DNA from: Macrostomum lignano
Lineage: Eukaryota
DNA: 64,000 nt
Assembly (NCBI GenBank): GCA_002269645.1
Contig: NIVC01003697.1
Span: forward strand, 1-64,000
Direction of reading: 5' to 3'
How positions within the stretch are numbered: the first letter of the stretch is position 1; every line of letters begins with the position of its first letter. The notes below the pieces were generated by a model. That model had not been told where the DNA came from. It ran no database searches and saw only the letters and a program-made list of their open reading frames with translations. Below are positions 1 through 64,000 of this stretch, piece after piece. Made by a program: the position numbers and the translations under genes.

Positions 1-187
1 AATATAAGTTACATCTGAGTGAGTCTTCAAGAGCCAAAAAGTCATTAAAGAACTGGTCTGAGATATTTGTTCTGTTGATATCCACATCAGTATAATAATT
101 GTCAATGGACTGAATGGGCTGCGTTAAGTAAAGTTAAAACATGAACTTGCTACTTGTCATTCCAAACGTTGCTCCAAATTGTGTCAG

Positions 188-411
188 GTGCCCTCGGCCT
201 CTGGAGCGGCGTCTCAGTTCTGACCGTCTGCGAGCTGGTCGAACTCCTCATCTACATCGGCATGGTCGTTGGGCAGCGGATGCGCAAGCAAGACGTTGAA
301 CCCGAGACTGGCAAAATCAATGACAACGGCACCCAGGAAGCTCAGAATGAGATCGAAACAGTCGATACAGGGAATCTGAGCAAGTCGGCAACGGTGAAAC
401 ACAGCATGTAG
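188..411 (+). CDS. Terminal exon of a DEG/ENaC (ASIC/FaNaC-like) channel gene: TM2 and cytoplasmic tail
   Basis: Acceptor tgtcag|GT at 187/188 (phase 1). Translation GALGLWSGVSVLTVCELVELLIY matches the DEG/ENaC TM2 with a G-x-S filter. Stop at 411. Upstream exons lie outside the window. Confidence 0.8.
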
Positions 412-496
412 TCACGAGTTCCAAAGACTCTGCTGAGACGTGCCTATGAAGTTTTCAGAGATCTTTTTGGGCCTTTGAAAAAAACCTATATTTATA

Positions 497-1209
497 CTGT
501 CCCCGCGTGGCGCATAAGTAATTGAACAACTAAACTTAAATAACTAACTCATACATGAGGAACGTTAACGAAACTTAACAGCCCTAAAGATCATATAATG
601 TTGCGCCGGTTTTAGCTGACCGGGGCCTGTTACCTCTGCCCGCTGGGTGGGTGGGGTTGCGATGTACGTGTGTGTGGTATGAGGTGGGGTTGGGTCGCGC
701 TGGCCCTTTTATTCGCGTGTTCTGCCTTGGCGTGCTTGGCTGAAATTTTTTTTTGTTTTCTTGTGTGCTTGCTTTTGCCCCTCTGCTTTTACCCCTCTGC
801 TTTTACCCCTCTGCCTTTACCCCTCTGCCTTTACCCCTCTGCCTTTACCCCTCTGCTTTTACCCTCTGCTTTTACCCCTCTGCCTTTACTCCTCTGCCTT
901 TACCCCTCTGCTTTTACCCCTTTGCTTTTACCCCTTTGCTTTTACCCCTCTGCTTTTACCCCTCTGCTTTTACCCCTTTGCTTTTACCCCTCTGTTTTTA
1001 CCCGTTTGATTTCGCATAAAATACGCTGGCTCTCGCTGGCTCGTTTCGCCCGCTTTTTCGCCGCCACCCTGCGTCCTCTCTTTGCTCCTTTTGGCCCATT
1101 CAAATTCTTACTATGTTTTCTTTAAGGCTGTTGAGATTCGTTAACGTTCCTCATGTATGCGATAGTTATTTAAGTTGAAAGTTGTTTCCGTTACTTACAC
1201 GCCACCCTG
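497..1209. mobile_element. Non-autonomous DNA transposon (MITE-like, probably Tc1/mariner type) with ~90-bp imperfect TIRs
   Basis: ~505-590 (gtggcgcataagtaa...catacatgaggaacgttaacgaa...aacagccct) is the reverse complement of ~1125-1209. The right end reads cgccaccctg|ta and both ends are TA-flanked. No coding capacity. Confidence 0.55.
775..1005. repeat. 14-bp minisatellite (ctctgcttttaccc) inside the MITE
   Basis: Directly visible tandem units with c/t variants. Confidence 0.9.
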
Positions 1210-4200
1210 TACATTAACTAGGGGGGGGGGAGGGGGTTGATTGAGAAAGAAAAGGTGGGTCGGGTGAAGTGCGCGACTGAGGAAGGAGGCGAAATTAAAG
1301 AGCCAATCAGAAAGCAGCGAGGGAGAGAAATAAAAATATCAAGACTGAACTGGCAGAGAAAGAGAGAAACAGAGTAAACAGAGTAAACAGAGACAAGTGC
1401 AGATAAATTGAAGAAATGGCTGAGAAAGTTGCGACAATGCCGGTAGGCGCGAGCCATAGACAAATCGTTGTCACGTGCTGCGACCGCTGATTCTTTGCAT
1501 TGTTTTTCTGTTTGACGATCCTACAGACAATGCATTGTTTGTAGTAATGGATTGTTCTGCATTAAAAATGTGAATAATGATCGTCAAATTGCTAAACAAT
1601 GCCTGTCATATATACTCAACAACATTAAAAAGTCGCCACCTTTGAGAGTGCGCAGTAAATTCCAGCTCAGTATTGACTTTTGAGTGACGCAACTTGCGCC
1701 ACGCGATGCAGAGTTGGGCTTGCTTGGGTGGAGAGGGATTGGGAAGAGCGGAGGGCGAAGCTTGGATGGATTGAAGCTTCCGCCCGGTTTTCATTGTTTT
1801 GTTTTCATTGTTTTCAGGCACGGCTCACTGGGGCAAAGGCTGGCGGCTTTTCAATATTTCTGAGTATAACTTGAATTAGGATTCATCCCGATACCGAGAT
1901 AGAGGTGACAAGCAATGATTTGATTGAAACGCTTTCACAAGACCTGAAATTCGCATCGCCTGAAGTTTTTTTCATTGTAACGCTGAAACTCTGCTGTTGA
2001 CGGAAGTTACGGTTTTTACTATCAATGCTCGACACAAGCAAATTTAAAATTGTGTATGAAAATTGAATTCATGAAGCTTATAAATGTAATGTCTCTTTTT
2101 TATTAGACTCAGTCACTTTCTTTTGAATCGATGCGATATTCGCCTGATCAATATTTCAACTTTGATTTACTATATATGCCTAAAATATGGCTCTTTAATA
2201 TCAAACTGTTCTGTCGCTGCTGCGCTCTCAGTGGTACTCCTAAGAACTCCTAAATTTATAACTACGCTCTAACCGGCACGTTTACATCTGTCATGATTTA
2301 TGAAAATTAACGCAGCATATATTGAGCCTTTTTTCTCAATTCTTGGATTTTAATTTTCATAAAAAATTTTCCGCTTGTATTCTAAAAAAACAACAAAAGA
2401 TGTTACAATACAAGGTTATAATACAATATAATAAGTTTGTTTTAATCTTATTGCGTTAATTAATTTAGTGTTTAATTTTTTCCAGCCGCTTTTCAAGCGT
2501 TTCAACTGCTTTTCAGCCGCTAAAAGCCGCTTAAATGAGGAGCTGGTAGCCTCCATCCAGACCAGCTGTGAGGCAGAAATCCCAAAAAGAAGGAACTGAC
2601 AGTTGCATCGATCTAGCTTCTCTCGTTATGTTTGGCTTGCTATCTAATTTGATAACTTCTGCATGAAAAATGGAGCTGGATATTAGCTCGTAAAAAGCTA
2701 AAAGTTGCTTGAATCCCTAATTGAAGAATATTCAAATCCATCAAGCCAACTGTGGATTATGAACCATTCTGGCAGGGAGAGGGGTCTGCAGAGGTTGGGG
2801 GGGGATAACTGCAACTGTGGAATCGGGCCTGGATATTGACTGCCACAGCAGTCAATATTATTCAAGCATTCAAGAGGACTCAATGTTATTCAATTTTTTA
2901 TAATGCAACAGTTGCTCAGAGGGGGCAGCTCAGCCACTGGCGGAGTCACTATAACCGTGGGGAGAGGGCATTTTAAGCTAAAGCTACCCAACAAACCTTG
3001 TTAATACTCAGCTTGAAATAGCTACTACCTTCCTTTAAAGTTGACACTGTTTAACCCAAATTCATTTACATGCACGCAACTGCATCGTTGATCGCCGCTG
3101 CTCGCCTTTACTCTCGCAGGAATGGCCTTACATACGAGCCGTAGCTTACTGCCCTCCAATAGCAAGTAAGCACTGGAAACCACCAATATAAAGTATGGAA
3201 CTCTTGAATAAAGTTGAGGTTTTCCTCTATTTAATCGCATGTGCCTGTCATAAGTAGAATTTGAGTAGCAGAATTTTTAGACTTAGCAAGCTTCTACTAA
3301 AGTTATTTTCTTGCATTGCTACTAACAATAGCATTCTATGAGTGGCTGGAAATGTTTAAGCTAGGGTTGTGTTAATAAGATGAGATAGATTGCGAGGCGA
3401 AGACGAAAGTGCCAGGCGCACTTGCCGAACGATACAATGTATTGTAATCGAGCAACAATATCGGCCACCCCATGGCTAAAACAGCCACGGTGTACATCAA
3501 AGTTACACGCACGCATGGAGTTAAAATGACAAACGAAACCGAATGAATGAAAACAACTCCAACTCCCACGCACGAGACACAACAGGTTGTTACTTTTGCA
3601 GTGATGCAGTTTAACCGCAGAGATGGGTTGGAAGGCCGGACCCATGGGAGAGTACAGCGCAGCCTAGCCCAGCTCGACAACAGCCGCTCATAGCAAGGCT
3701 CTGCGGCTGTTGCAGCCATAGCAACATGGGGAAAATTGTTTACTGTATTTAACTTTATCTCACTTCTCTCTTCTAAGCCTTTCATTGTACAATGTGCATG
3801 CTTTCATTATAATATTCCCTCGGAGGAACCGCATGAGCCGTAGGATGTTCTCGGTTCGGCAAACAGCGGCAAACAGGGAACACGACCCATAAAACGCCCC
3901 CCTCCCAAAACAAATGCTGGCTAGTCTCCTACGCCCAACCAGGGACTACTAAAACAGATTAGTAGTCCCTGGGAGCAACCTGACCGGTGTAGCGCCTTTT
4001 CTTTAGACGTTTTCTGGCCGTCAGATGCCGGAGTTATTAACAATCACGTGAAGCTTTCACCAGGATTATTCTTCATGGAATCGCAGATGAGAACAAGAAA
4101 GCCATTTTGCGTGGAAAACTTTATTGCACCATTGCAGCATGACCCCCTTTGGCCATATAAGTCAGAACTGAATTCAGTCACGTGATACAACGATCGAAAG

Positions 4201-4874
4201 AGAGTTGCAAGCAGTTCTTTTAAAAGAACTTTTTACGGTGTAAACCCTTTACTTCAGTTGTCTGTGATGATATTTTCTTCAAACAAATTAGTCCTAAAAA
4301 GAGCACCTAAGCTACTAAAAGTACCAATTAGAGATCGATTTATACGAGTACTTTGCTAAGGTGGTCGATCATGAGACGGCAGGAATGGTGGCTCCAGGCC
4401 GCTAGAGAGGCCCAGTTAAACGCTTCAGGTTAAACGCTTAAAAGGTTCAGGCAGAAATTTATCTAGCAAATGGCCCGGATAACTATAGAAGCAAACAAAT
4501 TTTCAGTTCAACCCGCTCTGAGAGCAACACCGTAGCCTAGAATACTCAAAACCTCACTCTATTAGTAGTTTTGTCTGTCGTTTCTTAAGAATTAAAAACT
4601 GCGCATTCTGAAGAAAAATAACAAATAAATGACGCCCAGGCATACTTCTATCTGCATTATAAATTCCAAGCCAAATAAATTCCAATAAATTCCATCTTTC
4701 CATTTAACTATAACTCTTATAAATTCTGAACGCATTGGCGGCCTTTACTTAACGCCATACATTTTAAGTTACGCTATTTCTAATTCTAATTAGAAAAAAC
4801 TGTCTGCATCCTAGCTCAGTCTCGCTCCTAACTGATGGACTCCGAGCGACAGACCGAGGAAGGCCTTCAGGCTG

Positions 4875-5144
4875 ATGAGAAGCAACAAGGCGAACAACAA
4901 GAAAAGTTCACCGCCCCAGAAGGTAACCAAGTGTGTGTCCGATTTCTGCGGCTACACCTCCGCTCACGGACTCGACCGGTTCTCTTCCCAGTCCGGCACC
5001 TTGGGTCGCGTCATCTGGCTCACCTTCCTGCTGGGCACCTACAGCCTGTTCGACCGGTTCATAAGCGCATTGGTGCTCACGTCCATTGCGACCTCGCTGG
5101 GAGGCAGCTGGGAGGCAGAAAAATGTATCCTACTAATTGGATAA
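4875..5144 (+). pseudogene. 5' exon or fragment of a second DEG/ENaC gene
   Basis: FCGYTSAHGLDR contains the pre-TM1 HG motif, followed by GRVIWLTFLLG (TM1). TM1 looks shortened and no downstream extracellular exons were found before the TE cluster. Confidence 0.6.
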
Positions 5145-6067
5145 CTTCTGTGCGGACAAAAGAACTGGGTATAAAAATTGAAACGAAAAATTGCTTTAAT
5201 TAATCATTGGAAGACATTCAAACCCGTCAAGCCCGTGCAGCTAAAGGCACATGGATTATGAGCCATTGTGACAGTTTTATGGGTCCGGAGGGAGGGTGGT
5301 GGTGAACTGCAACTGTTGGATGAGGCTTGGAAGCTGCCCTCCTCATCTCCGTCTAGTCAGACTGCCACAGCCGGCGACGCTATTTGAAGCATCGTAGGGA
5401 GCCCCACAAAGCATTGTTTTAACAGGCAGCAATTGCTCAATTATTAGAACTGTGGTGGCCCAGCGCAGACAGCGGAGACAGGCGCCACATGTGTAACTAT
5501 AATTAGTGGGATTAAAAGCCATAAAGGACTATAGCTTTAATAATAAAAACTTGGACCACTCGCTGCCTTTGGGTTAAAGTTTGGGACTTCAACGATAAAG
5601 TTTGTATTGAAAATTGACGCGCATCATCCCTTTCGTGGATATTTGCGCTTCACACTACTGACTGATTCAAGTAGTCTGCAGTTTATTTAAGCATAATAGA
5701 ATTGTGGTGAGGGCGCACTTTTTTTCAAATCTCACACTCGCACATGGATTCCAAACTTGTTAGCCTACTAACAGCAGGCTACGGGCATTTTTCTTCTTTT
5801 TATGTAATTTCCTAGAATTCATACTAGTAGAATTTTTGTAGCTATTGGTTTTGGCCTACTTAATTGTAGTCATTATAACATAGGCGCGGTTTTCGCTACT
5901 TTTGGGGTCATAAATCATTGCTTGTGAGCTGGTCTGACAGCCACCTGCGCCTTACTCAGTGTTAGGGCTCGCGCCAGATGGTCTGAGTGGATGCGGGCGG
6001 TAGCTTTTTTCTCATCATTTTTGACAGGCCATCAGATTTGTGAGATTTATGTAGCGTTCTTACTTGC

Positions 6068-6401
6068 TATTCTTTTATCTTCTATTAAAGACAGGGGCTG
6101 CGTTCACTCTGGCGCACTTTAAGCGACGTTGTCTTACAACCGGCGAGGGGCATTACTGCCCATTCCGCCGACTCCCCTGAGCAGGCATACAAGCGCGCAG
6201 ATGCGTACGCAGCCGTATGCACAGTCACACACAGGAGTGTGCAGCGGCCCTGACTGCATGTACACTGCACTGTGCATTGGGGGGGGGGTTGGCCCTCAAG
6301 GGCATTAATTTCACAGCCCCAAATTAATTTGAATGCACTTCGAATCGAGCCTGGGCTGCTGGCACATCAGAGCGCCGCGCTAGACTACTGGGCTACGGTC
6401 C
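6068..6401 (-). mobile_element. tRNA-derived SINE, family 1
   Basis: The reverse complement matches 59865-60230 along its length: A box tagcccag, B box ggctcgattc and an A-rich tail. Confidence 0.8.
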
Positions 6402-8020
6402 TTTTGCAGCACCGTCGATATACATGTACTTTCGTATCTTGAGTACATAGGATTTTTACCAACATTATCTAGAAACGTCTTCCTGCTGAAATAACAGCTT
6501 GGCAGTAACCTGAGAGTGAGCCTCACGAACTGCAGCCTTGGTAGACAAAATGGTGCAATGAGCAGTGCATTCCGAGTGTGCTGCATCCCCAGTTACGAGT
6601 AGTTAGTGCCACCGTTTTCGTGACAAATATGAGTACAATGCAGCTGAATTTGAGCTGCATTGTGAGTCGTGTTACCATTCTAAACTAAGAGCGTTCTCCT
6701 GACCAAGACCTTTTTTGGTCAGTCGATTTCGGATTTCATGGTAAAATATAATTCAACCAAAAAAGTGGCACACTTTGCTGAGGTAAGCCAGGGCAGATGG
6801 TGTTTCTATTATATTTTCTTCTAATGATTGTTTTATTAACAGTAGATTGCCTTAAACTACTAAGAACACAAACATAAAAAGATGGCAACTTCGAGAGGAC
6901 AAACAAAATAACAACATGGCATGGCAAATGAGCTGCTTTAACCATTAGCGAACCTGATCGATTCGAGAGATTTCAGCGTGAAGCAGACTCTCAGCTTTTT
7001 GCTCAGTCAGCGTTTTGTGACTACTGCAACCGTGAGCAGTGGATTTGCCTGATAATTTTGGGATTTGCCTTTGTTACGGTCCTTTCGGTTCTGGGGGATG
7101 GTCTCAATTGATACTATTAATTTTGTTGCAGGGTCAATTGGGTCTTAGGGAATAAATATTGCTCGGGACTTGGGAGTTTCTTAGAACAGGGGAGTTACTC
7201 CGGGTAGTGTCCGAGTGTAAGTGTCCGAGCGGCAAGACACTGTCTAAATTTATGCAGCTAACTTCAGTCCGGGGGAAGGAGGAAGAAGGGCTACACGGTG
7301 GATCAAAGTTGCCTGGGAAACGGTGGCGCACTAATGGGGAATTCTAATAGCTAATAGGGAATGCTACGAGTAGCATAGAGGGTAGGACGTCTAATAGGGA
7401 ATTGGGTAAAGAGGCAGGGCGCTTAATAACAAAAAAGGGGGGTTCAGGGATAGGCAAAGCTTGATAAGCCAGTGTGCATCTGGAGAAAGGGGCTGGCAGG
7501 AAGTCTCAAGGTTGGGCTGTACGTCCTGGGAAATGAAGGAAGCGCGTTTCTAACGAATGGAATGTTCGCGGGAAATAGGCGCCTTATTGAACAACGTGTT
7601 CTTGGGATAGAAAAGGAAGACCGAACACTGACTCAAGTCTATTTTTAGAACAAAACGTTCATCAAGGCCTCAATGCTGCAGGCACCAGTCAGCAAGGCTG
7701 AATAAGCGGGCGAAGAAGTTGGAGAGCGAGTTGTCTCTTCAAGGTATATTTTCGATGGCGGACGATTTTCAGCAAAACTTTTAAGTAAGATTTTATTAGA
7801 AAAAGAGTAATCTAAGTTTTTTATGAGTAATCTATGCGGTTTTTATTTGACATTATTTAATAAGCGTCTATTACTAAAAAGGAAGGCAAAAAGTATAGAT
7901 TGGCAATAATGAGCACTACTAAAAATAGCTATAACACCTTCAACATGCACGTTTGATTATCAATAGAAGGCAACGAATATGGCGAATATGGCGATATGAG
8001 CTGCTTATTGTAGTGAGTAG

Positions 8021-11000
8021 TGTAGTGAGTTGCAAGTGTACTTGTATGCCCTAGTCGCTAGAGCGGGGTTTGGGGGCTGCTATTGTACAGCATGTACGTG
8101 CTTTCCACTCACCCTCTGTCTCTATCTTTTATACCCAGTTATGTAACAATCGTTGTATCGTATTTAACCTGCGTATCGATCTGATAAATGCCAAAAGGCT
8201 TCGTCAACTCTCAGTCGCATCTCTCTGCCTTAGTCTACAACTGGTAGCAGAGCGTGGTTATTCTAGAATGGCTGAGAAAGGTTTGACCGACAGTGCAGCG
8301 CTGCCCAGAGTGTTCAGTACCGGCAACTTTAAGAAATGGCTGCGCGTTTCAATGTGTGCGCAAAAGTCAACAAGTGGGACACATGCAAAGCGGAGCGACT
8401 GGCCACATTTCTGGACGGCGAGGCTCTCGTCGTATATTTGGAGCTGTCGGCAGGAGATCAGGCAGACTACCACAAAGTAGTCCAGGCATTGGATAATGCA
8501 TTCCATCCGAACCGCGAGCACTTCGCCGTCAAGGAGGCGTTCAAAGCAAGGAAAATTTTGTCGACTGACACTCCACGCATGTATCCATACGAGTTAAAGA
8601 AGATGCTCAAAAGCTTCTCCGTGGACAACAAAGATGCTCAAGAGGCTCTGCTGTTCCATCAAAGTTTTAAACGGCTGCGATTTCGTCTTCACGTTCTTCG
8701 ATGACAGCCTGCGCTTCTCAAAGACCAAGTCGGATCATCTCCGGCAACATCTCCGGCCTTAGGCTCCAAGTGCAAGATCGCGGTACCCGAAGTGACCTTT
8801 CTCGGCACACGATATACAAAGGATGGTGCCCAGCCCAGCCAAGAGAAGCTGGAGGCAATTCAGCAGTGGAAAGAGCTGAGGTCAGCCAAGGAGGTGCATC
8901 AGTTCATCGGCCTGTGTAACCAATATCGACGCCACGTAACCAACTTTGCTGCCATCGCCGTACGGCTGCAGCCTTCGACAAGCTCAAAAGGTGCCTAATT
9001 AGTCCTCCGATCCTGGTGACCCCGGATTTCACCAAGGAGTTCTCAGTCTTCACGGATGCCAGCGGCAGCGGAGTCGGTGCGATTCTGAAGCAAGGCGAGG
9101 CGAGGCGGTGATCGAGTTCTCAAGCCGCGCATTCAATTCAGCTGAAAAGAAATACTCTGCAACAGAAAAGGAGTGCCTGGCCATCCTGCACGCATTCAAA
9201 AGTTTTTGGCCACTATCTTCTCGGCAAGCACTTCATGGTGCACATGGATCATTGCCCGCTCACCTACATCGATTCACAGAGAGTTGACAGCTACGGCAGG
9301 CTAGGACGATGGCGTCTGCTGCTCCAAGAGTTCGATTTCAACGTCAAGTACCGAAGAGGCGTTAAGAATTCAGATGCTGACGCGCTGTCCAGGCTGCACG
9401 GCTTAGAAGTCGCAGCTACGCAAATCACTCCGGAAATCGACACCTAAGGGCTGAAAATTGCACAGCGGCAGGACCCGGAGCTCAGCCAGGTGATTCAGGC
9501 GATGGACAAGGACGCAGAATTGCACCCAGATGGCGAGCAGGACCACTGCAGCAACTAGGTAGAATCTGCAAGAAGCTGAAGCTAGATTATGACGGTGTTC
9601 TACTGTGCAAGTTCAATGAGCCGGACGGCCTGCGGGAGGTTCCAGTGGTGCCAGCAAGACTTCGCGAACAGTTTTTGACCAACGCTCACGAAGGTAGGAG
9701 GTCATTTCGGAGCCGAAAAATGCTACCGCACACTGAAACTGACTGCCTACTGGCCCGGCATGGCTGAAGACATTGTGCAGCACTGCCAGAGTTGTTCTGT
9801 CTGTCAGGAGAAGAAAGCGGGCTCGTGGACCAGCGCGCCGCTCGGAGACCCCCCCCCCAATCGGCTCGCCGTGGGATTCTGTGGCTATCGACATCGTCAA
9901 GGTGGCGCCATCATGGCGCGGCAACAAGTACCTGCTGGTGGCCCAGGATCAGTTTTCCAAGTACCTGACGGCCGTGGCGATTCCTGACCAGACTGCTGAG
10001 ACTACTGCTCGCGCCTTTCTCTCCATCTGTTCCCAGGCTGGACTTCCCCGAGTCATTGCTGTGGCTATAAGCCAAGCCGAACCATAAACAAAATGATTTG
10101 CTTCCGAGCGCACCGTACGCTTTAGCAATCTACGCGTAACGAGAGAAAGCTAGGCTTGCAGAAATAAATAATAAGAACAAGAGCCGAGAATCGGCCGGTT
10201 AATTTAACATTTGGAGTTCCAGACTCGTTCCTTTGATTTGTCACAAAAAAACAGAAGACACAACAGTCATCCACTCCGATCAAGGACCGAATTTCGAGTC
10301 ACAGCTTTTTTAAGACACTCTGCGAGGCCTTGGAGTCACGAAGACAAGAACAACAGCTTACAATCCCAAAGGCAACGGATTAGCAGAGGCGGGCAACAAT
10401 CAGTGCTGCAGTTACTCAGGTGTTTCACCGAGCGAGAGAGCGAGTGGGAGGACAAGCTGCCACTGATCCTGCTGTCCTACAATTCCCGGGTGCACTGCTC
10501 AACACAGCTGCGGCCACTGAAGGTGGTCACCGGGCGCGGTCCGAGCCTGCCAGTCATCAGCCAGCAGTCCAGGCGATTCTATGACGTGCGCACCTACGCC
10601 GACAAGCTCGAGGGCGACCTGCTGCGAATTTGAGAGTTTGTCGAGGAGCATCTGGTGCAGGCGGCTGGCGAACAAAAGAGCGGCTACGACAGATCGACCG
10701 GGCAGCTGCGCAGGTTCAGTCCTGGAGACGAGGTCCTGCTGCGCATCGAGCTGAGGGGCTCCAAGCTGGCGCTGTACTGGGAGCCGGGCTGGCAGGTGCT
10801 GTCGCAGCGGGATCTGGTAGTCGAAATTCGAAAGATCGAGAACGGCCGGACCCGCAGGGTGAACGTGAATCGTCTGCGGTCGCGAATCCTGCCAGCCCCT
10901 GACGGAAAGCGCTTCCTACAGCCGCCCTTGGCGCACGCGGCGCACGGCGGCGATGAGGCGGACGACGAGCCGCCCCCGAGGCGCTACCCGGTGCGTAGGC

Positions 11001-11349
11001 GGATGCCGGTGGATCGATATGTGGCCAGTTGAATTTTTGATAGACTCAGTGACTGTTTTACTGACTGTTGGAAATTATTTGAAAGTGAGAATTATTTATA
11101 CCAATATTGTTTCAAATGTTCTATTGCTCTTATGTTTCCTTCGAATTATTTGTTCGATTGTTATTGATCTTTTTCGCCGGGGAGGATTGTAGTGAGTTGC
11201 AAGTGTACTTGTATGCCCTAGTCGCTAGAGCGGGGTTTGGGGGTTGCTATTGTACAGCATGTACGTGCTTTCCACTCACCCTCTGTCTCTATCTTTTATA
11301 CCCAGTTATGTAACAATCGTTGTATCGTATTTAACCTGCGTATCGATCT
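8021..11349 (+). mobile_element. Ty3/Gypsy element A, unit 1 (internally deleted, decayed)
   Basis: LTR TGTAG..CTACA at 8021-8239 and PBS TGGTAGCAGAGCGTGGT at 8242-8258. A gag fragment is joined directly to the RT 3' end (TFLG..EKLEAI). RNase H (DHCPL, GVKNSDADALSR), integrase (YWPGM..C..C, VAIDIV, HSDQG) and a PPT precede the next LTR at 11188. Confidence 0.9.
10057..10265. mobile_element. 209-bp solo LTR inserted in the integrase of element A
   Basis: TG..CA ends and a 5-bp TSD GTCAT (10052-56 and 10266-70). Removing it restores the sequence encoding LPRVI-HSDQG. Confidence 0.8.
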
Positions 11350-11865
11350 GCACGCGAAGGCGTATTCAGCACGCCAGTGAAGTATGAGACAGACTAGGCC
11401 CATGGGCTAAGGTCTGCGATGCTTCACGCCTGCCCCTATCTTCAGCAGGTCAAGGCTGGTGGGAGGTCTGCACCCTCTATTTGCCTCTGGCAGCCGCAGA
11501 CCCCCCCACGCTGTCTCGCAAGTCGACCCAGGGTACTCGTCCCCGCGTGTGTTCAAGGCAGTCCCTAGGGCTGCTGGACAGACTGGGCTCCGGCGCTGGC
11601 GACCCTATCCAGTGGCTTCGGCCGAATTTGGGTGTGCGGGTCTGGCTCGCCAACCTGCAGGCCGTGGTACTGCTCAACCTACTCTCTAATGCCTAAGGTG
11701 TTGACCGTGCCGATGGGCTGGAAGGCCGGGGAGTAGTCCGGTCGCAAGCGGTCCCCCTCCTGGTGTCGGGCCAGCCTTGAGGGTGCTATTGGCCTACTGC
11801 CCGGTCAGGTGGAGCGGCCGGGTGGGTACCGCACCCCTTTGAGGGTAGCCCACCAACCTTTTATC

Positions 11866-14030
11866 ATGGCCTTCGAGCCGACTATGGATAACCAAGCTAA
11901 CTCTAGGGACGGGGACCCTTCTAAACCCCAACCTCAGTCCGAAGGACCGGCCGGCCCTGCTGGCAGATCCCAACCGACTGATTCAACTGTGGCAAAGGAA
12001 GGACCGGCTGGCTCTGCTGGCAGATCCGACCAGAGCTACCAAACTCAAAATACCCAAAGACCTGCCAGCTCCGCTGGTGGATCTAAGGGAACCGCGAGCT
12101 CTGAGCCTAAAGGACCGGCCAAATCTGGCAGATCCGATGAAGCTCAGCGGGCTCGGCTTGAGCGCAAACGCGCTAAACAACGCGCAAAAAGGCAGGCCAA
12201 GAAGGGAGCTGCGGGGGCCAAAGCGGCGGCGTCCACCATGGATGCTGAAGCGACTGGTGAAGTGATACATTTTGACTCAAGAAAGTTCCCATCCAGATTG
12301 AATGTATTTTAACCAATGAATGCGCTCCAAATAGCAAAAGCTGAGGACACGACCCCAACCTCAACCAATGAAAAGCAGTTATGTACCATCCAATGCGATC
12401 AAGACTGAAAGTACGATAAAAGCTCATGTTAACCAAGCAAGAAGCTCGCCTCTTCTCTCTTCCGCCTCTCCTCACCCTTGCCTCTCTTTCGCCCTTCTCC
12501 TAGCTTACCTCCTTTGACTATTTTGATTGACATAGTTAGGGTCTCAACCCAAACACCAAAACTTATAAGTCGACTTACTAAAGCCAAACCAACACCCAAT
12601 CCACGTTTTACAATAGACTGAACCTTCGGTTCACCCGAACAACTAGAAACACCTTGTGACTTAAATTGAAAAAGCTTCTTATTTGGAATTCCACCTTAGA
12701 CATTATATTTTGTGAGAAAACATCTCGAGATTGTGACCATCAAATACAACGGTCTGTAAGTTACCATCAAGTGTTTGCATCATCAGGAAAAGTCAGTTGA
12801 ATCCGCCGCCTCAGTTATTTGGCTCTCACATTGATATTTGAAGTAGAACAAGAGCCATAGAAGTGAGAGACCAGAAGAAGAACAATAACGCACATATATT
12901 TTAAAATATTTCACTGGCGTCCCAAGGCAACCAGACGGGCCGGCCGGTGGAAGCTCCGGTAGTTCAGCGGCGGCGCTCCCTGGAGATGCTGCCGCGGCTG
13001 CTGAGGCCGAAACCACGGCGCAACAAATGGCCACTGCCAACAAGGAGGTTCCTTCGGGAGCTACCTTTGCGGCGAAGGCCAAGGCTAAAATCCCGGGAGT
13101 GATCATCCAAGGTCGCGACCAGGACTGGACCACTGATCAGCTTCAAAAAGTGTGGAGTGCTGTTGACTCCTATCTGATTGAGCTGACTGTCGAGGATGGA
13201 ATCTCCATCGGCATTGAGCGGATGGTGCTGCGAAGCACATTCGTTCTTATTGCTCCTAGCAGCGAGGAGGACGCTCGGCAGCTGCTCCAGCGGCTACCGA
13301 CGGTCTCCTTGGATGCTGACCTTGGCGGAGCTCTTTTTCTTCGCGAGGGCCAGCGTCCAAAGACGATACCCTAGTGGTTTTCGTCCCTGCTAAGAGCACC
13401 GCAGCTGGACCAGACGTTATTCGCCGGGTCCTACTGCGTCTGAACCCCGACCTCCCTGCTAGTGGACTGGTGTATCACCGTAAAGTCCGCAGGGGGGAGA
13501 CGGGCAACTCAATTGTCCTCGGCCTTTCCAGCACTTGGGCGAGTCGGTACCCTAATGGATCCTCTTTCCAGCTGGGTGCCCTCAAGCTCAAGATGCGCCG
13601 AGGAAAGTCTGCCAAAGGGAAGGCTACTGCCAACCCCGGCATCTCCGGCAAGAGCGGGGTGCAGTCTAAGGCCCAAGGAAAGGCGCAAGCCGATCCCAAA
13701 GCCAAAGCTGCATCTCGCCCCTCTGCTAGCAGCAGTTCGGCGACCGCGATAACGGCTCCGGCCAAGCCCCGGGAACCAAACCTGCCAGTCGGAGAAGGAG
13801 TTGAGGACGAGGCCGGGTCTTCGGAATCCGAGCTCTCTTCGGCCACCCTGGTGGGGTCCGAAGGTAAAGATGCAGATGAGGAAGCTTCCTCCATCCTGTC
13901 ATCGGAGCCTGAGGACTCTGCTGGGGGGGGCGGTGGGGGTGAGGAGGCCATGGACGTCGACCAACTCCCATCTCCCAGTCAAGCCCCAGCGGCCTGGGAC
14001 GAGGACGATCTGTTGTCCAAGTCTCCTTGA
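11866..14030 (+). pseudogene. LINE ORF1 (gag-like), interrupted by a solo LTR and a frameshift near 13372
   Basis: ATG at 11866. The frame continues across the excised 12258-12913 insert (EATG|VPRQPDG..MATANKE). Low-complexity basic and acidic termini, no CCHC knuckle seen, and the core resembles R1/LOA-type ORF1s. Confidence 0.7.
12258..12913. mobile_element. 656-bp solo LTR inserted in LINE ORF1
   Basis: TGAA..TTCA termini and a 4-bp TSD CTGG (12254-57 and 12914-17). AT-rich against GC-rich flanks. Confidence 0.8.
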
Positions 14031-14069
14031 TGGCCCTGGGCTCTAGCCAGACATTGCATTTAATACAGT

Positions 14070-17000
14070 ATGACTAAGCTCCACGCTGCCAAAGGAGCGA
14101 CATTCTGTCTGCAAATTAATTTACAGCATTGCGTATCTGCGTCAGTAAATCTGATGAAGATTGCTGAGCTGTACAGGCCAGGCCTCATCCTGATCCAGGA
14201 ACCCTGGATGCGCAACGGTAAGTTGCCCAACATTCCCTCTGGCTACTCTGATTTTTATGTGTGTGGCCCGGGGAACAGCCGCCCTAGAGCGGCTATCCTC
14301 GCTGCTAGCCATCTCCAGGCTTGGCTGAGGACTGATCTCTCTGATGGAGACCTTTGCGTCATCCAATCTAATCATTTCTCTTCGCGTACGTGTCTTGTTG
14401 CCTCGGTTTATATCCCAGGCGACAGAGACCCTGCTCCTGAGAGTTTACTGCGCCTCGCGCAGTACTGCGAGTCCCAGAACGCTGAGCTGTGCTTAGGGGG
14501 CGACCTCAACGCGCACCACAAGCACTGGGGCAGCAAAGATACCAACACTAGAGGAGAGGAGCTTCTGGCCCTCATCTCTAACACAAACCTCATGCTCTGC
14601 AACCGCGGCAGCACTCCTACCTTTAATAATGGCAGATGGACCGAGGTCCTCGACGCCACACTCGTTACCCCAAAACTCTTTGACAGAGTTGAGGAGTGGA
14701 GAGTCTGGTCTGAGGAGCCCTCCCTGTCTGACCACTGCTTTATCGCCTTTAATATCGCGGACACTAAAACCCAGGCTCCGATCACTTGGAGGCGCAATAT
14801 CCGCAACACTGATTGGGCGGCCTACAAGGCTGCCCTTGATCTGCACCTGCAGGAACTCACGGACTTACGTCCGATTGAGACCTGCGAGGATGTAGATCAT
14901 ATGGCTGAGACGCTGACAGGTTGCATTATTGCAGCCTACGTAGCGGCTTGTCCTGCTCGCGCCTACAAAGGCAAGACCTCGGCGCCGTGGTGGAACCCGG
15001 AGCTGGGAAACTCAGGCGAAAGGCCAAAAGCCTTCATCGCCGTGCCATGAAGACCGGAAACCCGGAGGACATGGAGCTTTTCCGGCAAGCCTCCCGCAAT
15101 TTCAAATCTGAAGTGCGCAAGGCCAAGGAATGTAAGTGGCGCCAATTCTGCAATGAATTGGATCAAGACAGACCTACTTCTAGGCTTGTCAAGGCCCTTA
15201 CAATGGACAAAATGTCAAAATTAGCCATGATCAAAAAAGATTATGGCTCTCTTACTAAAGACCCTGAAGAAGTGCTTCAGCATATGCTCAGCACATTCTT
15301 CCCGAGGGTACCTACTGATAGACCGGAGCCCAACCATTCGATGGATGGAGCCACCCTAGCGGCGGGCATTGTCACTGAAGACCTAATCGCTCGTGCGGTC
15401 AGAACCTTCAAACCCTTCAAATCTCCTGGACCTGATGGTATCTACCCTGTTCTCCTTCGTGAAGCAGCCAAGATACCCTCGTTCCTGAGACTCACCCGCA
15501 ATCTTATGCGGGCCTCTATCCAGCTGGGATACGTTCCCAAATGCTGGACTGAAGCTCGGGTAGGTTGAAGCCGCCAGAGAGGTTTATTCTCTGGCGGCTG
15601 CTGTCCTGCGAGCTTACAGCGATGCCCCTCAGCAATAATCAGCACGCCTTCCGTACCGGGAGGTCGACTGACAGCGCCCTGCATGCGATTGTCGAGAAGA
15701 TTAAACAGGCGGTACTGGGTGACGGTTACGCCCTGGCTCTCTTTCTTGACATTGTTGGCGCCTTCGACAACGTTATCTTTGAAGCGTTTCAGAGGGCCCT
15801 TCAAAATCGCAAAGCTCATGCTACCCTCATACGGTGGATCATGTACATGATCTCCAACCGTACGGTCACTGCCCAACTTCTTGGGCAAACTGCCTCCACC
15901 AGAGTCTGTAAGGGTGGACCCCAAGGCGGAGTCCTCACCCCGACGCTCTGGAACCTGGTCATGGACGCTCTTTTGAGTGACTCCCGACCCGACCCCGTCT
16001 TCAAAGTCGGGTATGCTGATGACGTCACGGCCATTGTGGCAGGACCGTCTCCCAGCACGCTCAGGGATCTGATGCAGAGCTTTATCCGCAAAGCAGAATC
16101 CTGGGCCAATGACAATGGTCTGGAACTCTCTGAGCCCAAAACCGTTGCCATTATGTTTACCAGCAGACTACGCTGGAACATACGTCCTCTGCAGCTCTAC
16201 GGCAGAGATATTGCCTTCGCGCACCAGACCAGATGTCTCGGGGTCATACTTGACCACCGGCTCAACTGGTCCTCCACGTGAAAGCAAAAGCCAAGCGTGC
16301 CTCAGCCATCCTGGCCCAGCTCCGACGAGCACTTGGCACTTCTTGGGGTCTATCCCCAAAGCGGCTTTGGTGGATCTATACTTCCGTAGTTAGACCTGCC
16401 ATTACGTACGCCTCTGTTGTCTGGGTTAGCGCTACCCAGGTCAAAAGCCATGCAGACCTGCTCAACACGATCCAAGGCAGAGCGTGTAGGCTCATCTGCA
16501 ACGCCACCAGGTCCACGCCCTTTGCTGGCATGGGGGCCTTCCTTAATCTTCCGCCTCTTGACCTCTTCATCAGGGGTGAGGCGGCTAGAACGACGCGGCG
16601 TCTAATTGATGCCGGCGTCAAATTCATTTACATGAGAGCACCTGCTAAGCGGAACCTTGTCCCGCATAGCGATCTGTGCCTCAACTTTCTCAACGAGTGT
16701 CAGGCCAATCGCGTCTTCACCGATGGCATTGCCTCAACGCTCAACCTGAGACAGCGCTACTCCGTAGCTATCGACTCGCGCGATAACATCAATGACCAAT
16801 GGAACCCTGGTGAGCTTCATTGCTACACCGACGGTTCTAAGCAGTCAGCCAACACCGGCTTTGGTGTTGGAATCTTTCTGAACGGGAGGGTCATCGCTAC
16901 CCACGCTCAATACACTGGGGTCAACTCCAGTGTTTTCCAAAATGAAGTTCTGGCCATCAGCTCCTGCACTGCAGAGCTTCTCGCCACTGGCGTTACTGGT

Positions 17001-17732
17001 AAGAACATCATTTTCCATTCGGACAGCCAAGCTGCCTTGCACGCCATCAGTGGCTGCAGCACCAACTCTGCTACAGTCCTCGACTGTATCAAACTCCTCA
17101 ATGTGTTGGGTTCCGCCAATAAAATTACCCTTAAGTGGGTTCCGGGGCATGTGGGGATCCGAGGAAATGAGTTGGCTGACACCCTTGCAAAAGTTGGTGC
17201 CTCCGGCTCCTCTCTCGGCCCCGAACCTCTTGTCCCGATTCCTGGCTGTGTCATCGACTCGCGCATCAAAGCGTGGATCAGGACTCAGCACCGCTTGACT
17301 TGGGCGAACCGCACGAACTGCAGGCAATCCAGAGGCGCTGTCCCTCAGCCCTCTCACCAGCTCCGGAAGCTCCTCTTGCGCCTCTCGCGCAGAGACATCC
17401 GGGCTGCCACCATGACCCTCTCTGGTCACGGCTGCTTCTCCAGGCACCAGTACCTGCAGGGAAACGCCACCAACGCCACCTGTAGTTTCTGCAACTCAGG
17501 TGACGAAACCGCTGAGCATTTCGTCAGCATCTGTCCCGCCTTCACGCGGGCCAGACTCACTTACCTCGGGCCACACACATCTATTACTGAAGCGTGCAAA
17601 CCCGAAAACTTTAATCAGCTCATGCGCTACCTTCAGGCCACCCGCAGGGCTGAACTCTCCTTTCCAGAGAGCACTATAGCTGCTGGCGACACTGGGGGAC
17701 CTCCCTGGGCGGCGCCAACCCTCCGTCCATAG
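14070..17732 (+). pseudogene. LINE ORF2 (AP endonuclease, RT, RNase H, C-terminal Zn finger) with about three frameshifts
   Basis: APE motifs LIQEPW, GGDLNAHH, LDATL, SDH. RT motifs SPGPDG, QHAF, LDIVGAFD, GPQGGVLTP, YADD. RNase H motifs YTDGS, SDSQAA, WVPGHVGIRGNELAD. Zn finger CSFC..ETAEH. Confidence 0.9.
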
Positions 17733-18395
17733 CGACGCGTCGGCCGTTCAGGGACTAGCGGAATGGGCGCCCGCGCCTTCCCGCTGTGTCCCCTCCGGGA
17801 CAGCCCTGCAGCTAAGTCAAACTAAGTCAAAGCGTATCGATCTAATAAACGCCAAGAGGCTTCGTCAACTCTCAGTCGCATCTCTCTGCCTTAGTCTACA
17901 ACTGGTAGCAGAGCGTGGTTATTCTAGAATGGCTGAGAAAGGTTTGACCGACAGTGCAGCGCTGCCCAGAGTGTTCAGTACCGGCAACTTTAAGAAATGG
18001 CTGCGCGTTTCAATGTGTGCGCAAAAGTCAACAAGTGGGACACATGCAAAGCGGAGCGACTGGCCACATTTCTGGACGGCGAGGCTCTCGTCGTATATTT
18101 GGAGCTGTCGGCAGGAGATCAGGCAGACTACCACAAAGTAGTCCAGGCATTGGATAATGCATTCCATCCGAACCGCGAGCACTTCGCCGTCAAGGAGGCG
18201 TTCAAAGCAAGGAAAATTTTGTCGACTGACACTCCACGCATGTATCTGTAAGATGGTTTGCTTAGTTGATTGCGTGTGCGCACGTTCACTAGCTCTTATG
18301 TACATTTGCTCGCTGTACAATGATAATATATAAGTGAATGCCTTGGCGCCCTGGGCAGCCAAGAGTCGGTCTACGCCTTAAGCCAATTTCTCGTT

Positions 18396-18934
18396 GGGAA
18401 AACGATTTCGTGACCAGCGGGCACGGTTGTCCTGTCTGCTACCTCAACGGCGAATACACAGCTACTTGCTGCCGATGACTCCATTTTTACTTGCTGACCG
18501 CACACAGTGAGCGTTTGGCGATTGCAGTCGATGACGCAGCCACAGTTTGCCAGGAAATCTGCACCCAGCAAAAAATCCTTGGCCAGATTGTCGACAACTA
18601 AAACTCTTTGTCGAACCGTTGCCACACCGAAACTTAGCTGCACTTCCTGCCAACCACAGGCAGCCAAATAGTTACCGTCTGCTAGCTTCAACTGCACCGG
18701 AGTCGTCAAAGGCAGGAGCCTGTCATTCAGCTTGCGGAACAGGGAACTTGACATCAAAGACTGGGAACACCCAGTGTCAACTAGACAGCTGGCAGGGATA
18801 CACATTGGCAGGATGCGACAGTTTACCAGCATGTTGGCACCAGTGGCTGAGCAGGACACCTCTACGATTGGTTGCGCCGGGATTCTCACTTGCGGAACGG
18901 CACCCCGGCGGTCGCCGCTCCATCGAAGTTTCCC
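18396..18934 (-). CDS. pol: Element B aspartic protease in the -1 frame (inverted segment, truncated at the breakpoint)
   Basis: LVDTGCSQSL catalytic motif and FLLGADFL flap motif. Confidence 0.85.
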
Positions 18935-19728
18935 GACTTCTGAGTGCAAAATTTTTGAACATGGCCCGGCTTACCGCACTTCCAGCATGTCACAACTCTG
19001 CGTCTGTCGCCGCTCTGACGATGATCCTGGTCCTTTGACTCCCAGCGGCTGAGCTTGTTGGACAGCTCCTTCAGGGACCGTTGAATTCCGACTGCAAAGG
19101 CTTCGGGAACCTCAGCAGCTAGAGCCGTAGCAGTGCCTCCTTGCGACTGTATCGATTCCACGAATCGCGCTGTTTCAACTGTATCAGCGAATGTCGCCTT
19201 TGGCTGCATCTGCGTCTGCATTCGCACAGCTGGGTCCCTCAATCCGGATAGAAACCGACCTTTGAGAAGCTCGTCCTTCGCTGTCACCGACGTCTCCTGC
19301 TCGGCACCTGCTTTCGTCTCCATCAGACTCGGGAACGCACGCTTTGCCGCAACGATCAGGGCATCGGAATAGTCTGCAACCGACTGACCGTCCTTTTGAG
19401 TCAGATTGAAGAACTGCGCCTGCAGCTCAGCAGAGGATGTTGATGGCCGAAATCGATTTTTCAGAGCCTTCTCAAAGTCGTCGTAGGACAGGGCAGCATC
19501 CAAATTGCTGGCCGCTTGATATGATTTGTCGTCGAGGAATGACAGCAGAGCATTCTTGCGCTGATCCACAGGAAGAGATGATGCGAAATTGTTGAATCGT
19601 GCCAGCCAAAGTTCAAAGTCTTGTCCATGCTGGTATTGAGGCGGCCGCAAAAACATGTTGACAAAACTAGCTTGGGGCTGAGTCACCGCCACTGTAGGGC
19701 TCTCTGCACTGCCTTCATTTTCAGTCAT
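18886..19728 (-). CDS. gag: Element B gag with CCHC zinc knuckle (inverted segment)
   Basis: ATG just after the PBS. CWKCGKPGHVQKFC knuckle. Ends SGN.. over the slippery heptamer GGGAAAC. Confidence 0.85.
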   Translation of the reverse strand: MTENEGSAESPTVAVTQPQASFVNMFLRPPQYQHGQDFELWLARFNNFASSLPVDQRKNALLSFLDDKSYQAASNLDAALSYDDFEKALKNRFRPSTSSAELQAQFFNLTQKDGQSVADYSDALIVAAKRAFPSLMETKAGAEQETSVTAKDELLKGRFLSGLRDPAVRMQTQMQPKATFADTVETARFVESIQSQGGTATALAAEVPEAFAVGIQRSLKELSNKLSRWESKDQDHRQSGDRRRVVTCWKCGKPGHVQKFCTQKSGNFDGAATAGVPFRK

Positions 19729-19793
19729 AGCCGCCGCTGCCACCAATGTAAGAACAAGCGAAAACGAGAAATTGGCTTAAGGCGTAGACCGAC

Positions 19794-22467
19794 CGCAGGA
19801 TCCACAATGTTCTCAACGCTCGACTTCACTAGCGGGTACACCCAGGTGATGCTGGACTCAGAGAGTCGCGCAAAAACAGCATTTCCTGCGCCACAAGGAT
19901 TATTCCAGTACAAGAGACTACCGCAAGGTGTGTGCAATGGTCCTGCCACGTTTTCAAGGCTGATGGAACTCGTTCTGAAGGGCCTCCGATGGGAAGTGTG
20001 CCTGTCATTTCTTGACGACGTTGTCATCTTTTCGAAAGGATTCGAGGAGCATCTGCGGCGTCTTGAGCTTGTGTTGCAGAAATTCAGAACCGCTAACCTG
20101 AAGTTGAAGCCGACCAAGTGCCACTTGTGCTATCAGGAGATCTCATTTCTTGGCTTTCGAATCTCAAAAGATGGCGTGACCACTGACCCGGACAAGGTGA
20201 AAGCAGTGCAGGAGTGGCCAACGCCCGAAGATCGTTCAGAAGTGCGACAATTCCTGGGGTTATGTAGCTACTATCGTCATTTCGTTAAAAACTACAGTGA
20301 GATTGCTGAACCGCTGTACAAGCTAACGCAAAAGGACGTGACCTTCAGCTGGACTCTCGAATGCTCAGCAGCATTTAATCGCCTAAAGCAGTGCCTTACT
20401 TCCAGCCCAGTCCTCATCATGCCGACATTCGCAGAAGACGCTGAGTTCGTGCTGGATACCGATGCCTCTGGCGTGGCCATCTCCGGAGTTCTTCAAGAGC
20501 GCCGTGGTGGCAGGACGCAGGTGGTGGCGTACGGCAGTCGCATTCTGTCCAAAGCAGAGAGAAATTACTGCACAACGAGGCGTGAGCTGCTGGCAATTGT
20601 GCACTTCGTCGGTCACTATCGCAGCTACTTGTTAGGAAAAAGATTCACACTACGTACTGATCACGCCTCGCTGATCCATCTTCTGCGCTTTCGAGATCCC
20701 GATGGTCAGCTGGCACGGTGGCTGGATAAGCTAAGCGAATTCGACTACCAGACGGAGTATCGCAAGGGCGAGAAACATGGAAATGCAGACGCACTTAGTC
20801 GGCGACCGTGTCGAAAAGGACCTTGCCTGTGCAGTGGCTCTGCGCTCGCTGTCGAGTTCAATGACGACAGCGCGATTCGACGAGCACAGGCAGAGGATCG
20901 GTGCATGCAGAAGCTGGCGAACTGCTTGCGAGATGGGCAACCACCGGATAAGGCAGAGACGGACGGCTGGAGCAATCGGCAGCGGCAACTGCTGTCCGAG
21001 TTTAAGCGGCTGACACTGGTGAACGGACTGCTGTGCCGCCGATGGGAATCCGAAGATGGCAGCGCCTTTTGTCAGCAGCTGCTGGTGCCAGAGAGTCTAC
21101 AGCGCGATGTTTTTGTCGAAGCTCATGCTGGAACGAGCGGCAGCCACTGCGGACCGCAGAAGACCATAGAAAAGATCAGGGCGCGACTCTACTGGCCTGG
21201 AATGACAGCAGATGTGACTGACTGGTGTGCTGCGTGCCTCGAATGCGCGACACTGAAAGATTCTGGCCAGCACAGGCGGGCACCTCTACAGAGCATGGCG
21301 GTCGGCAGCGTTGGCCAGCGACTGGAAATGGACTTCATGGTGGGCCTGCCGAGGACCGATCGTGGAAATTCAGTCATCCTGGTAGTCATCGACACCTTCA
21401 GCAAGTGGACTGAGGCCTTTCCACTGCCGTCTCAAGACGCTGAGACCACAGCCCGGACGTTTGTCAACGAGTGGGTGGCTCGCTTTGGAGTCCCGCAGTC
21501 GGTGCACACCGACCAGGGTCGGAACTGGGAGTCACAGCTGTTTCAAGAGACGATGCGGCTGCTGAAAATCGACAAGACTCGGACGACAGGCTACCACCCT
21601 GAAGGAGACGGCGGTTGCGAACGGATGAACCGGACACTGGTGCAGCTGCTGCGAGCATGGGTGAACGAGAATCAGCGAGACTGGGATCTTCATCTGCAGA
21701 TTGCACTGATGGGCTACCGCACTTCAGTCCACAAGTCGACTGGTCAGACACCTTCGGCGATGCATTTCGGCCGGGAACTGCGACTACCACTGGACTTGGC
21801 ATACGGAGGTCTGGCGCCGGATAGGCAACGTCCTTGTGAATGGGTGGCCGAGCTGCGGAGCCGGCTGCAGACATCGCACGAGAGGGCGCGACAAAACTTG
21901 GAGGCAGCGCAACTGCACCAGAAGGCAGCGTACGACAGGAGGTGCCACGGCGAGGCATTCAGCGAGGACGATCTGGTCTGGCTGCACAATCCGGCGCTGA
22001 AGCGAGGCGAGAGCCGAAAATTTCATCGATGGTGGACTGGGCCATGGCGCGTTAAAAAGCAGATCTCAGACGTCACCTACCGCATTCAGCACGAGGCCAA
22101 TGCACGACGGCGAAGGGTGGTGCATTTCAATCGCCTGAAGCCATGCAACACGGCTAGTCCAGCTGCAGCACCTCAATTGCAACCAGCGGCGCAACTGCAC
22201 AATCCTGACGAGGACGACCTGAGATTTGACGGCGTCCCAGCCGGCGCCCCAGCCGGCGTCCCAGCCGGCGCCCCAGCCGGCGCCCCAGCCGGCGCCCCAG
22301 CCGGCGCCCCAGTCGGCGCCCCGGTCGGCGCCCCAGCCGGCGCCCCAATCGGCGCCCCGGTCGGCGCCCCTGCTGATGTTCCAGAGCATCCTGAGCAGCC
22401 TGTATTGCGCCGAAGTGAGAGGGCCCGTGCCCCGCCAGAATTTTTTGGTGAAGTGTATACTCATTGA
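19794..22467 (+). CDS. pol: Element B RT-RNase H-integrase (open frame, RT N-terminus lost)
   Basis: FSTLDFTSGY, FLDDVVIF, DTDAS, TDHASL, HxxxH..CxxC, MDFMVG, HTDQGRNWES, ERMNRTL and a GPY/F-like WTGPW. The C-terminus carries PAGA repeats. Confidence 0.9.
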
Positions 22468-23368
22468 ATGCAGATTTTCTTAGAAATTTTTTTTGAAACA
22501 TTGACATTGCTTAAGTTTATTTTAATTTCCTCTTTTATTTCCCTCAAATATTTATTCGTTCAAATATTCGATCACAATTCGTCGAACTCATACTCGTTAC
22601 TTTTTTAACACAACGAAAAATGCAGAAAGTGAGTGGAACACTTTTTTTGAAAGAAGGAGAGCATTGTAAGATGGTTTGCTTAGTTGATTGCGTGTGCGCA
22701 CGTTCACTAGCTCTTATGTAAATTTGCTCGCTGTACAATGATAATATATAAGTGAATGCCTTGGCGCCCTGGGCAGCCAAGAGTCGGTCTACGCCTTAAG
22801 CCAATTTCTCGTTTTCGCTTGTTCTTACATATCCATACGAGTTAAAGAAGATGCTCAAAAGCTTCTCCGTGGACAACAAAGATGCTCAAGAGGCTCTGCT
22901 GTTCCATCAAAGTTTTAAACGGCTGCGATTTCGTCTTCACGTTCTTCGATGACAGCCTGCGCTTCTCAAAGACCAAGTCGGATCATCTCCGGCAACATCT
23001 CCGGCCTTAGGCTCCAAGTGCAAGATCGCGGTACCCGAAGTGACCTTTCTCGGCACACGATATACAAAGGATGGTGCCCAGCCCAGCCAAGAGAAGCTGG
23101 AGGCAATTCAGCAGTGGAAAGAGCTAAGGTCAGCCAAGGAGGTGCATCAGTTCATCGGCCTGTGTAACCAATATCGACGCCACGTAACCAACTTTGCTGC
23201 CATCGCCGTACGGCTGCAGCCTTCGACAAGCTCAAAAGGTGCCTAATTAGTCCTCCGATCCTGGTGACCCCGGATTTCACCAAGGAGTTCTCAGTCTTCA
23301 CGGATGCCAGCGGCAGCGGAGTCGGTGCGATTCTGAAGCAAGGCGAGGCGAGGCGGTGATCGAGTTCT

Positions 23369-23722
23369 GTCAGTCCACTGTCACCCAGTCCAATGTCACC
23401 CAGTCCACTGTCACCCATTCCACTGTGTCCACTGCCACCCAGTTCAACTGTCACCCAGTCCACTGTCACCCAGTCCACTGTCACCCAGTCCACTGTCACC
23501 CAGTCCACTGTCACCCAGTCCAATGTCACCCAGTCCACTGTCACCCAGTCCACTGTCACCCAGTCCACTGTCACCCAGTCCACTGTCACGCAGTCCAATG
23601 TCACCCAGTCCACTGTCACCCAGTCCAATGTCACCCAGTCCACTGTCACCCAGTCCACTGTCACGCAGTCCAATGTCACCCAGTCCACTGTCACCCATTC
23701 CACTGTGTCCACTGTCACCCAG
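23369..23722. repeat. 15-bp minisatellite (gtcacccagtccact)
   Basis: Tandem units between the truncated Gypsy and the ENaC stop codon. Confidence 0.9.
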
Positions 23723-23760
23723 TCAAGTCCGCAACCCCGCTCAGTAAGTCCAGCCCCCCA

Positions 23761-25690
23761 TCAAGCCGCCAGCTCGTCGCCGGTCCGCTCAGAATTCACC
23801 CCCGCCGTCATAGCGATTTCCTCTTCTCCATCAGCATCCTTGTCTGCGGAGCTGTAGGGCTTGGCTGGAGACGCCACCGCGCCCATTACAAGGTGGTAGG
23901 CCAGCTCCAGCAGCTCGCACAGGGTCAGCAGGCTGCAGCCGATGTACAGGCCGAGGAGTCCGCCAATGTCAGCCAGGAAGGCCGACCACGAGTATGAGTA
24001 GGCCATGGTGATCTTCGGCGACATGGGACTCTTCACCGAGATCTCCACTTGGATCATGGACTGGGAGACATAGTGGCGGAAGACCGCCTCAGTGTGGCCC
24101 GAATGACTGCCTGCAAGTGCCGTAGATTTTCTGTGGTGTTATATCTGCTATCTCTGCTTGCTCTGGTCAATAAATTTGGCGAGATTGAATCACAAGATGA
24201 CCTAGCGACACCTGAACTTGCAAGCACTAAGCCCTCCCTAAAACATTAAATCTCACAATGCTCTTCGAGCACAAAGTGCAGATGCGGGGCAGCTCACCTG
24301 ATGAGAAATTCTCAGCCAGTTCGATCAAGCGCACTGTCCCAGGGCAGCATTTTTCAAGTGCCTCGCTTTGGGAACCGAAAAACTTCAGTAAAAATCTGGC
24401 CAATCCCTTACTCGATCTCGGCCATTTCATTGAAGTGGCCTGCACGATGTACTTCTTGTACTCGCAGGGCTGGTGCTTCGTGCAGTGGTCAATCACCTGC
24501 TGAGTGTGCTTGTCAATGAAAGCTTTCATCTCCTCTTCAGTTGACGCGTTCAATTTTGATATGTTGCTCATGGCGATCTCCGTCATGTTTTCAATCCTGG
24601 GCACGTCCTTCCATTTCCAGGGCTTTGGGTACTGGGAGAAGAGAACCTTGAACCGGTTTTCCAACAGGGTGCTCATGTGGATGAAGAAACAGGCGCCTCG
24701 GCTGTTCGTGTACTCCTTCCGTGCACCGGTCAGCTGGTCCTGGAACTCCGGCTTGGCTTGGCTCGGGTTGCAGTACGTTCCGTGAAGTTCTGAGCCAAAC
24801 TCTTTGTCTTCCATTTCGAGTGAGATCTCGTACTGCCTGCCTGCCGCCAGGCTCACTTTGGTCTCGTGCAGCGGTGAAGGATAGGCGCCTCTGGGCACCA
24901 CCTGCAGATTGTAGCCCAGGCTGGACAGGCCGTAATACCCGTCTGTTGTCTGCCAGTCCTCGAACGGCACGCTCTCGTTGTTGAACGGATTGGTAATCGG
25001 ATTGATGCTCGCGCCTCCGTAGTTGAAATCGAAATTGTGAGGGTCTACGAACGGCCAGGCAAGCACAACCGACCGCCTGTAGTTCAGGTTATCGTATTCC
25101 TCCTCCGGCACGTTCACCTTGAAGCAAATCTTGTTGTTCGGATGGAGAAATTTCGCTATAGCAGATTCGAACTTGCTCTGAGACAGCGAGGAGTGCATCA
25201 CGGCAGGATGAATAAGAAACGCCTGCTGATTACTCTGCAGTAAGTACTTCTGAAGAATCTGCACAGGCATCGACATCTGTATCTGCGACACCCTGGGAAG
25301 TGTGCTGTAAAATCCCTTACAAAATGTAGATTCCTTTGCGCAGTAGAGTCTGTCGTAGAGCCGGTTCAGCCTCTCAACCTCTTCATTTACGATCTTGGTC
25401 TCATTTTCCTTCAAAGTGTAGGGAATGCTGCCAGAGTAGATCAGGCTCGGACACAGGTAGAGGTCCGGGAACTCGAACGGTACCTTCTCTGCTTCGTAAG
25501 TCTGATCAATTGAGATTTTGGTGATCTTCTCAAACATACTAAAGGAACTTCGGCAGCACAGAGCCAGGAATACCATGAACAAGATTGTCCACATGACCTT
25601 CAGTGCGAGCGACCGGGGGCCCGCAGCCCTGCTGATGCCGTGAGCACTGCTCTCAGCGATTGCTGCGACTATGATGCTCTTTGCTGACAT
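23761..25690 (-). CDS. Complete two-exon DEG/ENaC channel gene, ~580 aa (exons 25690-24298 and 24110-23761)
   Basis: MSAKS..ESSAHGISR (HG motif), TM1, FEFPDLYLCP and a long ectodomain. Phase-1 intron gtgagc..ttgcag joins in frame (FSS|GSHSG..SMIQVEIS). TM2 FLADIGGLLGLYIGCSLLTLCE. Confidence 0.85.
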
Positions 25691-25992
25691 GCTTGAAAAA
25701 GAACTCGAGTTGGATGTTTTGAGCAACTTTCTCGAAGCGGAAAAAATCAAAGCGTTTGTTTATACTTCCGCTATCGCCCAGTCCAGTATGAGACTGCAAT
25801 GTTACAACAGTAGTGCGTGAATCAAATAGAATATTTTTACGCGTTCCAAATTCATTTTTGTTCGAAAATACATGTACGTATCCAGAACGATTATCACAGG
25901 TCAGCTATCCAAGACCACTGGCCATCTCTGCTGCAACAGCTGCTGTGACAGTGAGCAAACTCTTGCTTGAAAACTTCGATCATCAAGTGATC

Positions 25993-26821
25993 TGTGACGT
26001 TGCTAGTTTAAGTGGTCCCGCAAAAGGGCCGTTGGACTATAGTTTCCCTTGTAATTTCTCATTTTAATTTCTCCAATAGTTTATTTTAACGTTTACTTAT
26101 AGTAGCGTGCAAATAATCTGTATCAACTGCTATTTCACTGTGTATTTGGTAGGCCTTGCGCTCGTCTGTGAATTTTGGCACGATCGATAATTTCAAGTTC
26201 TCTCGCCAGCCAATGAAAACTCTCCGTGTTTTACGCTACCCCCTTTTGCGCTCTTTATTAACCCTCGCCTGGCGGGCTGGGGGTTTCACTCTTCCCTGTT
26301 CTTGTGTTCGGTGTTCTCTCTCCTTAGGCTTGTCCTCCGTCCCGTCTGGCTTGCCTAGCCTTGTCTAGCCTTGTTTTCCTTCTCTCTGTCTGGCTGCCTC
26401 GAGCCTCCTTATCTCACGCCACGGCTGACGCCAACCTCGCCACTGCTCATCTGCCTGCCTACTGCGCCTCACTGCCTTCACTGTGCTCATTGCCATTGCT
26501 CCTCACGTTACGTCGCCATTGCATCATTCGTCTGCCACTTGACTTCACATTCAATTTATCTTCAAAAACCATTGTTGCAGCCGCCAGTGCCCAGAAAGCT
26601 ATAGTTTGTGTATTGACAGTAATAACCAAGCCTAAAATTGATACTACCAATAAAAACAACTACGGCAGTTCCTGCCTTTATCGCCAAGTGCTCCGCTACA
26701 AAATCCGCTTAACAAGAGTTGACTTCAACTTATTTTGAGACTACGACTCACTACAACTCTCGTCAAAACGGCCCTTTTAAGGGTCATAGCCATACTTAGC
26801 CGCTACGCCAATAACGTGACA
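25993..26821. mobile_element. TG..CA element, copy 1 (solo LTR or non-autonomous Ginger-like transposon)
   Basis: 4-bp TSD GATC, imperfect inverted ends, and homology to 36619-37303. Confidence 0.75.
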
Positions 26822-27701
26822 GATCGTTTTTCAAGACTGAATTTAGACTCAACATTGCTTGAATTAGTGTACACCAAAAACCAAAAGCCAAGTCTTAGTG
26901 TCCAGCTGATTCATAGTAGTGCAGGCTGTATGCTCAAAGTTATGAAGCAAAACCATAGATCAAACCTGTCTACATGCTCGCCTATCTAAAAACCAATGAC
27001 TGCTCAAGTAGAAGGACCGGAAACTATGTTTCTTGGAGATGTTCAGGAGGCAGGTTTTACCGAAAAAATACACTGCGGAGAATGGAGGTTTTCATTTTTT
27101 CAGCACAAAAATTGTTATTTCTTTAATAGGAGGCAGACTCATCGCTCATCTTTTGATATGTTTGCCTTTCTTAGAGCCTTTTACATACGTGTGTTAATTT
27201 TTCTGAAGTATTCTGTACCTATATACTAAATCTCTAACCCATGTTTGTCCGTGTAAAACGCTCCACAGGCTGAACGCCTCAACCAATTGGTATCGTGTTT
27301 TTCACCAAAAAAATTTAAATCAGACAAGTATTGTATGGTTAAAAATTTCTTTAATCTGCTTCAATGCTAAATGTATTAACTATTCAAAAAACGACTTTTC
27401 CTAATGCTTTTAATGGGAGGCCAAACCAGGTTGAATTCTTGACTGGCTGAATTCCAATTTCAAAAGTGATTGCGCCACAACTTTGCGCCACTGTGTAGGC
27501 CCCAATACTGGCTGCAGTGTGCAAGGAGAGAAAAAATGCTTAAGGGGGGAACTGCTGAGATGCTAAGGCTCACGGGGGAATGGCTGCGATTTCAAAGGCT
27601 CATAAGAGAATAGCTGAAATTCACGAACTGTCAAGGTTCGTTGGGTAATTGTTGAAATGCTGTGGTTTATGGAGGGAATTGCTGAAATGCTGTGACTTGG
27701 C

Positions 27702-27765
27702 AGGGTTAGGGTTAGGGTTAGGGTTGGATTAGGGTTAGGGTTAGGGTTAGGGTTAGGGTTAGGGG
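27702..27765 (+). repeat. Interstitial (TTAGGG)n telomere-like tract
   Basis: About ten TTAGGG units with one degenerate unit, embedded in degenerate short repeats. Confidence 0.85.
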
Positions 27766-28165
27766 TTCAACCATAAGACTCATGTGGAATTGCCTAAAAG
27801 ACTAAAAGAAGCGTCATTTAAAAATAGCAGAAGGGTCATGCAAAAAGAATAGAAGCGTCTTGTCAGACGAAAAGGAAGCGTCATATAAAAAAGAAGCGTC
27901 TTGAAAAACAAATGAAGCGTCAATTGAAACTTTGCTGTGACTCTTGGGGAAATGTCAAGACTCGGGGAGGGGAATTTCTGAAATTTCACGGCTAAGGTCA
28001 GAAGCTACATGTAGTTAATTCGAAAATTAAAATTGAAATTTTATTGAAATTTGAAATTTGAACATGATTATTGCATTTCATGATACATGTAAGAAAATGA
28101 TTGTTGCACTAGCTTAGAAAAAGATACTTTCACCATGCAGATAAGAATATAATGATGGCACTAGC

Positions 28166-31100
28166 CACAGATAATAAATACCCTAGATGGTTCACTCAGC
28201 ATTATCTTTATGCGTCAGTTTGATTTGCTACTCTCTGTCCAGTGGCATAAGCGCATATTTGCTCTATTTTTTGTCTTGACATAAAATATTTGGAGAGAAT
28301 GATGGTCTAGATGCCCGCGTCACACGCGCACAACCTTGGCGCTTTCAATTCTTTTATCTATGGCCAAGCTTGGCAGTGGATCGGAATTCTCAGGCGTAAA
28401 AACCAGTAGTAAAATCTGCACCCACCCCAAAAAGGCGTTGGTCTTGGCCATAGACAGTCGAAGAAATCGATTGACTTCGTTTCTAGCTAGCAGTCAAGTG
28501 GGACGAGATACGGAGTTTAAAGTAATAAGGCAGGACGGAGAAAGAAAAGATTTTACTTCGCACTTTACCAGCAAGCAGTGCAAGAACGACAAAAACACCA
28601 GCAACGCTTCTTGCAATCACCATACTGACATGGAATTCAGCTCAAAGCGCTGCTGTGCAGCCACCTGCACCCATACAGCGCAATCTCTAACGGACGAGGG
28701 AGTGGCTGTGCGAATGCACAGGTTTCCAGCGGACGACGGAGTTGCGAATCGATGGAGGCAAATGCTGGAAATCGACTTGGACATCGGAGCCATTCGCAAG
28801 ATGGGATTGCGAGTGTGCAGTGTGCATTTTACTGACAATGATTACAGCTGTCCTTCTCTGCGACATGAATATACCACACGTTTGCGATGGAATGCCGTTC
28901 CAGACAGGGAGCTGACTCTACCCCGCCTCATTGCACATGACCTGACACATTTGGTTTTTCGCAGTGACGAAGAGGCTGACAATCTCTATCCACCTGAACT
29001 GCAGCCATTCAACGGCACCGATGGTGAGCCGCCACAGGCCGAAGAGCAGCAGACAATGCCAACAGCCAACAGCTCAACCAACCAAGGTCATGCTGAACAA
29101 CGAAGCAATAACATCATCGCTCAGCTGCGCAGCAAAGTTCGCCGCCAAAAAACCACCATCCGACAGATGCAAGCGCGAATAGAAAAAGCAAAAGCAGTCC
29201 AGTCGGGTAGCAGCAGCTCAATAGCTACTCGTCTGATGCAGCAGAAAATCAGGCGTGATGTTCGCAGTCGCGGCATGCGCTGGACCAAAAAAGACATTGC
29301 GTGCTCAATTCAGCTGCATCACAAAGGCTCGTCAGCTTACCGACTGGTCCGCAATAAGTGGAAAATTCCGCTACCATCAAGTTCGACAATTAGGCGGCGA
29401 ATTCGACAGTATTTCGTATTGCCTGGGATTTGCAACTTGACGATACGATCCTTGCAGTCCAAGTTTGATGCATCATCGACAAATCAGCAGCGGATTGCTA
29501 CCCTTTGCTTCGATGGAATGAGTCTCACACCCAGCCTGCGCTACCAGCAACATCGTGACGTGGTGGTGGGCTGCGATCCACGAACCGCTGATGACAGCAA
29601 GGAGCAGTTGCCCAGACCTGTAAACGAGGCCATCGTCGCTGTGCTTCGAGGAGTCTTTCAGGACTGGAAACAACCAATCGCATATTATCCTGTTTTTCGA
29701 ACTCTTGGCCAAGAAGGATTCGGGATAGCTATTGATGAGTGCCTGACAGCTAGCCACAAGGCCGGGATTAAGGTCGTTGCACTGGTTGCGGATCAAGAGT
29801 CAACCCAGTGGGCTCACCTTTCCAGACGGGCTGACACTGCAAATCCTTTTTTACGTCACCCTGTAACCGGTGAGCCAGTCTACGTCATCGTGGACATCCC
29901 ACATTGCCTAAAAAATGCTAGAAACGCCCTGATGAAGAACGACATCAAATTCAACGAGTGCAAGCTAGCTAAGTGGCAGCATCTCATCCAGTTTTATCAG
30001 AACGACAGCGGCCCATCTCTCCGATTAGCAAGCAAGCTCACCGACGCTCATTTCAGCTTAGCTCTGGGTCAGAAGATGAAAGTATCGCTCGCAGCACAAG
30101 TGTTAAGCCATTCTGTTGCAAGTGGTATCAGGACTTTGGTCCATCATAATGAGTTATCTGAGGATGCGTTGCAGACAGCTGAATTTGCGAAGCGTCTGAA
30201 TGACATTTTCGACATGCTGAACTCAGCGCATCTCTATGGCAAAGGCTTCCAGCAGCCGATTCATCGCGATACTCTATCGGCGCAGATCGACCGTCTGACA
30301 GAGGCGGAAGACTTCGTGCGGAGCTGGCGCTTTCTCCCACTGAATGGGCGCGCTGTTAAGCCTACGATGCCATTCAAAGAAGGGTGGCTCCTATCGCTTT
30401 CTGCTACCAAGCAGCTGTGCACTACTCTCATTCGGGACCACCACTTTGACTACGTGTGTACTCGCCGATTTACTCAAGATCACGTTGAGGTAAGTTCACA
30501 AAATTTATTAAAAGCGAGACTATATTTCCATAATTAAATATTTAAAGATTACTTCACCCTAATTAGTGGTTCAGCAATGTACAAGAATTTGCATTGATGA
30601 AACAAAGGGCATCGTACAATTCTCCTCTTCAGAACCTTTTCTGCATCATCCGCGGGCACAACGGTTTTAACGACAGACCAGAGCTCAGCTCCTTCGTCGG
30701 TGCCCTGCGGTCCGTGGCTGCCAGCGGCCTGGCCCAGCCTGACTCGACGTCTCGCAACTGCGAAGACGACAACTGTGAGGCTGCCATCATAGCAGCCTGC
30801 GCCTCCACCGGTGCCGGAGACTGTGTGACTACCAAAGCGGGTCCACAGAACTCAAGCAGTGTTGTATGCCAGGCACCACAGCAGCAGCTGCTCCAAAAAA
30901 AACTGGACTCCTGGCAGGGCGCAAGCAATGTCTCGCTGGAAGCTGCTGAGTACGTTGGCGGATATGTGCTAAAGCGAAGCCGAGTTCTTCACTGTCAGGT
31001 GTGCAACTCTTTGCTTACAGCATCCGAATCTGCAGGGGTTCACATCCAGCACAAGACCTACTCGCATGCATTCCGCGGGTTGACTGCGCCCTCGCCGGTG

Positions 31101-31739
31101 GCGCTTGTTGCATTTATGAAGATGGAAGCCGAGTTCGCAGCCCTGACATCCAGCTTCATAATCCAGCCTCGTGTGGCAGCTCGGTTTGTTAACCACCTCC
31201 GGGAACAATTAGTAGCACTGCCTGCCTGCGAGCTGCATCACACGCGGGTGCATAATCAGGTTTTTAAAAATTTTGCTCACCTACGGCTGCACCATTGGTG
31301 CCGACGTGAAATGAAGAACCTGCGTGCAGTGGCCCAAAAAAAGAAAACTATGGGGAAAATTCGCAAACTACACTAACTTTGTTACACTAGTATAACTTAA
31401 GAACTTTATAGTCGCATCCTTTTATTCTACGGTAATTTTAATTTCACTGTATTATAAATATTACCCCGTTTTGTTCTTTTTTCTCACTTGCAATGCACAA
31501 AAATGTTGCTTGCTTGCTAAATAAATAAAAATAATTACTGAGTATACCAGTAGCAATGTAGCATTAAAGTTTGACTTACGATTGTGTAGACAACGTCAAT
31601 AATCAATGTTTTAGCTTAATTATTCACAGCTACATGCAGTTGAATAAATAAATATAGCTTTTTACGATCATACTACCGAACAGAGAGTAGTTTTGCTAAA
31701 TATAGTCGAGTGAACCATCTATGGTATTTAGTATCTGTG
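28166..31739 (+). mobile_element. P-superfamily DNA transposon, apparently intact
   Basis: 32-bp TIRs CACAGATA(A/C)TAAATACC(C/A)TAGATGGTTCACTC at 28166-97 and 31708-39 (2 mismatches). Perfect 8-bp TSD GCACTAGC at 28158-65 and 31740-47. Confidence 0.92.
28630..31376 (+). CDS. THAP-domain P-element transposase, two exons (28630-30489 and 30633-31376), ~867 aa
   Basis: THAP C2CH (CCAATC..HRFP..W..RVCSVHF). Catalytic motifs LCFDGM, VADQ and DIPHCLKN. A phase-0 GT-AG intron joins QDHVE|NLFCIIRGHNGFNDRP. No internal stops. Confidence 0.9.
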
Positions 31740-31823
31740 GCACTAGCTGAAGAAATTGTTGCACTAGCTTGCTGGGGGTGCATGCTTGCTATCTGGGGAT
31801 GCTTGCTATCTGGGGATACTAGC

Positions 31824-34720
31824 TGTCGAATAGACAATAAACTAATAGAACGAGATTTAAGTGGTGCAGAAAGGAAGGAGGAGCAGAGGACGAGAACACC
31901 GGCCGTAGCCGCGAGTTGAACTTCTATTTATACTAACAACAATGAACAGGTTGGCTGAATAATTATCTATGGTGAATTAACGGTTGATATTGTCTGTGGG
32001 GAAGAGTATGGTAGATGAAGGGAGACGGCTAACTGAAAAGTACGAGTCTGAATTGCAAAATAGAAAGTACAAATATTTGGAGGATGGAAATCCGACAGGC
32101 TCGGGGGGCCAACGGGTAACGATAGATAGAGGGGATTTTGAACGGCAAAAACAGTAGAATGATTAAATAGCGAGTATTTGCGCATTGAGTTTAGTTCGTG
32201 AAAGCGGTCAACTGTTTAGTCAGGTTGTAACAATGCCGGGCCGGAAGCCGAGCCGGCAGGCGGGCCGGCAGACGAGACGGGCAGCATCTTCCTTGGTGTC
32301 AGCGCCGATGACGAGGTTGTCGACATAGAGGCTGCCAATGATGCGCTCGAGCTCGGATTGGGTGAGGTCGGAATCTCCCGAGTTAATTGCGTCTAAGCAT
32401 ATCTTGTGGAGGACTGCCAGGAGAATCCACGCTCTGGGAGAGGCGCCCATGACGATGCGAGTGAAGCGCCAGAGCTCGAAGCTGCCCTGTACTAGCGGCT
32501 TGGTGATGTACTTCGGGAGGATGATGCAGAGGACGTCGCGGTGAGGTTCGTGAACGCCTTTCTGGTAGAAGGCGGCCTTGAGGTCAGATGAGATGCCGAA
32601 CTGGTGAGCGCGGTGAACTAGAAGGACTTGAAGCATTGACGTCAGCAGGTTGGGCCCAGGCTCTAGGAGGTCGTTGAGTGTGGCGCCAGCGAGCGAGGTC
32701 TTGGTAGAAGCGTCGACGACGGGGCGGATCTTCGTCGTGTGGAGCTCCCCTTTATGACTGGGAAGTGCGGCAGAGTCTGGATGACTGGGCCAGCTACCTG
32801 GCCAGGGCTGACTCGTTCCAGGACACCTTCTTGCTTGCGCTTCTCGAACTCGGCGTAGTAGGCCTCGCGCTCGGGAAGGCTGAGGCGGCGGTGGGTGGCT
32901 TGAGCACGACCGAAGGCCTGGCCAAAGTTGGAAGGTAGGAGCTCGGCTCCAGGTTCGAATGGCAGGTCGACGGAGATTCGAACGTCGGTATCGCGCATGA
33001 TGGAGTCGGGCAGGCGTTCCTGGGGTCTGTCGTTCCTGGCGTCGGGCCTTTCAGCATCCTTTGCCGTTCCGAGAGCTTCGAGGTTGGACATGCTGTCCAG
33101 AAGTCGGTCGAGGTGGAGCCCATCGTTGTTAGGGAAAGTGTTCGCAATGACCACTTGCGAGGAGCCGAGGAAGCCGTTGAGACGAGAGGCTGTGGTATCA
33201 AGGGAGCCGTCGAGGATGGCCCGAAGGGTGTCGGGCAGGCTTTGAGAGTCGGTCGAAGCGCTTGGGCGGGTACGTTAGGGCTGATAGGCTGACTGGCGTC
33301 GCTGCAGGGACAAGAAGTCTTGGGCTCTTGGCTGGCAGTGGAACTTAACTTCGCGGCTGGGCGAGATTTAATGTCGGCGCAAGGAGCGGGGTCAGGTCGA
33401 TAGGCGTCCGACGATAAGCGATTGCCGATGCTGCGGGCTTGTGGCGGCTGGGAACTGGCGTTGTCCAGAAGGATGGCGGAAGCGAAGGTCGCAGCCGGCG
33501 GGGTAGCGGAAGCGGCTCTGAGCGTCTTCAGCTTGTAATCGAGGTGGCACTGGAGCTGTGTCATAGTTGGCATGAGAGGCTGCCCGTTGGCAGCACGAAG
33601 GTTGCGGATCTCACTCTGCAGCTCGATCGGGAGGCGGCTCCACAGGGCGTAGACGTAGCCGTCGATGGTGCTGGCGGGCTCGCCAAGGCGGAGGAGCTGG
33701 CCGGTAGCGAGTCGGAGGGCGTCGGTGTAGGTCTCGAGCTCGTCTATGTCGGAGGCAGAGTTGCAGTGAAGGGCGAGGAGACGCTGGAAGGAGGCGTTTT
33801 TTTGCTCCTGTGTGTCGGTGTAGTTGGCCTGGAGGACACGGCAGGCCTCGGCGTAGGCGTTGGGTTGGTAGGCATTGAGGGCACCGAGCTTCTTGAGAGC
33901 GGAGCCGGAGAGCAGACCGCGAAGCGCCTCGAATTTGTCGACGTCGTTGAGGCTGGAGCGGTCAACGCGGTAGACGAAGGCGTCCCAGAAGCCCGGAAAT
34001 GCAGCAGGGTCCGTACCGTCGAAGGTCGGGAGATGTACGTTCTTGAGAATGGTGGAGCGGATGAGCCCGGCCGGATCGTGAGCATCTGATGCGGGCGTTG
34101 AGGCAACTGGTGTCGAGGCTGGATGGACAGTGGCGGCGAGCTGCTGAATGAGCTGCTGGTTCTGCTGCATCATCGCGGTCATTGAGGCGATGAGGGCGTT
34201 TACGTCGACGGAGGCAGCGGGAGCTGTTGCAGGGATCAGAGTTGTGGAAGTAGCAGCGAGAGGAGCGGATGTCGTGGCGGATGAAGCAGCTGGCGGCGGG
34301 TCACTGGCTTCGACGGCGGCTGCTCCGCGGCAGTGGTCGCTTCAGTAGAGGTTGAGAGGTGGTCGTTCTGGGACTGCTGATGGTCGTCAGATTGGTCAGT
34401 TGTCGATCGTGTGATGACCATGGTAACCACGCTCTGCTACCAAAATTGTCGAATAGACAATAAACTTATAGAATGAGATTTAAGTGGTGCAGAAAGGAAG
34501 GAGGAGCAGAGGACGAGAACACCGGCCGTAGCCGCGAGTTGAACTTCTATTTATACTAACAACAATGAACAGGTTGGCTGAATAATTATCTATGGTGAAT
34601 TAACGGTTGATATTGTCTGTGGGGAAGAGTATGGTAGATGAAGGGAGACGGCTAACTGAAAAGTACGAGTCTGAATTGCAAAATAGAAAGTACAAATATT
34701 TGGAGGATGGAAATCCGACA
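31824..34720 (-). mobile_element. BEL/Pao LTR retrotransposon, internally deleted (non-autonomous)
   Basis: 274-bp LTRs at 31824-32097 and 34447-34720 (2 differences seen), 5-bp TSD CTAGC and PBS TGGTAGCAGAGCGTGGT at 34442-34426. BEL-type gag (LPTFDG..FWDAF..DKFEALRGLLSG) and RT remnants (DLKAAFYQ, YVDNL). No RNase H or integrase. Confidence 0.88.
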
Positions 34721-34725
34721 CTAGC

Positions 34726-35470
34726 TATCTGGGGATGCTTGCTATCTGGGGATGCTTGCTATCTGGGGATGCTTGCTTTCTGGGGATGCTTGCTGTCTGG
34801 GGATGCTTGCTATCTGGGAGGATGCCTGCTATCGGGGGATGCTTGCTGTCGGGGGATGCTTGCTATCGGGGGATGCTTGCTGTCGGGGGATGCTTGCTAT
34901 CGGGGGATGCTTGCTGTCGGGGGATGCTTGCTATCTGGGGATGCTTGCTATCGGGGGGATGCTTGCTATCGGGGGATGCTTGCTATCTGGGAGAATATAC
35001 TTGCTGTCTGGTGATGCTTGCTATCGGGGGGATGCTTGCTATTTGAGAGGATGCTTGCTATCTAAGGATGCTTGCTATCTGGGAGGATGCTTGCTATCGT
35101 GGGATGCTTGCTATCTGGGAGAATATACTTGCTGTCTGGTGATGCTTGCTATCGGGGGGATGCTTGCTATTTGAGAGGATGCTTGCTATCTAAGGATGCT
35201 TGCTATCTGGGAGGATGCTTGCTATCTGGGGATGCTTGCTATCTGGGGATGCTTGCTATCTGGGAGGATGCCTGCTATCGGGGGATGCTTGCTGTCGGGG
35301 GATGTTTGCTAACTGTGGATACTTGCTATCGGGGGATGCTAGCTATCTGGGGAGGCTTGCCATCGGGGGATGCTAGCTATCGGGGGATGCTTGCTGTCGG
35401 GGGATGCTTGCTATCGGGGGATGCTTGCTATCTGGGGATGCTTGCTATCAGGGGGAGGGGTGCTTGCTGT
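34726..35470. repeat. ~17-19-bp minisatellite (gatgcttgctatctggg)
   Basis: Tandem units. The first units also occur left of the BEL element (31780-31818), so BEL inserted into the edge of the array. Confidence 0.9.
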
Positions 35471-35880
35471 CTTGGGGATGTTTTCTATTTAGGGTATTTA
35501 GGGGAATGCCTGTTATCTTTGTGAAGGCTTTATTCGTTGCCTTTTTACTTTGAGAAAAAATTGATTCATAGCAAACATCTTTGTCCATGACAGTTTTATT
35601 CGAATATGATGATTGATAAAAGTGAAGAAGGAATTGGTTCTTAAGAAAATGTGCTTTTTAATGAATTTTCATGAATAATTTTTGCTCCTTGCTTAATGGG
35701 CGCCCGGAATTTGGATAATGTTTAAACTACAATGGTGATCCTGGAGATAATGGCCCATAATGGCCATAATGGCCCAATTAACAAGCTAATCACCCTATGT
35801 TAATTTCATCCCTTTATTTTACAATTGCCATAACGATTCAAAAGTGCCATTTCCATGTTAATTTAGAACTGGATGTTAGC

Positions 35881-36218
35881 TATTAATAATATATTAATAA
35901 TTAATTAATACACCTGCCATACTGGACCAGATAAGCAAACGACAGCTCAGCCGCAGCTATTGCACGGTGCATCTGATAGCTGCGTACGGCTGTTCAGTCC
36001 AAGGAGTGGGGGGTCGCCACGCACCCTCGATTGCCCCAGCTAATGCTGGCACCTATTTTACATCTGGGTGAACCAAGATTTTACAAGTAATGCAGAGTAG
36101 TGTCTTGCTCAAAGATATAATGATTGTTCCAATGGAATCGGGAATCGAACCCCCCCCCCCCGACCTTCAAGTCGTGAGTCCGAGGCTCTATAGCCTCTAA
36201 CCAAGGCTGCAAACCCCC
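35881..36218 (-). mobile_element. tRNA-derived SINE, family 2 (CORE-like)
   Basis: The reverse complement is homologous to 59085-59370. B box ggttcgattccc and an (ATT)-rich tail. Confidence 0.75.
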
Positions 36219-36618
36219 CTATTAAGACAGGTAAAATTTATTTTTTTTAATTATTTTTTTGAATAAATGAATGTATCAGATACGTCGTTAGTTGCATGGT
36301 TAATCGCAGTTAAATATTTTGTTAGAACGTTAAGCTCTAATGGCAAAAGTTCACTCTCGAATTCACTCTTTGTATTTCCTTTTACAGTGGTTACTTACCG
36401 ACAACTTGAAATTAGCCAAAGGAGAGAACATATATTGAGTCCACCGAAAAATCCTTTGGAGTTTTGATTCAGTCAGCAAGCGCCACTTGACTTACATGTT
36501 TCATTGCATGCCAACAACATGACAGGTAAAACTATGACGTTGACCTTTGATGAGGTTTGAAGATTTGAAAGTCTTCACGAGTAGGAAGAGGTCTTTGAAG
36601 CAGCAGCCAACAGCTTCG

Positions 36619-37303
36619 TGTGACGTTGCTAGTATAAGCTATGGTCCCGCAAAAGGGCCGTTGGACTGTAGTTTCCCTTGCAATTTCTCACTTAAATTTC
36701 TCCAATAGATTATTTTAACGTTTACTTATAGTAGCGTGCAACTAATCTGTATCAATTGCTAATTCACTGTGTATTTGATAGACCTTGCGTTCGTCTGTAA
36801 AATTTAGCACGATCGATAATTTCAAGTTCTCCCGCCAGCCAATGAAAATTCTCCGCGTGTATATTGCTAGCCCTCTGCGCTCTTTATTAACCCCCGCCTG
36901 GCGGCGGGCTGGGGGGTCTTCACTTTCTCTCGCTCTTTGCACCTCCTTTGCGCCTCCTTTGCTTTCTCTTTGCTCCCTTGCGGCCCTTGTGTTTTCGTCT
37001 CGTTTTCATTCTCTCGCCTGGCTGCCTCGAGCCTCCTTATCTCACGCCACGGCTCCTCTGTCTGGGCCCGCCTGTTTACACACCGTTACTCCACTGTGTA
37101 CTGCCTCGGCTAACGCCATTCTCGCCGCTACTTATCTGCCCGTCTACTTGCTACTCACTGCTGCCCTTATACGCCAAGTGCTCCGCTACACAATCCATTT
37201 TGCAAGAATTGACTTCGATTCATTTTGGGACTACAACGACTTACGACAATTCTGGTCAAACGGCCCTTTTAAGGGTCCTAGCCACTACGCCAATAACGTG
37301 ACA
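36619..37303. mobile_element. TG..CA element, copy 2
   Basis: 4-bp TSD TTCG. The first ~290 bp and the last ~130 bp match copy 1. Confidence 0.75.
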
Positions 37304-38479
37304 TTCGCTAATTTCTTAGGGGCTGGCGAATTTGACAAGCTGATTGCGCGTTAATAAAACTGCATCTCGTTAGATGGTAAATTATAATGATCCAATTTTT
37401 GTTCAAACTTTTCAACAAAGATTAAAATTGAAAGTGAATTAAAGTTAAAAATAAAGTTAATAAAACTTGAAGTGAATTTAAATTTAAATCGGAAGCCAAA
37501 CACGTGCGTTTCGAAACCAAATCTTGTCTAAACCAGCCTTCGAAGAAGTTGAAAATAACAATTTAACTACCGGCCAACCACTATCACTGTAATAATCTAG
37601 CTATTTGTAGGCCATAAAGGAGACCTACTTTAAAAAAGAACACTGAGTACTAAATACTATGAAAAAGACTACTAAAGTTTCCAGATGCATTATTTGATTT
37701 GAAATTTTAAGAAATCAAAAGGAAATATATAATTGCTTTACTTTTAAAAACCAGGCCAAGAAGTTTTTATTTACTAAAAGCAATCGGAGTAAAAAATAAT
37801 AGAAGTAAATAGCAGAATTAAATGCATGACAGCAGTGCACAAGTAAAAAGATAAAAATTAAGACAACAAACTTGAAACCCTAATAAACAGTGCATGAGTG
37901 CATTGCACATTACAGAGCAGGAATCAATCAGCAAGCAAGGAAATATTTATGGCTGACTGCTACTGGACAAAAATAATTAGCAATAAATGATGAATTCGAA
38001 TAGTAAAAAAATGTAGCAGAAACAGCTTTTTGTGCGCCAGTAAAATATAATATTAATTAATATTAATATAGCCTACTTAAGCAATGTGTCATGCTAAGTA
38101 TAGTCTTGATAATAGTGTTTCTTTGTCGTGCTGGGAACAAATTAGATGTATCCACAGCTGTCAGATTTGCTATATTAGGTTGTCGTCATAGCTATAATTA
38201 CAAGATAATGCTAGCTATTTAATTTAATTGATGTTTTAACTGGTACTTTTGCCATGATCAAGCTTTTATCGTCTGCATAATTGCTGCAGAACAGCAGTCC
38301 AGATCCAGAAAAGTAGCTGAAAAAATGAGTATTAGAAGAGATTTTTTTGTGACAGACACAGACTGAACATTTGGAAAATCAATAAATGACAATATATTTG
38401 TGCTTAATTTAATTCTTAATATAATTTTAATATATAAATAAAAATTTATTGATAAATCAAATGACATACTTTTCACTAA

Positions 38480-40597
38480 AATTTGATACCTGCAGTTTAA
38501 AGCAGAATGAGTTTAAAGAGAAAGCCGAAAATCAACATGAATACGACGCGTTTCGCACACCAATTTGCATCGTCAGGTATATTGTTTGAAACGAAAGGTG
38601 TGAGTAAAGCGAATTTATAAATTTTGTCAATGAAACAAATGTAGCTGGTGAGTAAGTATTTTGTATGTACAAAGTAGTTGGAGGTTGATAGTCCGTATAG
38701 GGCGGGGCGAAGACCAATATGGGCAGAAAACAAAATATAATGGAATGAGCACTGCAGTTAAAACATGGTCAGTGCTCTCTCACTCAGAATACACGGAGAA
38801 CATGGCCTGCACCACCTACCTACTATGTTGGAGTTGCGTATTAAGGGTGGGCGACTGGTTTTTATGTACAAAGGCTTCTACGATCTTGAGCTTGTGATCA
38901 GATGGGCATTGGTCGATGATTTTAAAGCGTTCTTCAGGTGTACAATGCCCACCCAATCCTAAAAACTGAGCGTTCTCTGCAAAACTACCTACGCACCCAT
39001 GTCAAACAACACATTGACCTTTGCACGTATTAGCGTATCTTACCCTGCGGCAGCCAACCTGGTCAGCTCTACGGGGTCTACAAGGTGCACAAACCAGAAA
39101 AACCCCTCAGACCAATCGTTTTCATGGTCAACACTGCCGAATACGAGCTTGCTAAGTAGCTACCTAGACTCGCTCATCAAACCTTGCATTTCTACTGAAT
39201 TCACCTCGAAATCCAACAGCACTTTTCTGAAAGATCTTCAAAATTCGTGCTCTGACACAAGAAGTCTGAAATTCTCTGCAGCTTCGATGTTGTTTCACTC
39301 TTTACTAACATCCCCCTGAAACTTGCTATTGACCTCGCCACTGAATTAGTGTTTAAACGTACATGTAATCCTACCTCCATTTCTTTGTCTAAGGACTATT
39401 TTTAAAAACTTCTTGGCTTTGCGACCTCTGGAATCTTCATGTTCAACAGTAAATACTACTGGAAAATTGAGGACTGCGCCATGGGAAGTCCGCTGGCCCC
39501 TACTCTGGCTGAAGTCTGCTTGACTCATTGGAAAACCAACAACTGGATGTCCCCTTGACTTAAGGGGACATCCAGTTAAGTTCAGTTAATTAAGTTAACC
39601 AATGAGATTGCTACTGACCATAAACTTCCGTTCCTTGACCTTGACATCGATCTCAGCGGTGGGAACCTTTCCACCAAAGTTTTCTGCAAAAAACCTTCAC
39701 CAATTTCATTCTCAACTTTCATGCCGTGTGCCCCAGACAGTAGAAATCTGGTCTGATCAGATGCTTGCTTCACAGAGCCTACACCGTCTGCAACTCCTAG
39801 ATTAACTTTGACCAAGAAATCAGGTTTCTGACCAAAATGCTCCAACAAAACGGTTACCGACCATCAGCCTTCATCCACCACAACATCCAAAAATTCATTT
39901 CTGAAAGAGTGAATCATCAAAAAGTTTCCAAACATGATCACATTGACCTGAGTGAACCAACACTCATTCTCCCTTTCTTTGGCCATCCTTCTCTCACCTT
40001 CAAAAACAGGATTTGCAAATTGTTCCACAACTCTTTCAACAGCCAAATTCGAGTTTTTTCCGCTCTTCCAAAGTTGGCAGTTTTGTCGGTCGGTTAAAGT
40101 CACGTGTACCCCGTGCTCTGCGTGCAGGTGTTGTATATTGTTTCAACTGCTCTGTTGACCAGAGCGTCTCCTACGTGGGAAGACCAAAAGACACCTGCAC
40201 ACTAGAACCAGGGAGCACTGGCTCAAACCGTCGGCCATCCAAACCCACCTTTTGAAATGTAACAGCTGCTCCAACTGTACACCTGAATAACGCTTTAAAA
40301 TATCATCGACCAATGCCCATCTGATCACAAGCTCAAGATCGTAGAAGCCTTGTACATAAAAAACCAGTCGCCCACCCTTAATACGCAACTCTGCAACGTA
40401 GGTAGGTGGTGCAGGCCATGTTCTCCGTGTATTCTGAGTGAGAGAGCACTGACCATGTTTTAACTGCAGTGCTCATTCCATTATATTTTGTTTTCTGCCC
40501 ATATTGGTCTTCGCCCCGCCCTATACGGACTATCAACCTCCAACTACTTTGTACATACAAAATACTTACTCACCAGCTACATTTGTTTCATTGACAA
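38480..40597 (+). mobile_element. Penelope-like retroelement (decayed RT + GIY-YIG) with an inverted pseudo-LTR
   Basis: RT motifs SFDVVSLFTNIP (~39280), AMGSPLAPTLAE (~39480) and KLPFLDL. GIY-YIG GVVYCFNC..SYVG..TKRHLHTRTREH and C-terminal PTLNTQ. ~320-bp inverted repeat at 38624-38944 and 40276-40597. The left boundary is approximate. Confidence 0.85.
38541..38580 (-). ncRNA. Minimal type-I hammerhead ribozyme
   Basis: Minus strand reads AUAC-CUGACGA-U-GCA(AAUUGGUG)UGC-GAAA-CGCG-UC^GUAU. It has both core boxes, a 4-bp stem I and a palindromic short stem III. Predicted GUC cleavage is between 38545 and 38544. Confidence 0.75.
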
Positions 40598-41519
40598 GAA
40601 TGAGAATTCGGAACTGAACTAAACAGGCAGTAAATTCATATCTTTTATAGTTCTTTTATAAAAATTACGCTTTTTATAAAAGTATATGCCACATCCAAAA
40701 ATAAAAAACTGTGTAATACTTGTATATTTAATATACTTGTTCCACAAGTATGGCTGCTGCGCTGCATCTCACATACCTCACCGCCCACTTCTCCCTTACG
40801 CAACGAGTACCATTAATTATTTATTGGGTTAAACTACCCGATTATAAATAAATAATCAGATTACTTCTACCCTACACAGAGCGAACTGTGGCATTGACTA
40901 GCAGCGGCAAGCTTTTAAAGAGTAAGGGCTTCTTCTAATTCTAAAGCTCATTTATATGATGATCTAAAATGGACCAAATTCAAATAGCGAGTTAAAAATT
41001 TCAAATTCGACTTCAAATTTGAGTCAACAGCAACGAGCCAGCTCCCTGAATCTTTGCAAAAAAATCATTCAGTAAACTGCTTAGCCATCACTATATCACT
41101 CATCGACTATGCTCCTAAATTTACAAGACCCATCCATGTTTGGTTAATTTAGACTTTAATTTAAACTTTGTTTAATTTAGACAAAAGATTCCGGAGACCA
41201 GCAGCCTTGTAGTTGGCCTAAGTAAATAAATGATCTTTATTTTTCCATTAAATGAAACTTTTTGTGTTGCATAACCTTAATAATACTAAAATTATCGATT
41301 TCGGTGTTTTTCATAGTAACATTAACTAGCTCAAATTAGTTGAACTATTCTGTATATAATTTATACATGTATGACGAAAACTTAGTATTTTTCGGTTGTA
41401 CTTATTGATCATTACATACAAGTACATGTAAGTAGATACAAAAATTCCACAACTTCTATTTTTACGGTTAAAAATCAATAAAAGTTCCACCAAGTCAATT
41501 TATTTCCTCAAGTAGTAAT

Positions 41520-44500
41520 TGTGGTGGCGTGTGGCGGTGTCGTGTGTTTGGAGTGTTGGGGCTGGGTTGGTTTGTGTTTTGGGGTTGCGATTCTGTGGCT
41601 ATTTTACCTCCTCTCTGTACTTTCGTTTGTGCGTACACCGTCGCATACTCATTCACACTCACACAATTGCTACTTTGCGTTTTTTAGTCCCTTTTATAAT
41701 ATCGTGTCAAAATATATAAGTCGCTGCAGTTGGAGTTTTCATGCAAGGGTTTTTCGGCTAGTGCCATCGTAAGTCAAGTTGTTTCACGGGCGACGAGATG
41801 TCAGTGTACGTCTACCCACGCGTTTGAGAACTTTAATGACAGAGAAGAGTCCTGGACGGAATACCAGGAGCGACTGGAGCAGTACTTTGAAGCGCATGGC
41901 ATCAGAGAAGATGCAAAGAAAAGAGCCGTCCTGCTAAGCGTTTGCGGCCGCCAGTCTTTTCAAATTGCTCGCAACCTTTGCTCGCCAGCCAAAGTCGGAG
42001 ACAAGAGCTATTCATACGAGTATATCTGCAAGCTTCTCAAAGAGTATCACTGTCCTACGCCATCAGAGATCGTTCAGCGCTTCGACTTCAACAACCGCGT
42101 CAGTAAGCCTGACGAGTCCGTATCAACATATCTGGCGGAGCTGCGGAAGCTGAGTGAGCACTGCAACTACAGCAATCTGGACGAGATGTTGCGAGACCGA
42201 CTGGTGTGCGGCATCAACAATCTGGAGATCCAGCGGCGATTGTTGGCGGAGCCCGAGTTGAATCTAAAATCCGCCACTGAAATTGCTTAGGCCCATGAGT
42301 CGGCAACAAAGAACTGCAAAGTCTTGGAATCAGCCACTGGGATCAGCGAGAGCAGCAAGACGGAGGATGCAGTTCTCAAAGTTCAGCAAGCACCAGATCA
42401 GAGGCGATGCGGCAGGTGCCTGTCGACAAGGCACATGTCCCAAAAGTGTCCGTTCATCGACAAGCAGTGTTTCCGGTGCCAGAAAAATGGACACGCGGCC
42501 AGGGCTTGCAGAAATCGGCCTCAGTAGGCGGCCAACCAAGTTTTTGAGGCGACAACCATCGAGAAGGATCAAGACGAGCCGTACTCTCTGCACCAATTTG
42601 GTTCCGGCACCACACGCAGAGAAACTGTGCCCCCGATCATCACAACTGTTTTCATTGACGGTCGCCCGTGTCTGATGGAGGTGGACACTGGAGCTTCCGT
42701 GTCGCTGATATCGGTGCGCACCTACAAGGATGTCCTCCACAGCGGCCCCAAGTTAAGCCCATCAACTGCTCTTCTGCTCAGCTAACCACATACTCCGGAC
42801 ACTCCGTTAATGTGCTCGGTAAGTTGGATTTGCCTGTCAGCAAGTCGCTTTCAGAAGAGTCCATCCGCCTTCCCCTGCTCGTCGTGGAGGGCAGCGGCCC
42901 AAGTCTGCTCGGCCGCGACTGGTTGCGGCAGCTGCAACTCGACTGGCAGTCCATCAAACAGCTGAAGTCCACAATTTGTACCCAAGTGCAAGGACTACTG
43001 GACGAATTCGCTGAGGTGTTTGGTGATCTTGGTACATTCAAAGGCACCCCACTGTCGATACAGCTGAAGCCGGACGCCAAGCCTCGGTTCTGCAAGGCTC
43101 GCCCGATTCCGTTCTCGCTGAAGGCCAAAGTCGAGCAAAAGCGAACAAGGAGGTGCAGCAGGGAGTTCTCAGAATGGGCGTCGCCGATCGTTCCTGTAAT
43201 GAAATCGGATGGCAGCATTCGGGGTATGCGCCCATTTTAAACAGACCGTCAACGTTTCTATTAATTCGGATACGTACCCGCTGCCGAACATTGACGAATT
43301 GTTCTCGAGACTCGCCGGAGGTAAGAAGTTTACCAAGCTGGACCTGAGTCAGGCCTTCTCTCAGATGCCCCTCGATGCTGCAGCTCAGGAGCTCTGCACG
43401 GTGAACACGCCGTTGGGGCTTCTTCGGTACTCGAGGCTTCCATTTGGTGTATCGACAGCGCCGAGCATGTTCCAGAGAGTCATGGACGGCCTGCTACAAG
43501 GCATTGCTCACTGCGTGGCATTTATGGACGATGTCATCGTCACTGGCCAGGACGATGAGAGCCACTGCAGCAACCTCAGGGCGGTGCTCTCCGTTTTTAA
43601 GGACGCTGGCTTGACCTACAGCCGTGAGAAGTGCGCGTTCATGCAGGATTCAGTGGTGTACCTGGGACACCGCATCGACTCGGAAGGCCTTCATCCACTG
43701 AAGGACAAGCTCCAAGCCATAGTGGACGCACCTGAGCCTATGGACCTGACGCAGCTGCGGAGTTTTCTGGGTCTCGTGAGTTACTATGGGAAGTTTCTGC
43801 CTAACTTGTCGACTGTCTTGAGTCCGCTACACCAGCTGCTCAACAAGGAGATCCGATGGCACTAGGGACAGTCGCAAAAGAAGGCTTTCGAGACCTGCAA
43901 GCGTCTTCTTGTCCAACCGAACGTCCTGGCTCACTATGATGCAGCAGCGGAGCTGTTCTTGGAGTGCGACGCTTCGGATCACGGAATTGGAGCCGTAATC
44001 TTTCATCGGGTCGGCGGTCTGGACAAGCCGGTTGCCTATGCGTCAAGTACCCTGAGTTCGGCCGAGCGGAACTATTGTCAGCTGGAGAAGGAGGCGCTCG
44101 CGCTGGTTTACGGCGTCAAGAAGTTCAACCAGTACCTCCTAGGCCGCGAGTTCAGTCTGTTAACGGATCATCGACCTCTTCTTAGGCTTCTCGGTGAAGG
44201 CAAGCAAATCCCGCCGTTGGCATCTGGCCGAGTGCAGCGATGGACACTGCTGCTGTCAGCATATCGGTACAAGCTGGTGCATCGCAGCGGCTCTTCGCTT
44301 CTCAGAGCGGATGCTTTTAGTCGTCTTCCAGCGCCGACTGCGGACCGACCGACCCCAGTGCCCGCGGAGATCGTCCTGCTAATGGACAGTCTGGATTCTG
44401 GTCCCGTCAGTTCCAAGGACATCTGCATTTGGACACGGCGGGATCCCCTGATGTCGCAGGTCGTTCGCTTCTGCCTTACTGGTTGGCTGGAGACCGCGCC

Positions 44501-46021
44501 ACCGGAGCTGTTGCAATACAGTCGCCGATCCAAGAAACTCTCTGTGCAGATGGCTGCCTGTTCTAGGATAGCCGCATCATTATTCCACCCGCAGGTCGCG
44601 TTCAGTTGCTTCAGTGTCTCCACCAGAGTCATCCGGGTTCTTCTCGTATGAAGTCGCTGCCCCGAAGCTATGTTTGGTGGCCAGGCATTGATCAGGAAAT
44701 CGAGTTGATGGTGGCGTCTTGTTCTAAATGTCAGCAAAATCAACGGGAAGCATCTCCGGTACTGCTGCAGCCCTGGCCTCTGCCTACGCAACCGTGGACG
44801 CGGATTCATGTCGACTATGCAGGGCCTGTTCGTGGCAAGATGCTGCTAGTCGTCGTGGACGCCTACTCGAAGTGGCTTGACGTCCACGTGACATCGTCGG
44901 CGACAGCGGCGACAACAGCAGAGAAGCTGCGGCAGAGCTTCTGTACGCATGGCCTGCCAGAAGTCGTGGTGACGGACAATGGGCCCTGCTTTGTGAGCGG
45001 TGAATTCGGCGAACTCTGTCGCCAAAACGGCATTCGACATGTGCGTACCCCGCCGTACCACCCTGCGTCCAACGGGTTGGCTGAGAGGGCCGTGCAAAGT
45101 TTGAAGCGCTCGCTGGAAAAGCAGACTGGTGGCACGCTCGAAACGCAGGTCGCCCGCTTCCTGATGAGCTACCGGATCACTCCGCACTCAACGACGGGAG
45201 CAGCGCCTTGTGAGCTTCTGATGGGGCAAACCCTGCGGTCATTACTGGATCACCCGCGTCCCAGCATCTCCCGGCGGGTCCTGGAGCGTCAGGAAAGCCA
45301 GAAGCTTCATCACGATTTGACGGCAAAGCCTCGATTCTTTGAAGAGAGAGAAGCGGTGTACGCTGGGAACTTCGGACAAGCGGCCAATTGGTCTCCCGCG
45401 GTCGTCACCCGGAAGGAGAACCCACTGTGGTACGAGTGCAGCCTGCCGGACAGCCGAGATATCCGGCGACACGCGGATCACCTGCGAGAACGTCCAGCCG
45501 ATCCAATGTCGGACACATCGGAGTCACCGGAGGTCGCTACGGCAACGCCACAAGAACTGCCCGTGCCGAAGGCCGGTTCGGCGCCGACGGCCGAGTCCAA
45601 AACGCCGTTGAAGCCCGCGGCGGAATCCGAGCTCCGCCGGTCTGGACGCACCCGGGCACCTCCCGACCGGCTGATGTACAAGTGACTAAAGGCTGAGGCT
45701 GAGACAAAGACTGAACTGTAACTGAGTTGGGTTCCGCTCTTGGTTGGGAGAGGTGTGGTGGCGTGTGGCGGGTGTCGTGTGTTTGGGATGTTGGGGCTGG
45801 GTTGGTTTGTGTTTTGGGGTTGCGCTGCTGTGGCTATTTTACCTCCTCTCTGTATTTTCGTTTGTGCGTAAACTGTCACGTACTCATTCACACTCACACA
45901 ATTGCTACTTCGCGCTTTTTAGTCCCTTTTATAATATCGTGTCAAAATATATAAGTCGCTGCAGTTGGAGTTTTCACGCAAGGGTTTTTCGGCTAGTGCC
46001 ATCGTAAGTCAAGTTGTTTCA
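41520..46021 (+). mobile_element. Full-length decayed Ty3/Gypsy element D
   Basis: LTRs at 41520-41786 and 45754-46021 (roughly 5% divergent by eye) and a mutated tRNA-Ser-type PBS (cgggcgacgag). Gag with zinc knuckles, PR (VDTGAS), RT (FMDDV), RNase H and IN (IHVDYAGP, VTDNG). Several stops and frameshifts. Confidence 0.9.
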
Positions 46022-47299
46022 GCAACTCCACACACAATTATAATAGCGAGTAAGTAATGTAAATTTTCACTATTTTAATACTTTAGATTTTTCATTGCGA
46101 AAGAACGCAAACGCTCATAGCAGCTATTAAACAAATTCGCATAGCTCGTTTAACTACCGACTAATCATTCTTGCCAAAAGATCCCGCAAAAAAATGCACC
46201 ACGATGAATCCGATACACCCTAGCTCCCGTGGTGAAAAATTCGACCCAGAATCGACCCAGAATGTTCTGTGTCGATTCGGTGTCGAATGTGCACTCAGAA
46301 ATTTTGGAAATTTGATCATCGAAATTTCGACGAATATTCGACCACTGCTTTCACAAGGACATAAGGTTTCAGACAAAGTGTTAAAAGATTGTATGTTATA
46401 AAAGATATTTATTGTGACGAAAAAACGAATCTATGAAGCATTATACTCGAGATGAGAATGAACTAATATATTCCTTATACACGCTCCTATTAAACTACGC
46501 TAATTAAATGACTAATATTTTCGCAAAAATTTAATAGTCCGCGATCAAATAAAAGACAGACAGAAGTCACGCGTTAAGTGCAACTCTCAGTCACTCTGCG
46601 CTGGCGGCAGGACCACGGAGCTCTTTCGCTGGGGAGTGCGCAGGCCAGATCGTACGACTGGGGCATCCGAGATGAAGTTCGCAATGCGCTCCTCCACCTC
46701 CTTCGTGCTGAATTGTACTTGGTCTTTCGAAATCGCCTCTGAAATGCAATTACGAGCGCAATATTAATTTAGCAACTCGAGGTCACTATAGCCTGCTACG
46801 AATAGCTTTCTCCTATATAGACGCTTTGGCACTATTCGAACCAAGCCCCAAACGCACTCCTACGACTTAGCAACCTGGAGTGGAAACGAGTTGTTCACTT
46901 TTACCTCACGAGGCCAGACTAGCACAGACAGAGTCAGACAGAGCCATAGACATTCAGTGCTGGCTCCTAATCTTAACAATTGCCAATCCAGATTGCTAAT
47001 TTTAAAACTCCTTGCCCCAGACAAATAAAGCTACCGGGGAGATGATCTATCACCCAATTAACGACGCCAAACCCCGCTTGACTTCGACGAGATTTCTTAC
47101 CTCGATCAGAATTTGTTACTGAACTCCCTTGTTTCTTCTTCTGACGACGTCGTGTTCCCATTTAACTTGATCTGACTAAAAGAAACAATTGCTTTATACA
47201 CATTCAATCAGAAAGGCCTCGAGCTAGATATATATTTTTTAAATCCAACTTTACCAACCAAAATATTTGTTTCCTTATCATCACGAGACAGTCGGTTGG

Positions 47300-47661
47300 G
47301 CCTAGTTCCAGATTTTGGCGCTGCCTATTCCGGGCGACTCTTGACCCTTCAGCGGTTTCGGCTGCAGGTTCCACACGTGGACAGGCCCTCCGTAGCACGT
47401 CCAACCTCACACGGCAGAGTTATCATTTTGTCCGTAGAGTTGTGCACGATTACGTGGACTTCCTTGATCAACCATGCCGCCCTGCACAGTCAAACCCTGG
47501 AGGGCCCGGCTCGACCGGCTTACGATTCGGCCATATGTCCCAGGCGGGAGAACAAGGCGAAGGCCTGTTGATACGAGGTCTGTTTCAAAGGCGGCAATTG
47601 GTCTATCGGAACACGTTGCCAGGTCGTAGCCGACTGAGCCCGCCGTGCTCCGATGCGGTAT
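47300..47661 (-). pseudogene. dut: Degenerate trimeric-type dUTPase
   Basis: Hand translation gives IPHRSTAGSVGYDL (motif 1), LVSTGLRLVLPPGTYGRIVSRS (motif 2) and GGMVDQ..GEVHVIVHN (motif 3, broken by a deletion or frameshift). No intact motif 5 and no in-frame ATG. Confidence 0.75.
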
Positions 47662-49055
47662 AACTGTGGTATAACTCCGATGCGTCGTAGTAGTAATTGT
47701 GGCTGAGGTTCATTTTTATGGATGCTTATCCTCCAAATGAGTTTTTTGCTACCCGCATAATCTTCGTCCTAATAAAAAAGCCGATTGAGTCTACTAACTC
47801 GGTAGGCTACTAATCCGATTAACGTTCCAGGCGCAGGAAAAGGCAAAGGCCTGTCGATATGATGGACGTATCATCACAGGCATCCAAATTCTATCGGCAG
47901 TAGATAGGTAGATCGGCAGTGGAGTAATGCAAAAGCTTCAGGTAGAACGAATCAACATTTATTAAGCGCCCCTCGTCCATTAGCGCAATAGCTAGACAAC
48001 CAATCCAAAAACTGACTCGCTTACTCGGATTTTTAAACTCCTCAACATCAACTGGTATATTTTCAGCCACTCGACGACGTAACCAACGATATGCTTTATG
48101 CGACAAGGCTTGTACCATACGAATGCATATAGAGAAGTAGCATCAAGATTTTCCAAGTGGTTGCTATACGTTGTATTCTGTCGTGGTCCTCTGAAATCCG
48201 AATCGTCAGGTCCAGCTGACGACGACATTCTTCTACGATAGCATTGTTTGCTGTAGTAAGATGTCGAGTTCCGAAACTGAACCCTCCTCGAACCAAAGTT
48301 TCAACCTCCGAGTATACCTTGTCTGAGGAAGCAGTAGTTCCCCTGGATCTTACCAGCTTCTTGACGTGAGCTGCTGTCTTTGAGGCTCGTTTGACTGGAG
48401 TGCCCACGGGCTGCGGGCTGCAGGCGACGTTTCCTTCTACCGGCTGGCTTCATAGTCTCGTCTTCCTCAGTGGTGAATGGAAGAGACGAAGTAGGGATGT
48501 GCCAGCGTAGGGCCTGGTCTAGAGTTGACAGGTGCTTTGGGTCGTTGTCAACCGGAGTGAGCGAGCGAAGGGCCATGTACGTGTTACTATCCCGCTGATG
48601 GTACAGCTAGTAGATGCTGGCTTGTACAGATACATGCAGATTGTACAGGCCACTGTCCCCCTTCAGCTCCTTAACATCGACTTAATTCACGCACCTCCTG
48701 GTTAGGCAGAGCTCGGACGGTGAAGCAGGGCAGTGAATTGCTTGATCGCAATCCACGGGGCAATTCGGAAAGGATCGTAAAATATATTCGTGTGAGTATT
48801 ATATGAGGAGGTTTGGAGTTTATTCTTTATCTGGGACGTGAGTTAAGACGGGATAAGGTTGGTCTATGGGAGTTTGTGGTGGCCGTTATGTCACCTGAGT
48901 CTATATCCTGAGTCTACATCCTGAGTCTATAAATAGAAACACCCCTACTGTTACCATAACCAAAGACTAATCACTACTGCGCTGATAACTAATACTGCTA
49001 TAATATACGCTGTCCTCTGCCGATCGCAATTAGTCGGTTTGGTTAATATTGAATA

Positions 49056-49802
49056 TAGCTTTTTGCAGCCCATTTGGGCTTACGCGCATTGAATTTAATC
49101 CAAGATATGTTTGTCAAAGTAATGGAGCTTTTGTCTATGGTAGCAAGGCTGGCACAGCGGCATTTAATTTGGTCCAACAAGCATTAATTTGGTCCATTTA
49201 GTTCATTTGCAGCTCAATCCCAGAATTGTGGACCATATGCTAGGCTGTTGAACGAATGTCATTGGCTTGTGATCAAAGCACTCGACGGAGGTGAACACCC
49301 AAAGGACATTGCAAGGTTGCTGAATGTAAAAGAAAAGGTGGTTTATAGCATCCAGCAGCGCCTTGAAACTCTGCCGGCAGAGATTGCCTGCGAAAGGTTG
49401 GCAATCGCCAAGGAAAGTTGCTCGAGAGCCTCAGGTCCAACTGCTACTCGATGCTGTGGAGACGAACCCTTTGTTGACGTTTCAGAAAATGCAGCAGAAG
49501 TTGAGGGAACAGCTCTAGTTGATTATCAGATTGCGACTATCAGCAGAGCTCTGGAAAAGCGACTGAAAATTTTTGGTAGAGACGCTGACATTCCAGCGGT
49601 GCGCAACAACCTGCAGACGGTTGAGAGAAGGCAAGAGTTTGTCCAATGGCTCACGAGTGTTTGGACCAAATGGATGCTTGTTGGACCAAATCAAATGCCG
49701 CTGCGCCAGCTTTGCTACCATAGACAAAAGCTCCGTTACATTGGCAAACGTATCTTGGATTAAATTAAATGCGCGTAAGCCCAAATGGGCTGCAAAATGC
49801 TA
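49056..49802 (+). mobile_element. Internally deleted IS630/Tc1-like transposon
   Basis: ~140-bp TIRs (49056-49200 and 49665-49802) with TA flanks. The remnant ORF has an HTH (KDIARLLNV) and TISRAL..PAVRN, with no DDE domain. Confidence 0.75.
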
Positions 49803-50242
49803 TATTTCAAGTCTCTGTTCATTCCCAAAGATACAACAAAGTCCAATCTTCTCAGCTCATTTGCTTCACGGTCGAAAAGCTTTGTTTGTTGTAGCGGATT
49901 AGCGCTCCTTAGCTCAGCAACCTGACATACAATAATTAAAAATGAGCAGGTTTATAACAAAATCTTTTGTTGCCAAAATGTGCGCCGGCGAGTTAGAACA
50001 TATTTATTTCTCAGAATAAATTTTAATAAAAACATCTTAAATTTAGTGATTTAAGTAGTGTTATTTTTGTATGTATATTTACCTTAAATATTTCTTCAAA
50101 GTTATCGCCAACATCTTTTTTAGAAATATATAATTTAGGTTAGGGAACTAATCCAGTAATCCACTGAAGTTGATTTCGATAAGTTAAAATCTTTAAAGAT
50201 AAATTTACACCTAGTCCTAGTAGAGCCAACCGCCTACTTAGT

Positions 50243-51130
50243 AAACTTGCTAACGAAGTTAACGAACCAATGTTGTAACATTTCAATTTAGACCTACAGA
50301 CATCCACGATCCACCTAAGTCCTAACATATGCATCACATGTAGGGGTAAATGTAGGGGTAACAAAGTAGTAAAATTTCAGTAATTACATTTAATTATTGA
50401 AAATAGTTCTAATATATAAAGTCCACATTAAACAGTATTAACAGTTAAAACTTTTCTTGATTGTCAATGCAAAAGCATAATTATTTTCATTTTTTTGGCC
50501 CAATAACCTATTCTTATATACATTTAATTTTTGTACTCAGTCTTAGTGTTAGGCCTATACTATACCTACCTATACCTAAGAAGCTAAGGCATACTGATTA
50601 AAATGGGGCTTGATAGCTATAGATAGTAGCTAACAAACAGAGTTAATCGCCTCTATTTTATGATTTAATTTTTTCATAGATTTGCTTATATGGTTATATT
50701 TGTGTTACTGCTGTTACCAAAGTGGCTCTAAGGCTTTCCTATCTTATAGCTATCATAAAATTTTTAACAGATGTAATATAGAACATTTATAGATTTTTGA
50801 CTGATATCTATATATAATGTCTAAGCAAAAGTCTAAGAATAAGTCTAAGTATTTCTTACTTGTTATGCTTACTAATAGTATTCTTCTTACTTATTAGCTT
50901 ATAATTAGTAAAATACCAAATCTTTACTATATACCAAGCAGTCTCGAAATGTCTTATATAGTTGTCTGCTGTTTATTTAAACTTGCTAACGAAGTTAACA
51001 AACCAATGTTGTAACATTTCAATTTAGACCTACAGACATCCACAATCCACCTAAGTCCTAACACATGCATCACATGTAGGGGTACATGTAGGGGTAACAA
51101 AGTAGTAAAATTTCAGTAATTACATTTAAT
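50243..51130. repeat. ~150-bp direct repeat pair (50243-50394 and 50979-51130)
   Basis: Near-identical sequence aaacttgctaacgaagttaac..cagtaattacattta. Confidence 0.8.
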
Positions 51131-52136
51131 ATTTGAGAACTAACTCAATACTGTATCTGATAAAAATACAATTTAAATAATATTGAAAGAAATTAAAGTT
51201 GAATATTATTATTAAGTATTAGCATAGTTGAGCAAACCTTAAATATTATTTACTTATTAGAAGACTATTAAAACAACAATGATTGGTACAATTTTTAATA
51301 TAGTATGCTGATATAATTTTTAAAAATTTCAATGACCATTCATATTTTGTTTTTTAGTTATATCTCTCTCACATTCTAGGCCTATTGCACTTTGGCTTAG
51401 AGACATGTGATAGTTTAAATGAACTATACTTTGTATGCATTATATTCTTCATATTTGTGCTTTACCTATGAGTGTTTTGCCATGAGTTATATAAAAAATA
51501 ACTTTTTTTAAAAACATATGCAGGGTTTTCTGAGATTTAATAATAATCCTGTTTTGTTATAATTTATTGACAAAACACTGCAGAAAGAAACTCGTGCCTC
51601 AGTGCTGTGAGATGCCCCAGTATTGCCACTGGAGCTGCCAGCATTGCCATGAGATTGCCATTCTCTGTACGCCGCCGTGGCCGCCTATTGTCAGCTCTGC
51701 TGGCTGGCTGCTCCCTGCTCTGCCTGCTGTCCATCGCACGTGATGGCTCTGCCGGCAGAGCTGCCAGCAGCAGCCCAGATTGCCAGTGTGAAATCGCGGG
51801 CAGCCTCGGGGTGGCATCGGCGGCCGGCTCCGGCGCAAATGCTTCACTGGCTGCTGGGCCCAGCCTGACCCCAGGGCGTCAGCAACTGGACTGCCAGGCC
51901 ATCCATGTGGCGCTCATTGTTGGCGGCCAAACCGCCACTCGCTACGCTGTGACGGTGGTCAAGAGTGTCCTGTTTCACCGGTCAACCCCATCCACCTGCA
52001 TCTGGTCACTGCAGGCCGAGCAGAGCGGGTGCTCAAGACTTTGTTTCGAACTTGGAGAATTCCTCACCTCAGAGTGGATTATTATGATACAGCCACTGAT
52101 CAGGTAGGTCTAATGTACTGTTTCTTTGTGTAGGTG

Positions 52137-52707
52137 TGTCCGAGATTGAACCTTACTGTGAATGGTAGGATTCCCCTGTGAATGGTAGGATTCCCCTGTT
52201 AATGGTAGGATTCCCCTGTTAATGGTAGGATTCCCCTGTGAATGGTAGGATTCCCCTGTGAATGGTAGGATTCCTCTGTGAATGTTAGAATTCCCCTGTG
52301 AATTCACAGGATTCCCCTGTGAATGCCAGAATTCCCCTGTGAATGCTATAATTTCCTTGGGAATGGTAGAATTCCCTTATGAATGTTAGAATTCCCCTGT
52401 GAATGTTAGAATTCCCCTGTGAATGGTAGGATTCCCCTGTTAATGGTAGGATTCCCCTGTGAATGGTAGGATTCCCTTGTGAATGCCAGAATTATCCTGT
52501 GAATGCTATAATTTCCTTGGGAATGGTAGAATTCCCCTGTGAATGGTAGAATTCCCCTGTGAATGTTAGGATTCCCCTGTGAATGTTAGAATTTCCCTGT
52601 GAATGGTAGGATTCCCCTGTGAATGTTAGGATTCCCCTGTGAATGTTAGAATTCCCCTGTGAATGGTAGGATTCCCCTGTGAATGTTAGAATTCCCATGT
52701 GAATGTT
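52137..52707. repeat. 20-bp minisatellite in LARGE intron 1 (gaatggtaggattcccctgt)
   Basis: Tandem units. Confidence 0.9.
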
Positions 52708-53244
52708 AGAAATCACCATAAGAACTTGTCAGAGCCTCTTTATAATTTTACTAATACGGTACCTTTTTGCAATTACCAGGATGCCAAAGCGAAAAAGCGG
52801 TCCCAATTTTTATATCCGCATTCCTGAACTCCCCCTGCGGCAGGTGAGCTGGCTGTCCAACACGCACTACTCAGGCGTGTACGGCCTGCTAAAGCTGACG
52901 CTGCCCTCCGTGCTGCCCCGGTCTCTCGAGCGGGTCATTGTGCTGGACACTGACGTGGCGGTGACGGCCGACCCCCTCCAGCTGTGGCAGCTGTTCGGCC
53001 AGCTGGCCGAGCGGCCCGGCCTCGCTATCGGGCTGGCGGACAACCTGTCCGATTGGTACCTGTCTGGCAAGGCCGGGGTCTGGCCAGCTCTGGGGCGCGG
53101 CTTCAACACCGGGGTGATGCTCATGCACCTCGCCAGGCTGCGGGCCTGGGGCTGGGACAGGCACTGGCCTGCCGTGGCCAGGGAGTGCGCGGCCAAGCAT
53201 GGACCCGCCCAGCTGGCTGACCAGGTGTGGCGGTGCTTCACCTG

Positions 53245-53640
53245 ATGGGGATTTGGGATATTTTATAGTTGGTGGGGATTTGTAATATTTTTATAGTTGG
53301 TGGGGTTTTGGGATATTTTTATAGTTGGTGGGGTTTTGGGATATTTTAATGTTGGTGGGGTTTTGGGATATTTTATAGTTGGTGGGGTTTTGGGATATTT
53401 TAATGTTGGTGGGGTTTTGGGATATTTTTATAGTTGGTGGGGTTCTGGGATATTTTAATGTTGGTGGGGTTTTGGGATATTTTATAGTTGGTGGGGTTTT
53501 GGGATATTTTTTATGTTGGTGGGGTTTTGGGATATTTTTTATGTTGGTGGGGTTTTGGGATATTTTATAGTTGGTGGGGTTTTGAGATATTTTATAGTTT
53601 CTGAGGATTAGGGATATTTTATAGTTACCGAGGATTAGGG
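53245..53640. repeat. ~28-bp minisatellite in LARGE intron 2 (ttggtggggttttgggatattttatag)
   Basis: Tandem units. Confidence 0.9.
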
Positions 53641-54347
53641 ATATTTTAAATCTTTAATGTGATAACAGAAAGAGTTGGGATATTTCTTTTATTTAAGATT
53701 TTGGCGACTGAATCCCGGAATCCCTCGGCACCAACTCCGCCCGCCCGCAGGACGTCATCAACGCCCTGGTGCGGCGGCACCCGGGTCTACTGGAATGTGC
53801 AGCTCGGTGACCACACCCAGCCGGAACTGTGCTACCGCTCCCCCGCCAACCTGCCCAGCGTTCGCATCCTGCACTGGAACTCGCCGCTGAAGGTTTGGGG
53901 CGCCCGCAGGCATCGATTCGCGCAGCACTTCCACACGCTGTACATGACCTACTTGGACTATGATGGCGGCCTGTTGCGCAGGCGGCTGTTCGCCTGTCCG
54001 GACGATGGCGCGGAGGACGACCAGGACCAGCTGCTGGCAGAGGACGCCTCCGGTGCCAACTCGCTCGCCGGCCCGGCTGCCGCTGGCGTCAGCGCCGGGG
54101 ACGAGTGCTACGAGATGCGGGCGGAGCAGCGGCTGGTCCGGAGGACGCACCTGTACTACTTGGAGTACAACTACACCGCCCAGGGGCCTCACGATGTCAC
54201 CCTGGTCAGCCAGCTCAGTCTGGATCGGGTACAGCTGCTGGAGAGCCTGTCGCGACACTGGGCCGGCCCCATCAGCCTTTGCATCTACGTCACGGATGCT
54301 GAGGCCCACCAGTTGGCCACCTTTGTTGAGTCTTCTCAGGTTTGTGC

Positions 54348-54632
54348 GATCCCACATCCCTAATTAATGAGATCCCACATCCCTAATCAATGAGATCCCA
54401 CATCCCTAACCAATGAGATCCCACATCCCTAATCAATGAGATCCCACATCCCTAACCAATGAGATCCCACATCTCTAATCAATGAGACCCCACATCCCTA
54501 ACCAATGAGATCTCACATCCCTAATCAATGAGATCCACATCCCTAACCAATGAGATCCCACATCCCTAACCAATGAGATCCCACATCCCTAACCAATGAG
54601 ATCCCACATCCCTAACCAATGAGATCCCACAT
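54348..54632. repeat. 23-bp minisatellite after LARGE exon 3 (gatcccacatccctaaccaatga)
   Basis: Tandem units that abut coding sequence at 54633. Confidence 0.9.
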
Positions 54633-55090
54633 CATGAGTCCGAGGGCCACCGGGCCACGGACTTCACCCGGTGGAAGTCGGCCACCCAGTCGTACCCGGT
54701 GACCTGGCAGGCTGACTTCGAGCCCTACGTGGTCATCGGCCGGGACGCCGCCAGGTTTGACACCAGATTCGTGGGGTTCGGCTGGAACAAGGTGTCCTTC
54801 ATCATGCAGCTGGACATCCTGGGATTCGCTTTCCGAGTGCTGCCCAATGCCTTCATCGTGCACCTGCCGCACGCGCCGAGTCTGGACGTGGCGAGGTTCA
54901 GGTTCATACCGGAGTACCGACACTGCATCAACACGCTGAAGGTGGAGTACATCAAGTACTTGGCTAAGAGGCATGGAGTCCGCGCGCTCAAGTATTTGTC
55001 ATTTCGTAGGGACGCGAGTGGGTCTGTGGGATCGTCCTAGCAGCATTCCCTGGGACTCTTGGGTAGCTGGATCTTGCGTCACTGGCTGCT

Positions 55091-55730
55091 GAGATGCTGT
55101 GTGTCTCACTGAGATGCTGTGTGTCTCACTGAGATGCTGTGTGTCTCACTGAGATGCTGTGTGTCTCACTGAGATGCTGTGTGTCTCACTGAGATGCTGT
55201 GTGTCTCACTGAGATGCTGTGTGTCTCACTGAGATGCTGTGTGTCTCACTGAGATGCTGTGTGTCTCACTGAGATGCTGTGTGTCTCACTGAGATGCTGT
55301 GTGTCTTACTGAGATGCTGTGTGTCTCACTGAGATGCTGTGTGTCTCACTGAGATGCTGTGTGTCTTACTGAGATGCTGTGTGTCTCACTGAGATGCTGT
55401 GTGTCTCACTGAGATGCTGTGTGTCTCACTGAGATGCTGTGTGTCTCACTGAGATGCTGTGTGTCTCACTGAGATGCTGTGTGTCTCACTGAGATGCTGT
55501 GTGTCTCACTGAGATGCTGTGTGTCTCACTGAGATGCTGTGTGTCTTACTGAGATGCTGTGTGTCTCACTGAGATGCTGTGTGTCTCACTGAGATGCTGT
55601 GTGTCTTACTGAGATGCTGTGTGTCTCACTGAGATGCTGTGTGTCTCACTGAGATGCTGTGTGTCTCACTGAGATGCTGTGTGTCTCACTGAGATTCTGT
55701 GTGTCTCACTGAGATGCTGTGTGTCACTGA
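55091..55730. repeat. 20-bp minisatellite (gagatgctgtgtgtctcact)
   Basis: About 30 near-identical units 3' of LARGE. Confidence 0.95.
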
Positions 55731-56308
55731 GAATCGCATGATAGATACTTAAGATTTTCACTTCAACAAAAAGATTTTAATTTCTGCTATTTACGCCAAT
55801 TTTTTCAACATATCCTCCTTATACTACTTAACAAGTGAGCAAAATATCAGTAGTATCAGCTGAACACCAGCCGCAGACATGCAGTTGTTATTCCACTCCA
55901 GTTCATTCTAGTCAAAGCGACTTTGTTCTTTGCTTTTATTTGCTAAAGTATCGATTGGAAATTGCTAGCAAAATGTTGTGCACCAAATGCGGGTTTTTAT
56001 TCGTGTACTCTGCACACTTTACACCAATGTTTATCTTGCACCGATCACGTTCTTATCAGTTCGATTTAAATCCCAATTTGACCCTGATTTGTAGCATTTA
56101 TTGCATTTTAATTGCACGGCGAATTCAATCGATTGCTTAATTGATCAATTATTAGTTCATCTTGTGCTGCAATGTGTAAAATGAAAAGGCTTAATTAAAA
56201 ACACATTTTACAAATTAAATTTGTTAAAGCTAGGGATATAATTAATACCAACGGCTTCTGAATCTCAAATTGGATACTTGTGAATCTTCCATTATTAATT
56301 TATTTTTA

Positions 56309-58100
56309 TCGGAGCTGTGAATGTGTTAGACACTCAGTGAACTGTTAGAGATCGGAGCTCTGAATGTGTTAGACACTCAGTGAACTGTTAGAGATCGGAG
56401 CTCTGAATGTGTTAGACACTCAGTGAACTGTTAGAGATCGGAGCTCTGAATGTGTTAGACACTCAGTGAACTGTTAGAGATCGGAGCTGTGAATGTGTTA
56501 GACACTCAGTGTGAACTGTTAGAGATCGGAGCTCTGAATGTGTTAGACACTCAGTGTGAACTGTTAGAGATCGGAGCTCTGAATGTGTTAGACACTCAGT
56601 GAACTGTTAGAGATCGGAGCTCTGAATGTGTTAGACACTCAGTGAACTGTTAGAGATCGGAGCTCTGAATGTGTTAGACACTCAGTGAACTGTTAGAGAT
56701 CGGAGCTCTGAATGTGTTAGACACTCAGTGAACTGTTAGAGATCGGAGCTCTGAATGTGTTAGACACTCAGTGAACTGTTAGAGATCGGAGCTGTGAATG
56801 TGTTAGACACTCAGTGTGAACTGTTAGAGATCGGAGCTCTGAATGTGTTAGACACTCAGTGTGAACTGTTAGAGATCGGAGCTCTGAATGTGTTAGACAC
56901 TCAGTGAACTGTTAGAGATCGGAGCTCTGAATGTGTTAGACACTCAGTGTGAACTGTTAGAGATCGGAGCTCTGAATGTGTTAGACACTCAGTGTGAACT
57001 GTTAGAGATCGGAGCTCTGAATGTGTTAGACACTCAGTGTGAACTGTTAGAGATCGGAGCTGTGAATGTGTTAGACACTCCGTGAACTAGCGGCCTGTTA
57101 GAGATCGGAGCTGTGAATGTGTTAGACACTCAGTGTGAACTGTTAGAGATCGGAGCTCTGAATGTGTTAGACACTCAGTGTGAACTGTTAGAGATCGGAG
57201 CTCTGAATGTGTTAGACACTCAGTGTGAACTGTTAGAGATCGGAGCTCTGAATGTGTTAGACACTCAGTGTGAACTGTTAGAGATCGGAGCTGTGAATGT
57301 GTTAGACACTCAGTGTGAACTGTTAGAGATCGGAGCTGTGAATGTGTTAGACACTCCGTGAACTAGCGGCCTGTTAGAGATCGGAGCTGTGAATGTGTTA
57401 GACACTCCGTGAACTAGTGGCCTGTTAGAGATCGGAGCTGTGAATGTGTTAGACACTCAGTGAACTAGCGGCCTGTTAGAGATCGGAGCTGTGAATGTGT
57501 TAGACACTCAGTGAACTAGCGGCCTGTTAGAGATCGGGGCTGTGAATGTGTTAGACACTCCGTGAACTTGTGGCCTGTTAGAGATCGGAGCTGTGAATGT
57601 GTTAGACACTCCGTGAACTAGTGGCCTGTTAGAGATCGGGGCTGTGAATGTGTTAGACACTCAGTGAACTTGTGGCCTGTTAGAGATCGGAGCTGTGAAT
57701 GTGTTAGACACTCCGTGAACTTGCGGCCTGTAAGAGATCGGAGCTGTGAATGTGTTAGACACTCAGTGAACTAGCGGCCTGTTAGAGATCGGAGCTGTGA
57801 ATGTGTTAGACACTCAGTGAACTAGCGGCCTGTTAGAGATCGGAGCTGTGAATGTGTTAGACACTCAGTGAACTTGCGGCCTGTTAGAGATCGGAGCTGT
57901 GAATGTGTTAGACACTCCGTGAACTAGTGGCCTGTTAGAGATCGGAGCTGTGAATGTGTTAGACACTCAGTGAACTAGCGGCCTGTTAGAGATCGGGGCT
58001 GTGAATGTGTTAGACACTCAGTGAACTAGCAGCCTGTTAGAGATCGGGGCTGTGAATGTGTTAGACACTCCGTGAACTTGTGGCCTGTTAGAGATCGGGG
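56309..58100. repeat. 43/45/51-bp minisatellite array
   Basis: Core unit gttagagatcggagctctgaatgtgttagacactcagtgaact, with +gt and +agcggcct variants. Confidence 0.95.
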
Positions 58101-58596
58101 CCGCAAGTTTTAACCGAGTTCAATGGCAATTTTTTTGCTAATTTTAGCAAGCGTGCCTAATTGAATATCTTATTCTTTGAGTCTACTAAACTGAATGAGA
58201 ACCAAGATAAAAGGTGCTCATTGTGCTGGTGTGGGTACTCGTTCTCAGTTGGAATTAGTTTGTTCTCAGGTAAATTTATTACAGCTGCTGTGTGCAAGGT
58301 AGAAAACTAGATTTAGCATTTTGTCTCGGAGACAAAGGGCTTGTCTGGGGCCTGGCAGGACTCCCACTGCTAACACTGCATCACTGCCAAGGCTAAATGA
58401 AAGCAGAGCATTTCCCAGACTCACACTGTTGATGGCGCAGTACTCGTATTCGTGTGCAATGAAACTTATTTTCTCGCGAAATTAATTTGATAAATTAAAC
58501 CGAACAGTAAGAGGCTCGAGGGCTTCTTCTCAAGCCGTCTCTCACGTGTTTCCGACCTTGGCAAAGGCAATGTGCGGAGCGGATCGGGCGTATATC

Positions 58597-58603
58597 TATA
58601 AAT
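58597..58603 (+). promoter_or_regulatory. TATA box of the peptide precursor gene
   Basis: TATAAAT about 60 nt upstream of the ATG at 58664. Confidence 0.5.
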
Positions 58604-58663
58604 AAGCTGGCGTGAACAGCTCGAGTGTTGGAGATCGCAACCAGCTGCACTACACGAGTCACA

Positions 58664-58900
58664 ATGAAGCTCCGGTTTTGTCTCGCAATGCTGACTGCCT
58701 CGGCTTTGCTGCTGCTGGCGCTGCTGCCGGCGGGCGCCAACGGCGAGGCCGAGCGACCGGACGATGATGAGGCCGACGGGCCGCTGGCCGACCTGGAGGA
58801 GCCGAGCAGCTCGGAGCTCGAGGAGGAGCTCGCCGCCCAGCAGAAATGGTTCGTCCGCTGGCGCAGGAGGAGGTGGAGGTTTCGCTTCTTCCGCGGCTGA
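58664..58900 (+). CDS. 78-aa secreted prepropeptide, candidate amidated Arg/Trp-rich antimicrobial peptide
   Basis: Signal peptide MKLRFCLAMLTASALLLLALLPAGANG, then a spacer with 14 D/E residues, then KWFVRWRRRRWRFRFFR-G-stop. GC-rich codon usage like the other exons. TATA box upstream and AATAAA at 58983-88. Confidence 0.8.
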   Translation: MKLRFCLAMLTASALLLLALLPAGANGEAERPDDDEADGPLADLEEPSSSELEEELAAQQKWFVRWRRRRWRFRFFRG

Positions 58901-59084
58901 AGGTTGTCGAATCGATAGAGACTATTGGCTTCTGGATGAAACTCCCCGCTGCGTTTACAGCAGCTTCGTCATGCTGCCATTAAATAAAACTTTTTATATG
59001 AAGCCCTCGACAGTATCTTCTCGACTTTCACGGCATTTCTTTTAGTCTCTTGTAATAACTTTCGATCAATCATCGCCGATTGAA

Positions 59085-59370
59085 GGGGCTGCAGCCCAGT
59101 GGTCAGAGCGTCGGACTCGCGACTGAAAGGTCGGGAGTTCGATTCTCGACCTATTCGGAACAATTTGTGTCCTTAAACAAGACACTTAACTCTGCATTGC
59201 TTCAGTCCACACAGCTGTAAAATGGGTGCCAGCATTAGCTGGGGTAATTGAGAGTGTGTGTGGCGACCCCACAGTCCTTGGACTGAACAGCCGTACGCAG
59301 CCTTCAAATGCGCCGCGCAATAGCTGCGGCTGAGCTGTCGGTTGCCAATCTGATGATCAATTATTATTAG
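59085..59370 (+). mobile_element. tRNA-derived SINE, family 2 (CORE-like)
   Basis: A box cagcccagtgg, B box gagttcgattctc, CORE-like block gtgtccttaaacaagacacttaac..tgtaaaatggg and an (ATT)n tail. Confidence 0.8.
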
Positions 59371-59864
59371 AATCCACTGATTTATTCCACTAAGTTTTAA
59401 TCCACTGATGAAGGGCTGACAAAGTTGACTTGAACGGGGAAGCCTGTCCTGATATTGTTCCGGACCTTTTCAGTGAGTTCACATTCCAGACAGTTGAGAT
59501 GTTCGCAGCTGGTGTTGTTTCAGGCGCCTTTTAGTTGTTTCACAGAATTTGAACTGCTCAAAACAGATGGTTTAATATTTCAGGATGGCTGTCCTCCATC
59601 TAAAGCTCAGCTTAATGCGTCTATTGTTATTATATAACGAATGTTTTCTCGAATGTCATAACGGTAGAAACATAGCCGTAATTTAGTCGGAAGTCGTGAC
59701 TAAGTGAGCTTCGGAACTGCAGCAGCGTCAAAGCGACTTCGAGGCAGCCCAAAGAGGGCTTCTGTTGAAATTAAAGTCAGAATGTCTAGCAATGCCTCGT
59801 ACGCGCGTAAGTCTGAATGCGACATCCTTGGTGTCAATATTGGAGCAGAAGAAACGGAACTTCT

Positions 59865-60230
59865 AAGGGGGGCCGTAGCCCAGCGGTAGCGCAGCTGCTC
59901 TGGTGTGCCAGCGACCCAGGCTCGATTCCAAGTGCAGTCACATTAATTTGGGGCTGAATTGGAATCTCGGCTTGGCTCTGCTCGTGCAATTAACGGCCTT
60001 GAGAGCCAACCCCCCAAGGCGCAGTGAAGTGTACATGCCTAACGATAAAATAAAGTTAGGGCCGCTGTACACTCCTGTGTGAGTGTGTGCCTGCGTACGT
60101 ATCCGCGCGCTTGTCTGCCTGCTCAGGGGAGTTGGCGGAATGGGCAGCAATGCCTCTCGCCGGTTGTGTGCCTGTGTCGCTTAAAGTGCGCCAGGGTGCA
60201 CACAACCCCCTGCCTCTAATAAAAAATAAA
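59865..60230 (+). mobile_element. tRNA-derived SINE, family 1, full length
   Basis: A and B boxes, an A-rich tail and a 13-bp TSD AAACGGAACTTCT (59852-64 and 60231-43). Confidence 0.85.
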
Positions 60231-60329
60231 AAACGGAACTTCTGGCACAACCCCTGGTGTGAGAGAGAATAGAAGTCGGATGTGAGCTATGGAGGGCGGT
60301 GGGACTTTGAGAAGCCACACTCAAGGTTG

Positions 60330-60520
60330 GAACCAAGCAACTCAGCGATAAACGCGTGTGACTCTCGCGTCACAACCGTCAGTTTCGATTCGGTTTGCGG
60401 CGACATTCATTTGGGGCTGGTTAGCACGGAAATTAGCCGGGCGATTCGCGGCCATAAGGTGGCCAAGCCCCAAGGCACAGATCGAGTGTGCATGCCTATG
60501 GTGATGACAAGATCTGGGCT
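60330..60520 (+). mobile_element. Diverged SINE related to family 1
   Basis: Shares tcgattc..acatt(c/a)atttggggctg..gccaa..cccaagg..gtgcatgcct with 59865-60050. Confidence 0.4.
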
Positions 60521-61282
60521 GCATTACAACCTGTGAGAGCGTGTGAACGTATGAGGGCGTTGTACGTTGCACCAGGTCTCACAAGACAGCAAAAGTCAAA
60601 TCTAATGACCCAATTCACAGTTTTTCTTTGCTTACTGGGCCGAGGACCATTGAATCGTTTTTCTAATATATTAAAAAAATTGTTTTTTAAAGCTAATTTT
60701 AAGAAAATCGGCAGGACGGTTGTCAAAAAATCAATGACAGACAGAAAAACAGCGCAAAACTAGTATATAGACTTGCAGGAGTAGAGCTGCATCTAAGCCC
60801 GATTCAAATCAAGAATTCCAATCAAAACATTCTCGTGATCTTGATTGACTTGGCAAAAAACATAAATTATCCAGTGGAATCTGTCTCTGGTGCAGCACCC
60901 TGACACAGGCTTGCACTGTAATCATGCACTGCCAGATGCTACCTTTCCCACACTTGCTTGACATCGATAAGTTGTCAATTTTCTCGCAGCATTTTATGAG
61001 CGTCTCAATTATATTCTGTAAATGTACGCAGCACTGAGCCCAGCAACGGAGTCAGTAGGAGCAGTAGCAGTAGCCATTGGTCAGAGCCATATTGCTTGAA
61101 CAGCAAATGCAAATTCAAATCAAACACGGAATAAGCGGCGCACTTACTGATACAGCAGTTCTGACAAACCAGCCAACTTATTAAAAAATATCAAGAATTA
61201 TGAAATCTTACCTTAGCTCTACCTGATAGCCACATCATCTTGGGAATTTCTGAAGCGAAATGAAACCACTAAGAGCGCTCAC

Positions 61283-62345
61283 CCATCAGCTGGAAGAAGC
61301 GAATCTCGCAGATGGTCAGGACCACTCCTGTCAGGGTCTGAACCCGCAGCACCCTGCCGCTGAGACCGCAGCTCACATTGAAGACGGACTCGGGAGTCTC
61401 TGTGGAGTAGCTGGCGCACTGAACTCCATCCATCAGCAGCTGGAAGTTCGCCAGCCTCTCCGGGCAGCAGTCGGCTCGATTCCACAGGGTGACGAAGTCG
61501 ACTCGAGCTGGGGAGCCGAGCTCGGCCTGCCACCAGGCTGCCGTGTCTGAGCTGTTGGTAGCTGAGCAGCTGTCAGAGTTCCAGTACTGCGCTGTGCTGC
61601 CGTCGATGGCCCTGTCGCAGCTGGTGAAGTGAAAGGTGGAACTCTGATTGCAGGAGACAGGCGTCAGCAGCCTCACGGGAGCCTGGGTCATCGGCTGCAT
61701 CCTGAAATATGAGAAATTTGTGTTTTTAGCTAGTACTAGCAAGCAGCGCCCTCCCCCCCCTGCAACAAAGAATTGAATATAAGCTTATGAACAAACTACA
61801 TCTCAGCAACCCCCCCCCCCCGAAAGCTTTGACTTCTCAACAATTTCTCAAAAGAATCTTTTGCTGGACATGACGCTTCTTTTCGACATGACGCTTTTAT
61901 GCTTGACATGGTGCTTCATTTATGTTTGACATGATGTTTCATTTATGTTTGACATGATGTTTCATCTATGTTTGACATGATGTTTCATCTATGTTTGACA
62001 TGATGTTTCATCTATGTTTGACATGATGTTTCATCTATGTTTGACATGATGTTTCATCTATGTTTGACATGATGTTTCATCTATGTTTGACATGATGTTT
62101 CATCTATGTTTGACATGATGTTTCATCTATGTTTGACATGATGTTTCATCTATGTTTGACATAACGCATTTTCGAGATGACGCTTTTTATGGAGTTTATG
62201 TGCATCCTGAGGGCTCTGTGAAAACGAGGATGCTTGATATTCCACCATCGACGCACGGCTACAACTCAGCAAGCAACTCTGGCCCGCACTCCTTCGGAAC
62301 TCACCAAACAGCCGCGAATAATAGGGCTATCAACATTGAATTCAT
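61283..62345 (-). CDS. Secreted F-type lectin (fucolectin/FTP domain); exons 62345-62305 and 61701-61283, gene continues leftward
   Basis: The signal exon MNSMLIALLFAAV(W) ends at a phase-2 gtgagt donor that joins in frame to the phase-2 acceptor at 61701. Domain motifs: RAIDG, SCSAT, AWWQAELG, VTLWNRADCCPERL, GRVLRV and LTICEI. Phase-1 donor at 61282. Confidence 0.85.
61870..62165. repeat. 23-bp minisatellite in lectin intron 1 (atgatgtttcatctatgtttgac)
   Basis: Tandem units. Confidence 0.9.
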
Positions 62346-62554
62346 GCGATTTTAGATGATCTGATCTAAAAAATCCTGCGAGACAGCATACAGCCAAATG
62401 AGCTGTGCAGTGAGTAAATGATCCCCTATAATGCAGGAGATGAGCCACTTCGCCGGTGCTGATTGGTCCGGGCGCTCGAGGTTCGGAAAGTCAAGGGAAA
62501 GAGCTTGTAGTTTTGAATTTTGCTTTGCTACTAATGAGTAGTAATAGTATCAGA

Positions 62555-63225
62555 GTGTCACTGGTCACTGTTGTTGAGTGTCACTGGTTAAAAATGAGTG
62601 TCACCGGCTCAAACTGAGTGTCACTGGCTCAAACTGAGTGTCACTGACTAAAAATGTGTGTCACTCGCTCACAATGAGTATCCCTTTCTCGAAATGAGTG
62701 TCACTGGCTAAAAATGAGTGTTACTGGCTCACAATGAGTATCACTTGCTTGAAATGAGTGTCACTGGCTCAAAATGAGTGTCACTGGCTCAAAATGAGTG
62801 TTACTGGCTCACAATGAGTATCACTTGCTTGAAATGAGTGTTACTGGCTCACAATGAGTATCACTTGCTTGAAATGAGTGTCACTGGCTCAAAATGAGTG
62901 TCACTGGCTCAAACTGAGTGTTACTGGCTCACAATGAGTATCACTTGCTTGAAATGAGTGTCACTGGCTCAAAATGAGTGTCACTTGCTTGAAATGAGTG
63001 TTACTGGCTCACAATGAGTGTCACTGGCTCAAAATGAGTATCACTTGCTTGAAATGAGTGTCACTGGCTCAAAATGAGTGTCACTGGCTCAAAATGAGTG
63101 TTACTGGCTCACAATGAGTATCACTTGCTTGAAATGAGTGTCACTGGCTCAAAATGAGTGTCACTGGCTCAAAATGAGTGTCACTAGCTCACAATGAGTG
63201 TCACTGGCTCACAATGAGTATCACT
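62555..63225. repeat. ~20-bp minisatellite (aatgagtgtcactggctcaa, with tatcacttgcttg variants)
   Basis: Tandem units with higher-order alternation of variants. Confidence 0.9.
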
Positions 63226-63890
63226 TGCGACACCTTCAAGTGAGCGGAGATGGCAGCCCTGGCAGCGATCAACGCGGTGACGGTGGCGGACCCGCTGCTC
63301 ATGTTGGTGATTCTGCGTCACGGCGTTCCCTAAGAGCTTATTCAATTTTAACTGAAATCGGACAATCAAATAAATTGTCAATACAATGTGACTATTGCGT
63401 CCCACAGAATAAAAGCAGAATACTCCATCACGCATTTTGAGAAATTTTCTAGCCACAAGAATGAACTACTTCCTACGCTAGCTAATTGTGAAAAATTAAG
63501 TAGGCTGGATGGCACTTAACAATTTTTTTTGCAATTTTTTTCCGGCTTGTCCCTCCCTGATGGCTATGGTGGCGAGTCGAGACTTTCGGATGTCTATTTG
63601 TCTCTGGTCAGCAGTGCTCAACATTCAAGCACTAAAAGAGATGGCTTCATATGCAAAACCGAAGGGCAGACGAAGGGTCCTTTCCAGTGTGCCCGAAGGA
63701 GAACAGGGAGTGGCATGCTCTGCTAAAATACATACCTATCGTAAGCAGCGGCTCGTTAGCGAGCAAGTGACCATATACCTCGACATAGACAAGGTTTAAA
63801 TCTATATAGTTACTTAATACTTATGCGCCACCCGGTATGTGGTTATAGATTAAAACACGGGCAAGCCGGTAGAAAGTAGAAAGCCGGTAG

Positions 63891-63962
63891 GAGGCAGGGT
63901 GTATGAGCACTGCTGAGGCGTGACGTGAGGCAGGGTGTATGAGCACTGCTGAGGCGTGACGT
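63891..63962. repeat. 36-bp tandem duplication
   Basis: gaggcagggtgtatgagcactgctgaggcgtgacgt x2. Confidence 0.8.
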
Positions 63963-64000
63963 GAAACCGGAGCAAGCGACTGAAACAGAAATTTCACCCC

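Follow-up and report, generated by a model that had tools for sequence, protein, structure and literature searches.

A genuine small intronless gene, flanked by a TATA box and a polyadenylation signal and with indirect transcript support, occupies positions 58664-58900 of the window, the 64,000-nucleotide stretch of DNA analysed here, which belongs to contig NIVC01003697.1 of assembly Mlig_3_7 from the free-living marine flatworm Macrostomum lignano. The 78-codon ORF runs uninterrupted on the + strand from the ATG at 58664-58666 to the TGA at 58898-58900. Its 78-aa product, MKLRFCLAMLTASALLLLALLPAGANGEAERPDDDEADGPLADLEEPSSSELEEELAAQQKWFVRWRRRRWRFRFFRG, has the layout proposed in the initial annotation, in which a predicted signal peptide is followed by an anionic propiece and by a C-terminus that is strongly cationic and aromatic and has Gly as its last residue. 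As far as the searched libraries reach, the gene is an orphan and appears to be lineage-restricted. We tentatively read the product as the precursor of a host-defence-type secreted cationic peptide, which is the best of the readings weighed here (probability roughly 0.45); the antimicrobial function is suggested by the composition of the peptide.

Gene structure, genomic copies and homology

The gene and the elements surrounding it are as follows:

58436-58916, + strand: 481-nt block that is invariant in a MAFFT alignment of three genomic copies (proximal promoter, 5'UTR, CDS and the first 16 nt of the 3'UTR)
58597-58604, + strand: TATA box TATAAATA, recognised by sequence, starting 28 nt 5' of the implied transcript end
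58625-58663, + strand: putative 5'UTR of ~39 nt, based on the 5'-partial CDS of the third copy, with no upstream ATG and an A at -3 (ACAATGA)
58664-58900, + strand: CDS of 78 codons plus TGA, single exon, GC3 0.87; the same product is called as a gene on three contigs of GCA_002269645.1
58982-58987, + strand: polyadenylation signal AATAAA, 82 nt past the stop codon and common to all three copies

The single exon, the TATA box and the AATAAA were thus all found at the position at which the initial annotation had described an intronless 78-aa ORF. The AATAAA is overlapped by an ATTAAA at 58979-58984. A minisatellite of 1.8 kb occupies positions 56308-58098 on the upstream side of the gene. No ATG is present between the TATA box and the start codon (58605-58663), and a TGA in frame with the ORF lies upstream of the start codon at 58613. 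On contig NIVC01003909.1, the CDS of the third copy is annotated as a 91-aa 5'-partial product with Val as the first residue, and the codon of this Val is a GTG equivalent to window position 58625. The transcript model begins at this equivalent position, since the in-frame TGA at 58613 would otherwise close the frame. Transcription would start at ~58625, and the distance of 28 nt from the first T of the upstream TATA box corresponds to the canonical spacing. A trans-spliced 5' end was ruled out because no AG directly precedes the implied 5' end, the position of which is defined by the annotation only.

The sole basis of the GenBank annotation of Mlig_3_7 is a genome-guided transcriptome, which was assembled with StringTie, TACO and TBONE on RNA-seq, trans-splice and poly(A) reads, and ORFs were called with TransDecoder (PMC5730564). 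As the annotation is transcript-based, the fact that all three loci carry an NCBI protein implies, indirectly, an assembled transcript at each. The base composition of the ORF has a period of three (GC1 0.69, GC2 0.49 and GC3 0.87, with flanks of 45-47% GC), and this pattern with its high GC3 is confined to the annotated frame. CTG, GCC and GAG are the favoured codons, as they are in the neighbouring host ORFs (GC3 0.68-0.78). Transcript-based annotation, promoter and poly(A) elements, codon signature and conservation between the copies therefore agree on a genuine gene. The protein has no match in Logan sources, which says nothing on its expression, since the coverage of eukaryotic runs in Logan is not known.

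Other assignments of the locus were considered and rejected. A terminal exon of the upstream glycosyltransferase gene is ruled out, since TATA box, ATG and predicted signal peptide are all present at the ORF itself, which is called as a gene in its own right on the three contigs. Rfam and ARAGORN, run on the whole window, gave no RNA gene at the locus and likewise ruled out that a downstream tRNA-like repeat is a tRNA. Part of a transposon is also ruled out, because the window holds no second copy and synteny with the adjacent LARGE-like gene is conserved.

This adjacent gene, which codes for a LARGE-like glycosyltransferase with GT8 and GT49 domains, is the upstream neighbour at all three loci at which the identical protein is annotated (NIVC01003697.1, NIVC01003350.1 and NIVC01003909.1 of GCA_002269645.1), and this common neighbour identifies the loci as syntenic copies. 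Part of the M. lignano genome is duplicated, with 180 Mb of non-repetitive duplicated blocks of at least 95% identity (PMC5730564), and the three loci would be homeologues or else haplotigs. The copies are identical in CDS DNA as well as in protein. The columns bordering the invariant block, at window positions 58435 and 58917, are the first to vary, and in the well-aligned flanks 34 of 915 columns vary (3.7%), with a pairwise divergence of 1.5-3.5% (MAFFT, three copies). Given this flank variation, the probability of observing no change in the 237-nt ORF is 1.3e-4, and the 3'UTR of the gene accumulates, within 70 nt, three substitutions and three indel columns. The promoter and the synonymous sites are as invariant as the remainder of the block, which points to constraint or conversion acting on the unit and not specifically on the protein. 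Hence, the block could be a gene-conversion or low-diversity tract instead of a product of protein-level selection.

Homology searches returned the protein itself and nothing else. No Pfam family was matched at E-values up to 10 and no sequence in the PDB; in a word-indexed search of a library of 5.8 billion proteins, the query stood alone among 27 candidates at E-values up to 10, and an exhaustive phmmer search against 1.84 billion cluster representatives gave only the self-match. These two libraries contain no orthologue from another flatworm or any other animal, and no sequence or profile similarity to arminins, cathelicidins, myticalins, cecropins, dermaseptins or other named AMP families was seen in Pfam, the protein libraries or the PDB. 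The inability to assign the peptide to a named family thus stands, and the same searches gave no match to a known non-immune protein either, which would have spoken against the original proposal; the lack of a match to any known protein, immune or otherwise, suggests that the gene is lineage-restricted. That it represents a whole family is not borne out: apart from the three identical genomic copies, no paralogue rose above noise inside the window (tblastn and blastn with the ORF and its flanks), and the annotated proteins include neither a diverged paralogue with a variable C-terminus nor a tandem cluster. A full-text literature search for the string WRFRFFR gave no match, and the literature on AMPs, neuropeptides and secreted gland proteins of M. 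lignano yielded no comparable peptide. An in-silico AMP screen of helminths took in the Mlig_3_7 proteome, and the peptide was not found in the portion of its supplement that was searched; its pipeline removes duplicates, peptides shorter than 10 aa after dibasic cleavage and peptides without sequelogs (PMC10414684). With these filters, the screen would probably have dropped the peptide.

Precursor architecture and candidate products

Within the precursor, the following segments are distinguished:

58664-58744, + strand: predicted signal peptide, residues 1-27 (or cut after A25), based on its n/h/c build and the (-3,-1) rule
58745-58843, + strand: anionic propiece, residues 28-60 (33 aa with 14 D/E and 1 R; net charge -13, pI 4.05)
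58844-58897, + strand: cationic Arg/Trp/Phe-rich tail KWFVRWRRRRWRFRFFRG, residues 61-78 (net charge +9, terminal Gly)
58862-58873, + strand: RRRR, residues 67-70, the sole canonical furin/prohormone-convertase motif of the precursor, read from the sequence

The N-terminus is tripartite and consists of MKLR (+2), a 17-residue hydrophobic Leu/Ala core with 11-residue Kyte-Doolittle means of up to 2.4, and the stretch PAGANG. The (-3,-1) rule is obeyed at two sites, AGA|NG and ANG|EA, which would give signal peptides of 25 and 27 aa, respectively. The signal peptide initially annotated accordingly has the canonical n-, h- and c-regions, and its length of 27 aa is one of two plausible values. The earlier residue counts for the 33-aa spacer with its 14 acidic residues and for the 18-aa tail were all reproduced on recounting. 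The tail contains one K and eight R, three W, four F and no Cys, and without its Gly the 17-residue peptide consists of 53% K/R and 41% W/F. With a propiece of -13 and a tail of +9, the pro-form of ~51 aa has a net charge of -4 and a pI of 4.7, which makes the idea of charge neutralisation arithmetically sound. Both charged blocks are encoded by low-complexity, (GAG)n- and (AGG)n-like DNA.

R-X-K/R-R is the established recognition rule of furin and the prohormone convertases, and a C-terminal Gly directly before the stop codon is the classical amide donor. No recognisable processing site lies between propiece and tail, as the RRRR motif is located within the tail, and our reading of the sequence agrees with the initial one that no dibasic site precedes K61. 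Release at QQK|W, which had been suggested instead, is predicted by no known processing rule: positions P4, P6 and P8 relative to K61 are all non-basic, so that the usual monobasic rule predicts no cut there, and the X-Pro/X-Ala dipeptide periodicity that could direct stepwise trimming is absent from the propiece (EA-ER-PD-DD...). Two candidate products can be formulated, namely the 17-mer KWFVRWRRRRWRFRFFR-NH2 (2639.51 Da monoisotopic) and, via cleavage at RRRR|W71, the shorter WRFRFFR-NH2 (1112.61 Da). Calculated monoisotopic masses of other possible forms are 3583.54 or 3754.61 Da for the free propiece, 4486.04 Da for residues 28-66 and 6205.04 Da for the amidated pro-form left intact. Since the sole convertase motif falls within the proposed 17-mer, WRFRFFR-NH2 is no less likely to be the product than the longer peptide. 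If the producing cell contains a convertase, amidated WRFRFFR-NH2 and not the 17-mer would be expected, and release of the 17-mer would need some other protease, by analogy with the Hydra arminins. In both cases, the C-terminal end of the released peptide is probably amidated.

Possible roles of the secreted product

In the host-defence reading, the signal peptide of 25 or 27 aa would route the product into the secretory pathway, where the acidic 33-aa block would offset the +9 block and keep the cationic part harmless and soluble in storage. Peptidylglycine alpha-amidating monooxygenase (PAM) would turn the terminal Gly into a C-terminal amide, and proteolysis would release a cationic, aromatic, non-helical peptide, which would bind and perturb anionic microbial membranes. 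Its action would resemble that of indolicidin, tritrpticin and (RW)n peptides, in that Arg-phosphate contacts and contacts of Trp/Phe with the interface would be made without an amphipathic helix. All of this, from secretion and amidation to the points of cleavage and an antimicrobial role, is predicted from the precursor. Arg/Trp-rich membrane-active peptides act by such Arg-phosphate and aromatic-interface contacts without helical amphipathicity, and the match of the tail to their composition favours the host-defence reading, as does the Gly immediately before the stop codon. The reading is further favoured because the bipartite charge layout and the taxon-restricted origin match AMP genes of Hydra, for the precursors of which both are typical (PMC10945409), and because canonical lophotrochozoan AMP groups are missing in flatworms, in which divergent ones are expected (PMC10414684). 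Against it stand the lack of a processing site between propiece and tail, with the best convertase site splitting the tail, and the lack of a multigene family or tandem cluster as known for arminins, periculins and amphibian AMPs. To our knowledge, nearly any Arg/Trp-rich peptide kills bacteria in vitro, and a positive MIC alone would therefore be no proof of a physiological role.

The position of RRRR could also be taken to indicate a signalling-peptide precursor (neuropeptide, hormone or pheromone), with WRFRFFR-NH2 as a receptor or channel ligand, a reading which we regard as unlikely. A convertase would cut at RRRR|W, a carboxypeptidase would trim Arg and PAM would amidate the product, leaving the acidic stretch as a plain spacer. 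The arrangement RRRR|WRFRFFR-G-stop, in which the sole canonical convertase site is combined with a C-terminal Gly, fits this route, and small precursors with an acidic spacer are common among flatworm neuropeptides. The Phe/Arg-rich C-terminus is also reminiscent of flatworm FMRFamide-like peptides such as GNFFRFamide; however, its amidated end would be -FFR-NH2, whereas FLP and NPF peptides are defined by -RFamide. In addition, the precursor holds a single peptide copy and lacks a dibasic pair flanking a conventional product N-terminally, neither protein library contains an orthologue from flatworms or other animals, and the literature search gave no similar M. lignano neuropeptide. An ORF for a DEG/ENaC channel (ASC, PF00858), some members of which family are peptide-gated, is located 33 kb upstream of the peptide gene, probably by coincidence. 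The missing cleavage site between the two charge blocks would instead be accounted for if the charge-segregated pro-form itself were the working molecule of some other gland secretion, such as seminal fluid from the prostate, a product of cement or shell glands, rhabdites or mucus, or a secretion of adhesive or releasing glands; it might, for example, condense through cation-pi or electrostatic contacts inside granules or at surfaces. A small, predicted secreted, TATA-driven orphan with a very high GC3 is typical of abundant gland transcripts, and an AlphaFold2 model suggests, at low-to-moderate confidence, a continuous helix at residues 49-76 that spans the block junction. Many lineage-specific secreted transcripts of the prostate and the adhesive organ are described for M. 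lignano (PMC5977470, PMC8621496). The product lacks, however, the repeats and the Cys-, Gly- or Lys-rich domains of known flatworm adhesive proteins, and a Gly right before the stop codon is more typical of amidated bioactive peptides, so that a gland role of this kind also seems improbable.

That the ORF is transcribed but functionless or very young, i.e. that TransDecoder picked up a stretch rich in GC and purine triplets that is open by chance, is in our view very unlikely. The absence of any homologue in Pfam, the PDB and the protein libraries and of independent support for the protein from Logan or other sources would agree with such an origin, as would the low-complexity (GAG)n- and (AGG)n-like DNA that is read as EEE and RRR runs. 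Other frames are open across the same GC-rich island as well, with ORFs of 93 aa (+ strand) and 81 aa (- strand); the period-3 GC pattern is found only in the annotated frame, though, and this frame is accompanied by a correctly placed TATA box, a Kozak A at -3, an AATAAA and a canonical-looking signal peptide. No change has occurred in its 237 nt across the three copies, the flanks of which differ by 1.5-3.5% pairwise. The window holds 176 ATG-initiated ORFs that reach 50 aa or more, seven of which have a signal-like N-terminus by a crude test, and only the ORF at 58664-58900 carries a charge of +9 in its 18-residue tail (the runner-up has +7). The combination is thus unique in the window, which argues for more than chance. 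A long shot, finally, is that the product is not antimicrobial at all and that either the pro-form itself is functional or WRFRFFR-NH2 is a new, non-RFamide signalling peptide. In the former case, the uncleaved, secreted protein may be a diblock 'polyampholyte' of acidic and Arg/aromatic cation-pi blocks, which may self-condense in secretory granules or act in attach-and-release adhesion or mating; in the latter case, the peptide would possibly be the ligand of a peptide-gated DEG/ENaC channel. Either option, if true, would mean that a gene confined to the genus arose recently and took on a new role.

Comparison with known peptide systems

By homology, the M. lignano peptide appears to belong to none of the systems discussed here, as judged from the sequence comparisons. 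By analogy, the closest in working principle are precursors of the arminin and promelittin type, and the closest in peptide chemistry are indolicidin, tritrpticin and (RW)n. Arminins have no homologues outside their genus and, as here, their exact release site is not obvious from sequence. They form clustered families of 9-12 paralogues, whereas M. lignano has three identical copies and no cluster, and their active part of ~31 aa is Lys/Arg-rich and not Trp/Phe-rich like the M. lignano tail. Although they show no sequence similarity to the M. lignano peptide, arminins share with it the signal peptide (predicted here), the strongly negative part, the strongly positive C-terminus and the restriction to a taxon (PMC10945409).

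Prepromelittin and the precursors of the amphibian dermaseptin superfamily are likewise ~70-80 aa long and consist of a signal (predicted in the M. lignano protein), an acidic propiece and a cationic C-terminus with Gly as the amide donor. Melittin also resembles the M. lignano product in that no dibasic site precedes the mature peptide, but its propiece is trimmed stepwise as X-Pro/X-Ala dipeptides by a dipeptidyl peptidase, a periodicity that is absent here. The amphibian precursors possess a KR site and form families with conserved signal and propiece regions, neither of which is seen here; furthermore, melittin and the dermaseptins are amphipathic helices, in contrast to the tail of the M. 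lignano protein, and there is no homology. Indolicidin, tritrpticin, (RW)n and RWRWRW-NH2 are, like the tail, short, linear, Cys-free, dominated by Arg and Trp/Phe and not helical-amphipathic. Indolicidin in addition is C-terminally amidated, as the M. lignano peptide potentially is, and has a similar hydrophobic-moment profile. Indolicidin and tritrpticin are cathelicidins, however, with a cathelin propiece that is cut by elastase in vertebrate neutrophils, whereas no cathelin domain was detected here by Pfam, and the M. lignano tail differs from both in having no Pro and a far higher charge (+9 in 17 residues). Precursors of flatworm FMRFamide-like peptides and NPF share with the M. lignano protein the signal peptide (predicted here), a basic cleavage motif, the C-terminal Gly and the Phe/Arg-rich end, but give rise to -RF-NH2 and not to -FFR-NH2; the absence of orthologues and the extreme charge set the M. 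lignano protein further apart. Hydra NDA-1 was dropped as a bipartite linear analogue, as it is Cys-rich according to its paper.

M. lignano is amenable to RNAi by soaking and to transgenesis and has transparent tissues, so that the cell type, the processing and the in-vivo role of the peptide are quickly testable. The antimicrobial repertoire of flatworms is largely undescribed, with few candidates, all from parasites (PMC10414684, PMC12466427). Those identified by genome mining, namely mesco-1/2/3 of Mesocestoides corti, fAMP-LP-5/-17 and Schistosoma SmDLP, are like the M. lignano gene in being intronless, small, lineage-restricted and cationic and in having a signal peptide, which is predicted in M. 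lignano (PMC11546468, PMC10414684, PMC12466427). They show no sequence similarity to it and come from parasites, whereas M. lignano is free-living and marine; mesco-2 and fAMP-LP-5 are of the helical Lys/Arg/Ile/Gly type, and none of these candidates is Arg/Trp/Phe-rich. A linear, Cys-free, Arg/Trp/Phe-rich amidated peptide in a free-living marine flatworm would, if true, be a new sequence type in the flatworm repertoire. Arg/Trp-rich cationic peptides and precursors with an anionic propiece are already well known, and a positive result would extend this knowledge and not overturn it. The gene also cleanly illustrates how an orphan on low-complexity GAG/AGG DNA has come to possess a promoter along with a predicted signal peptide and a poly(A) signal.

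Helical amphipathicity is not required of Arg/Trp-rich AMPs, and the tail, described as amphipathic in the initial annotation, is not an amphipathic alpha-helix. For an alpha-helix (100 degrees), its hydrophobic moment amounts to 0.06 (Eisenberg scale) and 0.14 (Fauchere-Pliska scale), values exceeded by 98% and 88% of shuffles, respectively, the latter corresponding to the 12th percentile. Under identical scoring, melittin, magainin-2 and LL-37 all lie at the 98th percentile or higher, which is not true of indolicidin and tritrpticin; the tail thus resembles the non-helical indolicidin/tritrpticin type. AlphaFold2, run without an alignment, places helices at residues 3-20 and 49-76 with a mean pLDDT of 64.6, which is too weak to build on. 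A periodicity near 156-160 degrees, which arises from the W-R-F-R-F alternation, reaches a borderline value at about the 95th percentile.

Genes and open reading frames around the peptide gene

The upstream neighbour of the peptide gene is a LARGE-like glycosyltransferase, which is conserved in all three syntenic genomic copies of the locus, that is, the window and those on contigs NIVC01003350.1 (L002) and NIVC01003909.1 (L003). For the window copy a product of just 212 aa was called, versus 449 and 510 aa for the other two, and the two ORF pieces in the window are split by a 27-nt minisatellite (53246-53648). The window copy may be truncated or decaying.

52703-53245 and 53659-54363, +: LARGE-like bifunctional glycosyltransferase, domain matches to GT8 (PF01501) and GT49 (PF13896)
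L002 1916-5003; L003 2788-5123: LARGE-like glycosyltransferase in the other copies
58495-58740, -: overlapping ORF, 81 aa
58764-59045, +: overlapping ORF, 93 aa, other frame
59105-59352, +: SINE-like repeat, tRNA-like head (GGGGCTGCAGCCCAGTGGTCAGAGCG...GGTCGGGAGTTCGATTCTCGACC)
35928-36189, -: second copy of the SINE-like repeat, 78% identity

The 93-aa and 81-aa ORFs, both in frames other than that of the peptide gene, stay open over parts of it because this GC-rich island is poor in stop codons. Both lack the period-3 GC pattern that the annotated frame shows, and the 93-aa ORF reads through the poly(A) signal of the peptide gene; they are taken as by-products of composition. Approximately 100 nt past this poly(A) signal the SINE-like repeat begins, for which neither ARAGORN nor Rfam returned a tRNA call.

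Transposons and a DEG/ENaC channel ORF

The window is rich in transposons (13400-22500, 28336-30537, 32794-34182 (-) and 43209-45685). Peptide matches recur around 8.2-9.0 kb and around 17.8-23.2 kb, which suggests that parts of the elements have been duplicated.

14070-17732: LINE-type endonuclease/RT/RNase H
19621-22467: Ty3/gypsy-type pol with RT, RNase H and integrase
24227-25750, -: ASC/DEG-ENaC ORF, 507 aa, uninterrupted
28336-30537: P-element-like transposase with THAP domain
32794-34182, -: gag-like ORF, DUF1759
43209-45685: second RT and integrase

The 507-aa ORF has a match to PF00858 (E=1e-12), the family of amiloride-sensitive sodium channels. Some invertebrate channels of the ASC/DEG-ENaC type are gated by amidated peptides. 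Here, the ORF and the peptide gene are 33 kb apart with transposons in between, and hence their proximity is probably coincidental.

Minisatellites and a telomere-type repeat

Minisatellite arrays, among them those listed below, are unusually dense at 52156-58098 and 61898-63225, and about 570 nt separate the 3' edge of the 1.8-kb array from the peptide gene downstream.

52156-52709: 20-nt units x28
54348-54633: 23-nt units x12.5
55089-55725: 20-nt units x32, 98% identity
56308-58098: 1.8-kb array, 51/153-nt units
61898-62162 and 62575-63225: additional arrays
27702-27764: interstitial telomere-type repeat, (AGGGTT) x10.7

The short (AGGGTT) repeat represents the TTAGGG motif in another register.
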